From an uncultured Thermodesulfobacteriota bacterium (GTDB lineage Bacteria; Desulfobacterota; S145-22), in NCBI GenBank assembly GCA_964589315.1, contig CAZPTH010000001.1, forward strand, positions 1 through 44,505: a stretch of DNA of 44,505 bases, read 5' to 3'. Below are positions 1 through 44,505 of this stretch, one piece after another. Each line of letters begins with the position of its first letter. Within the stretch, counting starts at the first letter, position 1. The translations under genes and the position numbers were made by a program. The notes under the pieces are model-generated. The model saw nothing but the letters and a program-made list of their open reading frames with translations. It was not told where the DNA came from and did not search any database.

Positions 1-305
1 CTTTCAACCCCGTATGCACTCGCCAGGCGAGCCAGGGAATCGGCGGCCGCTACCAGTTCCCGTGTTACGTTCAGGCCCGTTACGCTGACGACCGACGCGA
101 AGCCCTCGATCGCCGCTTCCCCCGTCCCCCCTTCAAACATGATAGGGTCCCTTGGCGTGGGAAAACCCGCCCGCTGCTCCGGGCAGACCGCCATCCAGGT
201 ATGACCTTCAAGGGCCTTCAATACCCCCGCGTGGAGCCGGCTCGTGCCGTCATACCGGCATTGGAATCCCACTAAACAGGCGCTGACCAGGATGGGAACC
301 GTCAT
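1..305 (-). CDS. DUF523 (YbbK/TudS-like) family protein, 3'-truncated by the window edge
   Basis: Hand translation of the minus strand from ATG at 303-305 gives MTVPILVSACLVGFQCRYDGTSRL...AVCPEQRAGFPTPRDP. This matches the DUF523 signature (VSACLLG.xCRYDG ... CPE..GGLPTPR). The start lies directly after the purN stop. The ORF is not in the supplied track because it runs off the window. Confidence 0.6.
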   Translation of the reverse strand, partial: MTVPILVSACLVGFQCRYDGTSRLHAGVLKALEGHTWMAVCPEQRAGFPTPRDPIMFEGGTGEAAIEGFASVVSVTGLNVTRELVAAADSLARLASAYGVE

Positions 306-965
306 CTATGCAACTGGTTCAATGAATGAGACGTCTTCGTTCTTCTTCGCTCCCTCGACAAAGACGCGGCGACCCTCGACGCGAACCCTCCCCTCCGCTA
401 TCCAGCGAATCACCCTGGGAAAGACCTGATGCTCCATTCGGAGAATCCGGTCAGCCAGAACATCCCCCGTGTCCGTGGGATAAACAGGGACAACCGCCTG
501 GGCAATGATGGGACCCGCGTCTACCCCCTCGTTCACAAAATGGACGGTACACCCGGAAAATCGAACCCCGTATTCCGCCGCCTTCTCCTGAACCCCAACC
601 CCCGGAAACGACGGGAGGAGGGCCGGATGGATATTGACCACCTGCTGGGGAAAGGCCGACAGGAAATGTTCCGTAAGGACCCGCATGAATCCCGCCAGGA
701 CCACGAGGGCTACCCCCTTTTCCTTCAAGGCCTCCATCAGCTCGGTCTCGAACTCCTTCCGGGTCGGATAATCCCTGTGGTCGATCACCCGTGTGGGAAT
801 ACCATGATTCCTCGCCCTTTCCAGGCCATAGGCGCCTGGCTCGTTACTGATCACAATGGAGATCCGCGCCGGGATCTCCCCCCGTTCGATCCCGTCAATG
901 ATCGCCTGGAGATTTGAACCCCTGCCGGAAATCAGGACCCCGATGTTCAACGGTTCTTTTCCCAT
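306..965 (-). CDS. purN: phosphoribosylglycinamide formyltransferase
   Basis: NIGVLISGRGSNLQAII, VLAGFMRVL and NIHPALLPSF are classic PurN motifs. I chose the internal ATG at 965 (MGKEPLNIGV) because it is preceded by GGAGGTGA and does not overlap purM. Confidence 0.9.
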   Translation of the reverse strand: MGKEPLNIGVLISGRGSNLQAIIDGIERGEIPARISIVISNEPGAYGLERARNHGIPTRVIDHRDYPTRKEFETELMEALKEKGVALVVLAGFMRVLTEHFLSAFPQQVVNIHPALLPSFPGVGVQEKAAEYGVRFSGCTVHFVNEGVDAGPIIAQAVVPVYPTDTGDVLADRILRMEHQVFPRVIRWIAEGRVRVEGRRVFVEGAKKNEDVSFIEPVA

Positions 966-972
966 TTCCCCC

Positions 973-2007
973 TCACCTCCAGAGAAAGGATTCCTCTCCC
1001 TCATTTCGCTGGGTAATTCCGCCGATGACGAATGCCGTTTCTTCCAATCCCTTCAGGCGGAGGAGAATCTCATCCACGATCTCCGGGGACACCACCAGGA
1101 CCAGGCCGATCCCGCAGTTGAAGGTGTGATACATCTCATCGTCCGAAAGGTTGCCCTTCCCCTGGATAAAATCAAAGACCGCCGGTCGCTTCCAGCTACC
1201 CCTCTCAACCCACATGGCCGTTCCGTTGGGGAGGATACGGGCACAGTTCCCCGCGATACCTCCCCCCGTGATATGGGCCATTCCCTTGATCTCGAAATCC
1301 CGCAGGAGAGACTTGACGGTCCTGGCATAGATGCGTGTCGGCGTCAGCAGGACCTCTCCCAATTTCGCCTGGAAATCGGGGAGATAGGTATCGTAATCCA
1401 GGTCAGAGGCCTCATCGACGATCTTGCGGATAAGCGAAAAGCCATTGCTGTGCAAACCGTTCGAGGCCACGCCAATCACGGTATCCCCGCTGGAGATGTC
1501 AGTGCCGTCCACGATGGCTTCGTCCTCCACGATCCCCACCACGAAACCGGCAAGGTCATAATCCCCTTTGGCATACATTCCGGGCATCTCCGCCGTTTCC
1601 CCCCCGACCAGGGAACATTCCGCCTCTTCGCATCCCCTTGCGATCCCCTCAATAATCTCCCGCCCTACTCGGGGATCCAGTTCCCCACAGGCAAGATAAT
1701 CGAGGAAGAAAAGGGGGCGGGCCCCTTTTACGATGATGTCGTTCACGCACATGGCCACCAGGTCGATCCCCACCGTGCGATGGATGTCCATGGAGATGGC
1801 GATCTTCAGCTTGGTGCCGACCCCATCCGTGGAAGAAACGAGCACGGGATGATCCATCTCGTATCCCAGGACGGAATAGAGGGCGGCAAAATCCCCAAGG
1901 TCAGATTTTACCTCGGGAGACCATGTCTGCTTGATCCGCCCGGCGATATCCCTGACAAAGGCATCTCCCTTCTCGATATCGACCCCAGCCTCTTTATACG
2001 TGCTCAT
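973..2007 (-). CDS. purM: phosphoribosylformylglycinamidine cyclo-ligase (AIR synthetase)
   Basis: Motifs: MSTYKEAGVDIEKGD, VSSTDGVGTKLKIA, GGETAEMPG, AHITGGG. Start taken at ATG 2007 (MSTYK), preceded by AAGGA. Confidence 0.93.
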   Translation of the reverse strand: MSTYKEAGVDIEKGDAFVRDIAGRIKQTWSPEVKSDLGDFAALYSVLGYEMDHPVLVSSTDGVGTKLKIAISMDIHRTVGIDLVAMCVNDIIVKGARPLFFLDYLACGELDPRVGREIIEGIARGCEEAECSLVGGETAEMPGMYAKGDYDLAGFVVGIVEDEAIVDGTDISSGDTVIGVASNGLHSNGFSLIRKIVDEASDLDYDTYLPDFQAKLGEVLLTPTRIYARTVKSLLRDFEIKGMAHITGGGIAGNCARILPNGTAMWVERGSWKRPAVFDFIQGKGNLSDDEMYHTFNCGIGLVLVVSPEIVDEILLRLKGLEETAFVIGGITQRNEGEESFLWR

Positions 2008-2119
2008 CGGGATTCCTTTCGTTTGCGGGTTTGGATAAATCATAACGCAACCCCCCGTTGAAATCAATCATTTCAACCAACCGATAGACGGGGAAGGCAT
2101 TCTTTCCCCCCCTCTCCGT

Positions 2120-2147
2120 TTGACAAAAGATAAAAAGTGGTTAATAA
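2120..2147 (+). promoter_or_regulatory. candidate sigma70 promoter for the protease gene
   Basis: TTGACA (2120-2125), a 16-nt spacer, then TAATAA (2142-2147). It sits about 25 nt upstream of the ATG at 2172, in the divergent purM/protease intergenic region. Confidence 0.35.
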
Positions 2148-2171
2148 AATGAAGGAAAGGGGAATTTGCGT

Positions 2172-3578
2172 ATGGTAAAGATTTTGCGGTATTACGTTAC
2201 GGGGCTTTCGGTATTTTTCATTTTTACCTTGAGCGCGTCCTCTCTGCGGGCAACCCCTACCGGAGAACTCGAAAGGCGCCGAACCCCTGTGGTTCGGGTG
2301 GTCGAAAAGGTCTCACCGTCCGTCGTGAACATCAGCACAGAAAAGGTTGTTCAGCGCAGTGTGTCCCCTTTCGGGGGATTCGGAAGTCCCTTCTTTGACA
2401 GTTTCTTCAAGGATTTTCTCGCCCCGGAATTCATTCAGCGCTTCAAGCTCCAGACCCTGGGTTCCGGCATCGTCTTTTCGGGCGGGAAAAGGGTCGTGAC
2501 CAATGAGCACGTCATCGACCAGGCCCAGGAGATTTCCGTTATCACCAACAAGGGAAAGCGCTTCTCCGCGACCCTGGTGGGTGCCGACCCCGTAACGGAT
2601 CTCGCGGTCCTCAAAATCAAGGGAAAGACAACTCTCCCCCCTATCCAGTTGGGAACCTCTTCAGACCTGATGATCGGGGAGACGGTCATTGCCATCGGGA
2701 ACCCCTTCGGCCTTTCTAACACCGTCACGACCGGGGTCATCAGCTCCCTGCACCGTTCCCTCCACAGCAAAGGAAGAATCTACAAGGACCTCATCCAGAC
2801 GGATGCCTCCATCAACCCCGGAAACAGCGGCGGTCCCCTCCTCAACATCCTGGGAAAGGTCATTGGCATCAACACGGCCATCTATGGCAACGCCCAGGGA
2901 ATCGGGTTCGCCATCCCCATCGACAAGGTGAGAAGGATTTCTTCCGCCCTCATTGAATACGGGGAAGTCCCACCCGTCTGGATCGGCATCGACTGCCAGG
3001 CCCTGACCCCTGCCATTGCCAGGCATTTCAATTTCAAGGGAGACAAGGGCATCCTGGTGACTGCCATTGAACCTGGAAGCCCCGCCGCAAGGGCGGACCT
3101 GAAGGCCGGGGATATTGTCGTCTCCCTCAACCACGATCCCGTTTTATCGACCTTCATGTTCCAGCAGATCCTCAATCAGCACCTGCCCGGAGATCACATC
3201 GACCTGACCATCATCCGCAACGGCAAAACACGGAAGCTGGCCCTGACACTCAAACGGCTCACACCCAATCACGGGGCCTTCCTCGTTCGTCGCATCTTTG
3301 GCTTCGAGCTGAGGGACCTGAACCGAAAGGAACGGCATCTCTTATCAGGGTCAGGGGTAACGGGTATCGCCGTTTCCGGTATCATCCCTCACTCCTTCGC
3401 ATCGAGCAACGGCCTGCGTAAAGGCGATATCCTCCTTCGACTCAACGGGAAACCATTGAAACAGGTCCGGGACTTCAGAAAGGTCGTGATCCGTTCCATC
3501 CGGACGGGGAGATTCGAAATTGTTCTCCTGAGGGGCGGTTATACCTACAAAATCGTTTTCGATCTCTATCAATCCTGA
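2172..3578 (+). CDS. HtrA/DegP/DegQ-family periplasmic serine endoprotease with two PDZ domains
   Basis: It has an N-terminal signal/anchor. The trypsin-like triad context is VVTNEHVI, DLAVLKI and GNSGGPLLN. Two PDZ-like segments are present (GILVTAIEPGSPAARADLKAGDIVV and GIAVSGIIPHSFASSNGLRKGDILL). Confidence 0.88.
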   Translation: MVKILRYYVTGLSVFFIFTLSASSLRATPTGELERRRTPVVRVVEKVSPSVVNISTEKVVQRSVSPFGGFGSPFFDSFFKDFLAPEFIQRFKLQTLGSGIVFSGGKRVVTNEHVIDQAQEISVITNKGKRFSATLVGADPVTDLAVLKIKGKTTLPPIQLGTSSDLMIGETVIAIGNPFGLSNTVTTGVISSLHRSLHSKGRIYKDLIQTDASINPGNSGGPLLNILGKVIGINTAIYGNAQGIGFAIPIDKVRRISSALIEYGEVPPVWIGIDCQALTPAIARHFNFKGDKGILVTAIEPGSPAARADLKAGDIVVSLNHDPVLSTFMFQQILNQHLPGDHIDLTIIRNGKTRKLALTLKRLTPNHGAFLVRRIFGFELRDLNRKERHLLSGSGVTGIAVSGIIPHSFASSNGLRKGDILLRLNGKPLKQVRDFRKVVIRSIRTGRFEIVLLRGGYTYKIVFDLYQS

Positions 3579-3608
3579 TGCACTCTCAAAATACTTAAGG
3601 AGGGAAAA

Positions 3609-4010
3609 ATGGAAAAATCTTCGGAAGACAAGGGGTTCAAGGTAAAAGACAGGCGAAAGATATTTGACACGGAGCCAAAAGAAGAAGAAAAGACCGATAC
3701 CGGTAAGGCCGAAGAGAAAAAAGGGACGGGAGAACCCCCCAAAGAGGACACCACGGTCCTGCCTGAAATCAATTTCTCTACCTTTATCCTGTCGCTGAGC
3801 ACATCGACCCTCATGCACCTTGGGGAACTCCCCAACCCGGAAACCAACCAGGTAGAGAAAAACCTCTCCCTCGCCAAACAGACCATCGACCTGATCGACA
3901 TGCTGAAGAAAAAGACGGAAGGGAACCTGGACAAGGATGAAGACCAGCTCATCACGAACCTCCTCTACGACCTGAAGCTGAAATATGTCGCCGCGATCAA
4001 GGCGGGATAG
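3609..4010 (+). CDS. DUF1844 domain protein
   Basis: Acidic/lysine-rich N-terminus, then INFSTFILSLSTSTLMHLGE...NLSLAKQTIDLIDMLKKKTEGNL...LLYDLKLKYV. This matches the DUF1844 pattern as I recall it. A good RBS (AAGGAGGG) lies upstream. Confidence 0.75.
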   Translation: MEKSSEDKGFKVKDRRKIFDTEPKEEEKTDTGKAEEKKGTGEPPKEDTTVLPEINFSTFILSLSTSTLMHLGELPNPETNQVEKNLSLAKQTIDLIDMLKKKTEGNLDKDEDQLITNLLYDLKLKYVAAIKAG

Positions 4011-4677
4011 GAGTCACGCCGGTTTCGGAATCATTTTCGATTTCGACGGAACCCTGGCCCACATGTCCATCGATTTTGACGCGATGCGACGGGCCATCAA
4101 TGCCCTCTTCGCACGGCATCATGTCCCTCCAGAGTCGCTGAAGCGTCGCTTCATCCTGGAACGTATTGATGAGGTGTTCGATACGATCCATAAAAATGAC
4201 CCCTCTCTCGCCCAAAAGGTCAGGAAAGAGGCCTTTTCCCTCATCGAGACGATGGAACTGGCCGCGGCGGCCCGCAGTCACCTTCTGCCCGGCGTTTATC
4301 CTCGTCTCCTGCGATTGAAGAAACGTGGTATACGGCTTGCCATCGCCACGAGAAACTGTGAAAAGGCCCTGAAAAGCGTCATCGGGAAGGCCAGCATCTT
4401 TTTCGATGTCATCCTGACCCGGGAAAACAGCCTGGCCTACAAACCGGAAAAAGGGGCCCTCGAACCTATCCTGGAAAGGTTCTCCCTGCCCAGCGACCAT
4501 GTCATCATGATCGGCGATCATCCCATGGATATCCTCACGGCCCGTGGGGTTTCCATTGTCCCTATCGGTGTCCTGACCGGGACGGGAACAAGGCAGGAAC
4601 TTGCCGAGGCGGGGGCCCTTCGCGTCTTCAAACATGTAAACCAGGCCATTGATATCTTCCTCAGAAGCCTCCGCTGA
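3985..4677 (+). CDS. HAD-superfamily hydrolase (phosphoglycolate phosphatase-like)
   Basis: HAD motif I is FDFDGTL, motif II is ATRN, and motif IV is GDHPMDI. The only in-frame start is ATG 3985, which overlaps the previous gene by 26 nt. Confidence 0.8.
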   Translation: MSPRSRRDRSHAGFGIIFDFDGTLAHMSIDFDAMRRAINALFARHHVPPESLKRRFILERIDEVFDTIHKNDPSLAQKVRKEAFSLIETMELAAAARSHLLPGVYPRLLRLKKRGIRLAIATRNCEKALKSVIGKASIFFDVILTRENSLAYKPEKGALEPILERFSLPSDHVIMIGDHPMDILTARGVSIVPIGVLTGTGTRQELAEAGALRVFKHVNQAIDIFLRSLR

Positions 4678-4700
4678 TTGTCTCCCGGGAGGCTATCCAT

Positions 4701-4729
4701 TTGATTCAGCCCCCCATTTAGGGTATAAA
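4701..4729 (+). promoter_or_regulatory. candidate sigma70 promoter for relA/spoT
   Basis: TTGATT (4701-4706), a 17-nt spacer, then TATAAA (4724-4729). This is followed by AAAGGAGG and the TTG start at 4750. Confidence 0.4.
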
Positions 4730-4749
4730 TTCTACAAAGGAGGCGGACC

Positions 4750-6891
4750 TTGATTCGGATCGGTGACATCATAGAACGGATTGAATCGTATAACCCGGAC
4801 TATGATGAAGAGCTCATCCAGAAGGCCTATATCTTCTCCGCAAAGGCGCATCAGGGACAGATTCGTCTCTCGGGAGAACCCTACCTCATCCATCCCCTGG
4901 AGGTGGCGGGCATTCTGGCGGAGATGCAACTGGACGAACAGACCATCGCCACGGGACTTCTCCACGACACGATTGAAGACACATACGCCACCTACGAACA
5001 GTTGAAAGACCTCTTTGGCAAGGAAGTCGCGGACCTGGTCGAAGGCGTCACGAAAATCAGCAAGATGTCCTTCGAGAGCAGCGAAGACACCCAGGCGGAG
5101 AACTTCCGAAAAATGATCCTGGCCATGACAAAAGATATCCGGGTGATCCTGGTCAAACTGGCCGACCGGCTTCACAACATGAGAACCCTGGAATTTCAGA
5201 AACCGGAAGGTCGCCAGCGGATCGCCCAGGAAACCATTGAAATCTACGCCCCCATCGCGAATCGGCTCGGCATTGAATGGATGAAATCGGAACTGGAAGA
5301 CCTTTCATTCAAATACATTATGACCGATGCCTATCTCACCCTGGAAAGGGAGATTGCGAAAAGCGAGAAGGAGCGGAACCGTTACATCGAGTATGTGAAA
5401 CGCATCCTCGAGGAAAAACTGATGGAAAACGGGATCCCCGCCAGGGTCTCGGGACGCCCGAAGCACCTCTACAGCATCTTCAGGAAGATGCAGAGTCAGA
5501 ACATAGACTTTAACGATATCTACGACATTACGGCCTTTCGGGTCATCGTGAATACCATTCCCGAATGTTACGAGGTCCTGGGCATCATCCATAACCTCTG
5601 GACCCCCATCCCCGGAAAGTTCAAGGACTACATCGCCCTCCCAAAGGCCAACCTCTATCAGTCCCTTCACACGACCGTCATCGGCCCCAAGGGGGAAAGG
5701 ATCGAGATCCAGATCCGAACCCACGAGATGCACGAGGTGGCCGAAATGGGAATCGCCGCCCACTGGAAATACAAGGAAGGGATCAACCTGGACGAGAAGG
5801 ACGACAAGCGCTTCCGGTGGCTACGCCAGCTCTTCGAATACCAAAAGGACCTGAAAAACAACGCCGAATTCTTAGAAACCATCAAGATCGACCTCTTCCC
5901 AGACGAGGTCTTCGTCTTCACCCCAACGGGAGAGGTCAAGGAGTTCCCCCGCGGATCCACCCCCATTGATTTCGCCTACAGCATTCATACCGAGGTGGGG
6001 AACCGCTGTAAGGGTGCCAAGGTCAACGGGAAGATCGTCCCCCTGAGATATGTCCTGCATAACGGGGACAGTGTCGAAATCATCACCCATCCCCAGGCCC
6101 ATCCCAGCAAGGACTGGCTGAAGATTGTCAAGACATCCCGGGCGAGAACAAAGATTCGGCAATGGATCAAGACACAGGAACGGGAACAGAGCATCCAGCT
6201 GGGCAAGGACCTGCTGGAAAAGGAAACCAAGCGGTACGCCGTCAGCTTCAACAAGCTGTATAAGAATGGCTCTCTCAAGGAGGTCGCCGAGGCCTTCAGC
6301 CTGCGGACCGTGGATGACCTGCTCGCCACGATAGGGTATGGGAAAATAACGCCCCGGCAGGTGATTCGCCGCGTCCTCCCCCCTGAAAAGCTGGAAACCG
6401 AGGAAGAAAAACCCCTCAAAAAGATTATCTCCAAAATCAAGCGGAAGGACCAGAGCCCCATCCTCATCCGCGGGGTCGATAACGTCATGGTCAAACTGGC
6501 CAAATGCTGCAATCCCCTGCCGGGAGACAAGATCGTTGGGTTCATCACGCGCGGCCGGGGGATTACCATTCACAAGGCGGATTGTGAAAAGGTCCTCGAT
6601 TCAGATCCCCAGCGGCTCATCGAGGCCAAGTGGAAGGTGGATGACAGCGTCCGCCACCCCGTCCGGATCGAAACGGCCTGCACGGACCGACGGGGGATCC
6701 TGGCGGAGATCACCAAGGAGTTGACGGCGCAGGGTGCCGATATTTTAAGCGCCCATGTCCAGACGACTCAGGATCACCAGGCCATTAACCAGTTCGTTAT
6801 CTCAATCAAGGATTTGAAGCATTTAAACAAGATCATACGCGCCCTCAACCAGATCAAGGGCGTCACGGAGGTCAAAAGAATCCACGCCTGA
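4750..6891 (+). CDS. relA: bifunctional (p)ppGpp synthetase / hydrolase (RelA/SpoT homolog)
   Basis: HD hydrolase domain (HPLEVAGILAEM...LHDTIEDT), synthetase domain (RPKHLYSIFRKM, DITAFRVIV, EIQIRTHEMH), TGS (VFVFTPTGEVKEFPRGSTPIDFAYSIH) and a C-terminal ACT domain. The apparent start is TTG. Confidence 0.93.
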   Translation: MIRIGDIIERIESYNPDYDEELIQKAYIFSAKAHQGQIRLSGEPYLIHPLEVAGILAEMQLDEQTIATGLLHDTIEDTYATYEQLKDLFGKEVADLVEGVTKISKMSFESSEDTQAENFRKMILAMTKDIRVILVKLADRLHNMRTLEFQKPEGRQRIAQETIEIYAPIANRLGIEWMKSELEDLSFKYIMTDAYLTLEREIAKSEKERNRYIEYVKRILEEKLMENGIPARVSGRPKHLYSIFRKMQSQNIDFNDIYDITAFRVIVNTIPECYEVLGIIHNLWTPIPGKFKDYIALPKANLYQSLHTTVIGPKGERIEIQIRTHEMHEVAEMGIAAHWKYKEGINLDEKDDKRFRWLRQLFEYQKDLKNNAEFLETIKIDLFPDEVFVFTPTGEVKEFPRGSTPIDFAYSIHTEVGNRCKGAKVNGKIVPLRYVLHNGDSVEIITHPQAHPSKDWLKIVKTSRARTKIRQWIKTQEREQSIQLGKDLLEKETKRYAVSFNKLYKNGSLKEVAEAFSLRTVDDLLATIGYGKITPRQVIRRVLPPEKLETEEEKPLKKIISKIKRKDQSPILIRGVDNVMVKLAKCCNPLPGDKIVGFITRGRGITIHKADCEKVLDSDPQRLIEAKWKVDDSVRHPVRIETACTDRRGILAEITKELTAQGADILSAHVQTTQDHQAINQFVISIKDLKHLNKIIRALNQIKGVTEVKRIHA

Positions 6892-6911
6892 CGGTGGATA
6901 CCGCCGTCAGG
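6887..6911. terminator. GC-rich hairpin between the convergent relA and rpmB genes (possible bidirectional terminator)
   Basis: CCTGACGGTGG-ata-CCGCCGTCAGG forms an 11-bp stem with one G-U pair. It includes the relA stop codon. The flanking A/T runs are weak, so termination efficiency is uncertain. Confidence 0.35.
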
Positions 6912-6935
6912 CGGTAGAAAAAATTCCTTTCCGGG

Positions 6936-7139
6936 TCAGCCCTTGAAAGTGGAGGGTTTCGTAACCCGACCCGACCGGATACAACGGGTACAGACCTTCA
7001 TGCGTTTTACCCTGCCGTTTACCACGACGCGGATCTTCTGGAGATTGGGATACCAAACCTTTTTCGATTTATTGTGAGCGTGGCTCACATTATATCCAAC
7101 CATCGGGCCTTTTCCACATATTTCACACACGCGAGACAT
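6936..7139 (-). CDS. rpmB: 50S ribosomal protein L28
   Basis: [35 protein letters not shown]. Start chosen at ATG 7139, 6 nt downstream of GGAGG. Confidence 0.93.
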
Positions 7140-7250
7140 TCGCATCCTCCTTTGTTTTCTCAGGAAAGCGGTTACTCATATCAGATTTCATCCAAACTTG
7201 CAAGGCCTTAATGGCCAATTTTACGGTCAGGCTCGAAAAAAAGGCCTCTG

Positions 7251-8171
7251 CTATGCGCGCGGATGGAAGGCCTTGTGCACCTTGATGAGGTGGTCCTTCG
7301 TCAGGTGCGTATAGATCTGGGTCGTGGAGATGTCCGCGTGTCCCAGCATCATCTGGACGGAACGCAGATCGGCCCCGCGTTCGAGGAGGTGGGTGGCAAA
7401 GCAGTGGCGGAGGGTATGGGGACTGATCTCCTCGCGGACATTCCCCTTCAGCGCGTATAATTTGATCATCTTCCAGACGATCTGCCGGGAAAGGGGCCTC
7501 CCCAGTCTCGAAAGGAATACCTCCTCCCGCTCGACAGACCCTGTCACCTTTTTTCGGACGTCATCGCAATAGGTCTTGAGCCACTCCATAGCCGTTCGTC
7601 CCACGGGAATGAGGCGCTCCTTGCTCCCCTTCCCGAAAACCTTTACAAACCCCTCGTTCCAGAAAATCCCCTGCAGCGGAAGGGCCACGAGTTCGGAAAC
7701 CCGCATGCCCGTGGCGTAGAGGAGTTCCAGGATGGCCCGATCCCTGATCCCTTTGGGGGTGCCTGTGTCAGGCTGTTCCAGGATCTTCTCCACCTCCTGG
7801 AGGGAGATGACATGGGGCAGGGCCTGACGCAAATGGGGGGTCTGAATCTCCTCCGTGGGGTCGTTACTGATAGCCCCCTGCCGGGCAAGAAAATGGAAAA
7901 ACCCCCGAATGGCGGAAAGCTTCCGGTTGATGGTCCGTTGCGTCATCCCCCGGTCTTTCAGGGATTTCATGAACCCCAGGATGGAATACATATCCACGCC
8001 ATCGACCCGCGCCCCACCCTTTTCATGATAGAAGGAGAAAAACTGCGTCAGATCGTGGCGATACCCGGAGACCGTGTGGGGTGAAAAGCCCTTTTCCATG
8101 AGGAGATATTGGGTAAACTTCATAATATCCGGCTCAAAGAATCGATCTTCTTCGACAGGCAAGGCTTCCAT
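7251..8171 (-). CDS. xerD: tyrosine site-specific recombinase, XerC/XerD family (XerD-like)
   Basis: C-terminal catalytic region HTLRHCFATHLLERGADLRSVQMMLGHADISTTQIYTH...HPRA, plus an N-terminal SAM-like domain (FTQYLLMEKGFSPHTVSGYRHDL). I cannot firmly decide between XerC and XerD by eye. Confidence 0.75.
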   Translation of the reverse strand: MEALPVEEDRFFEPDIMKFTQYLLMEKGFSPHTVSGYRHDLTQFFSFYHEKGGARVDGVDMYSILGFMKSLKDRGMTQRTINRKLSAIRGFFHFLARQGAISNDPTEEIQTPHLRQALPHVISLQEVEKILEQPDTGTPKGIRDRAILELLYATGMRVSELVALPLQGIFWNEGFVKVFGKGSKERLIPVGRTAMEWLKTYCDDVRKKVTGSVEREEVFLSRLGRPLSRQIVWKMIKLYALKGNVREEISPHTLRHCFATHLLERGADLRSVQMMLGHADISTTQIYTHLTKDHLIKVHKAFHPRA

Positions 8172-8194
8172 CTCCCCCTCGCGGCACGCGTTCC

Positions 8195-8686
8195 CTAATC
8201 GAGGTCTATGACTTCCACATGCCTCGGGTTCAAGTCACTCAGGTCCAGGCACACGACGGTCCGCCGATTTGTCAGATAGCCACAGACCTCTCCCGGGTTG
8301 ACGCACAGGCAGCCGTTTTTTTCGTAGACCTCCAAGGCGTGGGTATGTCCATAGCAGATAAGGTCAAAATGTCCCGAGTCGGATAAGGCGTCTTTCATGG
8401 GGTTTACATGGTCCAGAAAGATCCTCTTCCCTTCGATCTCAAGGGAAAGGTTCCCGCTCTTTATCCTTCCCCCTGACGCCTTCGTCAGGCCCTGGATTTC
8501 CCCATCATTGTTTCCGAAAACGCCAATCCAGTCAGACTTTAACCCCTCCAGGGGACGAAGGGCAAAAGGGGCACAGTAATCGCCCAGATGGAGAACCAGG
8601 TTAACGTCGGCCTCGTTTAACACCTCCACCGCCCTTTCGATATACGGCAGATTGTCGTGCGTATCCGACATGATCCCGATTTTCAT
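8195..8686 (-). CDS. YfcE/MJ0936-family metallophosphoesterase
   Basis: Motifs: MKIGIMSDTHDN, HLGDY, GNNDGE, GHTH. Confidence 0.8.
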   Translation of the reverse strand: MKIGIMSDTHDNLPYIERAVEVLNEADVNLVLHLGDYCAPFALRPLEGLKSDWIGVFGNNDGEIQGLTKASGGRIKSGNLSLEIEGKRIFLDHVNPMKDALSDSGHFDLICYGHTHALEVYEKNGCLCVNPGEVCGYLTNRRTVVCLDLSDLNPRHVEVIDLD

Positions 8687-8695
8687 ACGTCCCTC

Positions 8696-9145
8696 CTACC
8701 GCCCGGAATGGCCGAATCCCCCGCTTCCCCTCTGGGTCCGGGTCTTTTCTTCCCTTATGACGAATCGAGCGGGCCAGACCTTGCCAATCACGAGCTGGGC
8801 GATTCGATCTCCATCCCGTATCCACACGGCCTCGTTTCCCAGGTTGATGAGCAGAATTTTAATCTCTCCCCGATAATCAGAATCGATCGTCCCGGGGGTA
8901 TTGAGAAGGGTGACACCCGTATGGTAGGCCCACCCGCTCCGCGGTCGGAGCTGGGCCTCAACCCCCATGGGCAGGCTCAAGGCGAATCCCGTTGGGACAA
9001 GGGTCCGTTCACCGGGTGCGAGGTGAATCGGCTCCTCGAGCATCGCCTGGATATCCCACCCGGCCGCCCCCTCCGTCGCCTTTTTCGGGAGGCGGGCGCG
9101 TGCCTCGGATATCAGGGGGTGAAACGCTATTTCTATCTCTTCCAT
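8696..9145 (-). CDS. dut: dUTP diphosphatase
   Basis: Motifs: ATEGAAGWDI, PRSGWAYHTGV, GTIDSDYRGEI, RIAQLVI. I preferred ATG at 9145, 2 nt after the M16 peptidase stop, over the TTG at 9151 used by the track. Confidence 0.9.
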   Translation of the reverse strand: MEEIEIAFHPLISEARARLPKKATEGAAGWDIQAMLEEPIHLAPGERTLVPTGFALSLPMGVEAQLRPRSGWAYHTGVTLLNTPGTIDSDYRGEIKILLINLGNEAVWIRDGDRIAQLVIGKVWPARFVIREEKTRTQRGSGGFGHSGR

Positions 9146-9147
9146 TT

Positions 9148-10404
9148 TCAAAGCTGTCCCGGAGGTCCCTCTGTATCGACCGGGGGGCCCAAAGTCGTCA
9201 TGCAGAACTTTTCCGGGAGGATGTAGGTCTCAAGCACCGACCCGATGTCATCGAGCGTCATGGCATCGACGCGCGCGACCACCTCGTCAATGGGGACAAA
9301 TCTCCCGAAATAGATTTCGTCCGTCGCCAGTTTGTTCATGCGGCTGTTGGTGCCTTCGAGGCTCAGGAGGAGGTTTCCCTTCATCTGTTCCTTGATCTCA
9401 CTCAGGTCCCGATCCGTCAATCCTTCGCTCCGAATCCGTTCGATCTCGCCGGTTACGATTCCAACGATCTCATCAAACCGGCTCTTGTGCGCGGACCAGG
9501 TAATGGCAAAGATTCCCTCGTGCCTGAAGAAATTTGCGTAGGAATAGATGGAATAGACCAGGCCCCTTTTCTCTCGAACCTCCTGGAACAGGCGCGAGCT
9601 CATGCCTCCCCCCAGATAGGTGCTCAAGGCATAGAGGGGATACCGCTGCTGATCTGTCCGGGCGCACCCTTTTCCTCCCCAGCAGACATGCAACTGCTCC
9701 AGCTCACGGGTGTGGGGATGGAAACCCGAAAGGGTTTGGGCGGGCTTTAACTGGGGGGATCGCGCGCCGTTGAGAGACCCCGAGCCAAAATACCTTTCTC
9801 CCAATTTTATCACCTCGTCCCGATCCAGGTTCCCGGCCACAGACAGGATCAGCCTGGACGAGAGATAGTGGCCCTGGAAATAATCGAGGATATCTTCTCG
9901 CGTAAACCGTGAAACCGTCTCCACGGTCCCGGAAATGGGAGCGCCAAGCGGATTCCCGCCCCACAGGTCCCGGTAGAACAATTCATGAACGTACTCGTCG
10001 GGGGTATCCTGAACCATCTTGATTTCCTGGAGTATAACCCCCCGTTCCCGCTCGATATCCTCTTCCCTGAAGAGCGAATTGAAGAAAATGTCCGAGAGGA
10101 TTTCAAATCCCTTTTCCACGTGGGTTTTCAGGACTTTGGTGTAAAAACAGGTGTATTCCCTTCCCGTGAAGGCGTTGAGAACCCCGCCGATCTTGTCGAT
10201 CTCCTTGGCAATCTCCAGGGCGTCCCGGTTGGCCGTTCCCTTGAAAAGCATGTGTTCAATGAAGTGGGTCAAACCGTTTTCCTCCGGGGTTTCATCCCGG
10301 GAACCGGTGCAGACCCACAATCCGATACAAACAGATGGAACCTCGTTAAGAGGTTCCATGAGAAGGCGTATGTGATTGTCTAAAACAACCTTTTGGGCTT
10401 TCAT
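9148..10404 (-). CDS. M16-family (insulinase/pitrilysin-like) zinc peptidase
   Basis: It carries the inverted zinc motif context GLTHFIEHMLFKGT and is about 418 aa long. It occupies the conserved position downstream of pnp seen in Geobacter-type genomes. Confidence 0.85.
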   Translation of the reverse strand: MKAQKVVLDNHIRLLMEPLNEVPSVCIGLWVCTGSRDETPEENGLTHFIEHMLFKGTANRDALEIAKEIDKIGGVLNAFTGREYTCFYTKVLKTHVEKGFEILSDIFFNSLFREEDIERERGVILQEIKMVQDTPDEYVHELFYRDLWGGNPLGAPISGTVETVSRFTREDILDYFQGHYLSSRLILSVAGNLDRDEVIKLGERYFGSGSLNGARSPQLKPAQTLSGFHPHTRELEQLHVCWGGKGCARTDQQRYPLYALSTYLGGGMSSRLFQEVREKRGLVYSIYSYANFFRHEGIFAITWSAHKSRFDEIVGIVTGEIERIRSEGLTDRDLSEIKEQMKGNLLLSLEGTNSRMNKLATDEIYFGRFVPIDEVVARVDAMTLDDIGSVLETYILPEKFCMTTLGPPVDTEGPPGQL

Positions 10405-10414
10405 GAGGCTCGTC

Positions 10415-12514
10415 TCATTCGCCTTTTTTCTCCCTCAGTTCTTTCAGGGCCGCTTTGCGGCTCAGTTTAATCTTGCCGTCCCGGTCGATATCAATGACCT
10501 TGACAGGAATGATGTCTCCCTCCTTGATATAGCTGAAGATGTCCCGAATCCGCTCGTCAGCCATCTGGGAGATATGGACAAGGCCGTCCGTCCCCGGGAA
10601 GATTTCCACAAAGGCACCGAAATTCACGACCTTCCGGACCTTCCCTTCATAGATCTTTCCAATTTCGGCTTCCTGGACAATCTCCTTGATAATCTTGATG
10701 GCCTCGTCAGCCTTTTCCGCGTCCGTTGACACAATCTTGACAATCCCACTGTCCTCGATATCGATCTTCACGCCCGTCTTTTCCACGATGCCGCGGATTA
10801 CTTTGCCGCCCGGTCCGATGACTTCCCGGATCTTGTCGGGGTTGATCTCCAGCGTAGTAATCCTCGGTGCGTGCTTGGAAAGGGCCTCCCGAGGTTTATC
10901 CAGGGTCATTCGCATGATGTCCAGGATGTGCTGCCGGCCTTCCTTCGCCTGGTAGAGGGCCTTCTTGAGGATCTCCTCGGTAATCCCGGAGATTTTGATA
11001 TCCATCTGGAGGGCGGTCACGCCTTCGTATCCGCCGGCGACCTTGAAGTCCATGTCTCCAGAATGGTCTTCGTCACCCATGATATCCGACAGGATGACAA
11101 TTTCACCCCCTTCTTCGATAAGCCCCATGGCAATCCCCCCGATGGGTTGGCTGATGGGAACCCCGGCATCCATCAGAGAGAGGGTCGTTCCGCATACCGT
11201 GGCCATAGAGGAAGACCCGTTGGATTCCAATATTTCAGAGACGATCCGGATGGTATAGGGAAATTGGGTTTCGTCCGGCACAACTGGCTTGAGGGCCCGT
11301 TCCGCCAGGGCTCCATGACCGATTTCCCGGCGGCTCGGGGGTCTCAAAGGACGGGCCTCCCCCACGGAATAGGGGGGGAAATTGTAATGCAGCATAAAGG
11401 ACTTGTAGCCTTCCTCCGTAATGGTATCGATCTTCTGCTCGTCCTCCGAGGTCCCGAAGGTCGTCACGACCAGGGCCTGTGTTTCGCCCCGCGTGAAGAT
11501 GGCGGAACCATGTGTCCGCGGAAGCACCCCCACCTCGCACGAAACAGGACGAACTTCGTCGAAACCACGCCCATCGATCCGCTTCTTTTCCTTGACGATG
11601 AGGTTACGCAGGATCTCCCTCTCGAGATCCTCGAAACAGCCATTGAGGGACGAGCGCTGTTCCTCGAATTCCTCCGGAAGGCTGTCTGCAATCTCTTTAA
11701 AGACATCCTTCAGCCGCTGCTGGCGCTCCTTCTTGACGGGAATCAGGAGGGCCTCCCGGATCAGGCCGTTGGCCTTTTCCCTGACCCACGAGACCAGGGC
11801 CTCGTCAATCTGCTCTACCTCGAATTCCCGTTTTTCAACCCCCAGTTTCTCTACCAGTTTTTCCTGAACATCGATCAGGGGCTGCATGGCGCGATGACCA
11901 AAAAGGATGGCGGTGGCAAGGTCGTCTTCCGACGCGAAATTCGCACCCGCCTCTACCATGAGAACGGCCTTCCTGTTCCCCGCCACGACCAGGTTGATGT
12001 CGCTTTCCATCAACTGTTCTTCCGTGGGAAAGGCAATGAACTCGCCGTTTATTCGTCCAACGCGCGCCGCCGCAAGGGGACCGTCAAACGGGATGTCGGA
12101 AATGCTCAGGGACGCTGAGGCCCCGACAATTCCCAGGACCGAGGGATCATTCACCTGGTCAAAGGAGAGGACCGTGGCAATCACCTGGGTCTCGTTTTTG
12201 TATCCCTTCGGGAAGAGGGGCCGGATGGGCCGGTCAATCAACCTGGAAATGAGGGTTTCCCTTTCAGAAGGTTTCCCCTCGCGTTTGAAGAATCCGCCTG
12301 GGATTTTCCCCGCGGCAAATGTCATCTCCTGATAGTTTACCGTTAACGGGAAGAAGTCGAGCCCTTCCCTCTTGACACGTTCTGATACCGCCGTAACCAG
12401 AACGACCGTGTCGCCATGCGTGAGGACTACGGCACCATCTGCCTGCCTGGCAACCTTTCCTGTCTCGATGGTAAAGGGCCGTCCCCCTATCATCAACGTT
12501 TCTTTAATATCCAT
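10415..12514 (-). CDS. pnp: polyribonucleotide nucleotidyltransferase (PNPase)
   Basis: 699 aa with two RNase PH domains, a KH domain (IREVIGPGGKVIRGI) and an S1 domain (GKIYEGKVRKVVNFGAFVEI). Confidence 0.96.
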   Translation of the reverse strand: MDIKETLMIGGRPFTIETGKVARQADGAVVLTHGDTVVLVTAVSERVKREGLDFFPLTVNYQEMTFAAGKIPGGFFKREGKPSERETLISRLIDRPIRPLFPKGYKNETQVIATVLSFDQVNDPSVLGIVGASASLSISDIPFDGPLAAARVGRINGEFIAFPTEEQLMESDINLVVAGNRKAVLMVEAGANFASEDDLATAILFGHRAMQPLIDVQEKLVEKLGVEKREFEVEQIDEALVSWVREKANGLIREALLIPVKKERQQRLKDVFKEIADSLPEEFEEQRSSLNGCFEDLEREILRNLIVKEKKRIDGRGFDEVRPVSCEVGVLPRTHGSAIFTRGETQALVVTTFGTSEDEQKIDTITEEGYKSFMLHYNFPPYSVGEARPLRPPSRREIGHGALAERALKPVVPDETQFPYTIRIVSEILESNGSSSMATVCGTTLSLMDAGVPISQPIGGIAMGLIEEGGEIVILSDIMGDEDHSGDMDFKVAGGYEGVTALQMDIKISGITEEILKKALYQAKEGRQHILDIMRMTLDKPREALSKHAPRITTLEINPDKIREVIGPGGKVIRGIVEKTGVKIDIEDSGIVKIVSTDAEKADEAIKIIKEIVQEAEIGKIYEGKVRKVVNFGAFVEIFPGTDGLVHISQMADERIRDIFSYIKEGDIIPVKVIDIDRDGKIKLSRKAALKELREKKGE

Positions 12515-12551
12515 TTATCTTCTATCTCCTGTTAAACAACATGTAATAATT

Positions 12552-12821
12552 TTATCTCCGCAGTCCCAGTTCCTTGATCAGCTTGCGGTACCGTTCCACG
12601 TCCTTGCTTTTCAGGTAATCCAAGAGTCTCCTTCTCTGTCCAACCAGTTTCAGGAGTCCCCTCCGGGAGTGGTGGTCCTTCTTGTGCACCTTGAAATGCT
12701 CGGTCAGGTAGCTGATTCTTTCCGTCAGCAGGGCCACCTGAACCTCCGGGGATCCCGTATCCGAATCGTGGACCTTGAATTTCTGAATGATCTCTCCTTT
12801 TTTTTCAGCTGTTAAAGTCAT
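12552..12821 (-). CDS. rpsO: 30S ribosomal protein S15
   Basis: [48 protein letters not shown]. Confidence 0.96.
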
Positions 12822-12848
12822 TTAACGCCTCCTTTTTTTCTCCTCAAG

Positions 12849-13802
12849 TTAAGGTGCGAACACCTTCTCAAGTTCATAAATCACGGGAGAAAGATCCTTT
12901 TCCCCCTCTTCTTCGCTCTTTCGGGCGATACGGCTCCGAACAATGGCAGCCAGACGCCCATCCTTTGATACTATTTTAATGGGATCTTCAACTTTTATCA
13001 ATGGCAGGTCGTAACGTTTCACATCCATCCAGTAGATCGCCCGCCCATTAAAGATGGATCGTGCCACCTCGTCAGGCACGACGATCTCTTCCCAGGAGGA
13101 AAGGACCTGGCGATTATCCAGAACCTTGTCCCATCGTCCTTCCCTGTCCAGGGCCTCCAAGGTCTCGAAGGTCACGGCATCCTCGATCCGGAACCGCCCG
13201 CTCCTGACGCGGCACAGGCTTGAGAGAACCGCCCCGCAGCCGATCTCCCGACCCACGTCATGGGCAAGGACACGGATATAGGTCCCCTTCGAGCAGGAGA
13301 CCGAAAACTTCAGTCTCGCCCCCTCTATGGATTTCAGGGTGAATTCGTGAATGACGACACGCTTGATACCGCGATCCACCTCCTGTCCCTTCCGCGCCAT
13401 GCGGTAAAGAGGAACCCCTTTCACCTTCCTGGCTGAATACATGGGGGGAACCTGTTCGATAACCCCGGTAAAACGCTTAAATATCTCCTGCGCCTCCTCG
13501 AAGGTCAGCATTGGAGGCGAAGCCGTCGCGATAACCTTGCCCGAGGAATCCATGGTATCCGTTTCAATGCCGAGTTCGATCTCCCCTTCGTATCCCTTGA
13601 TGTCGTTCTCAAAATAGGGAATCAAGCGAGTCCCATGATTCAGGGCGATGGGCAAAACCCCCGTGGCAAAGGGGTCCAAGGTCCCGATGTATCCCGCCTT
13701 CTTGACCCCAAACAACCGTTTGATGCGTCCCAGGGCCTGGTTAGAGATCATCCCCTCCGGCTTATTGAGAATCAGAAATCCCCCCTTCTTCACTCCCGTC
13801 AC
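12849..13802 (-). CDS. truB: tRNA pseudouridine(55) synthase
   Basis: GFLILNKPEGMIS, AGYIGTLDPFATGVLPI and a C-terminal PUA-like region. Its start overlaps the upstream gene's stop by 4 nt. Confidence 0.93.
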   Translation of the reverse strand: MTGVKKGGFLILNKPEGMISNQALGRIKRLFGVKKAGYIGTLDPFATGVLPIALNHGTRLIPYFENDIKGYEGEIELGIETDTMDSSGKVIATASPPMLTFEEAQEIFKRFTGVIEQVPPMYSARKVKGVPLYRMARKGQEVDRGIKRVVIHEFTLKSIEGARLKFSVSCSKGTYIRVLAHDVGREIGCGAVLSSLCRVRSGRFRIEDAVTFETLEALDREGRWDKVLDNRQVLSSWEEIVVPDEVARSIFNGRAIYWMDVKRYDLPLIKVEDPIKIVSKDGRLAAIVRSRIARKSEEEGEKDLSPVIYELEKVFAP

Positions 13803-14764
13803 CCTTCACACCCCCGGACCGCCTCGCAGATTCTCTGGAGCACCTCTCTCCGTGCCGTCTCAAAATCCCCCTCAACCACGCAACCGGCGGCATTTCGGTG
13901 TCCCCCACCGCCGAAAAACTGGGCCACCTCGGAAACATCCGCGTCTCCCTTGGAACGGAGGCTGACGCGATACTGGCCTTTATTCTTTTCCCTGAAGAAG
14001 ACACTGACCAGAACCCCGCTGATCTCACGGGGATAATTTACAAAGCCCTCCACAATACTGGGAGAAATACCATCCCCGTTGAACATCTTCTGGGTCACAA
14101 AGAAATCGGCCACCTTTCCGCCACAGCTCACGCGCAGATTTCTCAGGGCCTTTCCAAGAATCTGAAAACGCTCCAGGGGATAGCTCTCGCACGCGTATTC
14201 CGCGATTTCCCCGGGGTTGACCCCCATTCCCACGATCTCTGAGGCAATCTGGAGAGAACGCCGGGTCGTATTCCGGTACCGGAACCCCCCCGTGTCTGTG
14301 AGGATGGCCGTGTAGATGCACTTCCCCACGTCCTGAGTCAGGGAAATATCCAGCTCCCCGAGAAGTTCGTAGACCAGCTCTCCCGTCGCCGCGCTCTCCC
14401 TGACAAAGGCATAATCCCCATAGCCGTTATTACTGTTGTGGTGATCGATGTTCATCAGGACAACGCCATCCAGGTCGATCGCATCAAGGACCTTTCCCGC
14501 CCGGCGAAGCTCGCTGCAGTCCAAAACGATCACACAATCCGCATTGAAACCAAGGGGAACCTCGCCACGGATTTCCCAGGAGCCAGGAAGAAACTGGTAA
14601 ATAGGGGGAACGGGATCCGTCAGGCAGGGCACGACCTCTTTTCCCAGGCCCCTCAGGGCATGGAACATGGCGAGAGTGGATCCTATGGCGTCACCATCCG
14701 GTTCCACGTGGGTCGTTATCACAAACCGGTTGTGCTTCAAAATCTCTTCGCTTATCTTCCTCAT
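13799..14764 (-). CDS. nrnA: DHH/DHHA1 phosphoesterase (NrnA-like oligoribonuclease / pAp phosphatase)
   Basis: Motifs: THVEPDGDAIGS, NIDHHNSN, and the DHHA1 motif GGGGHRNAAG. It has 4-nt overlaps with rbfA and truB. Confidence 0.8.
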   Translation of the reverse strand: MRKISEEILKHNRFVITTHVEPDGDAIGSTLAMFHALRGLGKEVVPCLTDPVPPIYQFLPGSWEIRGEVPLGFNADCVIVLDCSELRRAGKVLDAIDLDGVVLMNIDHHNSNNGYGDYAFVRESAATGELVYELLGELDISLTQDVGKCIYTAILTDTGGFRYRNTTRRSLQIASEIVGMGVNPGEIAEYACESYPLERFQILGKALRNLRVSCGGKVADFFVTQKMFNGDGISPSIVEGFVNYPREISGVLVSVFFREKNKGQYRVSLRSKGDADVSEVAQFFGGGGHRNAAGCVVEGDFETARREVLQRICEAVRGCEG

Positions 14765-15111
14765 AGGGGCTCAACCTTCACCTTGTCCAGGAGTTCCCGT
14801 ATCCTGTCCATTTCTTCAAAGGTATCATCATGGATGAACTCGATCTGGGGGGTTGTCTTCAGGATAATCTGCCTCCCCAGCTCCCGGCGGATGTATCCCT
14901 TGGCGCTGTTGAGGCCTTTCTGGGTTCTGCGCCAATCCTGGACCTCGTCGATAACCGAAAAATAGACGCGGGCAATTTTCAGGTCCGCCGTCATCCTGAC
15001 ATGGGTAATTGTGCAGAACGATACCCTCGGGTCCTTCACCTTTTTAACAAGGAGTTGTGAAACGACTTCCCGAATGCGGTCCCCTACCCGCTCCGTTCTC
15101 TGTCCTCTCAT
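14761..15111 (-). CDS. rbfA: ribosome-binding factor A
   Basis: RTERVGDRIREVVSQLLVKKVKDPRV...ITHVRMTADLKIARVYFS. Confidence 0.92.
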   Translation of the reverse strand: MRGQRTERVGDRIREVVSQLLVKKVKDPRVSFCTITHVRMTADLKIARVYFSVIDEVQDWRRTQKGLNSAKGYIRRELGRQIILKTTPQIEFIHDDTFEEMDRIRELLDKVKVEPL

Positions 15112-15116
15112 GTCCC

Positions 15117-15419
15117 TTAAAACCTCTGTCCCTTTTCGATAACGATTCCCGTCTCCACCTGGGTCACCTGCGCCAAATGGAGAGACTCAACAAAATCACA
15201 GACCTGATGAAGCGTCCGTTCCACGATCTCCTGTTTGGTCCCAACCACGCAATACCCCAGCCGGGCACGCTGCCACAGGTCCTGCATGTCCACCTCGGTA
15301 ATGGAAACGGGAAACTTATTCCGGGTTCGGTCCAGGATCTTGAGCACGATTCTTCGTTTCCCCTTCAGAGACCCGATTCCATCCATAAAAAGATCGATCA
15401 TTCCGTATCCAATGACCAT
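15117..15419 (-). CDS. DUF503 (YlxP-like) protein
   Basis: 100 aa. The sequence GSLKGKRRIVLKILDRTRNKFPVSITEVDMQDLWQRA matches the DUF503 pattern. It holds the conserved position between infB and rbfA. Confidence 0.8.
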   Translation of the reverse strand: MVIGYGMIDLFMDGIGSLKGKRRIVLKILDRTRNKFPVSITEVDMQDLWQRARLGYCVVGTKQEIVERTLHQVCDFVESLHLAQVTQVETGIVIEKGQRF

Positions 15420-15431
15420 GGCACCCGCCCG

Positions 15432-18098
15432 TTACAGCTCCGCTGCGGTCTCCTCCATGATGTAGGCCTCGATGATATCCCCGACCTTGATATCGTTATA
15501 GTTCTCGATCCCCAGGCCACATTCATATCCGGCCTGAACACTCTTGACATCATCCTTGAAGCGTTTCAGGGAGGCAATCTTCCCGTCATACACCACGACA
15601 TTGTCCCGCAGCAGGTGGACAAACGCGTTCCGGGGAATCTCCCCGTCCGTGACATAACATCCCGCAACCACACCGATCTTTGGAACGGAAAAGGTCGCCC
15701 GGACTTCCGCTCTACCCAGGACTTTCTCCTCCCGTTTGGGCGCCAGCATCCCTGTCAAGGCCTTGGTCACGTCGTCGATCAGATCATAGATGATCGAGTA
15801 GAGCCGGATCTCGATCCCTTCCTTTTTGGCAAGATTCCTCGCCTTTGGCTCGGGACGCACATTGAACCCAATCACGATAGCCTTGGAGGCCGTGGCAAGG
15901 TTGATATCCGATTCGCTGATTCCGCCCACGGCCTGATGAACAATGTTAACGCGGACCTCCTCGTTGCCAAGCTTCCCGAGGGCATCACAGACCGCCTTCA
16001 GACTCCCCATCACGTCAGCCTTGACAATGACGTTCAGTTCATTGATTTCCCCTTCCTTTATCTTCTCGAACAGGTCATCCAGGGAGACAGCCGCCTGGGC
16101 CTCAGTCTTTTCTTCCAGGGCCTTGGTATGCCGGTAAGAGGCGATCTGTTTAGCCTCTTTCTCGTTTTTCACGACGTAGAGGGTTTCGCCCACCTCCGGG
16201 ATCTCCGAAAATCCCAAGACCTGGGCCGGTGCGGAGGGCCCGGCGGATTTAATATTCTTCCCTTTATCATTCATAAGGGTTCGCACCTTCCCGTAACTCG
16301 GTCCAACCACGAAGAAATCGCCTTTCTTCAGGGTTCCTTTCTTCACGATAACGGTCGCGGTAATTCCCCGATTCCGGTCCATCCCCGATTCGAGGACGAT
16401 GGCGCGGGCCTTCCGCTTTGGATTGGCCTTCAGATCCATCATCTCCGCCTGGAGAAGAATCATCTCAAGGAGATCATTAATCCCCTGTCCAGTCTTTGCC
16501 GAGACCTCGACAAACAGGGTCTCTCCCCCCAACTCTTCCGGCACCAGGCCATGCTCCATCAGGGCCTGACGAACCTTCTCCGGCTGGGCCTGAGGCTTGT
16601 CGATCTTGTTGATGGCCACGATAATGGGAACCTCCGCCGCCTTGGCGTGATTAATGGCCTCGACGGTCTGGGGCATGACCCCGTCATCGGCAGCCACCAC
16701 AAGGATAACGATATCGGTCACCTGTGCACCACGGGCCCGCATTTCGGTAAAGGCCTCATGTCCGGGGGTATCGATAAAGACTACCCGTTTGCCTTCTTCA
16801 ATCTCAACTTCGTAGGCCCCGACGTGCTGGGTAATCCCGCCTGCCTCTTCGTCTACCACGTGGGTCTTTCGTATGGCATCCAGCAGCAGGGTCTTGCCAT
16901 GGTCCACGTGGCCCATCACCGTCACCACCGGGGGCCTTGGGGCAAGGTCTTCTTCCCGGTCCTCTTCATCATAGAGAACCCCTTCGATATCTTTCGAGGC
17001 GTCTTCAATGGTATATGAAAATTCGGAGGCAATAAGGCTCGCCGTATCGGCGTCGACGGTCTCGTTGATGCTCGCCTGAATCCCCAGGTCCATCAATTTC
17101 CCCATCACCTCTTCTATCTTGACCCCCATGCGTTTAGCGAGTTCCCCGACAGAAATCTTGTCGAGAATGCGAATAACCCGCTTGATTTCCTTCGCGGGAG
17201 CCGTGGTTACCACCTCTTTTTTGGCCCCGCGTTTTTCCTTGCGGTGTTTCCGCGACGCACGCATGGCCTCGTCTCCCTGGCCCTTGGTGCCGGCGAGATA
17301 TTCGTTCAGTTCCTTCCTGAAATCCCTTTCAACCCATCTTCTCCGAACCTTATGCCGCTTCTTTGAAGGTAATCTCTCTTCGGCAGGCTTCGGCTTTTCG
17401 CCCTTTCCGGCTTCTACCACCCCCACCTCGGCCGTTGGGGCAACTCCCGTCTTCTCTGCGGCAGCGGCCCTCTTTTCCGTCTCCAGCTTTTCCTTTTCCA
17501 GAATATCCGTAAGATCGACAAATCCCGTGACCCGTGCCCCTTCTTCCTTTTTCTTTTTTTTCTTCTTTTTCGGCTTCTCCTCCACCGGGCGGGCAGGGGT
17601 TTCCACCTTCTCTTTGGGGGCTTCGACCGGCTTAGTCTCTTCCTTTGCCGGGGCTTCCTCAACCTTTACTTCTTCCGCTGGAGTTTCAGGAGAGGGCTCC
17701 TCAGCAGTTGCCTTTTCCACGGGTTTTTCGGACGGCTTTTCGACTTCAGCCGCCTTCTCAGGTTCTACGGCACCGGCTGCCTCGACCGGAGGCACAACCT
17801 TTTCCTCCACCGGAGATACCTGGGGTTCCTCGGCCGGCTTTTCTTCCTCAGCTTTTGGCTTGACGACCTTTCGAACACGCCGGCGAATGACGTTTCCCTT
17901 GATCCGTTTTTCGATAACCTTGACCTTGGAAGATTCCTCCCCTTCCTTCGTGGTTACCTCTTTCTCTGACTCTTGAAGCTGCTCGGCGACCTCTTCCTTG
18001 GTGAGCTTGAATCCAAGGCGCTTCAGTTCTGCCATCCGTTCTTTTTCACTTAATCCCTTTTTCCGAGCCAACTCCAGGAAGTCATCAAGTTTGCTCAT
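15432..18098 (-). CDS. infB: translation initiation factor IF-2
   Basis: 888 aa. GTPase core [28 protein letters not shown]. The N-terminal region is low-complexity and rich in E/K/P/A/V. Confidence 0.96.
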
Positions 18099-18417
18099 TT
18101 ACATCTCCTTCTTTGGATCTTACCTTATTCCCCGAAATAAGGATTTCCATCTCCCCTTTCAGTCGGTTAAAGTTGTCTGGCTCAAACCTGTTCTGTTGAG
18201 ATGGAGAAATTTTCAAGGCGCGCACAAAGGCCTTTCGCTTCCACGCCTTTTCCAGGCATGCCACATCATGGCAGAGATAGGCCCCGCGCCCCGGCATCCT
18301 TTGCCGGAGGTCGATTTTTATCCTGCCGTCCGTGTCAAGGGCAAGACGTATCAGCGACGTCTTCGCGCCCTTTCTGCGGCACCCGATACAGGTCCTTATG
18401 GGTATGTTACGCGTCAT
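18085..18417 (-). CDS. ylxR: YlxR-family (DUF448) RNA-binding protein
   Basis: IRTCIGCRRKGAKTSLIRL...GRGAYLC. It overlaps the nusA end by 11 nt and the infB start by 14 nt. Confidence 0.85.
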   Translation of the reverse strand: MTRNIPIRTCIGCRRKGAKTSLIRLALDTDGRIKIDLRQRMPGRGAYLCHDVACLEKAWKRKAFVRALKISPSQQNRFEPDNFNRLKGEMEILISGNKVRSKEGDVNEQT

Positions 18418-19894
18418 CTCCCTGTTCCAGCGCAGCCTTTGCGGCGTCTTGCAGTTTCAAGGCCTTTTTCTCCCCAACCCCAGGGACTTTCATGATTTCC
18501 TCAAGGGGAAGGGTGGCGAGTTTTTCAACCGAATCGATCCCGGATTGCGTAAGCTGCTCAAGAAGTTTTGGCCCCACGCCAGGCAACGCGTTCAACGGCG
18601 ACTTGGTAGCCCCCGGCTGGCCCTCTGCAACGGATTCTTCACCTTCCGAACCAGATTCACTGACCGCGCTGCGCGCCCTTTCATGGATCCAACGAGCCTT
18701 TTCCTCCTCAAGCCCCTCGATTTCCAGCAGTTCCTCCAGTTCCACTTCGGCAATCTCTTCAACACTCATGAAACCCTCATTGTAGAGCATCCTTGCCAGG
18801 ACCTCGCCAATGTCGAGTTTCTCCATAAAATCCGCCACGGCCTTCTGGAAGGTTTCCTCCAGTTCCGTTTCACTCCGAATATCTATCCGCCATTCCGTCA
18901 GCTTGGAGGCCAACCGGACATTCTGCCCCTTCTTCCCAATGGCAAGGGAGAGCTGATCGTCTTCCACGATGACCTCGATGGAACGATTCTCCTCGTCGAT
19001 AAAGACCTTGGAGATCTTGGCAGGGGCGAGGGCGCTGCAGATAAACTTCGTATAATCCGGCGTCCAGGGAATGATATCGATACGCTCCCCTCGGAGTTCC
19101 TGGACGATATTCTGGACCCTGGAGCCGCGGACCCCGACGCATGAACCCACGGGATCTATATGGGAGTCTTTCGTGTAAACCGCGATCTTCGCCCGCTGTC
19201 CCGGGTCGCGAACAGCGTTGACAATCTTCACGTCCCCGGATGCGATCTCCGGGACTTCAAGCTCGAAGAGCCTGATCAGAAAGCCGGGATGTGTCCTGGA
19301 GAGGATGATTTGAGGCCCCCTTGTCTCTTTCCGGACATCGATAATCAAGGCACGGACACGCTCTCCCCGGCGAAAGGTTTCATTGGGAATCTGCTCGCTT
19401 ACGGGAAGAAGGGCCTCCGTTTTACCGAGATTTACCAGGATATGGCCTCCCCGCTCGATTCTCTGAACGGTTCCGCTGATCAGATCCCCTTTTCGATCCT
19501 TGTACTGCTCGTAGATGCTTTCAAGCTCCGCGTCCCGAACCTTCTGCATAATGACCTGTTTTGCCGTCTGGGCGGCAATCCTGCCCAGGTCGCTGGTGTC
19601 GATCTTGACCCCGATACTGTCCCCGACCTCGCTCTCTTCATCCAGCTCCTTTCTCGCCTGATCCAGCGAGATTTCCGTATTGGGATCTTCCACCTCTTCC
19701 ACCACGGTTCTGAACTGAAAGACCTCAATTTCACCTGTTTCAGGATTGTACTGGGCCTCGAGATCAAGATCCTGCCCCATTTTCTTCTTTACCGCCGTCA
19801 AGATAGCCGTTTCAATGGCATCGACGATAACCTCACGGGAAATGCCCTTCTCCCGCTGAACTTGTTCAATCACATAATCCAATGATGGCGCCAT
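18407..19894 (-). CDS. nusA: transcription termination/antitermination factor NusA
   Basis: N-terminal domain, S1 (GDLISGTVQRIERGGHILVNLG), two KH domains (ACVGVRGSRVQNIVQEL and LAIGKKGQNVRLASKLT) and a C-terminal acidic HhH extension. Confidence 0.96.
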   Translation of the reverse strand: MAPSLDYVIEQVQREKGISREVIVDAIETAILTAVKKKMGQDLDLEAQYNPETGEIEVFQFRTVVEEVEDPNTEISLDQARKELDEESEVGDSIGVKIDTSDLGRIAAQTAKQVIMQKVRDAELESIYEQYKDRKGDLISGTVQRIERGGHILVNLGKTEALLPVSEQIPNETFRRGERVRALIIDVRKETRGPQIILSRTHPGFLIRLFELEVPEIASGDVKIVNAVRDPGQRAKIAVYTKDSHIDPVGSCVGVRGSRVQNIVQELRGERIDIIPWTPDYTKFICSALAPAKISKVFIDEENRSIEVIVEDDQLSLAIGKKGQNVRLASKLTEWRIDIRSETELEETFQKAVADFMEKLDIGEVLARMLYNEGFMSVEEIAEVELEELLEIEGLEEEKARWIHERARSAVSESGSEGEESVAEGQPGATKSPLNALPGVGPKLLEQLTQSGIDSVEKLATLPLEEIMKVPGVGEKKALKLQDAAKAALEQGDDA

Positions 19895-19925
19895 GCCTAA
19901 TCATCCTCCCTGCATGGGTAATTTG

Positions 19926-20381
19926 TTACCATTCAAATTCCAGGTTTGCCTTTACGATATCTTCAAAGGGAATCGTCACTTCCTTTTTCCCGTCTCGCAG
20001 CCTGATTTCTCCGTCCTCTTCCCCGGTGAGGACCCCCCTGAATACCTTCTGGCCTTCAAACTCCCTTGATGTCTTAATCTTGACTTTCCTCCCCTTGAAG
20101 CGGGCATAATCCTGAAGCCTTTTCAAGGGACGTGTCAGCCCCGGCGAAGACACCTCAAGGGTATAGGCCTGCCCGGGGAAACAATCTTCCACATCCAACC
20201 GGGGGTCGAGCTGGTGGCTGAAGGCGGCACAGTCGTCAATCGTGACGCCTCCATCCTTATCGATGGTGACACGCAAAATCCAGCCCCGGTTTCCCGGAAC
20301 GAATTCCACGTCCACGATCTCATATCCCATCCAGTCTCCGATCTCATTGCAGATCGCCTCGACCACCTTGAGGTCCTTCAT
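19926..20381 (-). CDS. rimP: ribosome maturation factor RimP
   Basis: LRVTIDKDGGVTIDDCAAFSHQL...YTLEVSSPGLTRPLK. It is the first gene of the nusA-infB operon. Confidence 0.9.
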   Translation of the reverse strand: MKDLKVVEAICNEIGDWMGYEIVDVEFVPGNRGWILRVTIDKDGGVTIDDCAAFSHQLDPRLDVEDCFPGQAYTLEVSSPGLTRPLKRLQDYARFKGRKVKIKTSREFEGQKVFRGVLTGEEDGEIRLRDGKKEVTIPFEDIVKANLEFEW

Positions 20382-20397
20382 TTCTATCCCTCAAATA

Positions 20398-20422
20398 GAA
20401 GGCGGGCTCAACGCCCGCCTTC
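20398..20422 (-). promoter_or_regulatory. leader hairpin immediately upstream of the rimP RBS (candidate attenuator)
   Basis: Perfect 10-bp GC-rich stem GAAGGCGGGC-5 nt-GCCCGCCTTC. On the minus strand it is followed by UAUUUGAGGGAUAGAAAUG, which is a short U-stretch, then the RBS, then the rimP ATG. Confidence 0.35.
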
Positions 20423-20443
20423 CAAGCGAACTAAATTTTGCGC

Positions 20444-20472
20444 AAGTTAACATAAATTTTTAAGAAAATCAA
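20444..20472 (-). promoter_or_regulatory. candidate sigma70 promoter of the rimP-nusA-infB operon
   Basis: Minus strand: TTGATT (20472-20467), a 17-nt spacer, then TAACTT (20449-20444). The -10 element is weak, so this is tentative. Confidence 0.25.
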
Positions 20473-20744
20473 GCCCCTTAATCCCATAAAAAATTCTCTC
20501 TATACCAAAAATACCCGGAGGGCATTCTTCCCCGTATTTTCAACTTCGAACACATCCGCAAAAACTTCTCTGCAACGAAGCTTTAACCTGTTTGTCTCGC
20601 GGGTTGGCGGCCTACTTAAACTCAACTTCTGCCCCTTCAAGAAATTCCGCGCGAAAACAGGTTCCCCGAGTTTCCGCTTTTCAAGTGCGTGCCAGTATGT
20701 TAGGAAAGGGTCCAAAAAGCTATGAAACTTTAGACATTACCGTT

Positions 20745-21710
20745 ATGCTGACCTTTAGCCTGATTCTCATCGCAAGTTTCGCTGTCCTTCTTCTCTGCGG
20801 GAATCTCTTTGTCTCCGGGGCCGTAGGAATCGCGGAGCGAAATCACATCCCAAAGATCATCATCGGGACACTCCTGGTGAGCATGGGCACGACCCTTCCC
20901 GAACTGGCCGTTTCTGTCCAGTCTGCCGTTATGGGATACAGCAACCTCGCCCTCGGCAATGCCATCGGCTCGGTGATCGCCGATGACGCCCTTGCTTTTG
21001 GGCTGGCCGCCTTGTTCGCGCCTTTGCCCTTCATCGTCAACCGCAAACTGATCAAGCCATCTGCCATGGTCCTGATTGGTAGCGTGCTTCTTCTCTATGC
21101 CTTCTCTTTGAATGGCACTATCACGCGCCTCGAGGGGATCATCTTCCTTGTCATTCTGCTCATCTATTTCGCCTGGTTTATCTCATACGCCAAAACGCAA
21201 CGGGACATCCTCCGCTCCGAAACCCTTGAATCCCATATTCCCAAGGTTCCATCACGGAGTAACCGCACCCTGATAGGAATTTTCACGGTCGGCCTCATCG
21301 GCGTTCTCGTTTCCAGTCGCGGGGTGATCTGGGCCGCCACAGGAATCTCGAGGCTCATGGGAATTTCCGAGATCATTATCGGCCTTACGGTTGTCGCCAT
21401 CGGGACATCTCTTCCGGAGGTGACGACCTGTATCATCGCCACCCTGAAAAAGGAGGGAGACATCGCGGCGGGTGACATCATCGGGGCAGATATTCTGAAT
21501 ATCCTTTGGATCATTGGTATGTCCGCCACGGCCCATCCCCTGACGGCCGAGGTCAGAACCCTCCATTTCTACGGGACCACGCTGATTCTTGTCGTTGGAC
21601 TTTTTCTCTCGTTTCTCCTCTTTTCCAGGAAGATACGAAAAGTTCATGGGGTTATTCTCGTCCTGATTTATGCCCTCTTTCTCACCATCTCCTATCTTTT
21701 TTTCAGGTGA
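20745..21710 (+). CDS. CaCA-family sodium/calcium exchanger membrane protein (YrbG-like)
   Basis: Two alpha-repeat motifs (GTLLVSMGTTLPELAVS and GLTVVAIGTSLPEVTT) and about 10 hydrophobic helices. Start set at ATG 20745 (MLTFSLILIA), just before the first TM helix. Confidence 0.85.
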   Translation: MLTFSLILIASFAVLLLCGNLFVSGAVGIAERNHIPKIIIGTLLVSMGTTLPELAVSVQSAVMGYSNLALGNAIGSVIADDALAFGLAALFAPLPFIVNRKLIKPSAMVLIGSVLLLYAFSLNGTITRLEGIIFLVILLIYFAWFISYAKTQRDILRSETLESHIPKVPSRSNRTLIGIFTVGLIGVLVSSRGVIWAATGISRLMGISEIIIGLTVVAIGTSLPEVTTCIIATLKKEGDIAAGDIIGADILNILWIIGMSATAHPLTAEVRTLHFYGTTLILVVGLFLSFLLFSRKIRKVHGVILVLIYALFLTISYLFFR

Positions 21711-21768
21711 TCGCGTGAAATTTTCATCTCTTTTACGAAAACCTTTTGCCTCCCCCACACACAAGATA

Positions 21769-22782
21769 ATGGGAGGGGTCGCCTCCCTCTTGTCCCTTGC
21801 ACTTCTCGCCCTGCTTGCCTGCAGTCATCCCCAGATCCTGCACAAGGGTCAATGGATCATGGGAACGGTCGTGGAGATCACCTGGGTTGGGTCCCCCGAT
21901 GCCGAGGGAACGATTGAGTCGGCCTTTGACATGGTCAAATCGGTGGACGCGGCCATGAATCCCGACAAACCCGGAAGCGAACTTTACCGCGTCAACGCCC
22001 ATGCGGGAAAGGGGGGAATCCCTGTCTCCCCCATGTCCTGCAGGGTCATTCAGGAAGGTCTCCGGATCGGGCATGAAACTGGAGGGGCCTTCGATATCGC
22101 CATGGGTCCCCTCATCAGGCTCTGGGGATGGGACACCAAGACCCCGCGCCTGCCATCCCGGGAGGCTATCACACGCGCCCTGGCAAAAACGGGGCTGGAT
22201 AAGGTGACCTGTGATCCCACCAACCATCGGATCACCCTGAAGGAATCGGGCATGTCCCTCGATCTCGGCGGCATTGCCAAGGGATTCGCCGTTGACCTGG
22301 CAACAAAGCGCCTTCGGAAAGGGGGAATTGCCAATTTCATCATCAATGCGGGCGGCGACCTCTACGTGTCGGGGAATCCGCCGGGGCGGCCCTGGCGCAT
22401 AGGCATCCAGGATCCCGACAATCCCCGTGCCATCATCGCGAGCCTCCCCCTCAAAAACCGGGCCATCGCCACGTCGGGGGATTACGAAAACTACTTCATG
22501 AAAGACAATGTCCGCTATCATCACCTCCTGGATCCCACCACGGGATTTCCCGCCCGGGGTCTCCGAAGCGTATCCGTCCTGGCCAAGACCACCATGGATG
22601 CCGACGCCCTTGCCACGGCCCTCTTTGTCATGGGAAAGAAAAGGGCCATCCGATGGCTCCAGGCGCATCCTGACACCGAGGGAATCCTCGTGGACAGCAG
22701 GCTGCACGTGGATGCGTCCAGCTCCCTGAAGGGTTTGATTAAGTGGAAAAAAAGGTTTAAGAAAAGGGTCAGCTATTTTTAG
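21769..22782 (+). CDS. apbE: FAD:protein FMN transferase (ApbE), predicted lipoprotein
   Basis: Lipoprotein-type signal MGGVASLLSLALLALLAC. ApbE motifs: LDLGGIAKGFAVD, INAGGDLYVSG, AIATSGDYENYF, HHLLDPTTG, DADALATALFVMG. A GTG start at 21715 is an alternative. Confidence 0.88.
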   Translation: MGGVASLLSLALLALLACSHPQILHKGQWIMGTVVEITWVGSPDAEGTIESAFDMVKSVDAAMNPDKPGSELYRVNAHAGKGGIPVSPMSCRVIQEGLRIGHETGGAFDIAMGPLIRLWGWDTKTPRLPSREAITRALAKTGLDKVTCDPTNHRITLKESGMSLDLGGIAKGFAVDLATKRLRKGGIANFIINAGGDLYVSGNPPGRPWRIGIQDPDNPRAIIASLPLKNRAIATSGDYENYFMKDNVRYHHLLDPTTGFPARGLRSVSVLAKTTMDADALATALFVMGKKRAIRWLQAHPDTEGILVDSRLHVDASSSLKGLIKWKKRFKKRVSYF

Positions 22783-22858
22783 GCGAAGGCGGCATGAAAA
22801 AGATGAAAAAGATTTTGTACCCTTATCTCAACCCTCAATTCCCTGAAAGGAAAAATTC

Positions 22859-23836
22859 ATGAAAATACTGCTTACCGGGGCGGCCGGGTTTATCGGGTCT
22901 CACTTTGCCGAGGCCCTTCTCGAGGAAGGCCATCAGGTCATCTCCATTGACAACCTGAACCCCTTCTACGATCCCGCCATCAAGGAACGGAACCTGCTCA
23001 AGATCACGGAGAAAATGGGAAATTCCGGTCAGTTCATCGATCTCAGGGGGGATATTCGCGACACTGTTTTCATTCGCGAGGTCTTCAAGACCCATCAACC
23101 CCAGGAGGTCGTCCATCTCGCCGCCATGGCCGGCGTGCGTCCCTCCATCGCCGATCCTGTCACCTACCAGGAGGTGAACATTCGCGGAACCATGAACCTG
23201 CTGGAGTCCATGAAGGAGTTCGGGGTCTCCCGGATGATCTTCGCGTCCTCTTCCTCGGTTTACGGAAACAATCCCAAGGTGCCCTTCTCCGAAGACGATA
23301 ACGTGGACCATCCCATCTCTCCCTACGCCGCGACGAAAAAGGCGGGGGAACTGATTTGCTACACCTATCACCACCTCTACCAGTTCATGATCGTCGCCCT
23401 GAGATTCTTCACGGTTTACGGACCAAGGCAGCGCCCGGAGATGGCCATTCACAAGTTCACGCGTCTTATCGACGAGGGGCGTCCCGTTCCCATGTTCGGG
23501 GACGGCACCTCAAAACGAGACTACACATTTATCACGGACATCATTGACGGGATGAAACGGGTCAGAAAAATCCAATCGGGCTTCCATCTCTACAACCTGG
23601 GCGAATCCCGAACCACTTCCCTGAGTGATCTCATTCACCTGATCGAAGAGGCCATGGGTAAAAAGGCCAACATCCAGAACCTGCCCCAGCAGCCCGGGGA
23701 TGTCAACATCACCTACGCCGATATCTCACGCGCCAGGAAAGAACTGGGCTATGACCCCCACACCACGATGGAAGAGGGGATCCAGCGATTCGTGGCCTGG
23801 TATCGGGAATTTAAACGAGATTTCTCTCGTGGATAA
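22859..23836 (+). CDS. SDR-family NAD-dependent sugar-nucleotide epimerase (UDP-glucuronate/UDP-glucose 4-epimerase-like)
   Basis: Rossmann motif MKILLTGAAGFIGSH, catalytic SPYAATKKAGE (YxxxK), and RFFTVYGPRQRPEMA. Confidence 0.88.
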   Translation: MKILLTGAAGFIGSHFAEALLEEGHQVISIDNLNPFYDPAIKERNLLKITEKMGNSGQFIDLRGDIRDTVFIREVFKTHQPQEVVHLAAMAGVRPSIADPVTYQEVNIRGTMNLLESMKEFGVSRMIFASSSSVYGNNPKVPFSEDDNVDHPISPYAATKKAGELICYTYHHLYQFMIVALRFFTVYGPRQRPEMAIHKFTRLIDEGRPVPMFGDGTSKRDYTFITDIIDGMKRVRKIQSGFHLYNLGESRTTSLSDLIHLIEEAMGKKANIQNLPQQPGDVNITYADISRARKELGYDPHTTMEEGIQRFVAWYREFKRDFSRG

Positions 23837-24578
23837 TCCGTAACCCGTCAAGGGTCAGCAGCTCATCCGTCTCATCGATGGTCTGGGCTTCCATCCCCAC
23901 GAGGCGGGACAACCCGCCGGTGGCGATAACCTTTGTCTCCCCCTTCATCTCCCTCTTGATCCGACGGACCAGGCCGTCCACCATCTCCACGTATCCGTAA
24001 AGGAGCCCCGACTGGATGCTATGGACGGTGGTCTTGCCGATCACGCTTCCGGGCCAGCAGAGGGCCACCCTCGGAAGCTTGGAGGCAAACTGAAAGAGGG
24101 CCTCCATGGAGATATGAACCCCGGGGGCAATCACCCCACCAAGGTATTCCCCCTTTTTTGAAACGCAGTCAAAGGTAGTCGCTGTTCCGAAATCGACCAC
24201 GATGGTCTGGATCTTGAACCGTTCATATCCCGCCACCGCGTTCACGATCCGGTCCGCTCCCACCTCCGACGGGTTACTGTAGAATATGGGCATGCCTGTC
24301 TTGACGCCGGGCCCCACCACGAGTGGCGCAAACCCGAACATTTTCTGCAGTGAAACAGGCAAGGCCTCCAGAACGGTAGGGACCACACAGGAGACGATAG
24401 CTGACGATATGGTTCCCATGTCCATCTCCTCCAGCTCGAAGAGTCTGGACACGAGAACCCGATACTCGTCAACGGAACGGTTTGCCAGGGTGCTGACCCG
24501 CCAGCTTATCTTCAGGTTCTTGCCATCGAAGACCCCGAAAACCGTATTGGTATTCCCGACATCTATGGCAAGCAGCAT
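23811..24578 (-). CDS. coaX: type III pantothenate kinase
   Basis: MLLAIDVGNTNTVFGVF, GADRIVNAV, VVDFGTATTFD. Its 3' end overlaps the convergent epimerase gene by 26 nt. Confidence 0.92.
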   Translation of the reverse strand: MLLAIDVGNTNTVFGVFDGKNLKISWRVSTLANRSVDEYRVLVSRLFELEEMDMGTISSAIVSCVVPTVLEALPVSLQKMFGFAPLVVGPGVKTGMPIFYSNPSEVGADRIVNAVAGYERFKIQTIVVDFGTATTFDCVSKKGEYLGGVIAPGVHISMEALFQFASKLPRVALCWPGSVIGKTTVHSIQSGLLYGYVEMVDGLVRRIKREMKGETKVIATGGLSRLVGMEAQTIDETDELLTLDGLRIIHERNLV

Positions 24579-24579
24579 G

Positions 24580-25572
24580 CTATTCCTCAGGGAGAACGAT
24601 CGTTTCCAGGTCCCCCGCGATCACGCGTTTCTTCTCGCCCCCTTCCTGCTGAACAATCAGGGCGCCATAGGAATCCACGTCGACCACTTCGCCTTCGATC
24701 TCCTCATTGAAAGAGCGAATTTTTACCTCATTCCCAATGATGTTCGCCCGTTCCTTCCACTCGGAGAGAATTCGCTTGTCTCCCCCATCCCTCAGGAACA
24801 CGCTATACCAGTAATCCATCTGGCGAAGGAGTTCCTTAACGAACGGGACGCGCTTCACGCGCTTCTTGGTCTCCTCATAAAGGGAGGTAGATACCTCGCG
24901 AATCTCCTCGGGGAACTTATTCTTCTTGACGTTCAGGTTGATCCCCATACCAATGACGGCGAAATTCACCACGTCGGTTTCCGTGCTTAATTCGCACAAA
25001 ACCCCTGCGACCTTTTTTCCGCTCATCAGGATATCGTTGGGCCATTTAATGGCGGGCTTCACGGCCGTAACGGCATAGATCGTCTCGTACAGGGCTATCC
25101 CGGCCAGATAGGTCAGCATGGTCGCCAGATACGGGACTATCTTTGGCCGCAATACGATCGACAGGGAGAGAGACTGGCGACGGAAGGAAAACCACGTGCG
25201 GTTGAGGCGGCCCTTTCCACCCGTCTGGTGATCTGTAACGATCACCAGGCCATCCTTGCCTCCCTCGGAGGCCGCGCGAAAGGCCTCCGCGTTGGTCGAC
25301 TCCAGCACGGGATAGTAACGGATTTCGCTCCCCACGATCTTCGTCCCGAGACGGTACTGAATCTCCTCGGGCGTCAGGATGTCCGGGGAACGCATCAGGC
25401 GATACCCCATGTTCTGCCTGGCATCGATCACGTACCCCAGGTCCTTCAGCGCCGAGATCCGTTTCCAGATGGCGGCACGGGTAATGCCGACTTCCCGGCT
25501 GATAATTTCACCTGAGACAAACCTGCCTTCATGGTCCTTCAGAATATGGATAATCTTTTCATTGTCCATCAT
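24580..25572 (-). CDS. birA: bifunctional biotin-[acetyl-CoA-carboxylase] ligase / biotin operon repressor
   Basis: N-terminal winged HTH (SGEIISREVGITRAAIWKRISALKDLGY) and ligase core QTGGKGRLNRTW, KWPNDIL. Confidence 0.92.
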   Translation of the reverse strand: MMDNEKIIHILKDHEGRFVSGEIISREVGITRAAIWKRISALKDLGYVIDARQNMGYRLMRSPDILTPEEIQYRLGTKIVGSEIRYYPVLESTNAEAFRAASEGGKDGLVIVTDHQTGGKGRLNRTWFSFRRQSLSLSIVLRPKIVPYLATMLTYLAGIALYETIYAVTAVKPAIKWPNDILMSGKKVAGVLCELSTETDVVNFAVIGMGINLNVKKNKFPEEIREVSTSLYEETKKRVKRVPFVKELLRQMDYWYSVFLRDGGDKRILSEWKERANIIGNEVKIRSFNEEIEGEVVDVDSYGALIVQQEGGEKKRVIAGDLETIVLPEE

Positions 25573-25584
25573 AATCTAATCCTC

Positions 25585-27615
25585 CTATGTGATTTGGTCA
25601 TGCCGGAAATACCGCATGGTAAAGTTCCCTCTGCCCTGAGTCAGGGAACGAAGGGTCGTGGAGTATCCGAAAAGCTGCTTCAGGGGTACCCGCGCCTGGA
25701 TCGATGTAATCTTTCCCTTGCTCTCAAGGCTGTGAACTTCGCCTTTCCGGCTGTTGATATCTGAGATAACCTCTCCCACAAACTCTTCGGGCGTAAGGAT
25801 ATCAAGCTCCATGATGGGTTCAAGAAGAATGATATCCGCCTTATGAGTTCCTTCCCTTATGGCCGTTGCGGCTGCAATACGCAGCGATGAAATCGCATGA
25901 TCATTTTCCTCCCATTTTACATCCTTCAATCGTACATCCACATCGATCATCGGACTCCCCGAAAGGGGGCCGAATGACAGGGCATCCATGATGCCGTCTC
26001 GAACCGTCTGTCGATACTCCGGCGGAAGGGTCTCTCCCACTTCATCATCCGAATAGCGGTTCCCCGTCCCCCTCTCCGCCGGCGCCATCTCCGCGGTTAC
26101 CTCGGCATATCCATGAACACCCGCAATCTCACGGTCAAAAATACCCGTGGAAATAACCGGTTTGCTGATCGTTTCCCGATAGACCACCTGGGGCTGTCCC
26201 ACGTGGACCCGCAATCCGTAATCCTCCATCAGTCGGGTGGTAACCACGTTCAGATGGAGTTCCCCCATTCCCGAGATCACCACCTGCCCGGTCTCTTCAT
26301 CCGTTTTGACCTGAAACGTGGGGTCCTCCTCCATAATCTGGGTGAGCACCTCCTGGACCCGCTCCGCTTCCTGGTTTGAAACCGTCTCGATAGCCACGGA
26401 AATAACGGGTTCGTAACTGTCGATAGGCTCCAGAAGGATAGGATCCGTGGCATCACACAGGGTGTTTCCCGTGGACGATTTTTTCAGCCCTATGACACCC
26501 ACGATGTCCCCGGCCTTGGCCTCGTCGATTCGTTTCCTGTGGTTCGCGTGGATCTCAAGGATACGGGCAATCTTTTCCCGCTTCCTCAGGTTCAGGTTGT
26601 AGACCTCTTCCCCGACCCGAACGTGACCAGAATAGATCCTGACGAAGCAGAGTTTTCTCCCCTGGTCCATCATGACCTTGAAGACAAGCGCGGAGAACGG
26701 GGCCTTGATATCGGGTGGCCTCGTGGTCTTCTCTCCCGTCTTGGGATTAACCCCTGAGATGGGAGGAACCTCCAGGGGAGAGGGCAGGAAATCCACGATG
26801 GCATCCATCAGGGGCTGGATTCCCTTGTTCTTCAGGGCGGAGCCGCAGAGAACCGGAACGATCTCCATCCCGAGGGTCCGTTTGCGAAGCCCCTTCAGGA
26901 TGTCTGCCTCTGGCAGATCCCCCTCTTCCAGGTAACGTTCCATCAGGGTATCATCCGCTTCCGCCACCGCTTCGAGAAGCATCTCTCGATAACGGTTTGC
27001 CTCTTCCTTCATCTCTTCAGGAATCGAAATTTCCGTGAATTCGTTTCCCAGGCCATCATCCGACCACACAATCCCCTTCATCCTGATCAGGTCAACGACT
27101 CCCCTGAACGCGCTTTCCAGCCCGATGGGCCTCTGAAGAACGACGGGGGGGGTGTTAAATCGCTCTTTCATCATGGAAAGCACATGATCAAAATCCGCCC
27201 CGATACGATCCATCTTGTTGATAAAGGCGATCCGCGGAACTTGGTATTTGTCCGCCTGGTGCCACACGGTCTCGGACTGGGGTTCCACGCCGCCAACCCC
27301 ACAGAACACCACGACGGCCCCATCCAGGACCCGGAGGGAACGCTCCACCTCGATGGTGAAGTCCACGTGCCCGGGGGTGTCGATGAGGTGGATCTCATAA
27401 TCCCGCCAGAAGAAATTCGTAACGGCCGAGGTGATGGTAATACCCCGTTCCTGCTCCTGGGACATCCAGTCCAGGGCGGTATCTCCGTCGTGAACTTCCC
27501 CCATCTTGTGGATTTTCCCCGTGTAATAGAGCATTCGCTCCGACACGGTGGTCTTCCCCGCATCGATGTGGGCAATGATGCCAATGTTCCGAATCTTTTT
27601 AAGCCCTTTCTTCAT
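25585..27615 (-). CDS. fusA: elongation factor G paralog (stand-alone, outside a str operon)
   Basis: [39 protein letters not shown]. It is 676 aa with domains II-V recognisable and is followed directly by birA-coaX. Confidence 0.9.
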
Positions 27616-27769
27616 TCCATGTCCGTATCGTAATATGAAACCAATTAGTTTAGGATATTATAAACCTTATTATTAAAATGTCAATTGAATAAACCGAAAA
27701 AATTACAATTTTTTATTCTTGTATTTCTTGATGTCAAAGGGAGTTATGGAATATATGTATAAAAATTAG

Positions 27770-27825
27770 GGTAAAAATTTAATAAAAATAAAGACTCCCG
27801 GAGAAGTAAACCTCCTCCGGGAGTC
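27770..27825 (-). terminator. rho-independent terminator closing the catabolic operon
   Basis: 11-bp perfect stem GACTCCCGGAG / CTCCGGGAGTC (27793-27825) with a 10-nt loop. On the minus strand it is followed by TTTATTTTTATT. It begins 7 nt after the stop of the last operon gene. Confidence 0.75.
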
Positions 27826-27831
27826 CTGTTG

Positions 27832-28410
27832 CTATCTCAATCCGTCTTCACACTTGGCCTCTTCCTTCTTCAGGCCGCCAACCCTCGCCAGGGGGCGTCC
27901 CGAATCGGTAACCACCAGGGCGACAACGATTTCATCGTTGCGCGGGGCGTCCGGCACCCGGATCTCCATGGCATCGAAATGAGACCTGACAAAGGCGGCA
28001 TCCTTGAAATGCAGGGGAACATCGAGGGTAACTCCGGGTCCCCCCATCTTCTTGGCCGAAGGAATAATCGCCTTCCCTCCTCCCAGGGCCTCGCGGAAGG
28101 GTTTTCCCAGTTTTGGATGGAGGATGGCCGCGGCGTGTTCAAGTTCGCCATCCAGACCGACGATGGCGCCCTTTCCATAGCTCTCGGACTTCTCCTTTGG
28201 AATTCCCAGGGCCTTCACAGCCAGTTCGCCCAGCATACTTCCCAACTGTTCGCCGATGTCCATCAAATCGGAAAGGTCCTCCTGGTATTTTCCCGCAAAG
28301 GGATTCTTGAGCACGACAATGGCCGCCGCCTTCCGGTGCGGCGGATCAACCTTCTGCCCCATCTCTTCCCGAATCTCCTCAACGACCGTGAACATTTTAC
28401 GAATCTCCAT
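27832..28410 (-). CDS. AA_synth (PF06684, 'amino acid synthesis', DUF1185) family protein, function unknown
   Basis: MEIRKMFTVVEE...VVLKNPFAGKYQEDLS...YGKGAIVGLDGELEHAAAILHPKLG...IPSAKKMGGPG...LHFKDAAFVRSHFDAMEIRVPDAPRNDEIVVALVVTDSGRP. This matches my memory of the family consensus very closely. Confidence 0.75.
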   Translation of the reverse strand: MEIRKMFTVVEEIREEMGQKVDPPHRKAAAIVVLKNPFAGKYQEDLSDLMDIGEQLGSMLGELAVKALGIPKEKSESYGKGAIVGLDGELEHAAAILHPKLGKPFREALGGGKAIIPSAKKMGGPGVTLDVPLHFKDAAFVRSHFDAMEIRVPDAPRNDEIVVALVVTDSGRPLARVGGLKKEEAKCEDGLR

Positions 28411-28429
28411 GACACGTACCTCCTTTTAT

Positions 28430-29317
28430 TTATTTGAAGTTAACAATTCCTCCAGCCAATTCCACGGCTTCACCCTGGAGATAGATCCCTGTCGCCCAGA
28501 CGATCCCATCCCCACTCAGGGCCGAGGCTACGGCACTTCCGTTTCGCAGGGCTCGCCGTTTCTCCGTCTCATCAAGCAGACCGCATGAAACCGTCACCGG
28601 CACGTCCGGGATGTCTGTCATGGGATCTATTTCAGAAGCCCTTTTTCTCACAACCTTTTTACCACAATCGCACGTGACATGATTCCCGATGTGGGTTGCC
28701 GCGGCATCGGCAATCGCTGCCGAAGGAGCCACCACGACAACGGCATCCGCGAACCCCTGACTGAAGCTCCTGCCCCGCCAGCCACTCGTCGCGACACCGA
28801 AGGGGTTATCCCTCTCCAGGACTTCCAGCTCCCTCATCGGTCCCTTGGCCCCTGCTGTGCCTCGAATTCCCACGCGCACCGGTTCACACGGGGAATAAAG
28901 AGCCATGTCCCCGCCATTGTTCACCAGGATCTTTAACATCTCAGGCCCCATGACCTCCCGCACTTCCAAGAGGATTTCATCGGCAACCGCGCCAGCCACG
29001 GCGGCCATGGGGGTCAAATCTCCTGATACCTTCCGAACCGCTTCGACCATCCTTCGAACCACCCGGGGCCACCGTGCCTTGACCCGCAAATCCCTTCCAG
29101 GCATCCGCAAGACGGGTTGAAACCCCTGGATTTCCCTTAACAGGGCCTTTGCCTTCTCAGGAATTTCCTCCGGGGCCTTCCGTAGCACTTTTTCCTCGCC
29201 TTCAAGCTGGACCCCGATTTCCATGGGGCCATGGGAAACCTGCACATGGGCCACCCTGAATCTCGGGATGTCTCCCGGCAAACCACGACACGGGGTCATA
29301 ACGCTGGAAAAGGTCAC
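28430..29317 (-). CDS. UPF0280 / ApbE-like superfamily protein, cytoplasmic (no signal peptide)
   Basis: Its motifs line up with the canonical ApbE in this same window. PMAAVAGAVADE corresponds to GGIAKGFAVD. VNNGGDMALYS corresponds to INAGGDLYVSG. GVATSGWRGRSFSQG corresponds to AIATSGDYENYF. ADAAATHIGN corresponds to DADALATALF. Confidence 0.7.
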   Translation of the reverse strand: MTFSSVMTPCRGLPGDIPRFRVAHVQVSHGPMEIGVQLEGEEKVLRKAPEEIPEKAKALLREIQGFQPVLRMPGRDLRVKARWPRVVRRMVEAVRKVSGDLTPMAAVAGAVADEILLEVREVMGPEMLKILVNNGGDMALYSPCEPVRVGIRGTAGAKGPMRELEVLERDNPFGVATSGWRGRSFSQGFADAVVVVAPSAAIADAAATHIGNHVTCDCGKKVVRKRASEIDPMTDIPDVPVTVSCGLLDETEKRRALRNGSAVASALSGDGIVWATGIYLQGEAVELAGGIVNFK

Positions 29318-29332
29318 ACCAATACCCCCAGT

Positions 29333-30859
29333 CTACGGCTGGCTTGCCCCGCCCAGCCACTTCATGAGGTCCTCAAGGTCCATCAACGCGTCCACGTACC
29401 CGCCCATTTCCTCGTAATCCTGAAGGGTCATGGTAAATTCGAGGGGTGCCACGGTAGCCGGCGTGGGAACCCAGGAAAAGGCCCCCACCTTGACCTCCGC
29501 CACATCCACCATAAAGGTGATTCCCCCGCCGGGGAAGATAAAGGGCGTGGCTCCACCCACCGTCAGTTTCGCCTTCCTCGCGTGGACGGCTTCGGTCAAT
29601 TTCACAGGATAGAGAACCACACTGACTCGCGCGCTTCCACCACATCCCCCTACGTAGACCGCCGAGACCAGGGAACGCTGGCTCGTCCTTCGAATCTGCT
29701 CCACGGCATGGCGGGCCTTCTCCGTCAACGGGATTTCCTCGAAATCTCTACCTCCCCGCCACCGCACCAGCTTTGCCTTCTGGCCCGTGGTTTCCGTAAA
29801 GAGGATGGTCATTCCCACCTTTCCCCTCTTCGGGTCGATCTCCTTTATCAGGGAAACAGGGTCCGTGATCGATGTCCCCCCCCACCCTTTGCCGTGGTCC
29901 CCGAAATACCTGCCCGGCGTGCTCTTCTGGAATATTAACTGGACGCCGCTGAACGGGATCCCCAGGTATCTTCCGGCGGTATGTTCCGTAAAGACCCCCG
30001 TGACATGGGAATCGATGACAATGACCTCATCGGCCGCGTCCCGGAAATGGGGGGCAAACAGCCCCATGGAGGCGCTTCCGCACCCCACGCGCATCTTCTC
30101 GATGACCCGCCCGTCGATGACGGGGGGATCTCCCACCTTCAACCTCAGCTCCGCACCGTCCTTGACCTTCAGATCGACTTCCTTCCGGTTGGCTATATCG
30201 GCAACCACCCGGGCGACAATGAAGCCATCCTTTCCCGTCAGGAGGTTTGCCCCCCCGAGGGAGAGCATCTTTGACCCATATTCCTCCGTCGTAACATGGC
30301 CGACCTTGTGACGTCCCCGGTAAACCGCGGCGCCTTCCTCCCCGATGACTTCATCCGTATCTATCTTGACCTTGACACCGCTGTAACTCAGGGGGGCCTC
30401 GGTCACGGCCGTAACCACATCCACCCCATCAACCTCTCCCTTCACAATAAAGGGCGCCGGACGGTAATCGGGATAGGTGGTTCCGGCGCCGATGCCGGTA
30501 ATAAGAGGGGTCTGAATCTCCTTCGAACAGAGGGGTTTGAGAAGTCCGGCCACGTCATCAAAGGTATGGAGGCGGGTCGCCCTGACTTTCTGGCCATCTT
30601 TATTGATAAACCTGCGGCACGCGCCCGTCTTTCCCGGCGGTATCCGACATCCAATCGGGCAGGCGTCACACTGGATCGTGCCCTCCGGAAGACGCTCCTC
30701 TTCCGTGATGGCCCCCGCGGGACAAACCTTCACACAGGCCTGGCAGTCGACACATCCCCGCGAAATGGTGGCAATCTTCTCCTGAAGGGAAACGAGTTCC
30801 AGGGGGCAAACCTCGACGCAGAAACCGCACCCTTTGCACTTTTCCGGGTCGATCCTCAC
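29333..30859 (-). CDS. 6-hydroxynicotinate reductase (Hnr)-like iron-sulfur protein
   Basis: 12 Cys in the first 81 residues: CKGCGFCVEVCP, CVDCQACVKVCP (two 4Fe-4S ferredoxin motifs) and CDACPIGCx9C. A C-terminal domain of about 425 aa follows. Family assignment is from memory of Hnr-type annotations plus adjacency to the enamidase homolog. Confidence 0.65.
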   Translation of the reverse strand: MRIDPEKCKGCGFCVEVCPLELVSLQEKIATISRGCVDCQACVKVCPAGAITEEERLPEGTIQCDACPIGCRIPPGKTGACRRFINKDGQKVRATRLHTFDDVAGLLKPLCSKEIQTPLITGIGAGTTYPDYRPAPFIVKGEVDGVDVVTAVTEAPLSYSGVKVKIDTDEVIGEEGAAVYRGRHKVGHVTTEEYGSKMLSLGGANLLTGKDGFIVARVVADIANRKEVDLKVKDGAELRLKVGDPPVIDGRVIEKMRVGCGSASMGLFAPHFRDAADEVIVIDSHVTGVFTEHTAGRYLGIPFSGVQLIFQKSTPGRYFGDHGKGWGGTSITDPVSLIKEIDPKRGKVGMTILFTETTGQKAKLVRWRGGRDFEEIPLTEKARHAVEQIRRTSQRSLVSAVYVGGCGGSARVSVVLYPVKLTEAVHARKAKLTVGGATPFIFPGGGITFMVDVAEVKVGAFSWVPTPATVAPLEFTMTLQDYEEMGGYVDALMDLEDLMKWLGGASQP

Positions 30860-30871
30860 GGGTGCACCCTT

Positions 30872-32023
30872 TTACAGGGTCGCGGCGCGCTTCGGAGGCG
30901 GCGTGTTCCGGCTCTTCTGGACCTTGATCTCCCCGTCAACAATAACCTTGGAAACGCCCGGGATATCCCCTGCGGCAAGGGCGGACAGGGCATCCTCCCC
31001 CACGGATCCCATGGGGGCGTCCATGATGACAAGGTCAGCCGCCTTCCCTGGTTCAATGAAACCGCTGTCCAGCTTGTGGACACGCGCCGTATTCCCCGAT
31101 GCCATACAGACAGCGATCTCGGGCGGGATATCGCCGATGGACGCAATCATGTTCAAGACCCTCAAGATACCCAGGGGGACCACGCCCGTGCCCGATGGAT
31201 GGTCATTGCCGATCACGACACGGTGATAGGCGTTTTTCTCTCGGGTCAGGCGACAGACCTCCAGAATCATCTTGGGATTGCCGCAATGGGAGATCTCGTA
31301 AGTAAGCTCCGTTTCCATTACGATCTTTCGGGCCTCTTCCGGGGAGACCGACGTGGGTCCCCCATTCAGGTGGGAAACCACATCCGGGTTGGTGGCAATA
31401 ACCTGGTCCGCCGTCACGACGGAGCTTCCGGGGATGGAAGTTCCCCCTGTGTGCATCATGACGGTCATCCCGTATTTCTTGGCCCATTTCACCATGGGAG
31501 CTGCCTCTTCCGGTTTCTTGACCTTACCCAGGCCGATTTCACCCACGGTCTTGACCCCTTCCCTCGCCATCTCGGCAAAGTCCTCTTCTGTCAACCCCGG
31601 CTCGAGAATCAGCCCGCCTCCTCGGACCTTCATGCCCCCCGGCCGGAAATTATCAAACGCCTTGGCGGCAAGGATGGCCAGGGCCTTGACCCCGGCGGCG
31701 TCCCTGGGACGTCCCTGGAGATGGACTTCCCCCGCGGAAATCACCTGGGTCACGCCCCCATGCAGTTCACTTTCGAGAAAATCGAGCATCCGCTGACGCG
31801 GCGTGAAATCCCCAAGGACCACGTGACAGTGAGAGTCGATCAGGCCGGGGGTAACGGTGGTTCCCTGCGCGTCCACGATGACATCCACACCCTCTGCCGA
31901 CAGGTTTGACCCCACGGCTTCAATCTTTCCGTCCGATACAAGGATCGAGTCCGCGTCCAGGATCGGATCGGACACATTCCCGGAAACAAGCGTTCCGATA
32001 TTCCGAATAAGCATCTTTCCCAT
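30872..32023 (-). CDS. enamidase-like amidohydrolase (1,4,5,6-tetrahydro-6-oxonicotinate hydrolase homolog)
   Basis: Amidohydrolase metal ligands are present: DSHCHV, MHTGGTSIPGSS, VSHLNGGPT, GNDHPSGTG. The whole-length pattern (IRNIGTLVSG..., TVTPGLIDSH, PRDAAGVKALA, AAGDIPG..., KSRNTPPPKRAA) closely matches the Eubacterium barkeri enamidase as I remember it. Confidence 0.8.
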   Translation of the reverse strand: MGKMLIRNIGTLVSGNVSDPILDADSILVSDGKIEAVGSNLSAEGVDVIVDAQGTTVTPGLIDSHCHVVLGDFTPRQRMLDFLESELHGGVTQVISAGEVHLQGRPRDAAGVKALAILAAKAFDNFRPGGMKVRGGGLILEPGLTEEDFAEMAREGVKTVGEIGLGKVKKPEEAAPMVKWAKKYGMTVMMHTGGTSIPGSSVVTADQVIATNPDVVSHLNGGPTSVSPEEARKIVMETELTYEISHCGNPKMILEVCRLTREKNAYHRVVIGNDHPSGTGVVPLGILRVLNMIASIGDIPPEIAVCMASGNTARVHKLDSGFIEPGKAADLVIMDAPMGSVGEDALSALAAGDIPGVSKVIVDGEIKVQKSRNTPPPKRAATL

Positions 32024-32057
32024 GTCACACCTCCAAGCTGTTTAAGGGTTCAATCTT

Positions 32058-34340
32058 TTACAAGGTTTTATCCTGTTCACTACCCTCTTCCCGGGAAATC
32101 AATCCACGTATCGTCTCCAGGTCGGCCGGAATCCGGTTGACCCAGCAGCCCGTGGCGTTATGAATGGCATTCAGGATGGCCGGGGCCGTTGGAATCAGGG
32201 CTGGCTCCCCTACCCCCTTTGCGCCAAAGGGGCCGGTCGGCTCGGGAACCTCCACGATAACCGGCTTGACCTCCGGGACGTCCATAGCCGTGGGAATGAG
32301 GTAGGTATCGAAGGAATGCGTCTTCCCCGGGAAAAACTGTTCGAACAGCCCCATTCCGATTCCCATGGCAACCCCGCTGAAGATCTGCCCCTCAACATTG
32401 GCGGGGTTGACGGCCTTTCCCACGTCGTGGGCGCTCACGGTCTTCACGACACGGACCTGACCCGTCACCAGATCGGTTTCGACGAGGCTTACCTGCGAGG
32501 CGAAGGCATACGTCGTATAGGGAACCCCCTGCCCCGTCTCCGGGTCGAGGGCGGTCGTCTCCGGGTTGAAGACCCCTTCTCCCCGGAGGGTCTCGCCTGG
32601 CTCAAGCACCCGCTTCACGACCGTCTCGAGAGAGAGTTTCTGGAACTCACGGTACTGTGGAAAGAAAAATCCCCCCTCGCATACCACGAGATTCGCCGGG
32701 ACGCCGAAAAGCCTGGCTGCCCTCTCCGTAAGTTTCTTCCTGACCTCCAAGGCGGCCTCATAGACCGCGCGTCCCGAGATATAGGTCTGCCGGGAGGCGG
32801 AGGTGGCTCCGGCATCCGTCGTCAGGGTTGTATCCGCGCGAACGAGGCGAATCTTCTCGAAGGGGAGGCCAAGGGTCTCCGCCGCGATCTGCACGAGGAC
32901 CGTGTCGGAGCCCTGTCCGATATCCGCGGCCCCGGTGAAAAGGGTCACCGTCCCTTCCGCGTCCACTTCCATCTGGGCACTGGAGGGATTGGGATGCCCT
33001 GTATTTCCAATCCCGTACCACATGGAAGCCACCCCCACGCCATACTTCAGGCCGGACATGCCCGAAATCTGCCTGGCCGCGGCTTCTCGAGACAACTCTT
33101 CGTAATGGGGGCGGATAGCCTTGAGGGTCTCCCGTATGCCCACGCTGGCCTTCAGTGTCTGGCCCGTCGGCGTAACGGATCCCGTCCTGAAGGCGTTCAT
33201 CATGCGAAAGGTAATGGGATCAAACCCAAGGCGATCGGCCAGTTTGTCCATCTGGGACTCGTGGGCAATGGAAATCTGGGGAACCCCAAAGCCACGCATG
33301 GCCCCCGACCAGTTGTTATTCGTGTAAACTGCCCTGCTCACCACGGCTACATTGGGAACCTCGTAAGGCCCCGTGGCGTGGACCGCCGCCCGGGTCGCCA
33401 CCGCGATTCCATAGGATCCGTACGCCCCCGTATCCGCGATAATCTCGGCTTCCATCGCCGTGAGCCTGCCGTCACGCGTTGCCCCCGTCTTCATGCGAAT
33501 CTTCAGGGGATGGCGCTTCGCCGTGGCCTCGAAGGATTCCTCCCGGCTGTAGACCATTCGGACCGGTCGGTCCAGATAATAGGCGGCCAGGGCCAGGAAA
33601 GGCTGCACGGAAATGTCCAGTTTTCCCCCGAATCCGCCCCCGGTCTCCGTCTGGATAACCCGGACCTTTTCCGGAGGCAAACCCAGGATGGAAACCAGCT
33701 GGGCCTGATCCGAGTGGGGGTTCTGCGTGGTCACCAGGATCACCACGCACCCGTCGTCGTCCCGGTAGGCCACCCCCACCTCCGGTTCAATGTAGGCGTG
33801 CTCCAGCATGTTGGTCTCGTACTCTTCCTCGATAACGATATCCGCTTCGGCGAAACCCTTTTCCACATCGCCCTTGACGACCCGCCGTTCGAAGAGGAGG
33901 TTGCCTTTTTCATGAATAGGGGATGCCTCTTGCTTCAGGGCTTCGGTCGGATCAAAAACGGCGGGCAGTGGCTCGATTTCCACCTCAATGGCCTCGAAGG
34001 CGCGCTCCGCGCTCTCCTCATCCTCCGCCGCAACAAGGACGATGGGATCTCCCACGAACCGGACCTTTTCCCCGGCCAGGACCGTCTGATCCCGGTTGAT
34101 GATCCCGTAGAGATTCTCCCCCGGGATGTCTTTCGCAGTAAAAATCCTCACAACCCCCGGGAGGGCTTCCGCCTTTTGAGTGTCTATCCCCCGGATGATT
34201 CCATGGGCTATCGGGCTTCTGTAAACCTTGAGGCTCAAGGCATCCGGGATTTCAAGGTCGGCCGCATACCTGGCCCTTCCCGTCACCTTGTCCCGAATCC
34301 CGACACGCTCAACCCGCTTTCCTACAACCTTGGTAATCAT
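32058..34340 (-). CDS. molybdopterin-binding large subunit of a xanthine-dehydrogenase-family hydroxylase (nicotinate dehydrogenase-like, unsplit)
   Basis: 760 aa. It has the aldehyde oxidase/XDH a/b-hammerhead domain and Moco-binding domains (GGGFGGK, catalytic Glu context GAKGVGEP). No CODH VAYRCSFR loop is present. Confidence 0.9.
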   Translation of the reverse strand: MITKVVGKRVERVGIRDKVTGRARYAADLEIPDALSLKVYRSPIAHGIIRGIDTQKAEALPGVVRIFTAKDIPGENLYGIINRDQTVLAGEKVRFVGDPIVLVAAEDEESAERAFEAIEVEIEPLPAVFDPTEALKQEASPIHEKGNLLFERRVVKGDVEKGFAEADIVIEEEYETNMLEHAYIEPEVGVAYRDDDGCVVILVTTQNPHSDQAQLVSILGLPPEKVRVIQTETGGGFGGKLDISVQPFLALAAYYLDRPVRMVYSREESFEATAKRHPLKIRMKTGATRDGRLTAMEAEIIADTGAYGSYGIAVATRAAVHATGPYEVPNVAVVSRAVYTNNNWSGAMRGFGVPQISIAHESQMDKLADRLGFDPITFRMMNAFRTGSVTPTGQTLKASVGIRETLKAIRPHYEELSREAAARQISGMSGLKYGVGVASMWYGIGNTGHPNPSSAQMEVDAEGTVTLFTGAADIGQGSDTVLVQIAAETLGLPFEKIRLVRADTTLTTDAGATSASRQTYISGRAVYEAALEVRKKLTERAARLFGVPANLVVCEGGFFFPQYREFQKLSLETVVKRVLEPGETLRGEGVFNPETTALDPETGQGVPYTTYAFASQVSLVETDLVTGQVRVVKTVSAHDVGKAVNPANVEGQIFSGVAMGIGMGLFEQFFPGKTHSFDTYLIPTAMDVPEVKPVIVEVPEPTGPFGAKGVGEPALIPTAPAILNAIHNATGCWVNRIPADLETIRGLISREEGSEQDKTL

Positions 34341-34349
34341 TTCAACCCC

Positions 34350-35228
34350 CTACCCTTTTTCGACCGCCAGGCGCACGGCCCGCATGACCAGATCTCCCAC
34401 AACGGGCTTCTTGTAGGCCGTGGAAGACCTCAGGCCGCTCAGCGCAACCATCTGCTCGGCAGCCGCTCGCCCCGCATTTTTGAGGACGGAATCGGAAAAC
34501 GGCTGGCCCTCCAGGGCCTTCTCCGCCTCCGTCATCCTGACCGGACGTGGCGTGGACGACCCCACACAGAGACGCGCCCACTCAAAGACCTCTTTCTGCC
34601 GGTTGTAATAGAGCATGCAGGCGAGATTCATCCGCGCAATGGCCACCGCCCGCCGCCGGGCCAGTTTCAGAAAAACAGACCGACCGGAAGGGGGAGGCAG
34701 AGGGACAATGATCCCCGTTAACAGCTCATCCGGTGAAATCACGGTCTCGTAAGGCCCCTTGAAAAAGTCGGTGACGGGCAGGGTTCGGTCTCCCTCTGGG
34801 CCCGTCAGCGTCAGCCGGGCCTCCAGGATAACCAGGGCCGGGATGGTATCCGCGGCGGGCGAGGCATTCACGATATTTCCCCCCAGGGTTCCAAGATTCC
34901 TGATCTGTGGAGACCCTACCGCCCGTGCCGCTTCCGAAAGCACGCCCACATATTCCCGAACCAGGTCGGAGGCCGCCAGCATGGCATGAGTCACCATGGG
35001 CCCGATTCGGATCTCGTTTCCCATCCGCTCAATCCGCGTAAGGGAGGAAATGCGTGAAACATCCACGACCAGGTCCGGAACGACGGCCTTTTCCCGAAGC
35101 TGTACCATCAGGTCGGTTCCCCCCGCCAGAACCCTGGCTTTCTTTCCCTGTTCCGTGGCAAGGTGGAGGGCTTCCACGGCCTCTCGAACCGTCTTCGGCA
35201 TCAGGTATCGAAATTCGGGATAGCTCAT
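34350..35228 (-). CDS. FAD-binding medium subunit of the molybdenum hydroxylase (CoxM/XdhB/NdhF-like)
   Basis: VLAGGTDLMVQL and GTLGGNIVNASPAADT (FAD_binding_5), plus a CO-dehydrogenase flavoprotein C-terminal domain. It has only 2 Cys, so there is no extra FeS insertion. A 4-nt ATGA overlap links it to the upstream gene. Confidence 0.88.
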   Translation of the reverse strand: MSYPEFRYLMPKTVREAVEALHLATEQGKKARVLAGGTDLMVQLREKAVVPDLVVDVSRISSLTRIERMGNEIRIGPMVTHAMLAASDLVREYVGVLSEAARAVGSPQIRNLGTLGGNIVNASPAADTIPALVILEARLTLTGPEGDRTLPVTDFFKGPYETVISPDELLTGIIVPLPPPSGRSVFLKLARRRAVAIARMNLACMLYYNRQKEVFEWARLCVGSSTPRPVRMTEAEKALEGQPFSDSVLKNAGRAAAEQMVALSGLRSSTAYKKPVVGDLVMRAVRLAVEKG

Positions 35229-35725
35229 GATCCTTCCTCCATTCCCCGTTCTGCCACTGATTCGATGGCGTCCACGATCTGCTGATATCCCGTGCAGCGG
35301 CAGAGGTTCCCGGCAATCCCCTCTCGAATCTCCAGCCGTGTGGGATGGGGGTTTTCATCCAGCAGGGCCTTTGCTGACAGAATCATTCCGGGCGTGCAGA
35401 ATCCGCACTGAACGGCACCATGGGCGATAAAGGCCTCCTGGAGGGGATGGAGGCGTTCCCCGTCTTCAAGCCCTTCAATCGTGGTAATCGTTGCCCCATC
35501 CATCTTTGGAGCCAGGACCATGCAGGCATTGACTGCCTTTCCATTCATAATGACGGTACAGGCGCCGCACTCGCCGATTCCGCACCCCTCTTTGACCCCC
35601 GTGAGATGCAGGTCTTCCCGTAAAATGGAAAGCATGGTCCGGTTGGCCGGTGTCCTCAGAACAATCGAGGCCCCGTTGACCACCATTGAGATTTCAACGA
35701 TTTCTTCACCCAGTTTTTCTTCCAT
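35225..35725 (-). CDS. [2Fe-2S]-binding small subunit of the molybdenum hydroxylase (CoxS/NdhS-like)
   Basis: Cluster motifs: GCGIGECGACTV and CGFCTPGMIL...NLCRCTGY. Confidence 0.92.
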   Translation of the reverse strand: MEEKLGEEIVEISMVVNGASIVLRTPANRTMLSILREDLHLTGVKEGCGIGECGACTVIMNGKAVNACMVLAPKMDGATITTIEGLEDGERLHPLQEAFIAHGAVQCGFCTPGMILSAKALLDENPHPTRLEIREGIAGNLCRCTGYQQIVDAIESVAERGMEEGS

Positions 35726-35735
35726 TGTTAACCCC

Positions 35736-37670
35736 TTACGTTATGGAAAGAACCGCCTTGTAGGCATCGTGAATGGCATAGTAAATCGTCCTCGGTTCCT
35801 TGGCGTCTCCGATCACGAAGAGGCGATTCGCCTTTCCCTTCAGCCGCCTTCGCAGAATTGCCTGGGCGTGGTTTCCCATGGCCAGGACGATCTTGGTTGG
35901 CTTCACCATGAACTTCTTTCCCTCGCCATCGGCCAGAATGGCCCCCTCCGGGGTAATCTCCCTGAGAGACATCCTCAGGAAGACCTGGAGCTTTTCACGC
36001 GCCATCCGTTTTAAGAGGTCCATCCGGGAAATCTCCTCCAGGTCTCCGGCAAGACGGTCTTCTTTTTCAATCAGGATCACCCGGTTCCCCAGGGACTTCA
36101 GGAATAAGGCCAGTTCACACCCCGTGACACCCCCGCCAACCACCAGGACATCCTCGTCTCCCTTGGGGCAATGCCCATCGAGACACTGCACGGGAGTGAT
36201 AATCCGTTCATCCTTGATCCCTGGAAGAATGGGGATGGAAGGAACAGAGCCCGTGGCGATAACGACCACGTCGAGAGGTGTCTCCGGATTCTGGGGATCG
36301 AACTCTGTGCCCAATCTCACATCCACATTTGATTTCTCCAACTGCTGCTCAAAGAATCGCAACAGGTCGTTGATCCGGTGCTTCGTCGGCATGGAAGCAA
36401 AGAGCCGAAGCTGCCCCCCAATCCATGGATTCTTCTCGAAAAGAACCACCTGATGGCCTATTTTGTCCGCCTGGAGGGCGGCGGTAATCCCGGCGGGCCC
36501 TGCCCCGACTACTGTGACATGCCGTGACGAGGCAGGTTTTTTCCTCTTTCCAAGGCGGTTCTCACGCCCTACCTCCGGGTTGATGGAACACCCGATATAG
36601 TCGGTCAGGCGGTTCCCCAGGCAACCCTCATTACAGGAGATACAGTAGCGAATCTCTTCCGTCCGGCCCTCTTTCGTTTTCTTCGGCCATTCCGGATCCG
36701 CGATCAGGGCGCGTCCCAGGGCCACGAAATCTGCATCTCCCCGGGAGATAATCCCTTCTACCGTATCCGGATACCGAATATTCCCCACTGTGATGACCGG
36801 GATGGAAACAACCTCCTTGATTCCCTTGGCAAGATACACGCGCCAGCCTTCCTTGTAACTCATCGGCTCCAGGATCGTCATGAGACTCTCATAGATTCCC
36901 GCCGAGACGTGCAGGGCATCCACTCCGGCCTCTTCCAGGCGCGCAGCGATTCGCTTGCTCTCCTCCAGCTTGATTCCTCCCTCGACAAATTCCTCAGCGC
37001 TGAGTCGAAACAAGATGGGATAATCCTCTCCGACCGCCGCGCGAATCTTTTCGATGATGCGAAGGGGAAATCGCATCCTTCCCTCGAAATCGCCCCCGTA
37101 GGCATCCTCTCGATGATTCGTATATGGTGACATGAACTGTCCGATAAGATACCCGTGCGCCCCGTGTAATTCGATCCCGTCAAAACCCGCCTTTTTTGCC
37201 CTTTCAGCCGCTTTCACAAATCGGTTCTCTATCTCCTCAATCTCGTCCAGCATGAGGGCCCTTGGCTTTTCCTTGAGATGTTTACAGGGAATGGCCGAGG
37301 GGGCTACAGGCTGAAGTCCCCCCGTAAACTCCCGGGTGGTCTGGCGGCCAGCATGGTGGAGTTGCAGAATGGCCGGAACCTGGTGCTTGTGGATGGCAAA
37401 GGCCAGGCGCTTCAGCCCGGGCAAGAATCTGTCATCCGAAACACACAACTGCCGGACGGTATGTTTTCCCCGCGGTCCCTCCACCTGGCTGTTTTCCACA
37501 ATGATCATTCCCACGCCACCCCTGGCGCGCATCTCGTAATAGGCGAGCATCTTTTCGGAAACCTTACCCTCGTAGTCGGCAAAGTTCGTATCCACGGGTG
37601 CCATCACGAGGCGATTCGATAGCACCAGAGTGCCTATTTTCCCTTCAGAAAAAATGGAAGGATAGTTCAC
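35736..37670 (-). CDS. Old-Yellow-Enzyme-like FMN / [4Fe-4S] / FAD-NAD(P)H oxidoreductase (2-enoate reductase / 2,4-dienoyl-CoA reductase family)
   Basis: N-terminal OYE TIM barrel (LVMAPVDTNF, LQLHHAGRQ, GFDGIELHGAHGYLIGQFMSP). FeS motif CISCNEGCLGNRLTDYIGC. Two Rossmann folds (VTVVGAGPAGITAAL and VLVVGGGVTGCELAL). Confidence 0.88.
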   Translation of the reverse strand: MNYPSIFSEGKIGTLVLSNRLVMAPVDTNFADYEGKVSEKMLAYYEMRARGGVGMIIVENSQVEGPRGKHTVRQLCVSDDRFLPGLKRLAFAIHKHQVPAILQLHHAGRQTTREFTGGLQPVAPSAIPCKHLKEKPRALMLDEIEEIENRFVKAAERAKKAGFDGIELHGAHGYLIGQFMSPYTNHREDAYGGDFEGRMRFPLRIIEKIRAAVGEDYPILFRLSAEEFVEGGIKLEESKRIAARLEEAGVDALHVSAGIYESLMTILEPMSYKEGWRVYLAKGIKEVVSIPVITVGNIRYPDTVEGIISRGDADFVALGRALIADPEWPKKTKEGRTEEIRYCISCNEGCLGNRLTDYIGCSINPEVGRENRLGKRKKPASSRHVTVVGAGPAGITAALQADKIGHQVVLFEKNPWIGGQLRLFASMPTKHRINDLLRFFEQQLEKSNVDVRLGTEFDPQNPETPLDVVVIATGSVPSIPILPGIKDERIITPVQCLDGHCPKGDEDVLVVGGGVTGCELALFLKSLGNRVILIEKEDRLAGDLEEISRMDLLKRMAREKLQVFLRMSLREITPEGAILADGEGKKFMVKPTKIVLAMGNHAQAILRRRLKGKANRLFVIGDAKEPRTIYYAIHDAYKAVLSIT

Positions 37671-37804
37671 AGTCCTCTCCTTTTTTCAGGCCTAAAGGCC
37701 TTTTTTCTATCTTCACCCTCACCATGGAGGGGTTCAAACTCCTTGCCTTACCCCACGGACGGCTGCCCCTCAAAAGTCCCCTCTTCCGTCCAATCAAGAT
37801 TCCC

Positions 37805-39043
37805 TTAACGCTTCGTCCACGCGCGCATGGGATAAACAGGGGCCGCCCCGCGCCCCTTTCCCGGAAATACACTCACAACCTTGCCTTCCTGAACCTGGGC
37901 TACAACGGGTGAACAGGATGCACAGGCCCCGTCTTTACTGAAGCTCACCTTGCCATAGAAGGTCTCAACATGAATGGCACGAAGCTTCCCCAACAGGGCC
38001 TCTCGCCCCGCCTCATCAAAAGGCGGCTGTAATTTTAATGCTTCAAGGGCAAGCTGCTGGATCACGGCCGCCGCCGCGGCCGCCGCTTCGACATAGTCCG
38101 GGTGACGATTGTATTCCTTGAAATACGCCTTATCAAAGTCTGCCGCCGTCCCAAAAACCGGCCCTTTCCCCGGAGAGCGTGGCGTCCATTCAGCAGGTGC
38201 AAAAACATCGTCCGCATCTTTACCCAGTGATTTTACAAACTCTGCAGACGTGGGACCATAACTGAAAATCACCGCCTTCGGCGTAAAACCCGTCTCCTTC
38301 ATGGCCTTAACTATTTTAATAGCCATGGAAGTTTGAGAGCTCACGAACAGGACATCGGGGTTTTTCATTTTTATCTTCAGAAGCATAGAGCTGTAATTTT
38401 CGATCTGGACGGGAAAAAGTTCAAAATGCTCGATTGTGAAGCCCGCCATTTTTGAATACTTCCTGAACCCATCACACGCCGATGAGCCAAAAGCGGTATC
38501 GGGTCCGATTATCGCGACCGTCCCGGGCTTCGGGTTAAGGGCCTTGAGCATTTTAACACAACCCTGGATCTGTTCAGTCTCTTTGCTGAGAGTGGAGAAA
38601 AGAGATGTGAACCCCTGTTCAAAGAGTTTATCACTGCTAACTCCGCCAGAAATCATGGGAAACCTGTATTTCTCCGCTATGGCACCGGCCGCGGAGACCT
38701 GGGCATTCCCGATCCCCCCAAGGAGCAGATCTACCCCGTCAACAGTGACAAGCTTTTCGGTAAGTTTGGCACTCATTTCGGGATTGCCTTCGTCATCGTA
38801 AAAAACAAGTTCCACAGGATAGCGTTTTCCCTTGATAAGAAGCCCCCCCTGCGAATTCAATTTCTTTGCCCAGAACTTATAGGAATCCAGAACGCGCAGC
38901 CCGGTCTCAGCGAGCTCTCCCGTCAAGGGGAGTGAAAAGCCAAAGCTGATTTTATCCGCGCTGTAAGACCCATGCGGAAATACCAGGCCCCCAGCTAAAC
39001 AGACAATTATTAAAATAACCGGGAATTTTCCCAACCCTCTCAT
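37805..39043 (-). CDS. secreted Peripla_BP_6 (LivJ-like) solute-binding protein with no cognate ABC permease or ATPase in the window
   Basis: Signal peptide MRGLGKFPVILIIVCLAGGLVFPHGSYSA. This is followed by ISFGFSLPLTGELAETG...YDDEGNPE...DLLLGG, which is typical of cluster-4 branched-chain/aromatic-acid binding proteins. Confidence 0.85.
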   Translation of the reverse strand: MRGLGKFPVILIIVCLAGGLVFPHGSYSADKISFGFSLPLTGELAETGLRVLDSYKFWAKKLNSQGGLLIKGKRYPVELVFYDDEGNPEMSAKLTEKLVTVDGVDLLLGGIGNAQVSAAGAIAEKYRFPMISGGVSSDKLFEQGFTSLFSTLSKETEQIQGCVKMLKALNPKPGTVAIIGPDTAFGSSACDGFRKYSKMAGFTIEHFELFPVQIENYSSMLLKIKMKNPDVLFVSSQTSMAIKIVKAMKETGFTPKAVIFSYGPTSAEFVKSLGKDADDVFAPAEWTPRSPGKGPVFGTAADFDKAYFKEYNRHPDYVEAAAAAAAVIQQLALEALKLQPPFDEAGREALLGKLRAIHVETFYGKVSFSKDGACASCSPVVAQVQEGKVVSVFPGKGRGAAPVYPMRAWTKR

Positions 39044-39154
39044 ATATTGTCCTTTTAGTTTAAGTCCGTCCCCTTCCCCCAGTTTTCATGACCCCGAATT
39101 GATACCCATACCCGGACAATAAAACTTACCCGTAACCTAATCCGTGCCCAATGT

Positions 39155-39703
39155 TCAAAAGGTAGGGGGACTTACCACCCAGGCAACTACGGTCATCTTG
39201 TCGCTCTTATTTGCAAACCCATGGGGACGAACGGACGAAAAATAGAAACTGTCCCCCTCTTCAAGTTTGTAAGTTTTCCCCTCAACGGTCAATTCCATCT
39301 CCCCCGACAGAATGAGGCCAAATTCCTCCCCGATATGGGAATAAAGCCCCGAAGACCCTCCGCCAGGCTCAATGGTCGTGTAAAAGGCAACCATTCGCTT
39401 GTTCTTGGCGTTTTTAACCATGGACTGGATATGGGTCTTTCCCCCATCCTTAAAATCGATATCGATTCGCTCGTCCTTTCTCACAACGATGGGGTCTTCC
39501 TGAGCCTGGTCGATAAAAAAATCAATAATCTGAACATTGAAAACAGACGCAATCTTTTTGAGGGTAGCGATGGAAGGATTGGCATTTCCATTTTCAAGCT
39601 GGGAAATGTAAGATTCGGTGCAGCCCGCCTTCTGGGCAACCTGCTTCAGCGTCAGGCGATTCGCTTTTCTGAACTCCCTCAATTTCTTACCGATTATTTC
39701 CAT
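39155..39703 (-). CDS. XRE-family HTH transcriptional regulator with a C-terminal cupin domain
   Basis: HTH_3 domain: LREFRKANRLTLKQVAQKAGCTESYISQLENGNANPSIATLKKIASVF. Cupin_2 domain: HIGEEFGLILSGEMELTVEGKTYKLEEGDSFYF...PHGF. Confidence 0.88.
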   Translation of the reverse strand: MEIIGKKLREFRKANRLTLKQVAQKAGCTESYISQLENGNANPSIATLKKIASVFNVQIIDFFIDQAQEDPIVVRKDERIDIDFKDGGKTHIQSMVKNAKNKRMVAFYTTIEPGGGSSGLYSHIGEEFGLILSGEMELTVEGKTYKLEEGDSFYFSSVRPHGFANKSDKMTVVAWVVSPPTF

Positions 39704-39735
39704 AGCCCACCAAAGAAAATTAAATATTTCTTAAT

Positions 39736-39767
39736 TTCTTACAAAATACTACACTTTTTGTCAAGAA
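39736..39767 (-). promoter_or_regulatory. candidate promoter plus inverted-repeat operator of the XRE-cupin gene
   Basis: Minus strand: TTGACA (39764-39759), 17 nt, then TAAGAA (39741-39736). The same span is an imperfect inverted repeat, TTCTT(G)ACAAAA-N9-TTTTGTAAGAA. Further AAGAA/TTCTT repeats lie at 39713-39740. Confidence 0.3.
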
Positions 39768-39857
39768 AATTCCGCTTTTTCCTTATGGCAGGCGGAAGAG
39801 AAAAACATGAACCTTCTTATTTTTATTAGCTATTTCCTAATTTTTTCAAGGGGAGAA

Positions 39858-40529
39858 CTACGCGTCCAGATCGATTAAACCGATGCGGGCCGCGTATCGA
39901 ATCAGCTCAACCGTTCTATGGATCCCCAGTTTGTTCATGATATTGGCGCGATGATTATCCACCGTCTTTTTACTGATGAAGAGCTTTTCAGAAATCTCTT
40001 TTGTTGTAAGTCCCTCGGCAACGAGCCGCATAATCTCCTGTTCCCTTTTCGTCAAACGCTTGTAGGCGACATCAATCATCTTGGGAGCCCCCAAGATGGT
40101 CCCCATGAGATTTTCAGTAATTTCTCTGGAAAGAGAGGGATCCAGAAAATAGCGCCCCCGGGAAATCGCATCCAGCCCCTCGAGGAGAATGTCTGAAGTG
40201 GACTCCTTGACAAGGTATCCCGAGGCCCCGTTCCGCATGGCCTCGGTCACGTAATAAATTTTCGTATGCATACTCACGATGAGAATCCTGCACTCAGGAT
40301 GCACCTTCAGGGCCTCCCGGGTTAACTCGATGCCATTCCTGTCGGGAAGGGAGATATCCACAATCATAAAATCGGGGGTTAGTTTACTCACGAGCTTCAG
40401 GGCCTCCGCAGTCGATCCTGCCTCTCCGATAACCTCGTAACGGGAATCCCGAGAAAGGATACTTTTGAGCCCCAACCGGAACAGGGGATGGTCATCAACA
40501 ATCACGACCGTCTGTCTATCGCGCGTCAT
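39858..40529 (-). CDS. NarL/FixJ-family response regulator (REC + LuxR HTH)
   Basis: VVIVDDHPLFRLGLKSIL, MIVDISLPDRNG, and the LuxR HTH LTKREQEIMRLVAEGLTTKEISEKLFISKKTVDNHRANIMNKLG. Start set at ATG 40529, forming an ATGA overlap with the kinase stop. Confidence 0.9.
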   Translation of the reverse strand: MTRDRQTVVIVDDHPLFRLGLKSILSRDSRYEVIGEAGSTAEALKLVSKLTPDFMIVDISLPDRNGIELTREALKVHPECRILIVSMHTKIYYVTEAMRNGASGYLVKESTSDILLEGLDAISRGRYFLDPSLSREITENLMGTILGAPKMIDVAYKRLTKREQEIMRLVAEGLTTKEISEKLFISKKTVDNHRANIMNKLGIHRTVELIRYAARIGLIDLDA

Positions 40530-42658
40530 CCCGCTTTCTCCGGATTGATTGGGACTTTCACGAGGATTTTCGTCCCCGTGCCCTGTTGGGACTGAATCTG
40601 GATTTCTCCTCCCAGGAGCCTCGCCCTTTCCTGCATCCCCTGCAGTCCCATGCATTTCCTGGATAAAAGTTCATCGAACGACTCGGGGATCTGGAATCCT
40701 TCACCGTCGTCCTCCACCCTGAGAATGATATGGGGATGGGAGGCCACCAGCCGAACCTTGACGTGTTTCGCCCCGGCGTGTTTACGGATATTGTTCAGGG
40801 CCTCCTGGACGATACGGTAGAGATTGATCTGGAGGGTAAAATCCGGCTCCGTCTCCTCAACTCCCGCCGAAAGAAAATCGACCTCGATCCCATATTTTTC
40901 CCTGAATTCCTGGCAGAATGAATAAATGGCATGGGTAATACCCATCTTCTCAAAATGCGGGGGGCGAAGGTCATAGGACAGGTGGCGGATCTGCTCGACG
41001 GACTTTCGCAGGGTCCGCGAGAGTTCTTCAAACCGTGGCATGATTTCCGGGTACTTCCCGGCATACTCGTCCAGGAGGATGTTGCAGTCGATGAGGGCGC
41101 TGGAGAGATTCTGTGCCACGGTATCATGCAGGTATCGCGAGATGCGCAAACGTTCGATCTCCTCCGCCTCCGTGAGCCGCTTGTTCAGGGAAAAGATAAG
41201 CGCCTCGGCATTCTTGAAGTCGGAGACATCCAGGGCAAACCCGATGATCCCGATGATCTTTCCATTGATATCCCGGTAGGGAATCTTGTCGATCACCAGC
41301 CATTTTGGGACATTGTTGACCACCACCTTGGTGACGGTCTGGTGTTTCGCCCGTCCCGTCTTCATGATGAGCTCGTCCTCACGGGTAAATTCCTCCGCGC
41401 TGTAAACTCCAAACCCCAGGTCGAAGTAGGTTGCCCCCTTCAATGCCTCCTTTTTCTTGCCAAAAAAGTCCGAAAAGGCCTTGTTGACACGCAGAAACCT
41501 GTGTCGGGTATCCTTGTAAAAAATGGCGGCGGGAACGGAATCCAGGATAATCTCCAGCTCGTTGACGAGCGAGTCAATCTTTTCCCGTGCCGCTTCATAC
41601 TGGGCTATTTTCCGGGTGAGCTGCCGGTTTATTTTGTCAAGCCGAGCGGTTCGTTCCTTAACCTTTCTCTCCAGGTCTTCATTTTGTCTGCGGATAAGCT
41701 CTTCATACTGTTTCCGCCTCGTGATGTCGTGGGCAATCCCCTCGACCGCAACGACCTTTCCGTCTTCATGCTCAATAGAAATTTCCTGGACCTCCAGCGT
41801 GACGATCTCCCCGTTCTTACAAATCACCTCCACCTCATAGGGGGCTTGCCGGATCCCTCTGATGCTCAACTGGGTTGACTTTTCCGCCTTTTTATTAATG
41901 GGACTGTCCGTCAAATATTTGGTAACCGGCCCCAGAAATTCCCCGGGATCATATCCCAGAACATTTTTCACGGAATCGCTGACCTGGGTAAAGATTCCGT
42001 TCGTATCGTGACGATAAAAGAAATAGTCATCGCTCAACCTCTCGATGATCCGCTGCATCTTCCTCTCGCTGTTCTCGAGAGAATCACTCGCCTTTCGATG
42101 CTCCAGAACGTTGGCGATCATCTTGGCAACGATTTTTAAAAACGCGCCTTCCACCTGGGAAAGGGGCTCTCTCTTCTGAACCGTCCCGCAGCTCAAAAAA
42201 CCAAACGGGCCATCCCGACCGACAAGGGGAATCATGAATCCGTAACCGAGGCCCATTATCTCCAGCAGGTGCCTCTCCTGGGGAATCTCGGGCACAAGCA
42301 TCCCGATCCCAATCCCCTCCGAACCATTCGCAAGGTCATGCACCTTTTGGAACAGCCAGTTGTCACCCCTTTTTTCATACCCATGGATCTCGCCGAAGCC
42401 GGGAATACCGGACGTGCCGTTCAAGACGTGGGTTCTGAAAACCCTCCCCCCATCCATGGAAAAATGGAAAATCCCACAGAAATCGAAATCAACCGTTCTG
42501 GAAACCACGGTCAGGACATCAGAAATCTTTCCATCGATCTCTTCGTCATCGACGTTGATCAGGTCAATGGAAATGTTTGCGATGAGTCGCGCCAGGTCCT
42601 CGTGGGAACTGATGGAATAATCTCTCATAAATCGCACGCGCGTTGCATTAATAGACAT
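40526..42658 (-). CDS. cytoplasmic sensor histidine kinase (GAF - PAS - coiled coil - PAS - HisKA_3 - HATPase_c)
   Basis: H-box RYLHDTVAQNLSS, N-box EALNNIRKHAGA, and G-boxes DDGEGF and GLQGMQERARLLGGEI. I see no hydrophobic transmembrane segment. The start is ambiguous: ATG 42658 or TTG 42691. Confidence 0.88.
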   Translation of the reverse strand: MSINATRVRFMRDYSISSHEDLARLIANISIDLINVDDEEIDGKISDVLTVVSRTVDFDFCGIFHFSMDGGRVFRTHVLNGTSGIPGFGEIHGYEKRGDNWLFQKVHDLANGSEGIGIGMLVPEIPQERHLLEIMGLGYGFMIPLVGRDGPFGFLSCGTVQKREPLSQVEGAFLKIVAKMIANVLEHRKASDSLENSERKMQRIIERLSDDYFFYRHDTNGIFTQVSDSVKNVLGYDPGEFLGPVTKYLTDSPINKKAEKSTQLSIRGIRQAPYEVEVICKNGEIVTLEVQEISIEHEDGKVVAVEGIAHDITRRKQYEELIRRQNEDLERKVKERTARLDKINRQLTRKIAQYEAAREKIDSLVNELEIILDSVPAAIFYKDTRHRFLRVNKAFSDFFGKKKEALKGATYFDLGFGVYSAEEFTREDELIMKTGRAKHQTVTKVVVNNVPKWLVIDKIPYRDINGKIIGIIGFALDVSDFKNAEALIFSLNKRLTEAEEIERLRISRYLHDTVAQNLSSALIDCNILLDEYAGKYPEIMPRFEELSRTLRKSVEQIRHLSYDLRPPHFEKMGITHAIYSFCQEFREKYGIEVDFLSAGVEETEPDFTLQINLYRIVQEALNNIRKHAGAKHVKVRLVASHPHIILRVEDDGEGFQIPESFDELLSRKCMGLQGMQERARLLGGEIQIQSQQGTGTKILVKVPINPEKAG

Positions 42659-42716
42659 GGATAACCATTTTTCAAAGATTAACAGAAACAAGCTTCAAGC
42701 ACAACGTTTCCCGTCG

Positions 42717-44015
42717 TTACATCTTGCCCGGCAACCAGAGAACCAGCGCGGGAAAAAGCATGACAAGGATCAGGACGATCAGCTGCATGGTCACGAAAGG
42801 GGGGACAGATCGCCAGATGTCCCGCGTCTTTATCTCCGGAGGCGCGACCCCCTTCATCAGAATCAGGGCCCATCCGAAGGGGGGCGTCAGGTAGGCTACC
42901 TGCATATTCAGGATAAACAGAATGGCAAACCATAAGGGATCAAAACCGAGAACCCTCGCGATCGGGACAAAAATGGGGGCGCAAATCGTAATAATGGCGT
43001 AATCATCCATAAACATGCCGAAAATGAGGAGGATCACCTGCATGACCCCCAGGATAATCCAGCGGCTGACATGCAGGCCCTGCACGATGTCCATCACCAT
43101 TCCCTGGGCGCCCGCGCTGGTATAGACAACACCAAAAAGGGTGGCCGCAATCAAAATCCACAACGCCATCCCGCTGATTTTCATGGTCTCCACGCAGGAC
43201 TCCAGAAAGACCTTCCATGTAAGCTTTCCATAGATAATGCAGATGACAAACGCCCCTGTCGCCCCGATCCCGGCCGCCTCCGTGGGGGTCGCCATCCCCA
43301 AAAAGATGGACCCGAGAACAGACACCACCAAAAGCGCGGGGAGGACGATCTCTTTCAACGCCACAAACCTTATCTTCCAGGTAACATTCACGGCTTCCTT
43401 CGGGGCGATCGACGGCTGGAAATAACTTCGTATCAGGACATACGCGATGTAAAAAAAGGCGCACAAAAATCCGGGAAGCGCGCCCGCGAAGAAAAGTTTC
43501 CCAATGGAGATGCGCGCGATATACCCGAAGACGATCATGATAATACTTGGGGGAATGATGATGCCCAGAACCCCCCCGGCCATCACGCTCCCCAACGCCA
43601 GGGATGTGTCATAGCGGTGCCGCAGCATGGCTGGCACGGCGATCAGTCCCATCGTCAGGATTCCGGGGCCGAATCCCCCGCACATGGCCAGGGCCACGCA
43701 AACCCCGATGGAAACCACGGCCAGTCCCCCTCGAATTCCGGAAAGCCAGTGGTTCAGGGCATTGAAAAGACGGTCCGAAATCCCGGAGTAAACGAGAAAG
43801 TTCCCCATCAGGAGAAAGAGGGGAATGGTCATCAGCGAAGGGTCGGTTATCTCCATGTAGGTCGTTGTGGCGACCACATACAGGCTTTTCGCCCCGAAAA
43901 GGAGGTAACTGACAACAATACTGATCCCGCCAAGGGCGAAGACAACCGGAACGCCCAGGGCAAGAAGAAGGAGAAGTCCACCGAAAAGAAGAATCGTAAC
44001 CAGTTCAATACTCAT
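42717..44015 (-). CDS. dctM: TRAP transporter large permease subunit
   Basis: 432 aa and polytopic, with a DctM-type sequence (IPPSIIMIVFG, LTPPFGWALILMKGV). Confidence 0.92.
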   Translation of the reverse strand: MSIELVTILLFGGLLLLLALGVPVVFALGGISIVVSYLLFGAKSLYVVATTTYMEITDPSLMTIPLFLLMGNFLVYSGISDRLFNALNHWLSGIRGGLAVVSIGVCVALAMCGGFGPGILTMGLIAVPAMLRHRYDTSLALGSVMAGGVLGIIIPPSIIMIVFGYIARISIGKLFFAGALPGFLCAFFYIAYVLIRSYFQPSIAPKEAVNVTWKIRFVALKEIVLPALLVVSVLGSIFLGMATPTEAAGIGATGAFVICIIYGKLTWKVFLESCVETMKISGMALWILIAATLFGVVYTSAGAQGMVMDIVQGLHVSRWIILGVMQVILLIFGMFMDDYAIITICAPIFVPIARVLGFDPLWFAILFILNMQVAYLTPPFGWALILMKGVAPPEIKTRDIWRSVPPFVTMQLIVLILVMLFPALVLWLPGKM

Positions 44016-44037
44016 GAAGCCGACCCGGCATCCGACA

Positions 44038-44505
44038 TCATGTCTCGTCCTTTCTCAAAAAGATGATGATCCCCACCACGAGAAAGAGAATCGATACGAT
44101 GGGGATAAGTAATTTAAAGGGATAGATCGGGATTCTAAAGGCCCCGGAGGATCTCTCGTGCATCCTCAGAGAATTTAACCCCATCCAGATTGTCTGCCAG
44201 ACGAGAACGCCGGTGAATATCATAAACGAGATGAGCGTGATAATTTTCGAAATCACCTTCATCCATGGGGGAAAGTGATCGTAAAAGATTTCTATGCGAA
44301 TATGTTTGTTCTCGGACATGGCCAGCACGCCGGCGAAGAGAATGAAGACCCCGAAAATGATGCGGTTCGACAGCCATGTCCAGATGAGGGGGTGATTGAA
44401 GACATATCGGGCGATAACCCCCACGGTGGTAATCACCATGAGAACAAAGACCAGGATACTCATGGCCACGCAGATTTTTCTGTTAAAGGCCAAAAAACGT
44501 TTCAA
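44038..44505 (-). CDS. dctQ: TRAP transporter small permease subunit (the 5' end may be cut by the window edge)
   Basis: Four hydrophobic helices and VIARYVFNHPLIWTWLSNRIIFGV, typical of DctQ. It lies directly upstream of dctM. The reading frame is open to the last base of the window. Confidence 0.85.
   Translation of the reverse strand: MKRFLAFNRKICVAMSILVFVLMVITTVGVIARYVFNHPLIWTWLSNRIIFGVFILFAGVLAMSENKHIRIEIFYDHFPPWMKVISKIITLISFMIFTGVLVWQTIWMGLNSLRMHERSSGAFRIPIYPFKLLIPIVSILFLVVGIIIFLRKDET

Follow-up and report, generated by a model that had tools for sequence, protein, structure and literature searches.

Catabolism of nicotinate (niacin) through 1,4,5,6-tetrahydro-6-oxonicotinate (THON) has its reference locus in the nic cluster of Eubacterium barkeri (Alhapel et al. 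2006), which is locus L036 of our comparison (NZ_FNOU01000012). In that cluster hnr is immediately followed by a UPF0280 homologue, and ena by a homologue of AA_synth. A further cluster, described in the proteobacteria Azorhizobium caulinodans ORS571, Bradyrhizobium, Rhodopseudomonas palustris and strain SG-6C, encodes the first three steps together with an ABC transporter and a pair of conserved proteins of unknown function, and in A. caulinodans the pathway proceeds via glutarate (PMC3511419, where the pathway is taken from Kitts et al. 1992).

The stretch of DNA analysed here, hereafter the window (44,505 nt), is one entire 44.5-kb contig of a MAG from an uncultured Thermodesulfobacteriota bacterium, and most of the genome lies outside it. 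A first-pass annotation had described a tight operon of eight minus-strand genes, and the ORF list indeed places these genes, tightly packed, at 27832-37670, with junctions exactly as claimed (a 10-nt gap, a 4-nt overlap, then gaps of 9, 34, 12, 15 and 19 nt). The strong terminator said to close the operon was recovered on the minus strand and is by far the strongest among the terminator-like sites of the region; in addition, the gene of a secreted binding protein does lie 134 nt upstream. In the direction of transcription, the features are the following:

39155-39703, minus strand: XRE-HTH and cupin protein, likely regulator (Pfam HTH_3 and Cupin_2)
37805-39043, minus strand: secreted LIV-type (Peripla_BP_6) solute-binding protein (Pfam match 5e-50; signal-peptide-like N-terminus)
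35736-37670, minus strand: OYE/[4Fe-4S]/FAD reductase, 644 aa, first gene of the operon (Pfam Oxidored_FMN and Pyr_redox_2)
35225-35725, minus strand: 2x[2Fe-2S] hydroxylase subunit, NdhS equivalent (Pfam Fer2_2 and Fer2)
34350-35228, minus strand: FAD hydroxylase subunit, NdhF equivalent (Pfam FAD_binding_5 and CO_deh_flav_C)
32058-34340, minus strand: molybdopterin hydroxylase subunit, 760 aa (Pfam Ald_Xan_dh_C and MoCoBD_1/2)
30872-32023, minus strand: enamidase (Ena) orthologue, 383 aa (Pfam Amidohydro_1)
29333-30859, minus strand: 6-hydroxynicotinate reductase (Hnr) orthologue, 508 aa (2x[4Fe-4S] N-terminus)
28430-29317, minus strand: UPF0280 protein, ApbE-like (PF27030 AbpE_bact), 295 aa (NCBIfam PRK04334)
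27832-28410, minus strand: AA_synth (PF06684/DUF1185) protein, 192 aa (Pfam match 1.7e-75)
27791-27827, minus strand: intrinsic terminator at the operon end (16-bp stem, 9 G-C pairs, 5-nt loop, T-run)

All together, the data make it probable that this is a nicotinate catabolic operon of the THON type, with an exit other than the B12 route of E. barkeri, with the UPF0280 and AA_synth proteins as accessory components and with the OYE reductase as an added one. Gene identities, synteny and conservation were read from the loci themselves; the substrate and the chemistry are those we infer from orthology to the E. barkeri enzymes.

Specifically, Ena matches the enamidase 2VUN in the PDB (E=9e-149; residues 1-382, end-to-end coverage), shares 60% identity with the enzyme of E. 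barkeri and retains 127 of the 128 columns showing at least 95% conservation among the other members of its family. Over its full length, Hnr shares 50% identity with the product of E. barkeri hnr, keeps 139 of 145 columns conserved to the same degree, and has in common with E. barkeri Hnr the conserved Cys motifs (two CxxCxxCxxxC motifs, C64/67/71/81 and C260); its homologues number more than 7800, some of them named 6-hydroxynicotinate reductase at source. The three components of the Mo-hydroxylase are 48-52% identical to those of the E. barkeri locus, and the molybdopterin subunit, in which the equivalents of NdhL and NdhM, separate proteins in E. barkeri, are fused, matches best the two nicotinate dehydrogenase chains 3HRD_A (1.2e-121) and 3HRD_B (1.2e-73). 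The upper anaerobic nicotinate module that had been proposed for this locus is thus well founded, the window carrying an Ndh-like hydroxylase and orthologues of Hnr and of the enamidase, as THON-type clusters do. Moreover, Ena and Hnr do not form distinct clades with different neighbours; their conserved columns and their neighbours are those of the family.

Since the molybdopterin subunit shares only some 48% identity with NdhL/M of E. barkeri, its substrate is taken from the genomic context, and the same figure could be used to argue that the operon acts on another pyridine or N-heterocyclic carboxylate, such as an isomeric or substituted pyridine carboxylate, to which the module would be adapted by the OYE reductase together with a diverged binding protein. 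Compatible with that proposal are the lineage-specific nature of the extra reductase, the lack of a nicotinamidase gene in the window, and a binding protein which, at 47-55% identity to those of related nic loci, reaches only 55% even with loci whose Ena is 91-95% identical. We consider the proposal unlikely, because no solved structure matches the molybdopterin subunit better than 3HRD, Ena and Hnr retain nearly all conserved columns and nest inside a clade of nicotinamidase-carrying clusters, and in the relative L003 pncA adjoins the same operon. Six delta-type (Thermodesulfobacteriota-type) loci, among them that of a 90%-identical relative, and two further Hnr-seeded loci have a nicotinamidase gene within the cluster; these genes inside sister clusters argue indirectly for nicotinate as the substrate.

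With nicotinate as the substrate, the pathway would run as follows. The secreted LIV-type binding protein would capture nicotinate, the three-subunit Mo-hydroxylase (2Fe-2S, FAD and fused Mo subunits) would convert it to 6-hydroxynicotinate, Hnr would reduce the pyridone ring of the latter to THON, and the enamidase would open the THON ring and release ammonia, yielding 2-formylglutarate.

As for uptake, the binding-protein product starts with a signal-peptide-like sequence (MRGLGKFPVILIIVCLAGGLVFPHGSYSA) and probably takes up nicotinate. No permease or ATPase genes follow its gene and no transporter permease was found in the window; compared with the proteobacterial cluster, the binding protein is the only transporter part present. 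At the corresponding position, the related locus L083 has a full ABC transporter. For uptake, the E. barkeri cluster has an EIIC-like permease. The XRE-HTH and cupin protein is the likely cluster regulator in Thermodesulfobacteriota, with a homologue beside the cluster in 21 of the 44 delta-type loci, whereas the E. barkeri cluster has a LysR regulator. The closest loci belong to Thermodesulfobacteriota MAGs (87-95% identity), and the operon can be assigned to an uncultured, Thermodesulfobacteriota-like host of anaerobe type, in agreement with the earlier expectation of a probably anaerobic, non-clostridial host and different from the hosts of the proteobacterial clusters.

Another departure from E. 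barkeri concerns the fate of the ring-opened product. When the E. barkeri lower-pathway proteins (hgd, hmd, mgm/mgmL, mii, dmdAB, dml) were searched by tblastn, no match was obtained in the 44.5-kb window, as the first reading of the sequence had stated for the downstream fermentation genes. Since most of the genome is out of view, one might suppose an ordinary fermentation cluster of the E. barkeri type with its lower-pathway genes elsewhere. We regard this as very improbable: the B12-route genes lie adjacent in 22 of 25 Bacillota loci but are absent, within 10 kb and by tblastn, from all 43 related delta-type loci. Furthermore, 29 of the 44 delta-type loci (the window counted among them) carry instead an aldehyde dehydrogenase like methylmalonate-semialdehyde dehydrogenase (MMSDH), whose best family match is MMSDH (TIGR01722, 349 bits) and which has NGNGKN and GQRC motifs. 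The two exits are mutually exclusive across 81 loci including the window, the aldehyde dehydrogenase being present in 33, the B12 route in 23 and both in none.

In most of the related clusters, this enzyme is predicted to act as a CoA-acylating dehydrogenase converting 2-formylglutarate to glutaryl-CoA and CO2, and would parallel, in an anaerobic setting, the glutarate route of Azorhizobium. The proteobacterial nic cluster likewise is without the B12 route, with an exit expected via glutarate or glutaryl-CoA. The suggestion of an undescribed route for nicotinate was overstated, since upper modules that lack the B12 route are already described as the Azorhizobium/Bradyrhizobiaceae type, which goes via glutarate. 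The Thermodesulfobacteriota clusters with the aldehyde dehydrogenase (28 related delta-type loci, e.g., L017, L030, L032 and L063) have the same core order as the window (ndhS-F-LM, ena, hnr, UPF0280, AA_synth), an XRE-cupin regulator and LIV-ABC or TRAP uptake, and sometimes carry pncA; the window has neither pncA nor the aldehyde dehydrogenase, and has the OYE gene instead. In some alphaproteobacterial loci, by comparison, no ena was found within about 9-12 kb of hnr, and hydantoinase A/B genes lie nearby.

The first-pass annotation had also counted three unexplained extra genes in the operon, and this holds for the OYE/FeS/FAD gene alone. UPF0280 and AA_synth are both part of the E. barkeri cluster, where AA_synth follows ena and not, as in the window, UPF0280. 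A survey of their co-occurrence found the two in most of 80 related loci and in several phyla, with the OYE gene confined to the lineage of the window, and both are annotated beside hnr in the two alphaproteobacterial loci that were read. UPF0280 and AA_synth are conserved accessory proteins of the nicotinate pathway and not additions to it.

The UPF0280 protein (PRK04334, 7.6e-66) adjoins hnr in 43 of the 45 loci having both genes, and the same vicinity was seen in UPF0280-seeded contexts. Its AF2 model (pLDDT 92.8) is predicted to have the ApbE fold: a Foldseek search returned DVU1097 first (2O34, two chains), and the other 30 of the 32 matches at E<1e-3 were all ApbE, Ftp or FmnB proteins (probability 1.0, TM 0.31-0.55), so that ApbE flavin transferases are its sole characterised structural relatives. 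At the level of Pfam, the window protein gave no match and hence does not reach the gathering score of PF02424, for which the E. barkeri homologue is marginal (29.3 bits, cut-off 25.6); UPF0280-type proteins have a separate family, PF27030. E. barkeri Hnr reportedly carries a covalent flavin, and the most likely function of UPF0280 would be to mature or load the Hnr flavin. Against this role count the absence of the ApbE flavinylation motif [ST]GA[ST] from both the window and the E. barkeri Hnr, which have only an invariant GAGTT loop, and the hnr gene of L003, which has no adjacent UPF0280.

The AA_synth protein shares 60% identity with its E. barkeri homologue, matches the PDB entries 2QTP (3e-74) and 3BYQ, and is encoded in 30 of the 44 delta-type loci and in 24 of the 25 from Bacillota; the fold of the family is Bacillus chorismate-mutase-like (PMC2954203). 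A point of comparison is TgnF (DUF1185) of the Acinetobacter baylyi trigonelline pathway (Perchat 2018), assigned to the same Pfam family as the window protein by its description in PMC7913881. According to that account, TgnF sits downstream of a hydrolase releasing an aminomethylene-dicarboxylate or 2-formyl-dicarboxylate from the pyridine ring, a setting like that of the window AA_synth, and stimulates the semialdehyde dehydrogenase of its pathway, whereas the window is without an aldehyde dehydrogenase. By analogy with TgnF, AA_synth would most likely help to process what the ring-opening hydrolase releases, an enamine or 2-formyl-dicarboxylate, for the enzyme that follows. Such a role is not strictly required, as published work describes the enamidase as bifunctional by itself.

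The OYE gene is the sole addition to the known cluster and is confined to the narrow lineage of the window; neither of the two alphaproteobacterial loci read here showed it, and it is extra with respect to E. barkeri. From its sequence, the product can be placed in the OYE-[4Fe-4S]-FAD architecture class, with a barrel (Oxidored_FMN, 7-338), a four-Cys motif (CISCNEGC...GC) aligning with the cluster motif of FadH and NCR, and a C-terminus binding two dinucleotides (Pyr_redox_2, 384-606). In the PDB it is matched best by 2-naphthoyl-CoA reductase (6QKG, 4.6e-93) and FadH (1PS9). It remains under every NCBIfam equivalog cut-off (BaiCD, 509 bits against 793; mycofactocin OYE, 455 against 825; bilirubin reductase, 420 against 750). 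The domain architecture and the cluster motif are common to the FadH, 2-naphthoyl-CoA reductase and 2-enoate reductase class, while the active site, HGAHGY, is the classical His-x-x-His-Gly-Tyr of OYE enzymes and differs from that of FadH and NCR. Orthologues are at least 77% identical, and the next relatives reach at most 50%.

Our best guess is that this enzyme carries out an ene-type reduction of a pathway intermediate, which may be the pyridone ring of 6-hydroxynicotinate or a 2-formylglutarate-derived enoate, although the substrates of its closest solved relatives are CoA thioesters. In the fungal nicotinate pathway, an OYE-family reductase saturates the hydroxypyridine ring (PMC9304392); this enzyme, HxnT of Aspergillus nidulans, illustrates that OYE chemistry of this kind can serve nicotinate catabolism, although it is a single-domain OYE of an aerobic route.

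A bolder proposal makes the OYE reductase a new reductive exit or bypass, reducing THON, the enamine or the enol of 2-formylglutarate, and taking the place of both the B12 route and the aldehyde dehydrogenase route to glutaryl-CoA. Its gene opens the operon, in the manner of the aldehyde dehydrogenase gene which directly precedes the hydroxylase genes in several related clusters; its orthologues sit in the nic operon in all seven contexts recovered; no Aldedh-family gene was found in the 44.5-kb window, nor is an aldehyde dehydrogenase within reach in any locus of this lineage; and the His-x-x-His-Gly-Tyr site, unlike that of the FadH/NCR type, suits enone or enoate substrates. The proposal is nevertheless a tentative one, which we hold to be rather doubtful, since the operon is without follow-up enzymes for such a product, the unchanged Ena argues against a saturated lactam as its substrate, and the aldehyde dehydrogenase may be encoded elsewhere, being already outside the core and upstream of the regulator in the sister locus L029.

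In conclusion, on the reading we prefer, a THON-type operon for nicotinate catabolism, the lineage of the window would have gained the OYE/[4Fe-4S]/FAD reductase as the first gene of the operon, with the aldehyde dehydrogenase gene not nearby. The operon represents a lineage-specific variant of an already described cluster, whose sole unusual part is the extra flavin reductase gene.

The eight genes of the nicotinate (nic) operon lie on the minus strand and run from 37670 to 27832 in the ORF list of the window. In order of transcription, the junctions between them are a 10-nt gap, a 4-nt overlap and gaps of 9, 34, 12, 15 and 19 nt.

Features of the operon and its borders; genes other than that of Hnr are named from Pfam/NCBIfam matches
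37805-39043, minus strand: binding-protein gene, 134 nt upstream of the first operon gene; signal-peptide-like N-terminus
35736-37670, minus strand: OYE barrel fused to a pyridine-nucleotide-disulfide-type domain; transcribed first
35225-35725, minus strand: 2Fe-2S subunit; transcribed second
34350-35228, minus strand: FAD subunit; transcribed third
32058-34340, minus strand: molybdopterin subunit, 760 aa; transcribed fourth
30872-32023, minus strand: amidohydrolase (enamidase, Ena); transcribed fifth
29333-30859, minus strand: 6-hydroxynicotinate reductase (Hnr), 508 aa, with an N-terminal 2x[4Fe-4S] domain and no further Pfam domain; transcribed sixth
28430-29317, minus strand: PRK04334/UPF0280 protein; transcribed seventh
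27832-28410, minus strand: AA_synth protein; transcribed eighth
27827-27791, minus strand: terminator-like hairpin, a 16-bp G+C-rich stem followed by a T-run

The ORF list and the hairpin agree with the architecture described in the first-pass annotation, namely eight tightly joined genes, a closing terminator and a binding-protein gene 134 nt upstream. On one flank lie housekeeping genes (EF-G-like, birA and coaX, with nusA, infB and pnp farther away), and on the other an XRE-cupin regulator, a two-component system and a TRAP permease. The TRAP transporter (42717-44505) was excluded from the locus because its DctM shares only about 35% identity with nic-associated TRAP permeases. Antisense ORFs such as 32160-34721 and 30296-31909 (both plus strand) were discarded as artefacts, since they arise in GC-rich coding DNA on the strand opposite to well-supported genes. 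The genes for a LuxR-type response regulator and a PAS histidine kinase, which separate the nic regulator from the TRAP permease (39858-42691, minus strand), overlap by 130 nt as listed, so that the start codon of one or both is probably misplaced. A scan of the whole window for known riboswitches and leader RNAs gave no Rfam match at the gathering score. We also noted a 401-aa ORF near an HtrA-like protease gene (856-2061, plus strand) with no Pfam match at E<=1e-5.

The upper part of the pathway is borne out. The amidohydrolase matches the solved Eubacterium barkeri enamidase (2VUN) end to end (E=9e-149, 60% identity), and the best solved matches of the molybdopterin subunit are 3HRD_A and 3HRD_B, the large and medium subunits of E. 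barkeri nicotinate dehydrogenase, whose equivalents are fused into one protein in the window. When the window proteins were compared by tblastn with the nic cluster of E. barkeri VPI 5359 (L036), identities were 50% for Hnr, 60% for Ena, 48% for the Mo subunit, 52% for the FeS subunit and 32% for the FAD subunit. The enamidases of the window and of E. barkeri were aligned, and a scan of one genome per GTDB species with this alignment gave 80 loci, L036 included. In neighbour-joining trees, Ena and Hnr of the window fall inside a large Thermodesulfobacteriota/'delta proteobacterium' group, apart from the Bacillota group, and the closest loci (L001-L007, 87-95% identity) are Thermodesulfobacteriota MAGs. 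Taking as conserved those columns that are at least 95% conserved across all other full clusters, the window clade retains 127 of 128 in Ena and 139 of 145 in Hnr. The matches, the tree placement and the retained columns together give no sign of a changed function.

All together, these data uphold the proposed set of Mo-hydroxylase, Hnr and enamidase, as judged from the 2VUN and 3HRD matches and the 50% Hnr identity to L036. They also agree with the suggested non-clostridial host, and the check for separate clades of Ena and Hnr revealed no functional departure. Functional assignments throughout the locus are by orthology and context; at this level, the locus has every feature of an upper module of the 1,4,5,6-tetrahydro-6-oxonicotinate (THON) type, including the two conserved unknown proteins. 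Several of the Thermodesulfobacteriota-like (delta-type) loci carry a nicotinamidase gene within the cluster (NCBIfam PRK11609, 173.7 bits against a cut-off of 174), which supports nicotinate or nicotinamide as the substrate. Transporters of the LIV-type ABC or TRAP kind and the same XRE-cupin regulator are also found in many of these loci. The LIV-type binding protein of the window (37805-39043) is not accompanied by permease or ATPase genes, and shares only 55% identity with its counterparts in loci where Ena is 91-95% identical; in the related locus L083, a full five-gene ABC transporter (5408-9989) occupies the same place.

Three genes of the operon had been regarded as unexplained additions. 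This view does not hold for UPF0280 and AA_synth, both of which belong to the canonical E. barkeri cluster, and it stands for the OYE gene only. In L036, the ORF directly 3' of hnr (3289-4161) encodes a UPF0280 homologue (35% identity, with a weak Pfam ApbE match), and the ORF directly 3' of ena (11194-11775) an AA_synth protein (60% identity). The neighbourhood survey called for in the first-pass annotation showed that both recur, UPF0280 in 23 and AA_synth in 30 of the 44 delta-type loci (the window included), and in 22 and 24, respectively, of the 25 Bacillota loci, with contig ends behind many of the absences. Of the 45 loci with both hnr and UPF0280, 43 have the two no more than 400 nt apart, and contexts seeded on Hnr or UPF0280 instead of Ena gave the same picture. 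Alhapel's 2006 abstract reportedly places genes for the first three enzymes in nine Proteobacteria. In RefSeq, an alphaproteobacterial plasmid carries adjacent genes for 6-hydroxynicotinate reductase, a UPF0280 family protein and an amino acid synthesis family protein, and a cluster common to Azorhizobium caulinodans ORS571 and other proteobacteria has been described (Shettigar et al. 2012, PMC3511419). As an architecture limited to the upper genes had already been described, and so had two of the three extra genes, the idea of an undescribed route goes too far in these respects.

The UPF0280 model (AF2, pLDDT 92.8) matched DVU1097 (2O34) in Foldseek, followed only by the flavin transferases ApbE, Ftp and FmnB, and the residues invariant in the family include GGD and TSG...R motifs like those of ApbE. 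The Hnr of E. barkeri reportedly bears a covalently bound flavin. Given this flavin and the constant position of UPF0280 3' of hnr, our best guess is that the protein may be a dedicated flavin-loading or maturation factor for Hnr. A search of Hnr for the ApbE acceptor motif [ST]GA[ST] found none, so that the flavin-transferase idea draws on fold and adjacency only. A counterpoint is offered by L003 (7362-9629), a relative 85-90% identical, in which AA_synth lies directly 3' of hnr with no UPF0280 gene between them. The Hnr model itself (pLDDT 91.4, pTM 0.86) matched PDB entries in Foldseek over the N-terminal 2x[4Fe-4S] ferredoxin domain of about 55 residues and nowhere in the catalytic domain; its catalytic body of about 440 residues looks like an unsolved fold. 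The loop PLITGIGAGTTYPD (residues 118-131) is invariant and is the sole low-confidence internal stretch of the model; speculatively, it could be the flavin site. A canonical ApbE flavin transferase gene (21670-22782, plus strand; Pfam ApbE, 1.7e-90), 5 kb from the operon, belongs to a sequence class unrelated to that of the UPF0280 gene; it adjoins an Na/Ca-exchanger-family gene and is syntenic in L002, L005 and L006.

AA_synth accompanies Ena even in loci of Mesorhizobium, Lachnospiraceae and Anaerotruncus that are without Hnr or hydroxylase. In the trigonelline pathway, a hydrolase likewise frees an aminomethylene/2-formyl-dicarboxylate from a pyridine ring. TgnF, an AA_synth family member of that pathway, reportedly stimulates its succinate-semialdehyde dehydrogenase step (PMC7913881). 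By analogy, and from its company with Ena, we infer that AA_synth may hand the enamine/2-formyl-acid product to the next enzyme. The loci without Hnr or Mo-hydroxylase within 10 kb (L070 and L072-L076 of Lachnospiraceae and Anaerotruncus; L077-L080 of Mesorhizobium) show two AA_synth matches each by tblastn near the Ena homologue, with SDR, ABC-transporter or Hmd-like genes as neighbours; their Ena/AA_synth pair probably acts on a different substrate.

As to the fate of the carbon skeleton, Hgd, Hmd, Mgm, MgmL, Mii, Dml and DmdAB of L036, the B12-dependent lower pathway, were used as queries. They had no match in the 44.5-kb window, in line with the reported absence of these genes, or in any of the 43 related delta-type loci, whereas in 22 of 25 Bacillota loci they lie next to the upper genes. 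The window, one entire MAG contig, does not hold a complete E. barkeri fermentation pathway. Clustering of all ORFs of the loci revealed an aldehyde dehydrogenase of about 493 aa in 29 of the 44 delta-type loci, directly preceding the hydroxylase genes in several of them. In NCBIfam, it scores best against CoA-acylating methylmalonate-semialdehyde dehydrogenase (MMSDH; TIGR01722), with 349 bits, under the 448-bit cut-off. In 24 of 25 full-length sequences, NGNGKN replaces the usual ELGGK general-base motif and GQRC stands at the catalytic cysteine; both are hallmarks of MMSDH. The dehydrogenase was noted among L008-L033, L047, L054, L056 and L063-L069 (for example L030, 4861-6342). Over the whole survey, the dehydrogenase occurs in 33 loci, the B12 route in 23 and both together in none, a clean split between Bacillota B12-route clusters and Thermodesulfobacteriota clusters with an MMSDH-like dehydrogenase that is new at the level of the survey.

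An MMSDH-type reaction would convert 2-formylglutarate, a 2-substituted malonate semialdehyde and the predicted product of Ena, to glutaryl-CoA, CO2 and NADH. Such a step would be an anaerobic, CoA-linked counterpart of the Azorhizobium route, which goes on via glutarate (Kitts et al. 1992, as reported in PMC3511419). Two alphaproteobacterial Mo-hydroxylase/Hnr/UPF0280/AA_synth clusters, L087 (Fuscovulum plasmid NZ_CP124537) and L088 (Mesorhizobium CP083956), have hydantoinase A/B (oxoprolinase-like) genes near hnr and no enamidase within about 9-12 kb of it, which hints at an ATP-dependent alternative opening of the THON lactam.

The window's 44.5 kb contain no aldehyde dehydrogenase of the kind that marks the glutaryl-CoA exit of its relatives, and none lies within reach in any locus of the window lineage (L001-L007 and L081-L084). 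In this lineage, an OYE-type reductase takes the place of the exit dehydrogenase gene. OYE comes first in the operon in every locus that includes the upstream end, with the exception of L003, where pncA, the nicotinamidase gene, adjoins the operon and OYE is absent. A search of 5.8 billion proteins returned 16 clusters with 76-93% identity; beyond them, identity falls abruptly to 50% or less, and these more distant relatives, from Bacillota and others, are of the generic 'NADH oxidase/FAD-dependent oxidoreductase' kind. All seven orthologue loci with visible context, four of them fetched via two of the 16 clusters, lie in a nic operon, and the survey found orthologues confined to the window lineage. 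The OYE-type first gene is what is new at the locus, and it is lineage-specific.

The OYE protein scores far under the NCBIfam cut-offs for BaiCD, mycofactocin OYE and bilirubin reductase, and among solved structures it matches 2-naphthoyl-CoA reductase (6QKG, 4.6e-93) and FadH (1PS9) best. The cluster motif CISCNEGC...GC is present in the alignment, but among the three only the window protein has the classical His-x-x-His-Gly-Tyr site ('LHGAHGYL'), which is typically found in enzymes binding the carbonyl of an enone, enoate or lactam. A precedent exists in HxnT of Aspergillus nidulans, an OYE enzyme that saturates a hydroxypyridine ring in nicotinate catabolism (PMC9304392). A replacement of Hnr by OYE, or an altered Ena substrate, was rejected as the default reading: both enzymes are retained, essentially unchanged at conserved positions, and OYE is thus an add-on. 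For its role, we rank first an ene-reduction of the 6-hydroxynicotinate pyridone or of a 2-formylglutarate-derived enoate, second a redox coupling between the hydroxylase and Hnr, and third a function unrelated to the nicotinate pathway. More far-reaching, and in our estimate rather unlikely, is the combined proposal that OYE catalyses an undescribed reductive step leading to a third exit from the THON pathway, with the 6-hydroxynicotinate pyridone, THON or the 2-formylglutarate enamine/enol as candidate substrates, and that UPF0280 represents a new cytoplasmic, Hnr-dedicated flavin-loading class. If true, this exit would differ from both the B12 and the aldehyde-dehydrogenase-to-glutaryl-CoA routes, in these uncultured Thermodesulfobacteriota.

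In conclusion, the observation made in the first-pass annotation stands, and its interpretation does so in part: the upper module and the missing B12 route are sustained, while the novelty of the route and of two of the extra genes is not. Niacin and nicotinamide are ubiquitous, and we know of no gene-level account of pyridine-ring mineralisation by strict anaerobes outside clostridia. The survey yields a testable Thermodesulfobacteriota gene set, the upper module plus an MMSDH-like dehydrogenase predicted to lead to glutaryl-CoA, and identifies UPF0280 and AA_synth, unassigned in published cluster descriptions, as the proteins that most faithfully accompany Hnr and the ring-opening hydrolase, respectively. 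These results refine a known family of pathways and leave the overall view of nicotinate catabolism as it was.
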